The notes: generated from the letters alone by a model not told the origin. A DNA stretch of 21,469 bases from Promethearchaeota archaeon (GCA_048938385.1 JBHLMG010000030.1:1-21469), one strand, 5' to 3'; shown: positions 1-21,469, counted from the first letter of the stretch. Program-made: numbers and translations.

Positions 1-260
1 TCAGCAACGGCACCGACAAACCCGAACGCCACAAAGCCCGCGCCCCCACCCTCGCCAACATCCCCAGCGTCATCGAACTCCTCAAAGGCGGCCACATCGC
101 CGACTTACCCATCGCGTTAGCGTCAATTGACCCTTGTTTCTCATGCACTGATAGAATAATCTTAATTGATGAGAAAGGTAATAAAGAGGTAAAGCCTTGG
201 GATTGGTTCCAGAAGGTCAGCCGCGAGACGAGAGAGAAAGAAAAAGCTTGGCGACGATAG
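1..260 (+). CDS. Group 4 (energy-converting) [NiFe]-hydrogenase large subunit, 3' part (5' end outside window)
   Basis: My translation from nt 3: SNGTDKPERHKARAPTLANIPSVIELLKGGHIADLPIALASIDPCFSCTDRIILIDEKGNKEVKPWDWFQKVSRETREKEKAWRR*. It contains the L2 motif DPCxSCxxR typical of HycE/EchE/MbhL-type subunits and a 34-aa extension after the Arg. Not in the ORF track because no start lies in the window. Confidence 0.93.
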   Translation, partial: SNGTDKPERHKARAPTLANIPSVIELLKGGHIADLPIALASIDPCFSCTDRIILIDEKGNKEVKPWDWFQKVSRETREKEKAWRR

Positions 261-283
261 CATTCCAATCAACGACTTTATTG

Positions 284-309
284 AATAGTAGATGGCATAT
301 GCTACTATT
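284..309. terminator. Hairpin between convergent genes, possible bidirectional terminator
   Basis: AATAGTAG (284-291) and CTACTATT (302-309) are perfect reverse complements with a 10-nt loop, between the stops at 260 and 334. Confidence 0.4.
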
Positions 310-333
310 AGCTTGAATTAATTTGCTTTCATA

Positions 334-2334
334 TTAGCGCTTAGATTTTTGCTGTTGGGTTAACCAGTCATTAACAGCATCTCGTTTATATCCAGAGGAG
401 GGTAGTGCGAGAGTTGCCCAGTGTTGGGTATCATCTTCTTTTTCTGTGTATATTTCCCAGATTGTGGATACTCGTCCTGTTTCGTAAATACGTATTTCTT
501 TGAAGATTTGCTTCATTTTGATTCCAAGGCTTTGTATGAGATTTTTTTCGTCTTCGAGTAGGTTACACGGATTGTTTCTGAGGATTAACATCAACTCTTT
601 GGCTAGTTGCTGATCCTTTGTTGTCTCAGCATTTGTTTTCAGTTTCTTTAGATGTCTTTTGGTTAATACAACCCGCTTTCTTGGTTGATCGGTTCGCACG
701 GTTTGGAATTGTTTCTGACCATAATGTCGGATGAATACCTTATATTGAGGTGTGATTTTTGATTGAAAGTCGTACAGGGTGGCTTTAGGTCCTGCGTCGA
801 GAACCTGGGCGCGTTTGATGCCGAATTTCATTTGTCCGTTTCTTTCGACAAAGTATCCATCTTCGGGGATTAATTCAGCTAGGTAAGCACATTTAGCTTC
901 AGGTGTGCCATATTGAAGAGTCTGTGGTAAACGGAAGTTAGGAGCAAGGTGTTTGTCGCCTTTGGGGACGCCCCAGTGTTCGAGGAGTCGACCCACGACG
1001 GCGGTGATGGTGAGGCGTTTGCGTTGGCCTTTGAGAATCTCGGTGTTGTAGTCGGCATCACCGAGTGCTCGGAAGAGAGTTCGTACATATTCAATTCGGT
1101 TGGTGTCGTTTTCATGGTAGGTTAATACGTGAGATTTTTTGTTGATGTGACAGTCGCTGAGGGCGATGGCGATGAGGCGGGCGCGAAGGTCGTTGAGTTG
1201 ATCGCCATTGGGAAATCGTGGGTTGTGTAGTCCGCCACTTTTTTCGAGGTTAGCGATGCGACCAATTTGGATGATGTGAGAGGTGATTGGGGTGAAGGGG
1301 TGGTTGGTGGCGTTGAGGAGGAGGTGGAGGGTGTCGCCGTAGAGGTAGTGGCTGTATTGGGTGGACCAGAGTTCGTAGGGGATCGCGCGGGGCTTGTAGG
1401 TGCGGTCGCGTGTATGTGTGGTGAGTTGGTCGAGGAGTTGGCCGAGTTCTTGTTTGTTGACATTGAGGTGGCGTTGGGCGGTGTCAATGAGCTGTTGTTT
1501 GAATGCGGGGGTGAGGTAGAGGAGTTCGTTCTTGTAGGCGTTGAGCCAGTGGTCGGGGTGGGTGGGTTTGCGCCAGAGGTAGAGGACGTCGTGGTCGACG
1601 GCGAGGCGGAGTTCTTCATGGGTTTGGGTGAGGTTGAGGTGGTCGGTGAGGGTGCGTTCGAGTTCAGATTTGTTTTCGCTGATCGTGCGGGCGATGGTGC
1701 GGAGAGTTTGGGGTCCGGTTTTGTGGTAGGGTTTGAGTTCGGCGACGGTGAGCCTGGTGTCGTCACGGGTGTTGCGGTAGAGGGTGCCGAGAGTGGTGGC
1801 GAGATGTTCGGGGGTGTGGCGTTTGGGGTGGTCGAGGAAGGGGTTGAAGGTAGTGTAGACAAGGGAGGGGTCGAGGAGGTGGGTTTTGGCTTCGGGTGGT
1901 AGGGCTTGTTCCCATTGTAGTCGAGCGGCTTCGTGGATGTGGAGGGTGCGTTCGAGGTGGGGTTGTTTGACCTCGAGGTGCCAGTCGCGGAGGCGTCCCC
2001 AGGGTACGCCAGTGGTGTCTTCGAGTTCTTTGTAGGTTTTTTCCGTGAGCTGTCCGTCCTCGCGGGCGGCGGTGAGGGTGCGGTGCCAAAGGGCGTTAGT
2101 ATAGGCGTGGTCGAAGGTGTCCCGGGCTTCGAGGTAGGGGTGGCGGTGGAGGTCCTGTTCGAGGCTGTGCCAGGCGGTGTAGCCGTAAGCATCGAGGAGG
2201 GCTTGCGCGTCGGGATTAGTGCCGAGGTCGGTGGGGAGGGTGTCCCAGTCCTTGATTGGGTGCCAGTCTGGTGCGTCGCTTACGAAGTCGACTTTCATTC
2301 CGTGTTGGTCCGTAGTACTGTTACCTATATACAT
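334..2334 (-). CDS. Free-standing two-motif LAGLIDADG (DOD)-like endonuclease with N-terminal HTH-like region
   Basis: 666-aa ORF. Motif-1-like RLIAIALSDCHI, block-D-like LLEHWGVPKGDK, motif-2-like LPQTLQYGTPEAKCAYLAELIPEDGYF and block-H-like LLEDEKNLIQSLGIK, in the order seen in intein-type endonucleases. No intein splicing termini. HTH-like TYKELEDTTGVPWGRLRDW. Alternative start ATG at 2298, about 28 nt after a TATA-like TATATA on the minus strand. Confidence 0.7.
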   Translation of the reverse strand: MYIGNSTTDQHGMKVDFVSDAPDWHPIKDWDTLPTDLGTNPDAQALLDAYGYTAWHSLEQDLHRHPYLEARDTFDHAYTNALWHRTLTAAREDGQLTEKTYKELEDTTGVPWGRLRDWHLEVKQPHLERTLHIHEAARLQWEQALPPEAKTHLLDPSLVYTTFNPFLDHPKRHTPEHLATTLGTLYRNTRDDTRLTVAELKPYHKTGPQTLRTIARTISENKSELERTLTDHLNLTQTHEELRLAVDHDVLYLWRKPTHPDHWLNAYKNELLYLTPAFKQQLIDTAQRHLNVNKQELGQLLDQLTTHTRDRTYKPRAIPYELWSTQYSHYLYGDTLHLLLNATNHPFTPITSHIIQIGRIANLEKSGGLHNPRFPNGDQLNDLRARLIAIALSDCHINKKSHVLTYHENDTNRIEYVRTLFRALGDADYNTEILKGQRKRLTITAVVGRLLEHWGVPKGDKHLAPNFRLPQTLQYGTPEAKCAYLAELIPEDGYFVERNGQMKFGIKRAQVLDAGPKATLYDFQSKITPQYKVFIRHYGQKQFQTVRTDQPRKRVVLTKRHLKKLKTNAETTKDQQLAKELMLILRNNPCNLLEDEKNLIQSLGIKMKQIFKEIRIYETGRVSTIWEIYTEKEDDTQHWATLALPSSGYKRDAVNDWLTQQQKSKR

Positions 2335-2352
2335 AGAGGGAGCAGGTGGAAA

Positions 2353-2424
2353 GTGAAGGCGTGGGCATGATTTGAGGTGAAGAGCCGGGAAGCGCGGGAC
2401 CGCGTGAAGGCGTGGCGTCGCTAG
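2353..2424 (+). pseudogene. Displaced copy R1 of hydrogenase large subunit 3' tail
   Basis: Translates VKAWA*FEVKSREARDRVKAWRR*, collinear with VKPWDWFQKVSRETREKEKAWRR* of the gene at 1-260. TGA replaces a Trp codon. Confidence 0.9.
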
Positions 2425-2594
2425 TCTAGAAGACTTGTTGATCCTAGTTCTTGCTGTCTTGTAGTGGTCTTGATCTTCGAGTGGGTTGTGAGTGCGTCCT
2501 GCTTGTGTAGCGTTTCGTTGGTTTCTTGGAGACTGGTATCGTTGGATTTAAGGGGTATGAGTTGGTAGGGGTAGGGTTGGAAGGGGTGTGGTCG

Positions 2595-4556
2595 TTGAAC
2601 CGTCGATGGATTGTTTCTTGTGGTCTCCTGTGTGTTTTAGGGGTGGTAGTCAGTGCTGGTATGAGTTATCCGATCCCTACTCAGGCCCAAGCCCCCTTTT
2701 TTTCCATGGCACTGGGGGCTGATGACGACACTCCGAATAGGGTTTGGTGGACAGAAATCATAGCTGATGCGTGGCGACGACTAAACATTGATGCTACTCC
2801 CTACTTTGGCCCTTGGAGTTATTGGATTCCACGAGTGTTAGAACCCACATCAGACAGCATCGGGAAACCCCATGCTGAAGGCGGATATGATGTCTTCTTC
2901 CTTGGAGGGAGGTTGAGTCGGATCACGGATCCGACCAGCTTTTTCCATAGTGATGCCATGGTCCCAGCGGGATATAACTATCCACTTTGGAATGACTCGG
3001 TCAACGATGCGCTGATTGATGCGATTATTACCGAACCAAATGTTACGGCGCGAAACTTGTTGCTCTTCCAATGGCAGCAACATTTCCAGGAGGAAAGCCC
3101 CAAAGCGATTCTCTTCTACCCTAAGGAGGCCTGGGCGTATACCCCCTCGATGCGCAACTTCGAGTCCTTCCCCTACACTTTCCCAAATACAGGAGATCCG
3201 GGGATCCGCATGGATACTCCGACACTAAAAATCGGGACTAACTTCATTCCTTTTGACTTCAATCCAATTCTCGCTGGAACGGATAAGTGGTCCTCACACC
3301 AGGATCGGCTCGCTATCAACCCCTGCTTTGATGCCCTCTACTACTATAACAGCAGTACGGATTTCTTCAACTTTGTGCGCACTCCATGTCTCACCACGCA
3401 GGACTATGAAGTTTCATCTGATGGGCGGAACTGGACCATCCACCTGCGCGATGATGTCTACTGGCCCACAGGTTTCCGGTTCAACGCGAGCGATCTCGCC
3501 ATGACATATCATGCCTGTCTTATCCCTGCCTTCCAAGATAGGAATTCTGGGGAAGTACGACATTATGACGAGTTTGTAGAAACGGGTTTGACCAACGAGA
3601 GCATCGTCGTCGTGGACGAGTTCACGGTCACCGTGACATTCCCCACCCCCTATGCGTGGGCCGCATCCTTGCTGAACATCCAGCCCCTCTCCTGGGTTGC
3701 CATGAAAGACATACCTTGGACCAGCTGGACCACTCATGGCTCCAATACTGGGATCCAGTGGACAACAACCGATATCAACGGGGAGCCCTATGCAGTCTTT
3801 GGCTGTTTGGGAGTGGGACCGTATGTGGTGCATGATATTGGCAGTGGATGGAACGCCACGATGGGAACCTTCCGAGCAGATCTTCGTGATCCCATGGGGA
3901 GTAAGGGGGCGTTAGCCAATGGAACCATTATTTCCTATCATAATGGGGTGAGGGGGTTTGGCAGTGAGCCTATGCCAGCTATTTACGAAGTTCAACAATT
4001 TTTCAGTTTAGATGCTGCTATTGACGCCTTGGAGTCTGGTCAGGTTGATCTCATTGACTCCCAGTTCATGATCCAATCCAAGTTGGGATTAATCGACCCC
4101 GCTTGGGGAAAAATTCTCGTGGGGATGGCGTTAAAACTCCAAGAAGTTGGGTTTAACATGCAGCATCCAATCTTTGGCACTGGTGAAGCTACTCCCAACG
4201 GACAAGCAGATCCCGCTAACGCAGCGTTGTATGCCAAGTATGTTAGGCAAGCACTGAATTACATGATTCCCCGGGGACAAATCATCGAACAACGACTGAC
4301 AGGATTTGCTGAACTTGGTGTGACCTTCGTTTCACCGTTAACATCGGCGTATTCGCCTGCGATCCACCAGTATATGTATAATGAGGCTGCGGCGTGGGAA
4401 TGTATGGAGCTGGCTGGATATGTTCGCCCTCCTGGGTGCCCGTACTATCCTTGTCCAGAAGCCATAATCCTGTTATTGGGAGTCGTAGTGATTATTCAGG
4501 TCGGCCTATTGGCAGTTCTCCTGTGGCGTAATTACAGCCGTCAAGTCCAAAAATAA
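2595..4556 (+). CDS. ABC transporter solute-binding protein, family 5 (OppA/DppA-like), circularly permuted, with C-terminal membrane anchor
   Basis: SBP5 motifs YEVSSDGRNWTIHLRDDVYWPTGFRFNASDL and VRQALNYMIPRGQII...ELAGY. Signal-peptide-like N-terminus from TTG 2595 (GGGGTG upstream; the ORF track starts at 2526). C-terminal TM helix plus basic tail. Confidence 0.85.
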   Translation: MNRRWIVSCGLLCVLGVVVSAGMSYPIPTQAQAPFFSMALGADDDTPNRVWWTEIIADAWRRLNIDATPYFGPWSYWIPRVLEPTSDSIGKPHAEGGYDVFFLGGRLSRITDPTSFFHSDAMVPAGYNYPLWNDSVNDALIDAIITEPNVTARNLLLFQWQQHFQEESPKAILFYPKEAWAYTPSMRNFESFPYTFPNTGDPGIRMDTPTLKIGTNFIPFDFNPILAGTDKWSSHQDRLAINPCFDALYYYNSSTDFFNFVRTPCLTTQDYEVSSDGRNWTIHLRDDVYWPTGFRFNASDLAMTYHACLIPAFQDRNSGEVRHYDEFVETGLTNESIVVVDEFTVTVTFPTPYAWAASLLNIQPLSWVAMKDIPWTSWTTHGSNTGIQWTTTDINGEPYAVFGCLGVGPYVVHDIGSGWNATMGTFRADLRDPMGSKGALANGTIISYHNGVRGFGSEPMPAIYEVQQFFSLDAAIDALESGQVDLIDSQFMIQSKLGLIDPAWGKILVGMALKLQEVGFNMQHPIFGTGEATPNGQADPANAALYAKYVRQALNYMIPRGQIIEQRLTGFAELGVTFVSPLTSAYSPAIHQYMYNEAAAWECMELAGYVRPPGCPYYPCPEAIILLLGVVVIIQVGLLAVLLWRNYSRQVQK

Positions 4557-4588
4557 CTTCGATTCATACCCCGAACCCTTATTCAAAG

Positions 4589-4716
4589 CCTTGTTTTCAT
4601 GCACAGACCGAGTCATCCTAGCGTATCCGGATGGACATCGGGAAGAAAAACCTTGGGCGTGGTTCCTGCAGAAGAGTCGGGAAGAGCGGGACCGCGTGAA
4701 GGCGTGGCGCCGATGA
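4589..4716 (+). pseudogene. Displaced copy R2 of hydrogenase large subunit 3' tail
   Basis: CCTTGT (PC), a 1-nt deletion, then FSCTDRVILAYPDGHREEKPWAWFLQKSREERDRVKAWRR*. 24/40 aa identical, ungapped, to the last 40 aa of the gene at 1-260. Confidence 0.95.
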
Positions 4717-4864
4717 TCATTAGGTTTCCATAGGGAGTAGGGTAGATGACCGCTCCAATCGTCCTCCACATATCCCATGCTAGTTTGCCACCTTTTTGAT
4801 GTATTAAGGATTTATGTGGCTGGTGTTGCCCATGGGCAATTGGTGGCCCCTTAGGGAGGGGATG

Positions 4865-4930
4865 AAAAGTTGTCAGTAACAGGTTAATTTTTATAGGGCG
4901 GTGTTTTAAAAGTTGTCAATAACGGGTTAA
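4865..4930 (+). promoter_or_regulatory. Two 23-bp direct repeats flanking a TATA box; probable operator of the downstream HTH gene
   Basis: AAAAGTTGTCAGTAACAGGTTAA (4865-4887) and AAAAGTTGTCAATAACGGGTTAA (4908-4930), 21/23 identical, with TTTTTATA at 4888-4895 between them. Confidence 0.7.
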
Positions 4931-4946
4931 CTTGAAGGGATTCGGA

Positions 4947-5426
4947 TTGTTCACTAATTTTCGGTATCCGACGGCGCAGCAAGGATGGATCTGGCTGAAA
5001 CGTCGTCAGCGCGTCCGTCCATCTGAGATTGCCGAGGAATTGCAGGTGTCGCGGCCTTTTGTGAGTAAAACCCAGCAGCGAGCGGAAGCCAAGATTAAAA
5101 AGCTCTTGGAGCATGCGGCGGCGATTAATCGTATTGAGGTACAGTGCTTGAATCCGCGGTTTGGCATCGTTGTGGGCTACTGTGCCGCGACCCAGACCGT
5201 GACCTATATTACATATTCTCCACAGCTAGGGGTGCAAACATGGTTCACCCATCAAGGAGACTGTGGAACTTGTGCGCAACGCGTAGAGTGTGAAGTGATG
5301 TTGCAGCAGTTGGCTGCCGAATGGAAAATCGTTCTTCCTGATAAGCAGCGTCCTACGGAATTAGCACTTCATTTATTCAAGACAATTGAAAAACAACTTA
5401 ATCTGCCGGAGGTGAAACCTCGGTGA
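4947..5426 (+). CDS. HTH transcriptional regulator with C-terminal His/Cys metal-binding motif
   Basis: HTH RPSEIAEELQVSRPFVSKT; C-terminal HQGDCGTCAQRVEC (HxxxCxxCx5C). Start at TTG 4947 or 4932. Confidence 0.75.
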   Translation: MFTNFRYPTAQQGWIWLKRRQRVRPSEIAEELQVSRPFVSKTQQRAEAKIKKLLEHAAAINRIEVQCLNPRFGIVVGYCAATQTVTYITYSPQLGVQTWFTHQGDCGTCAQRVECEVMLQQLAAEWKIVLPDKQRPTELALHLFKTIEKQLNLPEVKPR

Positions 5427-6430
5427 GTGCAAAACAGAATAAGAAAGCCCGGATCTGTCCTATCCCACCGAAACCGCGAATATCGCCGCCCAGCGTAGTG
5501 AAGGTGGATGCTCGCCTTCGGTGGCACCTCAATCCCTTTCTGTTAAAGAAAGTGGGCGCAATCCTCATCTTCTTTGGTGCGGTTCTTATTTTTGTAGCAC
5601 AAGTATGGATTAGTGCGATTTGTGCTCAATTTGTCTCCATCTTAGGGTTTGACCTGATTCTTGCAAGGAATATAGTAAATCCGATGATAGTTGCGATGAG
5701 TTTTGGAATCCTTTCCGGATCGATGGTTCTCATCGGTGCAATCTTGATGTATTTTAAGAACGTGAAAATTGGAACATCGTTGGCCATCTTTTGGGCTTTA
5801 CTGGCCAATCTAATGCTCGCATTGATCTTACTTTTACGCACAGAAATTCATGAGTATGTGTTCTACATTCCCTTCTGGCAAACATTTGCCCCAGGTATTA
5901 TCGGTTCTATTGTTGGCGTCTTAGGAGGGCGTATAGGCTTGGCATCGCTTCGAACGCCACAAGCAATTTCACCCGAAGGAGTAGTTAAAACGAGCCAACT
6001 TAGAACAGCAGGTTGGGCGTTAAGTCTTCTCGGGGCAGGAATAATCGTGTTTATCCAATTGCTGCTACTGTTCTGGTACCTGGAAAATACCATCTTCAAT
6101 CCATTTTACCCATACGGGATGGATAGCTTCGCATTATCCAATCTGTCAATTATAAAAATCGGTATTTTCGTTACGCTTATCGGCGGCATCGGATTACTTT
6201 CAACCCTACTCATCATTAGTAATCTATACGCCAAACTGGGCGATGTCTTAGTCTTCATTTTTACTATACCCGCCATCTTACCATTCTATTGGGGTACAAT
6301 TCAACCCCTTCTCTTCATTCTCATACAAGGCACCGGTGCGGGATTAGCCATAGGAGGCAGTATACTCAGCCTTTCTGCAGCTCTCTATTTACATAAAATC
6401 CCACAAGCACAACCCATAGTTAATCCTTGA
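5423..6430 (+). CDS. Multi-pass membrane protein (about 8 TM) with internal duplication
   Basis: 335 aa, hydrophobic. The two halves begin LKKVGAILIFFGAVLIFVAQ and LRTAGWALSLLGAGIIVFIQ. GTGA start/stop overlap with the HTH gene. Confidence 0.75.
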   Translation: MSAKQNKKARICPIPPKPRISPPSVVKVDARLRWHLNPFLLKKVGAILIFFGAVLIFVAQVWISAICAQFVSILGFDLILARNIVNPMIVAMSFGILSGSMVLIGAILMYFKNVKIGTSLAIFWALLANLMLALILLLRTEIHEYVFYIPFWQTFAPGIIGSIVGVLGGRIGLASLRTPQAISPEGVVKTSQLRTAGWALSLLGAGIIVFIQLLLLFWYLENTIFNPFYPYGMDSFALSNLSIIKIGIFVTLIGGIGLLSTLLIISNLYAKLGDVLVFIFTIPAILPFYWGTIQPLLFILIQGTGAGLAIGGSILSLSAALYLHKIPQAQPIVNP

Positions 6431-6461
6431 GAATTTAAAATTAGAAACATTGAACACCTAG

Positions 6462-6542
6462 AAACAGGAGGTGCGTCTGTGGGTGTGGTTCGGGCAGAAG
6501 AGCCGGGAAGAACGCAAATGTGTAACGGTCTGGCAGCGTTAA
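6462..6542 (+). pseudogene. Displaced copy R3 of hydrogenase large subunit 3' tail
   Basis: Translates KQEVRLWVWFGQKSREERKCVTVWQR*, collinear with NKEVKPWDWFQKVSRETREKEKAWRR* and with R2. Confidence 0.85.
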
Positions 6543-6802
6543 ACCGTCGTAATCTATTAAATGAAAGTAGTAGCTGTAGGTTTCCTTGCAAGAAGTGGGG
6601 TGCTGAATTCGCTTTCATGCAGGGAAGTTGTATGCTTCAAAGTTGAAGGAGTGGATGATGAAACAGGCCACTGCTCGTATTTTCTAGAAAGCATGGGAAG
6701 GTTTTGTGCTGGCTGGGTAGTTTCCTTAAGGGATGAGGGAAATATCTGCTAGGAAGGTGAATGATTCAATCGGTTTAGTGTCTGAAGTAGTTGGTGATTA
6801 GA

Positions 6803-7783
6803 ATGAAGTTATGTGTTCACATCGAACCGCATGCGGGATATTCTTATGAGGATATTGTGATGCTAGCTAAGGCGGCCGATGATGCCGGTTTCTACCGGTT
6901 CTCGGTTTCGGATCATTTCTTTGGGTATCCAAAAGGGACAGAGCTTCCGTGCTATGAGGCGTGGACCACCATCGCATTGCTTACTCCACAGACTGAACGG
7001 ATCATGCTGGGTACTCAGGTGACATCGCAGTCTTATCGGAATCCCGCGCTTCTGGCGAAAATTGTGGCAAATCTGGATAATGCATCCAATGGAAGAATGG
7101 ATTTGGGCATTGGCGCGGGATGGAAAGCGGCAGAATACGAGGCGTATGGGTATTCGTTTCCGTCGTCGAAGACGAGGATATTACAGCTTCGAGAGGCACT
7201 GCAAATAATCAAGCTCCTGTGGACAGAAGAGCGACCGAGCTTTGTGGGTAAGTTTTACCGTATTAGAGACGCGATGTTTCTGCCAAAACCGATACAGAAG
7301 CCGAGAGTGCCAATTTGGATTGGGATGTTGGCGTTGGATGCGCCCATGATGGAAGAGACTGCAGCGAGGTATGGGGATGGAGTGGATTATGGGGGGACAC
7401 TGACGGAATACGCTCAAAAAATGGAGCATGTTGAAGTGGCATGCGAGAAAGTCGGACGGGATTTTCAAGAGATTCGATGGTCAGTTGGTGTAATTGCGGT
7501 GGTGATCGGTGAAGATGAAGAGGATTATGAACAGAAGAAACAGGATGTGCTCAAGCAAGAGTGGACTCAGAAAATCCTAGATGAATCAATGAAAGCGAAG
7601 TGGTTAGATGCGGCGGTTGTCAAAGAGATCGCAGGACCACCAGAGTTGGTGATTGAGAAGCTCTCCAAGTACAAAGACAAAGTGGAGTTAGTGAATATTT
7701 GTTTGCCATTCGTGGGAGACCTGCGCGAGAATGGATTAGAGACCATCAGGATTCTGAAAGAGCGAATTGCTCCAAAATTATGA
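6803..7783 (+). CDS. Luciferase-like monooxygenase (LLM) family, probable F420-dependent oxidoreductase
   Basis: Motifs SDHF, EAWTT, YRNPALLAK, GRMDLGIGAGW, PKPIQKPRVPIWIG. ATG at 6803 follows GGTGA (the ORF track starts at 6791). Confidence 0.88.
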   Translation: MKLCVHIEPHAGYSYEDIVMLAKAADDAGFYRFSVSDHFFGYPKGTELPCYEAWTTIALLTPQTERIMLGTQVTSQSYRNPALLAKIVANLDNASNGRMDLGIGAGWKAAEYEAYGYSFPSSKTRILQLREALQIIKLLWTEERPSFVGKFYRIRDAMFLPKPIQKPRVPIWIGMLALDAPMMEETAARYGDGVDYGGTLTEYAQKMEHVEVACEKVGRDFQEIRWSVGVIAVVIGEDEEDYEQKKQDVLKQEWTQKILDESMKAKWLDAAVVKEIAGPPELVIEKLSKYKDKVELVNICLPFVGDLRENGLETIRILKERIAPKL

Positions 7784-7837
7784 TTTCAAGCATCATTAGC
7801 GCCGGAGCGCGAACAACGGAAGACATGGCGACGGTAA
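7781..7837 (+). pseudogene. Displaced copy R4 of hydrogenase large subunit 3' tail (short, degenerate)
   Basis: *FQASLAPEREQRKTWRR* has the same codon count as WFQKVSRETREKEKAWRR*. The clearest part is 7805-7837, EREQRKTWRR*. Confidence 0.7.
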
Positions 7838-7956
7838 TTCGCTTGTAATCTTCTGCGTGAGAGTACTGTTTCGGAATTGCATCGTATTTGGTAGTGTGAG
7901 TGCTAGTATTTGCGAAAGGCAATTAGTGATATGTCGCAAGAACAGAATTGATTGAC

Positions 7957-8358
7957 ATGAAGAATACAAGAAAACTAACCGAAGAGCAATGGAAGAAAAA
8001 GCTCTCCAAACAAGAATACCATGTATTGCGAGAGAAGGGAACCGAACGGCCGTTTACGGGGAAATATTGGAAGCATAAAGAGAAGGGGACTTACAAGTGT
8101 GCAGGGTGTGGGGTTGAGCTCTTTGCGTCGGACACGAAATTCGAGTCGAGTTGTGGGTGGCCGAGTTTTTATGCGGCGCTCGATAAGGATAAAATTGAGG
8201 AGAAACTCGATCTATCGCATGGGATGCGGCGAATCGAAGTGTTGTGCAAGAACTGTGGTGGGCATCTGGGACATGTGTTTGATGATGGGCCGAGAGAGAA
8301 AACGGGGTTACGCTACTGTATCAATTCCGTCGCGCTCGATTTTAAAAAGGATGAGTAG
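7957..8358 (+). CDS. msrB: Peptide methionine-R-sulfoxide reductase MsrB
   Basis: [10 protein letters not shown], two CxxC Zn ligand pairs (CAGC, CKNC), [16 protein letters not shown] and catalytic RYCINS. Confidence 0.96.
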
Positions 8359-8438
8359 TGCTGTTCTTTTGTATACCTCACGAAGCGAATGACAGGGGTT
8401 TTACACCGTAGGATTTTATGAAAAGGAGGATATTTGGA

Positions 8439-8570
8439 AATTCCTGTTGTAGTTGCACTGCCCTGATGATCGTCGCTTATCGTGATGGGAAGCGGGAAGA
8501 GCCGCCCTGTTTGTGTTTCCAACAGAAGAACCGGGAACAGCGCGAACAGCTGAAGGTGTGGCGTCGGTAG
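8439..8570 (+). pseudogene. Displaced copy R5 of hydrogenase large subunit 3' tail
   Basis: Translates NSCCSCTALMIVAYRDGKREEPPCLCFQQKNREQREQLKVWRR*. 22/40 aa identical, ungapped, to R2; NSCCSCT aligns to DPCFSCT. Confidence 0.9.
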
Positions 8571-8705
8571 CGGTGTTTAAGGGGACGGCACAATGCGTGT
8601 TTTGGAGGCTTTCTGAAATGAGTGGAACGAGGTAGATATCATTTCAGCCTTCAGGATAGGATGTGTTCTCGATTACTTTGAGGAGGAGGCGAGTTTGGTT
8701 GTGGG

Positions 8706-9677
8706 CTATTTCTCGGGGAGGAGTGTCAAGAGAACCTCGAATGATTCTAGCTCCGGTTGGAGGGTGGCGAGGCTAGTGGCGAGGGGAACTTCGGTTCGGA
8801 AGGGGAAGGAGACGCGGAGAGGGATCTTAGCCCATCCAGCGGCTTGGGCTTCTTGTGCGATGGCGATGAGAAGGTATTGCCAGGCGTGCTGGTAGCCCGG
8901 GCGAATGGCAGTGAAGCGCATGATGATGCGTTCGTCGTCGCCAAGGAGAAATTGTTGATCAGGTTGGATGCGGAGAGCGGCGCTCGCGGCTACAGCTTGA
9001 TCGTTGTCGAAGATGAGGACAGCGTGATTGTCTTTAAGGACGCGATCTGTGAAGTACTGTTTCCAGGCCTCTTCTGTAGGGAATGCTTGGCGAATATAGG
9101 TATCTGCTTGGACGAGTTCGATTAAGAGGGCGAGATCGTTTAAAGTGGCTTTCCGACTCGTGAAGGCACTCTTACTTTTAGATTCTTGCCAGCTGCTGAC
9201 CTCGGTGATATCATAGTCGCGGTTATAGCGGTAAACCCGTTCTCGTTCGACAAAGCCTTTGGTCTTGAAGAACGCGAGTTGTTGATCAGCGATTTTGCTG
9301 GTCAGGACCACGGCGGTGCGGATTTCGCGAGTTGTTTCACGCGATTTGAGGTATGTGAGCATGTCGTTGAAAAGGCGGGTTTGGACTTCTGTGGGGGCGT
9401 TGGGCATGGTCCAGGGGTAGCCGATGTTGCTGCGTCCAATGTCAGTGTCAGAATCATACGCAGTGATATAGCCTAGGGGGTCACCCGTTTCGGTGAGGGC
9501 GTAGCGGGTCATTTCAGCGCCGCGGTTTATGTTGCGTTGTTCAATTTCTTCGGCGCGTGCGGGAAGCCCGGAGGCGGTGGTGTAGATTGTTGCTTGGAGT
9601 TCGCCTAAGCCTTTATTGGGTTCGAAGGTTTGATATTTAATTTTCAAAATGGTTCTAACTCCATGAGAACGACTCAA
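8706..9677 (-). CDS. Probable tandem GNAT-fold protein
   Basis: Two similar halves with GNAT-like order (GYITAY...IGYPW...FFKTKGF; SRKATLNDLALLIELV...IIMRFTAIRPGYQ). The true start may be TTG at 9647, after GGAG. Confidence 0.55.
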   Translation of the reverse strand: MSRSHGVRTILKIKYQTFEPNKGLGELQATIYTTASGLPARAEEIEQRNINRGAEMTRYALTETGDPLGYITAYDSDTDIGRSNIGYPWTMPNAPTEVQTRLFNDMLTYLKSRETTREIRTAVVLTSKIADQQLAFFKTKGFVERERVYRYNRDYDITEVSSWQESKSKSAFTSRKATLNDLALLIELVQADTYIRQAFPTEEAWKQYFTDRVLKDNHAVLIFDNDQAVAASAALRIQPDQQFLLGDDERIIMRFTAIRPGYQHAWQYLLIAIAQEAQAAGWAKIPLRVSFPFRTEVPLATSLATLQPELESFEVLLTLLPEK

Positions 9678-9810
9678 TTGTTCTCATATTTTGCGAATAT
9701 AATATCATCTAATGTCTTATAATTATTGCTATGTGAGAACAGTAAATAACTCAGGGCGCATGCAACACATAGGGACCAGGCGCGCCATTCAACACAAGTT
9801 AATGAGCTCT

Positions 9811-10878
9811 TTATCCAAGGGCTACATCCGGCAAGTGATTGGTGAGGTATTCATAGTCCTGCCGAGTTTTAACGAAAACCCTAAGGTTGCCGAGCCGAAG
9901 ATTGACGAGGCCCTGTTGTTGCATGGCCTGAGCGCTTTCAACCATTTCGTGAATAGTAGGCGGTCGTACCTGTGAGAGTTTGTAAGAGGGGAAGAAGGCG
10001 AGAAGAGTAGTGGGAATGGTTGGATCGGTATCAGCGACTAGTTGGGCTATGGTGGTGTGTTGATCGGTTTCCACCCATTTCGGAATGTAGAGGGTGAGGA
10101 TTTCCAACACGAAGCCGGCTTCGTAGCTGAGTGCAATGGCGTCTAAGACCGTCTGGTTGGAGGTGCCACAGAGTTTCTTATAGATTTTAGGATCAGAGGC
10201 TTTGATGTCAAGCCAGAAGGCATCCACACCGCCGTCCTTCAGGAGGGTCAAGTTGTGTGAGGTGAGAGCGTAGCCATTGGTTTCGAAAAGGACCCACATA
10301 TCGTTGCCGGCGACCTCTTTGATAGCGCGGGCCGCTTCAGCGTAGTATTCGGGACGACACCCCAAATCTCCTCCCGTAAAAGCGATGATATTACGGGCGG
10401 GCCCATAGCCTTGGACGGATAGCGTTACTTGCGTGGAATCGAGGTTCTGGGGGCATTGGGGTGAGGGGAGGCCAGATAGCCGGCAGGATCCACAATGTCG
10501 GCAGAGGGTGCCGGCGTGCCACATGGTAGCCCGTTTTCGGGGCTCCCACACGGTTACTTCTTGTCGATAGTCTTTAGCGATGAGGGCTAGGTCAGTGGTG
10601 GAGATCCACTCGCCATTCGCGGTTTTGCTAAACGCCGCAGAATGGCATTTCAAACATGTATGATTGCAGCCGCTCTGGTATACTGAGAAGTAGTCCTCGG
10701 GTCGGCTAAGATGCATCGAGCGGATAAGCCGTTCGAAGACGCCTTGCTCGCTTTTTCGGAGGGTGACCTGGCAAGCTGGTTGCAATTGGCCATCATGGGT
10801 TCGGGTTAGGCAGGCTCCGCGCTCAAGTCCTTGCCCTTTGAGTGGGCATTTCATACCACATAGAGTATACAGCTCCAA
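9811..10878 (-). CDS. Radical SAM protein, PFL-activating-enzyme-like
   Basis: CNHTCLKC (CxxxCxxC), FTGGD, ETNG, WLDIKA; additional Cys clusters. Confidence 0.88.
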   Translation of the reverse strand: MELYTLCGMKCPLKGQGLERGACLTRTHDGQLQPACQVTLRKSEQGVFERLIRSMHLSRPEDYFSVYQSGCNHTCLKCHSAAFSKTANGEWISTTDLALIAKDYRQEVTVWEPRKRATMWHAGTLCRHCGSCRLSGLPSPQCPQNLDSTQVTLSVQGYGPARNIIAFTGGDLGCRPEYYAEAARAIKEVAGNDMWVLFETNGYALTSHNLTLLKDGGVDAFWLDIKASDPKIYKKLCGTSNQTVLDAIALSYEAGFVLEILTLYIPKWVETDQHTTIAQLVADTDPTIPTTLLAFFPSYKLSQVRPPTIHEMVESAQAMQQQGLVNLRLGNLRVFVKTRQDYEYLTNHLPDVALG

Positions 10879-10942
10879 GGTTTTTGGATGCTACGCTGTG
10901 ATGTAATTTCAGAATCGGAAGAGGGGAGTGTTTGCTGGTTTT

Positions 10943-11464
10943 TTAGTAGCGTCTGTACTTATGGTAGTTAGGATCATAGATGCGAGTGGAATCAAGGGGA
11001 CCTGCTGTACTGGAATGAGTGCGGGTTAAGTATTCGTAGAGGAAGGTAGGTTTGCCTGCGAGTTTGAGGCGTTCGAGGTTGGTGGCAATGACGCTACTGT
11101 GATTGACCCAGATGATGAGGGCTTCGTCGCAGGCGTCGATCATGCCTTTTTCTCGTTCGGTCACATTGTCTCCGTATTGAGTGGTGGTCCAGTTGCCGGC
11201 GTTGTAGCGGATGCTGCGGGCGTGTCCCACGATCACCTTCTGGTAGCCTTTAGAGCATAGGTAGTCTTGGAAGGCGCGGTTGGCACCGGGCGCTTCTCCG
11301 ACCAGGATCGTCCACTGTTTGGTAAGGGCGCTATCGAGTTGGGCTTTCACCTCAGGGGGTAACTCTTTATCCCCGAAGGCTTTGCTCCCCATGCAAAGCA
11401 GGGTTTTACCACGGGACATCGCAGTATTCTCTCTTGGTAACTTGCTACACTGTTCTCGTTCCAT
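10943..11464 (-). CDS. Hypothetical protein, SLOG-superfamily-like Rossmannoid fold
   Basis: Pattern GSK...ILVGEAPGANRAFQDYL...EKGMIDACDEALIIW...GKP resembles SLOG/DprA-like small proteins. Alternative start at 11419. Confidence 0.5.
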   Translation of the reverse strand: MEREQCSKLPRENTAMSRGKTLLCMGSKAFGDKELPPEVKAQLDSALTKQWTILVGEAPGANRAFQDYLCSKGYQKVIVGHARSIRYNAGNWTTTQYGDNVTEREKGMIDACDEALIIWVNHSSVIATNLERLKLAGKPTFLYEYLTRTHSSTAGPLDSTRIYDPNYHKYRRY

Positions 11465-11498
11465 CCCTCAAAAGGACTTGCATCTCTGTTTGGGAAGG

Positions 11499-11543
11499 AA
11501 AAAATACAGGAAAAAGAGGGGGAGAGGACGCGCAAGGCGTCCT
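11499..11543 (-). terminator. Stem-loop plus pyrimidine/U tract terminator
   Basis: AGGACGC/GCGTCCT 7-bp stem (11525-11543) just after the stop at 11548, followed on the minus strand by CTCCCCCTCTTTTTCCTGTATTTTTT. Confidence 0.65.
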
Positions 11544-11547
11544 TCAG

Positions 11548-14283
11548 CTAGGAATTATGGTGTTTTCTGCGACGAGTGATCAAGCCTAATCCCACAGCAA
11601 TGATAGCGCCGAGGGCAATGGCTTCGATGGGGAAGCCGGGAATCGGTGGAAGGGGCAGGGTAACAGTGATAGCTTCATCGTTACTCCAGGGACCCGCTTC
11701 ACCGTCGTCGTCTACGGCGCGCACTCGGAAGTGGTAGGTACCATCTGTAAATCCACTGATAGCTTGGGTGGTGGATGTGGGGGTCCAAGTGTCTAAGATC
11801 GTGGTAAAGGTGGCGGAGTCGCTTACTTGAAGCTCGTAGTGGTCGATGGAGCCATCGTCGGTGCTGGTACTCCAGGACACATCGAAGGCGCCGTCATCAT
11901 CACTGTCACCAGGATCAGTAAGAACGGGCGCTGTGGGGAGGTCGTTGTATTCGTAGATGATGTTGACATCGTAGAGGTGGACACTGCGATCATCGACTGG
12001 TGTGGCAAGAATTGCCCGCCAGCGTAGGTCGTTGCCAGTGTTGGTGAAGCTGTGTTCTACTCCTGGTGTCACTGGTTCCCAGTGGACGCCACCGTCGGCG
12101 GAGAGCTCGAAGTTAAGCGTGGTGCCTGGTGCTAGGTAGACGGTGTGGGTGAGTGTAGCGTTCTCGATGAGGCGATCCGTTGTGTCAACTTCTAGGGACA
12201 CGGCTTGACATGGACCAGGTACATAGGTGGCAGCAGCGCTTCGGAAGAGCCGTAAGATCACAAGAGATGACCGGTTGGCTACATAGGCGTAGTCACCGTG
12301 TACGGTGACATGGGTTGCCGCGGTTGCCGCAGCATATGTGACGAGGACATTGACATCGTAGACATTGGTGGCATTTACGATGCGGACGCCGCCGCTACCA
12401 CGAGCGCTGACTATGTAGGGTCCAAAGCCCCATACACCCCTGGAGGGGTCAGTAGTAGAATAGATGGTATCAGGATAGCTGATGCTGGTGGGGTCGGTGA
12501 CATTACGCACGGATAACCAGTCTTCGTTGGCACAGTAGGCAAAATCACCGTCAACGAAGATGTCCCAATGATAGCTCTGGAGGGCATATGAACCGAGAAG
12601 GTTGGGATTGCTGATATCGGTGATGTCATAGATCCTAAAGCCTGTGCCGACACCGTTGAGGTCTTCGACGATGTAGAGGTTAGGGCCTTGAACCCACAGA
12701 GCTGTCATGTTGGTGGCAATGCCGGCCCAGTTGAAGATGATACCAATGTTATAGGGGTCGGAGATATTGAGCGCGCCAAAGCCCGTGGTGAAGGTGTAGA
12801 ATACCACCTCGCCATGCATGAAGACATCGATACAACCACCGGCTACGGCAGTATCTGTTATTTTGATATTGCTGGGATCAAGGACATCGATGAGGTAGAA
12901 GGTTCCACCTCCTGCATATGAGAAACAACTGGCAAGGTGTCCTTGTACATCCAACTTGACAACATTTACAGCACCGGGATCGTATTGATCCAGGAGCACT
13001 GGATTGCTTGGATCGCTGACATCGAGGGTGAGGAAACCATCGGGTCCCGCGGCTACATATGCAACATCACCCTGGACTCGCACATCCCACGCTTCAAAAG
13101 CGAGGTAGGTGCCGATTAGGGGTAATGCGGCGAGGTTATAGCCAATTCGGAGGGTGTAAACTCCTGTATTGGTGGCAACAACAACATCGCCACCATACAG
13201 ATCTACATCGTAGGTGTAGGGTAAAATGGCACGGTCTACATATGTCGGATGGGTGGGGTCTGCGACATCCAGGATTACGAGGCCGTTAGTGCCATCTGCT
13301 ACGAAGAGGGTGTGTCCTTGCAAGGCTAAGTTGCGAGCGTTACCCGCGGTGTCGTAACTACCGATGATCGTGGGACTATTTGGGTCACTGACATCCACGA
13401 CTTGAACGCCACTAGGGCCATCAGCGACATAGGCGATGGTCCCATCGACGAGGACCGAGGTGGCGTTGCCAGGCGTGTTCACGGATCCTTGGATGAAAGG
13501 GCTATAGGGATCGGAGACATTGGAAATCTTTAAGCCATAGGTACTGTGCGCTAGGTAAGCCAGCTGGCCAACGACATGGAAGTCCAAAAGTTGTGCATAC
13601 GCCCAGGAGTGGACTTGGTGGATGTCGTACGGGTCTTCCACATCGTAGATGAGGAATCGTCCATTAAGCTCTTTAGCCGCGACATAGAGGAAATGGCCTT
13701 GCACATCCAGCCCTACTGGAATTCCTCCAATGTCATAGACATAATCAGCCGGTGATGGAATTGTATAGGGATCACTGACATTGTAGAGAAAGAGGTCACC
13801 ATCTCCATCGTTGCTCATGTCACAGCCAACATAAAGGATGTCACCTTCCACCTGAAGATCATAGGCGTAGACGGGTGCGTCCCTATATGCGAATTGGGCG
13901 ATGTTATTGGGATCTGAGATGTTTAAAATATAAAGAACTGGTAAACTAAATCCTGTTTCGTAGACGCAGATGTAGGCTTTGCGTCCTTGGACATCGACAG
14001 AGCGGACAGGTTTGGGAGTGGCAAAGTAGTCAAGAGACTGGATGTTGTAGGTGCGAGGATTCGTGATAGCACCATTTCCCCAACCGTCAGCATTCGTAGC
14101 ACCCAAGTCTTGGTAAGTAGTGGTGGTGAAGTCTTCAAAGTAACTGTCAACCCCGGGTGGAGGAGCAAGCTGAGTTGTCACTGAGTTCGATGTTGTAATT
14201 GAGGGAGCGTAAGTAAAGGTTGCAAGCGGAAGTAGAGTTAGGAAAAATAATACAAATACGATATTCAATTTTTTCAGAAACAT
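11548..14283 (-). CDS. Cell-surface LVIVD-repeat (beta-propeller) protein with Fn3 domain and PGF-type C-terminal sorting signal
   Basis: Signal peptide; many repeats like AYVADGPSGVQVVDVSDPNSP; Fn3-like VSWS...YELQ...YHFRVRAVD; C-terminal IPGF + TM + RRRK. GGAGG upstream of the ATG. Confidence 0.88.
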   Translation of the reverse strand: MFLKKLNIVFVLFFLTLLPLATFTYAPSITTSNSVTTQLAPPPGVDSYFEDFTTTTYQDLGATNADGWGNGAITNPRTYNIQSLDYFATPKPVRSVDVQGRKAYICVYETGFSLPVLYILNISDPNNIAQFAYRDAPVYAYDLQVEGDILYVGCDMSNDGDGDLFLYNVSDPYTIPSPADYVYDIGGIPVGLDVQGHFLYVAAKELNGRFLIYDVEDPYDIHQVHSWAYAQLLDFHVVGQLAYLAHSTYGLKISNVSDPYSPFIQGSVNTPGNATSVLVDGTIAYVADGPSGVQVVDVSDPNSPTIIGSYDTAGNARNLALQGHTLFVADGTNGLVILDVADPTHPTYVDRAILPYTYDVDLYGGDVVVATNTGVYTLRIGYNLAALPLIGTYLAFEAWDVRVQGDVAYVAAGPDGFLTLDVSDPSNPVLLDQYDPGAVNVVKLDVQGHLASCFSYAGGGTFYLIDVLDPSNIKITDTAVAGGCIDVFMHGEVVFYTFTTGFGALNISDPYNIGIIFNWAGIATNMTALWVQGPNLYIVEDLNGVGTGFRIYDITDISNPNLLGSYALQSYHWDIFVDGDFAYCANEDWLSVRNVTDPTSISYPDTIYSTTDPSRGVWGFGPYIVSARGSGGVRIVNATNVYDVNVLVTYAAATAATHVTVHGDYAYVANRSSLVILRLFRSAAATYVPGPCQAVSLEVDTTDRLIENATLTHTVYLAPGTTLNFELSADGGVHWEPVTPGVEHSFTNTGNDLRWRAILATPVDDRSVHLYDVNIIYEYNDLPTAPVLTDPGDSDDDGAFDVSWSTSTDDGSIDHYELQVSDSATFTTILDTWTPTSTTQAISGFTDGTYHFRVRAVDDDGEAGPWSNDEAITVTLPLPPIPGFPIEAIALGAIIAVGLGLITRRRKHHNS

Positions 14284-14408
14284 GTTACCTTCCTCCCTGA
14301 GGAAGTTACACTACTAAGAGGGCTTCAAATACTTAAATTAACAACAGCAGGGGAAATGTTCCTGGATTATGAATGGTGAGAAGTGAGGGGGTGTGATGTC
14401 TGGTGTGG

Positions 14409-14729
14409 TTAGTCTGGAAAGACTCCAGGAGGGCGTAGTGAGTGGATTACGGGTATGAGAAAGACAATGATGACACCCAAGAGGACAAAGGATAGTCCTC
14501 CGTACACGAAGTACAAACCAAGGGGACTGAAAGGCTTGTAGCGTTCAACGAGTCCGCAAAACACCCAGAAGAAAACCCCGATAGCTGTACAAAGAAGCCC
14601 AGCTATGACTGCTAGGAGACCGAAGCTAGTGAGTGTATTTCCAATGAAAATGTTTACGAGTAGTAGAACAGGAAGTAGAAGGCCAAACACGACAAGGCTC
14701 GCGATTCGAAAAGCCCTTACATACATCAA
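14409..14729 (-). CDS. Small 3-TM membrane protein
   Basis: 106 aa with three hydrophobic segments; fills the gap co-directionally with its neighbours. Confidence 0.6.
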   Translation of the reverse strand: MMYVRAFRIASLVVFGLLLPVLLLVNIFIGNTLTSFGLLAVIAGLLCTAIGVFFWVFCGLVERYKPFSPLGLYFVYGGLSFVLLGVIIVFLIPVIHSLRPPGVFPD

Positions 14730-14895
14730 GGCATCCCCTTGTTAATGCCCTTCCTGGTGATTTCATATAAAGGCTGCCACAGCCAGCAGAAAAAACCTGA
14801 ATATATAGGGATTCTTTACGAGCCTTCTTGGAACGATTTTTGCGCTAGAAAATTGTGGTAGTAGAAGGTTTTTTTAGCAGAAGTATCTCATAGGT

Positions 14896-16080
14896 GTGAC
14901 CCACTGGAGTGTGCCCTACATGGTGCTGACAACGATTATGCTCATCCTCATGATTGTGATCTTCCCTGGATTCCTCTTCTTGTTGGGTTATGCTTTCTAC
15001 CTGGAATGGGTTGATCGCAAATTCTATGCCGATCAACAACACCGAATTGGCCCCTTTCATACTGGTTGGCGGGGTATCCTGCAACCTTTTGCAGATTTTG
15101 TGAAACTCTTGGCCAAAGAGGATATCACACCTGTAGCTGCAGACAAGATAGGCTTTACATTGACACCTATCCTCGCGCTGGCGATTCCCCTCACTACACT
15201 GTTACTTGTCCCAATTTTCGGACCCTGGGTGTACATGTACACTACCCCTGGAACAGTACTACCCGTCTCCGGTGTCCTGTTCTTTGAAGGCGACTTGCTG
15301 ATGATTGGCTTCTTCAGCACCATGTTCTCCATGATTCTGTTCATCGCTGGCTGGTCTTCCTCGAACCGCTTCGGTTTTACCGGAGCCGTCCGTGGCGTCA
15401 TTCAAATGCTCGCCTTTGAGATTCCCATGTTGCTAGGCCTCTTTGCAGCTGGTATGGTTGCCGGCAGCTTGAGCCTGACCAATGTTGTACTGTATCAAGC
15501 CAATCTGGGCCTACCGCTTATCTTTCACCCGGCGTTCTTCGGGCTCTTTATCATCTTCATCTTTGCGGGACAAGCCGAAGCAGAACGCCTTCCGTTTGAC
15601 GCCCCCATCGCTGAAACTGAAATTGTAGGTGGTTGGGAAACGGAGTTCTCCGGAAAGAAACTCGCCTTTTTCCGTCTCTCCAACAACTTGGAGCTTCTCC
15701 TGATTTCCGGTCTTGCAACAGCCACCTTCCTTGGTGGACCTCTAGGTCCTGAAATCTTCCTTATCTTCATTAACAACGGCTTCTGGACACCCGTTACCTT
15801 TTACTCTGGCGAATATGTGACCTTCATCGCTGCTACCATGCCCTACCTGCTAAATCCCTTTATTGGCGCTATCTATTACACCTTCTGGTTCATCGTTAAA
15901 ACCACCATCGTGGTCCTCATCTTATCTAATTTGAAGGGTCTCTTAGCCAGATGGCGCATCGATCAAATCGCCCACTTAAGCTGGAAATGGGCCATCCCTG
16001 CCAGTCTTCTCATGGTCGCGCTGATTTTAGTCTGGCCATGGATTATGAACTGGTTCTTAGCCCTTCCTTTCATCCCCTAA
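14896..16080 (+). CDS. NuoH/HycD/EchB-like membrane subunit of a group 4 hydrogenase or complex I-like module
   Basis: DRKFYADQQHRIGP, GILQPFADFVKLLAKEDI, RLPFDAPIAETEIVGGWETEFSG, ARWRIDQ. ATG at 14920 is a likely start. Confidence 0.93.
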   Translation: MTHWSVPYMVLTTIMLILMIVIFPGFLFLLGYAFYLEWVDRKFYADQQHRIGPFHTGWRGILQPFADFVKLLAKEDITPVAADKIGFTLTPILALAIPLTTLLLVPIFGPWVYMYTTPGTVLPVSGVLFFEGDLLMIGFFSTMFSMILFIAGWSSSNRFGFTGAVRGVIQMLAFEIPMLLGLFAAGMVAGSLSLTNVVLYQANLGLPLIFHPAFFGLFIIFIFAGQAEAERLPFDAPIAETEIVGGWETEFSGKKLAFFRLSNNLELLLISGLATATFLGGPLGPEIFLIFINNGFWTPVTFYSGEYVTFIAATMPYLLNPFIGAIYYTFWFIVKTTIVVLILSNLKGLLARWRIDQIAHLSWKWAIPASLLMVALILVWPWIMNWFLALPFIP

Positions 16081-16098
16081 GGAGTGTGAAAAACGAAT

Positions 16099-16494
16099 AT
16101 GCCACGAATTGGAGCAATGGAAGGCGAAATCCTCAAGACTGTCCTCAGTCGGAAGACTGCCACCATCCGCTACCCCTTTCAACCAGCAGTTCGCCCTGAA
16201 CGATTTCGCGGAAAAATCGAACACGACATCGAAAAATGCACTGGCTGCGGGCTTTGCAGCCGTGACTGTCCTGCCACTGCTATCACAATGGTCGAATCCA
16301 CAAAAACCAAAACACAAAAGAAGCCTGAATTCCGCTTCGACCGCTGTATTTTCTGTGGCACCTGTGAAGCGGTTTGCCCGAAAAAGGCGATTACGATGTC
16401 GACGGTCTTTGAGATGGCGTCCTTTGATTTGCAGGATCCAAACCTAATTGTGGTGTCAGAGGATCCTGAGCCCGCTGAAAAGGCTGAGGAGTAA
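16099..16494 (+). CDS. NuoI/HycF/EchF-like 2x[4Fe-4S] ferredoxin subunit
   Basis: TIRYPF...RFRG, CTGCGLCSRDCP, CIFCGTCEAVCP; 18 bp after the NuoH-like gene. Confidence 0.93.
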   Translation: MPRIGAMEGEILKTVLSRKTATIRYPFQPAVRPERFRGKIEHDIEKCTGCGLCSRDCPATAITMVESTKTKTQKKPEFRFDRCIFCGTCEAVCPKKAITMSTVFEMASFDLQDPNLIVVSEDPEPAEKAEE

Positions 16495-16548
16495 TTCATT
16501 CATTCGACTGGCACTAGCCATTCAGAGCGGAAAGTAGGTTGGCGAGGA

Positions 16549-17415
16549 TCAGCGTTGTTGATTCAATCGCGTTAGCAATCGTTCCACAATTTTATGGAAA
16601 GCTTTAGCGACTGGTGCTTCTTTTGATGAGACGATGAAGGGTTTGCCTTCATCAGAGAGCGTCATGACGCGATGGTCGAAGGGAAGTTCTCCGAGGAAAT
16701 ATAGGTTGAGTTCTTTGGCAGCGGCTTTACCACCGCCTTTACCAAAGAGGTTAGTTACCTCACCGCAATGGGGGCAATGGAACCCGGACATGTTCTCAAT
16801 GAGACCGAGAACAGGGATGTTCAATTGGCGGACGAAGTTGGCGGCTTTTCGCGAGTCGAGGAGGGCGACTTCTTGGGGGGTAGTTACGACGATGGCGCCA
16901 TCGAGGTCAGGAAGGAGTTGCATAATACTGAGGGATTCATCACCAGTACCGGGTGGGAGATCGATGATGAGGTAGTCGAGGTTCCCCCAGTTGACTTTAG
17001 ACAGGAATTCACTAATGACCCGCATTTTAAGAGGACCACGCCAGATGACCGGTGTATCAGGACTGTGAAGAAGGAATTCCATCGAGACGGTGAGAATGTT
17101 GAGTGGGCCAATCACGGGCTCTAATCCTGCATCACTGCCAATCATGCGTAGACCCTCTAAGCCGAGCATTTTGGGTACATCAGGGCCGGTGATATCAGCG
17201 TCGAGAACACCGACTACATGACCACGCCAGGCAAGAGCTGTGGCGAGGTTGACAGCGACTGTGGTTTTACCCACGCCTCCCTTTCCTGAAAGCACAGCAA
17301 TTTTGTGTTTGATTTGACTCATTCGTTTTGCGATCTCTTGATCTGCGTTAGTTTGAGTGCCGACCATGAGATCTTTAGGGATTCTACCAGAGGGTTTGGA
17401 AGAAGAGTGGTTCAT
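16549..17415 (-). CDS. mrp: Mrp/ApbC/Nbp35 Fe-S cluster carrier ATPase
   Basis: [44 protein letters not shown]. Confidence 0.94.
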
Positions 17416-17562
17416 GAAAAAATGCCTTCACTTCACTGTGGACCTTACGTGAGGCTTATGGTGACGCACTTTTAATCTTCCGCATAGGCGACTCAACGGA
17501 AACCTCAAAACCGAGGATGTTCTATGGTAGGGCTAGTCGCTCTCCATAAGGTAGGTGGTTTG

Positions 17563-18258
17563 ATGGTAAGCGTGATTGCACACCGGGGTAGTGGTGTTGG
17601 TCCGCTAGAAAACACTCTGCGAGGAATGAAACAAGCGCTGGCTTGGGGAGTCGATGGGGTGGAATTTGATGTGTGGGCTTCACAAGATGACGAGGTAATC
17701 GTGTTTCATGACGAGACAGTTGACCGCACAACGAATGGTACCGGACTTGTATCATCGTATTCGCTCACTGAATTAAAGCAACTTAATGCCGGGGAAGGAG
17801 AGTCAATTCCTACCTTAAAGGAGATGTTAATGCTGTTGACCCCCCATGAACATCTGCTCATCAATATTGAAATTAAAGCCCCAGACATTGAAGAATCGGT
17901 GCTGCAAATTGTCCAAGAATTCAAGGTTTTGAAGCGGACTGTGATTTCGGCATTTAGCTCTGATGTGCTGCAGCGCGTGCATGCTCTGAATGCCGATGCG
18001 TCGTGTGCCCTGTTATATACGGCTATGAAGGACCCGATTGACTTGGCAAAGGATGTGGGTTGTACCGGGCTCCATCCACTCTTCCAAGCCGTTACTAACG
18101 AGCTGGTTTCAGCGTGCAGAGAAGAGGGAATGCATGTGATTCCATGGACTGTGAATTTTGAAGAAGAAATGCTGCGGTTAATCGTATTGGGTGTCGATGG
18201 TATAATCACAGATGTCCCCCCTCTTCTGCTAGATTTAATGTATCCTGATTGGAGTTGA
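17563..18258 (+). CDS. Glycerophosphodiester phosphodiesterase
   Basis: IAHRG, ENT, EFDV, HD..VDRTTNG, NIEIK, PWTVN, GVDGIITD. ATG at 17563 preferred over 17524. Confidence 0.93.
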   Translation: MVSVIAHRGSGVGPLENTLRGMKQALAWGVDGVEFDVWASQDDEVIVFHDETVDRTTNGTGLVSSYSLTELKQLNAGEGESIPTLKEMLMLLTPHEHLLINIEIKAPDIEESVLQIVQEFKVLKRTVISAFSSDVLQRVHALNADASCALLYTAMKDPIDLAKDVGCTGLHPLFQAVTNELVSACREEGMHVIPWTVNFEEEMLRLIVLGVDGIITDVPPLLLDLMYPDWS

Positions 18259-18259
18259 A

Positions 18260-19330
18260 GTGATGCAGTCGTTGCTTCGAGAACTGGTTTTTGCCGATGG
18301 TCCCCCAGGTCGAGAGGAAGAAGTCCGAGAAATTATTATTCGCGAGGTGACGCCTCTGATGGATTCCCTCGATGTGGATGATCTAGGTAACATCATTGCT
18401 CGTCGTGAAGGAGCCTCAGAGAAGACCTTCATGTTAATGGCCCATCAAGATGAGGATTGGGCGTTGCTGACTACGCATATCGATGACGATGGTTTTGTAA
18501 GATTTACTCGGCTCGTAGGTCACCGCTGGAACCTGCTGGGACAACGGGTTTTCATCCACGGGAAGAAAGGAAAGGTTCTGGGTGTTGTGGGCATTCCAGC
18601 GCCCCATTTGATTCCGCTATCAGAACAACAACAGGGTTACGAACCAAGAATTGAGGATATGTTCATTGACTGTGGTGCCCGCGATAGGAATGAAGCCGAC
18701 GATTTAGGAGTAGCAGTCGGTCAGCCGGTTACCGCGCAGAAACATTTCAGTGAACTAACCCAGGGTCGCTTGCTTGGGAACTGCTTTGATGATCGCGCAG
18801 GAGTAGCTATCATGATTGAAACTTTGCGTCGAATTCACACGCAGAGAATAAGGATGAATCTTGTCGCCGTAGCGTCAGTTCAAGAAGAGGTGGGAACCCG
18901 TGGTGCTTCACCTGTGACGTTTCGCGTGGAACCTGACTACGCTATTGCCCTTGATGTCTCACCCACAGGCGATCATCCAAACATCAAGGCACACATGGTT
19001 CCAGTACGACTAGGTAAAGGGCCTGCGCTCTTGCAAACAGATCAGTACCATGTGACGGCACAACCCTTGAACAACTGGCTTCTGCAGCTAGCGGAGTCCT
19101 TGAAGCTTCCGCTCCAAAATGTAGCCCTTCGCACACCAATTCACTTTGGGACGGATGCGGCGGCTGTTGAATTAGTTAAAAAAGGTTGTAAGGTTACTGC
19201 GCTGCTCTTGCCGACGAGGTACTTCCATACTGCCAATGCTGTGATTGACTACGCTGATATGGAAGCAATGGTTCAATTACTCGTAAAAGGGCTTCAATCC
19301 CTTGGTCAGCTTGAAGCAGTGGTAAAGTAG
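18260..19330 (+). CDS. M42 family (TET-like) metallo-aminopeptidase
   Basis: PGREEEVR, DDLGNII, AHQDE, FDDRAG, QEEVG, IALDV, GTDA, TRYFHT. Confidence 0.9.
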   Translation: MMQSLLRELVFADGPPGREEEVREIIIREVTPLMDSLDVDDLGNIIARREGASEKTFMLMAHQDEDWALLTTHIDDDGFVRFTRLVGHRWNLLGQRVFIHGKKGKVLGVVGIPAPHLIPLSEQQQGYEPRIEDMFIDCGARDRNEADDLGVAVGQPVTAQKHFSELTQGRLLGNCFDDRAGVAIMIETLRRIHTQRIRMNLVAVASVQEEVGTRGASPVTFRVEPDYAIALDVSPTGDHPNIKAHMVPVRLGKGPALLQTDQYHVTAQPLNNWLLQLAESLKLPLQNVALRTPIHFGTDAAAVELVKKGCKVTALLLPTRYFHTANAVIDYADMEAMVQLLVKGLQSLGQLEAVVK

Positions 19331-19332
19331 GG

Positions 19333-19884
19333 TTATTCGATGAGACCAAGGTCCCGCATATGATCAGCAAGCAAGTAAATGGCTTTGCGAGTAATTGTTT
19401 CTTTGTTAGTTCCTGCGCAGACGATGCGACCGCTGCTAAAGATGAGGAACACTGCTTTGGGTGTTTTCATCCGGTAGATAAGGCCGGGAAACACTTCGGG
19501 TTCATAGAGGCATCGTTCGAGGGCCATCTGCGCCATGTCGAGGTCGACGCGGCTGTGGAGATCCCCTGAGGCAACGATATTTTGTATCGTGATTTTGGGT
19601 GTTCCGCTCACGGTGATGCCCGCTTTACGGATTTTCGCTATGACATTTTCGACAGCAAGTTCAGCTTCACTTTCTCGGCGTAAGCCGGTGATGACCATTC
19701 GACCACTATTGAAGACGAGGATAGTGGCTTTTGGAGATTTGACGCGAAGCATCAATCCAGGGAATTGTTCAGGGTTGTATTCGGCATCGCGTTGTTTTCG
19801 GGCAAGGAGATTTAGATCAATTTTAGCATCGACTTCGACGCTTGCAACTACATTTTCAATCTTGTATTTTGGACGCTTTGGCAC
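19333..19884 (-). CDS. tbp: TATA-box-binding protein
   Basis: Two TBP repeats: IENVVAS...YNPEQFPGL...FNSGRMVITG and IQNIVAS...YEPEVFPGL...FSSGRIVCAG. GTG at 19884 follows GGAGG. Confidence 0.97.
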   Translation of the reverse strand: MPKRPKYKIENVVASVEVDAKIDLNLLARKQRDAEYNPEQFPGLMLRVKSPKATILVFNSGRMVITGLRRESEAELAVENVIAKIRKAGITVSGTPKITIQNIVASGDLHSRVDLDMAQMALERCLYEPEVFPGLIYRMKTPKAVFLIFSSGRIVCAGTNKETITRKAIYLLADHMRDLGLIE

Positions 19885-19988
19885 AGGTATACCTCCCAAA
19901 GGCGAGTGGGCTTTTTTAAGGCTTTATATACCCCTTAAGTGAGAGCGATGGTCCTTATAAACTTTATATAGAAAAGCAGAAGCCGCTG

Positions 19989-20030
19989 AAAAAAAGAAAG
20001 AGGGGGTGTCCAGCTCCTAACGGAGCTGGA
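19989..20030 (-). terminator. Stem-loop plus pyrimidine/U tract terminator of cdc48
   Basis: TCCAGCTCC/GGAGCTGGA 9-bp stem with 4-nt loop (20009-20030), followed on the minus strand by CACCCCCTCTTTCTTTTTTT. Confidence 0.7.
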
Positions 20031-20050
20031 TGGATACCCGTGATGTTACA

Positions 20051-21469
20051 CTACGCATAGGGACCAGGGGTGGTTTCGATGGCATCACGTTTTGTAGACA
20101 TGTCGGCAATGTATTCTTCGTAAGCTTTCAGCATTTCTTGGGTGATGCTGGGTTTGATCTTCTCTAAAGCGACTTTGAAGTGCTTGGCTTTAACGGTGGT
20201 TAACTTTTCTTCTGTACGAATGGCGAACATACCAGCTTCTCGTATGAGGTTAGCGAGGTCGGCTCCAGAGTAGCCTTCGGTGGTTTTTGCAAGTTCTGAA
20301 AGGCTTACATCCTTGTCTAGAGGCATCCCACGAGTGTGAACTTGAAGAATTTCAAGGCGTGCATCTTTGTCTGGTGGGGGAACAAGGATGATGCGGTCGA
20401 AGCGTCCGGGTCGAAGGAGCGCGCGATCAATGATTTCTGGACGATTTGTAGCTGCAATGACAACGACATTTTTCAATTCCTCCATTCCATCAAGTTCAGC
20501 TAAGAGCTGGTTGAGGACGGATTCGTACACATGACTGCCATGCCATTGTCCTCGGGAGGGAGCGAGGCTGTCAAGTTCATCAAAGAAGATGATGCTGGGA
20601 GCGACTTGCCGAGCCTTTCGGAAAATTTTCCGGATACCTTTTTCGGATTCGCCTACCCATTTACTGAAAATTTCGGGTCCGCGAATGGCGATGAAGTTGG
20701 CTTCACTTTCCGTGGCCACAGCTTTGGCAAGTAGAGTTTTTCCTCCGCCAGGTGGTCCGACAAGGAGGATGCCTTTGGGTGGTTGAATCCCTACTTTCTC
20801 GAATTTAGCGGGGTATTTTAGTGGCCATTCAACGGCTTCACGGAGTTCGCCTTGGACATCTTTTAGTCCACCGACATCATCCCAGGTGACTTTGGGGATT
20901 TCAAGGTAGACTTCACGCATAGCTGACGGTTCAGCACGGCGAAGCGCTTCATCGAAATCATCGTTGGTCACCTCAAGCTCTTCTAAGACTTCAGGGGCGA
21001 GGGGACGATCTTCGTCTAAGTTGATTTTGGGCAGGATTCGTCTGAGAGTGTTCATCGCAGCCTCACGAGCTATTGCGGCGAGATCGGCGCCTACCATCCC
21101 GTGCGTTGCATCGGCAAGGAGATCGAGGTTTACATCCTTAGAGAGGGGCATACCTCGTGTGTGGATAAGGAGAATATCCTTACGACCGTTGCGTGTGGGT
21201 ACAGGTAGTTCGATTTCACGGTCGAAGCGTCCTGGACGACGTAGTGCGGGATCCAGGGCGTCTTGACGATTGGTGGCAGCGATGACGATGACGCGTCCGC
21301 GTCCTTGGAGGCCATCCATGAGGGCGAGGAGCTGAGCGACGACACGGCGTTCTACTTCCCCTTGAACATCTTCGCGTTTAGGCGCGATGCTGTCAAGTTC
21401 ATCGATGAAGATGATGCTGGGGGCGTTCTTTTCGGCTTCCTCGAAGATTTGGCGGAGGCGTTTTTCGGA
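20051..21469 (-). CDS. cdc48: Cdc48/VAT AAA+ ATPase, 3' part (5' end outside window)
   Basis: Frame is open to the window edge ([33 protein letters not shown]...). D1 [17 protein letters not shown]; D2 Walker A GPPGGGKT and Walker B IFFDE; C-terminal PYA. Confidence 0.96.

Follow-up and report, generated by a model that had tools for sequence, protein, structure and literature searches.

Displaced copies of a hydrogenase 3' end punctuate a variable gene-cassette array in Hermodarchaeota

The window analyzed here, a stretch of 21,469 nt from a Promethearchaeota archaeon (GCA_048938385.1, JBHLMG010000030.1:1-21469), begins inside the large-subunit gene of a group-4 [NiFe]-hydrogenase. Besides the live 3' end (tail) of this gene, it contains five displaced copies (R1 to R5), each including at most 131 nt of the 3' end, with cargo genes between them (Table 1). 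An earlier reading of the window, made from the sequence only, had reported these elements. Their positions were right, the six translations were reproduced letter for letter, and each remnant was confirmed to start 0-81 nt after the cargo gene before it. Two boundaries required revision. R1 is real, but its reported start at 2353 was too late, as a longer profile detects it from 2321. The repeats do extend to 8570, while the variable region, which had been thought to end there, continues to ~14.8 kb and is followed by the conserved flank.

Table 1. Genes and repeats of the array and its right flank, in window coordinates.
Feature	Position	Strand	Basis or remark
Hydrogenase large-subunit 3' end, live	3..260	+	PF00346; gene truncated by contig start
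Live tail	130-260	+	PCFSCTDR nickel-binding motif codons and 34-aa C-terminal extension
Cassette 1: c4, 654-666 aa protein	334..2334	-	AF2 fold double-LAGLIDADG; no Pfam match
R1	2321..2424	+	nhmmer; 5' end decayed; directly upstream of c4 start codon
Cassette 2: family-5 extracellular solute-binding protein	2526..4556	+	PF00496; weak NikA/Opp-like NCBIfam matches
R2	4587..4716	+	nhmmer; full-length, starts at Cys-motif codons
Cassette 3, whole span	4932..6430	+	two genes
Cassette 3, gene a: HTH-like 164-aa protein	4932-5426	+	weak HTH matches
Cassette 3, gene b: 335-aa protein, function unassigned	5423-6430	+	
R3	6462..6542	+	nhmmer; position 6502 joined to R5 8531 in close strains
Cassette 4: luciferase-like monooxygenase	6791..7783	+	PF00296, E 1.9e-49
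R4	7779..7837	+	nhmmer; short, precedes msrB
Cassette 5: methionine sulfoxide reductase B (msrB)	7948..8358	+	PF01641, E 4.7e-55
R5	8439..8570	+	nhmmer; full-length, Cys motif decayed
Last variable block	8706..14729	-	323-aa protein, radical SAM protein, 173-aa protein, 911-aa LVIVD/fn3 surface protein, 106-aa ORF
Conserved right flank: NuoH-like membrane subunit and NuoI-like 2x[4Fe-4S] subunit	14896..16494	+	PF00146, Fer4, synteny

The full hydrogenase gene, present on a 444-kb contig of another assembly, encodes 401 aa with the motifs RICGICS and DPCFSCTDR and matches PF00346 (1.4e-57) and PF00374 (1.9e-17). An N-terminal RxCGxC, a C-terminal DPCxxC, and a NuoD-like fold were all found, as in group-4 [NiFe]-hydrogenases. 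A search of the whole 2.48-Mb genome (51 contigs) with an nhmmer profile of the tail returned exactly the six copies of the window, all on the + strand of the same contig (E-values: R2, 1.5e-33; R5, 5.2e-32; live tail, 1.7e-27; R3, 3.7e-14; R1, 3.9e-14; R4, 2.5e-5), and the copies were also recovered as direct repeats of the 3' end of the target gene. Because the copies are confined to this single locus, a dispersed MITE or REP element was ruled out.

A further ~34 remnants were found downstream of the orthologue in 12 other Hermodarchaeota genomes that represent two genera, while none occurred in seven outgroup loci (Atabeyarchaeum, Bathyarchaeia, and Methanomicrobiales orthologues). The remnants reach at most ~131-137 nt upstream of the stop codon, none of the ~34 extends past the first Cys codon of DPCxxC, and at least 12 start at (C)CTGYTTYTCNTGYAC. 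Homology-facilitated illegitimate recombination, which had been named as an analogue, leaves this single fixed 5' boundary unaccounted for. The live gene is itself a mosaic at the tail boundary: G000 and G014 share 86% identity in the body and 57% in the tail, and G000 and G006 share 80% and 85-93%, respectively. Identity of the remnants to the column consensus at codon positions 1, 2, and 3 was 0.80, 0.85, and 0.64, compared with 0.85, 0.91, and 0.66 in live tails. Judged by this retained codon periodicity, the remnants are formerly coding sequences and former live tails, as had been proposed, and an R2-type tail is indeed live in a close strain. They are also nearer to live tails of other species than to that of their own genome; R2, for instance, shares 87% identity with the G013 live tail and 63% with the one in its own genome. 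The C-terminal extension of the large subunit is normally cut off by a HycI-type protease during maturation, and a HycI-family protease gene is present. Since the tail encodes this removable extension, swaps between alleles should be tolerated.

It is hardly credible that the array is an artefact of assembly or binning that mixed strains with different tails. The window is an entire short contig that begins inside the gene, its GC content (0.50) is above that of the genome (0.46), and co-occurring strain variants were seen in run X2. However, a 444.5-kb contig of GCA_048886565.1 shares 12,298 nt at 100% identity with the window, the whole array included, and Logan contigs of a public run (spanning 1303-7308 and 7279-12000) bridge all repeats, both of which may come from the same sample as the window. 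The architecture is additionally repeated in the 12 other genomes.

Cargo content and cassette order differ between genomes. The cargo consists of ordinary single-copy host genes that are located elsewhere in other species, and the cassettes are compact, self-promoted, and present in both orientations. Between G001 and G008, identity is 95% in the c18 cassette and 85% in the hydrogenase genes, and the synteny of these two genomes breaks at most 6 nt from the tail end. Parts of the last variable block were found again behind a remnant in G011, G014, and G007, while the gene order of the right flank is unchanged in most relatives. Variation was also observed among close strains (95-99% identical), compared through public-run contigs from two other studies, where runs X3 and X4 had coverage too thin to read. 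These included an in-register joint of R3 and R5 (6502 to 8531) that removes 2,028 bp, contigs lacking cassette 1, and a strain whose live tail carries an R2-like end. Crossovers were located at ~-135, ~-40, and ~-6 nt from the stop codon, and these differing positions fit homologous rather than single-site recombination. The locus is thus a genuine cassette array anchored at the 3' end of a hydrogenase gene, as the sequence-only reading had it, and it varies between species as well as between close strains.

The same tail-array architecture was found behind two further genes of the window's genome, a group-3 hydrogenase gene and an actin gene, which points to a system of the whole lineage rather than a feature special to one gene. 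The cargo orthologue sites of this genome (on contigs C34, C25, C6, and C36) contained no hidden arrays. A repeat family on contig C24, detected by self-BLAST, came from the C-termini, conserved among three giant paralogues in tandem, and is no tail array.

No tyrosine or serine recombinase, integrase, or transposase was identified by Pfam in the array cargo of the 13 genomes, and no protein of the window matched PF00589. The genome encodes one PF00589 protein, which is XerA-like and located on another contig (C26), and a search with PF00589, PF16795, and PF00239 found no SSV-type integrase or resolvase. The earlier statement that no recombinase is recognisable therefore stands for these enzyme classes but not for mobility enzymes as a whole, as the protein of slot 1 has a homing-endonuclease fold.

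An integron-like system, in which XerA or another recombinase encoded elsewhere acts on a short core (TGGCGNCGNTAR) in the tail 3' end, appears very unlikely. Conservation within the remnants is highest over the final ~12 nt, and the synteny break of G001 and G008 lies within 6 nt of the tail end. However, this conservation tracks the codon positions (W-R-R-stop) and is equal in live tails, other crossovers lie ~40 and ~135 nt upstream, and cassettes occur in both orientations. In addition, RNA folds of all six tails were no better than those of shuffled sequences (z from -0.93 to +0.23), unlike attC, and the tails matched no Rfam family and no tRNA, which ruled out a structured RNA or attC-like site. 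Chromosomal integrons and CALIN arrays, archaeal integrons among them, share with this locus a fixed platform, a repeated site, cassettes of one or two genes, and a strain-variable content whose cassettes recur in different orders (PMC9668308). While reorderable cassette content is thus present, an IntI gene at the array head and attC hairpins are absent here, the site is a copy of a coding-gene end, the cassettes have their own promoters and both orientations, and crossovers occur at several points.

The sequence-only reading had envisaged serial 3'-end insertion of small integrative elements, each bringing a new tail and cargo and pushing the older units downstream, with an integrase that was lost or acts in trans. 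The fixed 5' boundary is consistent with such insertions, as are the R2-type tails that are live in G013 and the close strain, and the displaced units of a tail and a degenerate c4 in G016 and G007. Similarly, the R4 end (CGGTAA followed by ATTC) and the upstream region of msrB recur before msrB in other genomes, and this tail, which travels with msrB, is live in G002. The model is nevertheless improbable, given the lack of recombinases in the arrays, the single XerA-like gene, and a cargo of single-copy host genes moved from elsewhere. Tail-to-cargo linkage also appears weak overall and, on sequence identity, insufficient to fix the polarity of the cassettes: mean tail identity was 75% for pairs sharing the following cargo, 70% for pairs sharing the preceding cargo, and 68% for background pairs. 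A clean chronological stack was not upheld, as slot 1 is ancient and not the newest arrival, internal cassettes are gained and lost through in-register tail-tail joints, and their order varies between genomes.

Slot 1 is occupied by c4, which is convergent with the hydrogenase gene, their stop codons being 73 nt apart. In an AF2 model (pLDDT 87), residues 1-370 form a helical domain and residues ~377-660 a double-LAGLIDADG homing-endonuclease fold, with the double alpha-beta-beta-alpha-beta-beta-alpha arrangement that LAGLIDADG homing endonucleases require. The top Foldseek matches were all LAGLIDADG enzymes (E down to 6.6e-6), and VIA-align gave Z of 14-16 to the TliVMA intein endonuclease domain, PI-PfuI, I-Tsp061I, and I-DmoI, with an rmsd of 2.1-2.9 A over 160-187 residues and nearly the whole of I-DmoI and I-Tsp061I covered. 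Two LAGLIDADG motifs were identified, LIAIALSD(C/G) and LAEVIPEDG, and the acidic residue of both is retained in 20 of 21 aligned sequences (D in 20/21 at SD394(C/G); D or E in each of the 20 rows spanning ED492G), the odd row having K394 and a gap at 492. By sequence, c4 had no Pfam match at E<=0.01, its profile had no match among PDB sequences, and NCBIfam gave a weak match to the intein-containing tetraether lipid synthase Tes (model positions 372-488, E 0.0019). The N-terminal domain (residues 25-372), when folded alone (pLDDT 84), included no recognised catalytic fold; its best PDB match had a Z of 5.7, with weak HTH-like and winged-helix-like pieces. The modeled structure thus predicts a homing-endonuclease-like protein, a putative nuclease with a presumed target.

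Only 17 members of the c4 family were found among 5.8 billion proteins. They are restricted to the family bearing the arrays, where c4 is multi-copy, with fragments, and often located at contig ends, while the window's genome has a single copy. The placement of c4 between the live tail and R1 is the same in G003, G011, and G012. Its paralogues lie at four other loci flanked by duplicated host-gene ends, of which three host genes were identified: a group-3 hydrogenase (from the CxxC motif), a GlcD-like FAD oxidase, and uvrB (5' end). At the group-3 hydrogenase of G008, for example, the paralogue likewise separates the live 3' end from a displaced partial copy, and the duplications of two different hydrogenase genes share their CxxC starting point.

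These observations are best accommodated, with a probability slightly above even, by a tail duplication that was seeded by a homing endonuclease and then enlarged and shuffled by tail-tail recombination. As a free-standing LAGLIDADG gene, c4 would have invaded at the conserved Cys-motif codons and carried its own replacement tail, while the old tail stayed as a remnant. Recombination among the multiple tails, inside one genome or across genomes, would follow, possibly stimulated by endonuclease cuts, whereby cassettes and the live tail itself are inserted, deleted, reordered, and replaced, as the strain comparison displays. Compact, self-promoted cassettes made of ordinary chromosomal genes do lie between the tails, by a presumed route of capture.

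Several observations count against seeding by c4. The gene is absent from this locus in G008, G013, and G001, and the group-3 hydrogenase and actin arrays of the window's genome include no c4 homologue. At the Cys-motif DNA, c4-bearing and c4-lacking genomes show no obvious immunity difference, as G008 and G012 are equal there. The remnants adjoining c4 (R1 type) are shortened ones and not those with the sharp 5' boundary. WhiA was among the structural matches, and LAGLIDADG folds are sometimes non-catalytic. Additionally, the seeding model does not account for endonuclease-less cargo between two tails. The arrays without c4 and the lack of an immunity difference, together with the several crossover positions, would fit a mere recombination hot spot, in which a one-time tail duplication was followed by homologous recombination and horizontal transfer, with c4 as a selfish or domesticated passenger. 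Orthologue identities of the slot-1 gene also parallel those of the hydrogenase body, indicating an old, vertically inherited resident. A hot spot alone is nonetheless unlikely, as it conflicts with the duplicated host-gene ends beside c4 paralogues at four other loci, the shared CxxC start, and the matching narrow taxonomic range of c4 and the arrays. A convergent slot-1 ORF also heads the actin array of G012, where a LAGLIDADG-like motif was recognized by eye only and no significant similarity to the c4 profile was found (probability 0.2%).

Beyond homing-endonuclease seeding, it may tentatively be proposed that Hermodarchaeota own a general gene-capture platform of a novel type. A conserved host gene, a slot-1 homing endonuclease, and copies of the host gene's dispensable end serving as recombination sites would together turn ordinary chromosomal genes from elsewhere into cassettes that can be exchanged, and would do so at more than one locus (two hydrogenases and actin).

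Several known systems share parts of this architecture. In the tandem islands at tRNA and tmRNA 3' ends, such as the ssrA islands of Dehalococcoides and the tycheposons of Prochlorococcus, displaced copies of the target 3' end flank the cargo, including modules without an integrase. However, those islands use tyrosine integrases, RNA genes, and short identical cores, whereas the target here is a 131-nt protein-coding tail with diverged alleles and no integrase. The array is also unrelated to aloposons and the further mobile elements described from Asgard archaea, which have giant genes and tRNA targets. In the atp6 gene of Allomyces, an endonuclease gene lies behind a C-terminal duplication. 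Similarly, free-standing homing-endonuclease genes lie behind partial C-terminal host-gene duplications in the mitochondrial atp6 and cob of the fungus Endoconidiophora resinifera (PMC6279837). As at this locus, a LAGLIDADG-type gene is placed between the working 3' end of an energy gene and a displaced copy, and the invader supplies a replacement end that keeps the host gene intact. The fungal cases include one duplication filled by endonuclease ORFs in organelle DNA (PMC6279837), whereas here, on an archaeal chromosome, there are up to five or more remnants separated by ordinary cellular genes, three or more host genes are involved, and cassettes shuffle between species. In the intronless homing of T4-like phages (PMC2988022), an endonuclease gene also lies beside a conserved gene and co-conversion produces mosaic host genes, but the flank is replaced and not displaced, with no remnant arrays and no build-up of cargo. 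In the polymorphic toxins Rhs and CdiA (PMC3482391), a new 3' end likewise joins a conserved body and old ends are orphaned downstream; there the variable end is the payload (toxin and immunity gene), while here the end is a maturation peptide that can be dispensed with, and unrelated genes form the payload. A literature search returned no description of tail-punctuated arrays or of the c4 protein family, and the array appears to represent a previously undescribed means by which genes are collected and shuffled.

If homing endonucleases can both seed and drive multi-gene cassette arrays, their part in genome plasticity would be constructive and not only one of selfish spread, and an integrase-free route to integron-like gene shuffling would exist. 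A capture platform would further represent a functional analogue of the integron, built from wholly different parts, in an archaeal lineage related to eukaryotes. The arrays sit on core genes (hydrogenases and actin) of Asgard archaea, a group in which the ways that genes move matter for models of eukaryogenesis. The c4-type proteins also provide a set of natural long-target candidate nucleases with identifiable candidate sites, and the tail arrays explain the assembly breaks at these loci in Hermodarchaeota genomes.

The genome from which the window derives comprises 2.48 Mb in 51 contigs and is 90% complete, and the window is the whole of its 21.5-kb contig C45, in which TBP and Cdc48 genes identify the organism as an archaeon. 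At window positions 3-260 lies the 3' end of a NuoD-like [NiFe]-hydrogenase large-subunit gene (PF00346), and the intact 401-aa gene was obtained from a 444-kb contig of a different assembly. This contig was 100% identical to the window array across 12.3 kb, and the array was also bridged by Logan contigs from one public run. Downstream of the live tail (the last ~131 nt of the gene), the displaced copies R1-R5 form a family of direct repeats. These five copies, already described in the sequence-only reading, were recovered at the same positions and with letter-for-letter identical translations, and a genome-wide search with a six-copy profile returned the live tail and R1-R5 and no further copy (E from 1.5e-33 to 2.5e-5). 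No significant fold, Rfam match, or nearby tRNA was found for the live tail or R1-R5.

In the 401-aa hydrogenase, the two nickel-binding motifs are present as RICGICS and DPCFSCTDR, and the latter precedes a C-terminal extension of 34 aa. The orthologue of this hydrogenase occurs at 83-86% protein identity in Candidatus Hermodarchaeota, including Ca. Hermodarchaeum yapensis (Asgard archaea). During [NiFe]-hydrogenase maturation, the peptide beyond the DPCxxCxxH/R motif is cleaved off once nickel has been inserted, and the genome encodes a HycI-family maturation protease. Because this C-terminal peptide is removed, the protein can probably dispense with the repeated segment. Upstream of the large-subunit gene (13690-14549 of region L036), no recognizable small-subunit (NuoB-like) or NuoC-like gene was observed. 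Two upstream ORFs of 130 and 153 aa lacked a Pfam match, one of them having a marginal similarity to TMEM43 (E 0.0085) below the cut-off of that family, while NuoH-like and NuoI-like genes are located 14.6 kb downstream, past the array.

The extent of the remnants was measured by a profile search, the profile covering the final 400 nt of the live genes. No remnant began more than ~131-137 nt before the stop, and at least 12 shared one start, (C)CTGYTTYTCNTGYAC, where Pro and Cys of the DPCxxC motif are encoded. Averaged over the remnants, identity with the column consensus was 0.80, 0.85, and 0.64 at the first, second, and third codon positions; the live tails gave 0.85, 0.91, and 0.66. The diversity of the remnants therefore arose during their coding life; several of them now contain stops or frameshifts. 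The window remnants shared 52-63% identity with the resident live tail, versus 65-87% with live tails of other species, the highest value being that of R2 and the live tail of genome G013. The live gene is itself mosaic, with a breakpoint near nt 1070 of 1206 that coincides with the 5' boundary of the remnants. For example, genomes G000 and G014 share 86% identity in the gene body and 57% in the tail, and G000 and G006 share 80% in the body and 85-93% in the tail.

Forty relatives were searched, and the regions behind the live hydrogenase gene were then examined. Many genomes of the family to which the window belongs showed short tail-only matches downstream of the live hydrogenase. In two genera, 12 further genomes together contained about 34 remnants, each locus having from 0 to 4 or more. 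At seven outgroup loci (Atabeyarchaeum, Bathyarchaeia, Methanomicrobiales), the live gene has the tail, with zero remnants within 10 kb. The right flank, composed of the NuoH-like and NuoI-like genes and then further genes, was kept in most genomes, and gene maps showed that a hypervariable stretch separates it from the hydrogenase. The G002 locus includes the hydrogenase, a tail, msrB, and nothing else, and the remaining genomes differ in both the identity and the order of their cassettes (e.g., c18, the flavodoxin c17, c19, c24, c26, and msrB). The cargo consists of ordinary genes, including those for a solute-binding protein, luciferase-like monooxygenase, MsrB, flavodoxin, CorA, a proteasome-like subunit, F420 oxidoreductase, PLD, radical SAM, and peptidase C45. 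No integrase or transposase was found among the array cargo of the window and the relatives examined.

Genes that are cassettes in relatives were found as single copies elsewhere in the window's genome. The flavodoxin, for example, is single-copy within the array in G003, G008, and G012, and is located outside the array at C34:7986-8456 in the window's genome and on another contig in G014. Its detectable homology extends past the ORF by ~16 nt at one end and ~35 nt at the other, and takes in a TATA-like box. No hidden arrays surrounded the non-array sites of cargo orthologues in the window's genome. Ordinary genes are therefore relocated by the arrays.

Array turnover is ongoing. The c18 cassettes of G001 and G008 share 95% identity, versus 85% for their hydrogenase genes, while those of G008 and G012 share 71%, versus 87%; cassettes therefore move between species. 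Strain variants were represented by contigs 95-99% identical to the window from two other studies, one of a mangrove, none of which covered c4, the first cassette of the window array. In these contigs, position 6502 in R3 was joined to 8531 in R5 exactly in register, with 7 nt shared, which deletes 2,028 bp including the luciferase-like monooxygenase, R4, and msrB. In a contig from the public run X5, the hydrogenase body continued without indels into a tail with an R2-like last 61 nt, followed by unrelated DNA. The crossovers identified so far are located ~135, 40, and 6 nt upstream of the stop, and this spread fits homologous recombination along the tail rather than a single-site recombinase.

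The claim that the window held no mobility enzyme proved wrong on the evidence of a predicted structure, in which c4 adopts the LAGLIDADG homing-endonuclease fold. A Pfam scan of the c4 protein gave no match. A confident AlphaFold model was obtained from 21 homologues (pLDDT 87, pTM 0.80), and its top Foldseek matches were all LAGLIDADG homing endonucleases. In VIA-align, residues ~377-660 aligned at Z 14-16, spanning nearly the entire I-DmoI and I-Tsp061I, and no convincing fold match was found for the N-terminal 370 residues. The acidic residues of the motifs were kept in 20 of the 21 aligned sequences, and in the one exception position 394 is K and position 492 falls in a gap. The family had 17 members among 5.8 billion proteins and was essentially restricted to the array-bearing family (15 of 18 genomes), where it is multi-copy, includes fragments, and is often found at contig ends. 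The composition of the c4 gene is unusual: at window positions 1000-2500, GC content was 0.54-0.61, versus 0.46 for the genome, with a plus-strand GC skew of up to +0.53, and the encoded protein has a high content of His, Thr, Leu, and Arg. In the window's genome, an ORF that extends beyond the start of contig C11 (1-765, minus strand) is weakly similar to the c4 N-terminal domain (E 0.0036); this ORF may represent another, divergent member of the family, interrupted by the assembly.

Paralogues of c4 at other loci were flanked by duplicated ends of host genes. In G008, a paralogue was found at a group-3 [NiFe]-hydrogenase, with the CxxC motif once more marking the start of the remnant; another was flanked by the duplicated end of a GlcD-like FAD oxidase, and a third, in G018, was accompanied by a three-copy tail array. 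In G004 (contig C119), a paralogue and three passenger ORFs lie between a displaced uvrB 5' fragment and the live uvrB, and the c4 family can therefore duplicate 5' ends as well and carry passengers. Such flanks match the behavior of a mobile homing-endonuclease gene that brings a replacement gene end, of which the fungal mitochondrial genes atp6 and cob provide recorded cases (PMC6279837). In a sister genus, three paralogues directly adjoin a gene of ~1020 aa, with HerA/DUF87-type ATPase matches in region L045 and no Pfam match in L040; its product is a possible accessory partner of the endonuclease family.

Coordinates of c4, loci of its paralogues, the actin slot-1 ORF(s), and further gene-end arrays
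Feature	Location	Coordinates	Strand	Description
c4 (P0002)	Window	334-2334	minus	First cargo gene; two LAGLIDADG-like motifs
Group-3 [NiFe]-hydrogenase tail array	C5	47450-61124	minus	Six copies (...NHLGETTQVIQNF..*), reaching contig end
Actin 3'-end array	C12	27953-47338	minus	Fourteen copies
Actin slot-1 ORF(s)	G012:C68 (L050)	1987-3560	plus	147 + 377 aa; convergent with actin, 3623-4714 (minus)
uvrB 5'-end duplication	L043 (G004:C119)	5419-5703 and 9997-10285		
~1020-aa gene beside a c4 paralogue	L045	2576-5647		
~1020-aa gene beside a c4 paralogue	L040	3294-6359		
~1020-aa gene beside a c4 paralogue	L037	2940-6023		

In the best-supported mechanism, which we consider moderately probable, a homing endonuclease would seed the duplication of a dispensable gene end, and tail-tail recombination would then build and shuffle the cassette array. 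The proposal of a chronological, integron-like array was right in spirit, but its strict chronology did not hold. The c4 gene occupies slot 1 of the hydrogenase array in seven genomes, and its identity between pairs of genomes rises and falls with that of the hydrogenase body. It has thus resided there for a long time, and a simple chronological stack does not describe the array. Downstream pushing also occurs, as G016 and G007 contain displaced units of a full-length tail and a degenerate c4. Arrays without c4 were found in G008 and G013, and the window's genome has a single c4 gene. No difference was visible in the Cys-motif DNA of c4-bearing versus c4-lacking genomes. For c4, we infer a nuclease activity, a target, and a stimulation of recombination. 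A literature search found no published description of tail-punctuated arrays or of the c4 protein family.

Further arrays in the window's genome were sought by self-comparison and then with profiles, and two were found, at a group-3 [NiFe]-hydrogenase and at actin. The cargo of the former includes a small Arf/Roc-type GTPase and a proteasome alpha-like subunit, whose gene shares 66% identity with one cassette from the G003 group-4 array. A repeat family at C24:86000-102500 (L046) was rejected as a tail array, as it consists of three tandem giant paralogues (about 1311-1390, 1512, and 2169 aa) that have a conserved C-terminal segment in common. The actin gene is split by a contig break, with its N-terminal half at C15:6-584. 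In G012, the ORF(s) in slot 1 of the actin locus matched no Pfam family, were not significantly similar to c4, and include the sequence IRLAMSAEGSI, which resembles a LAGLIDADG motif.
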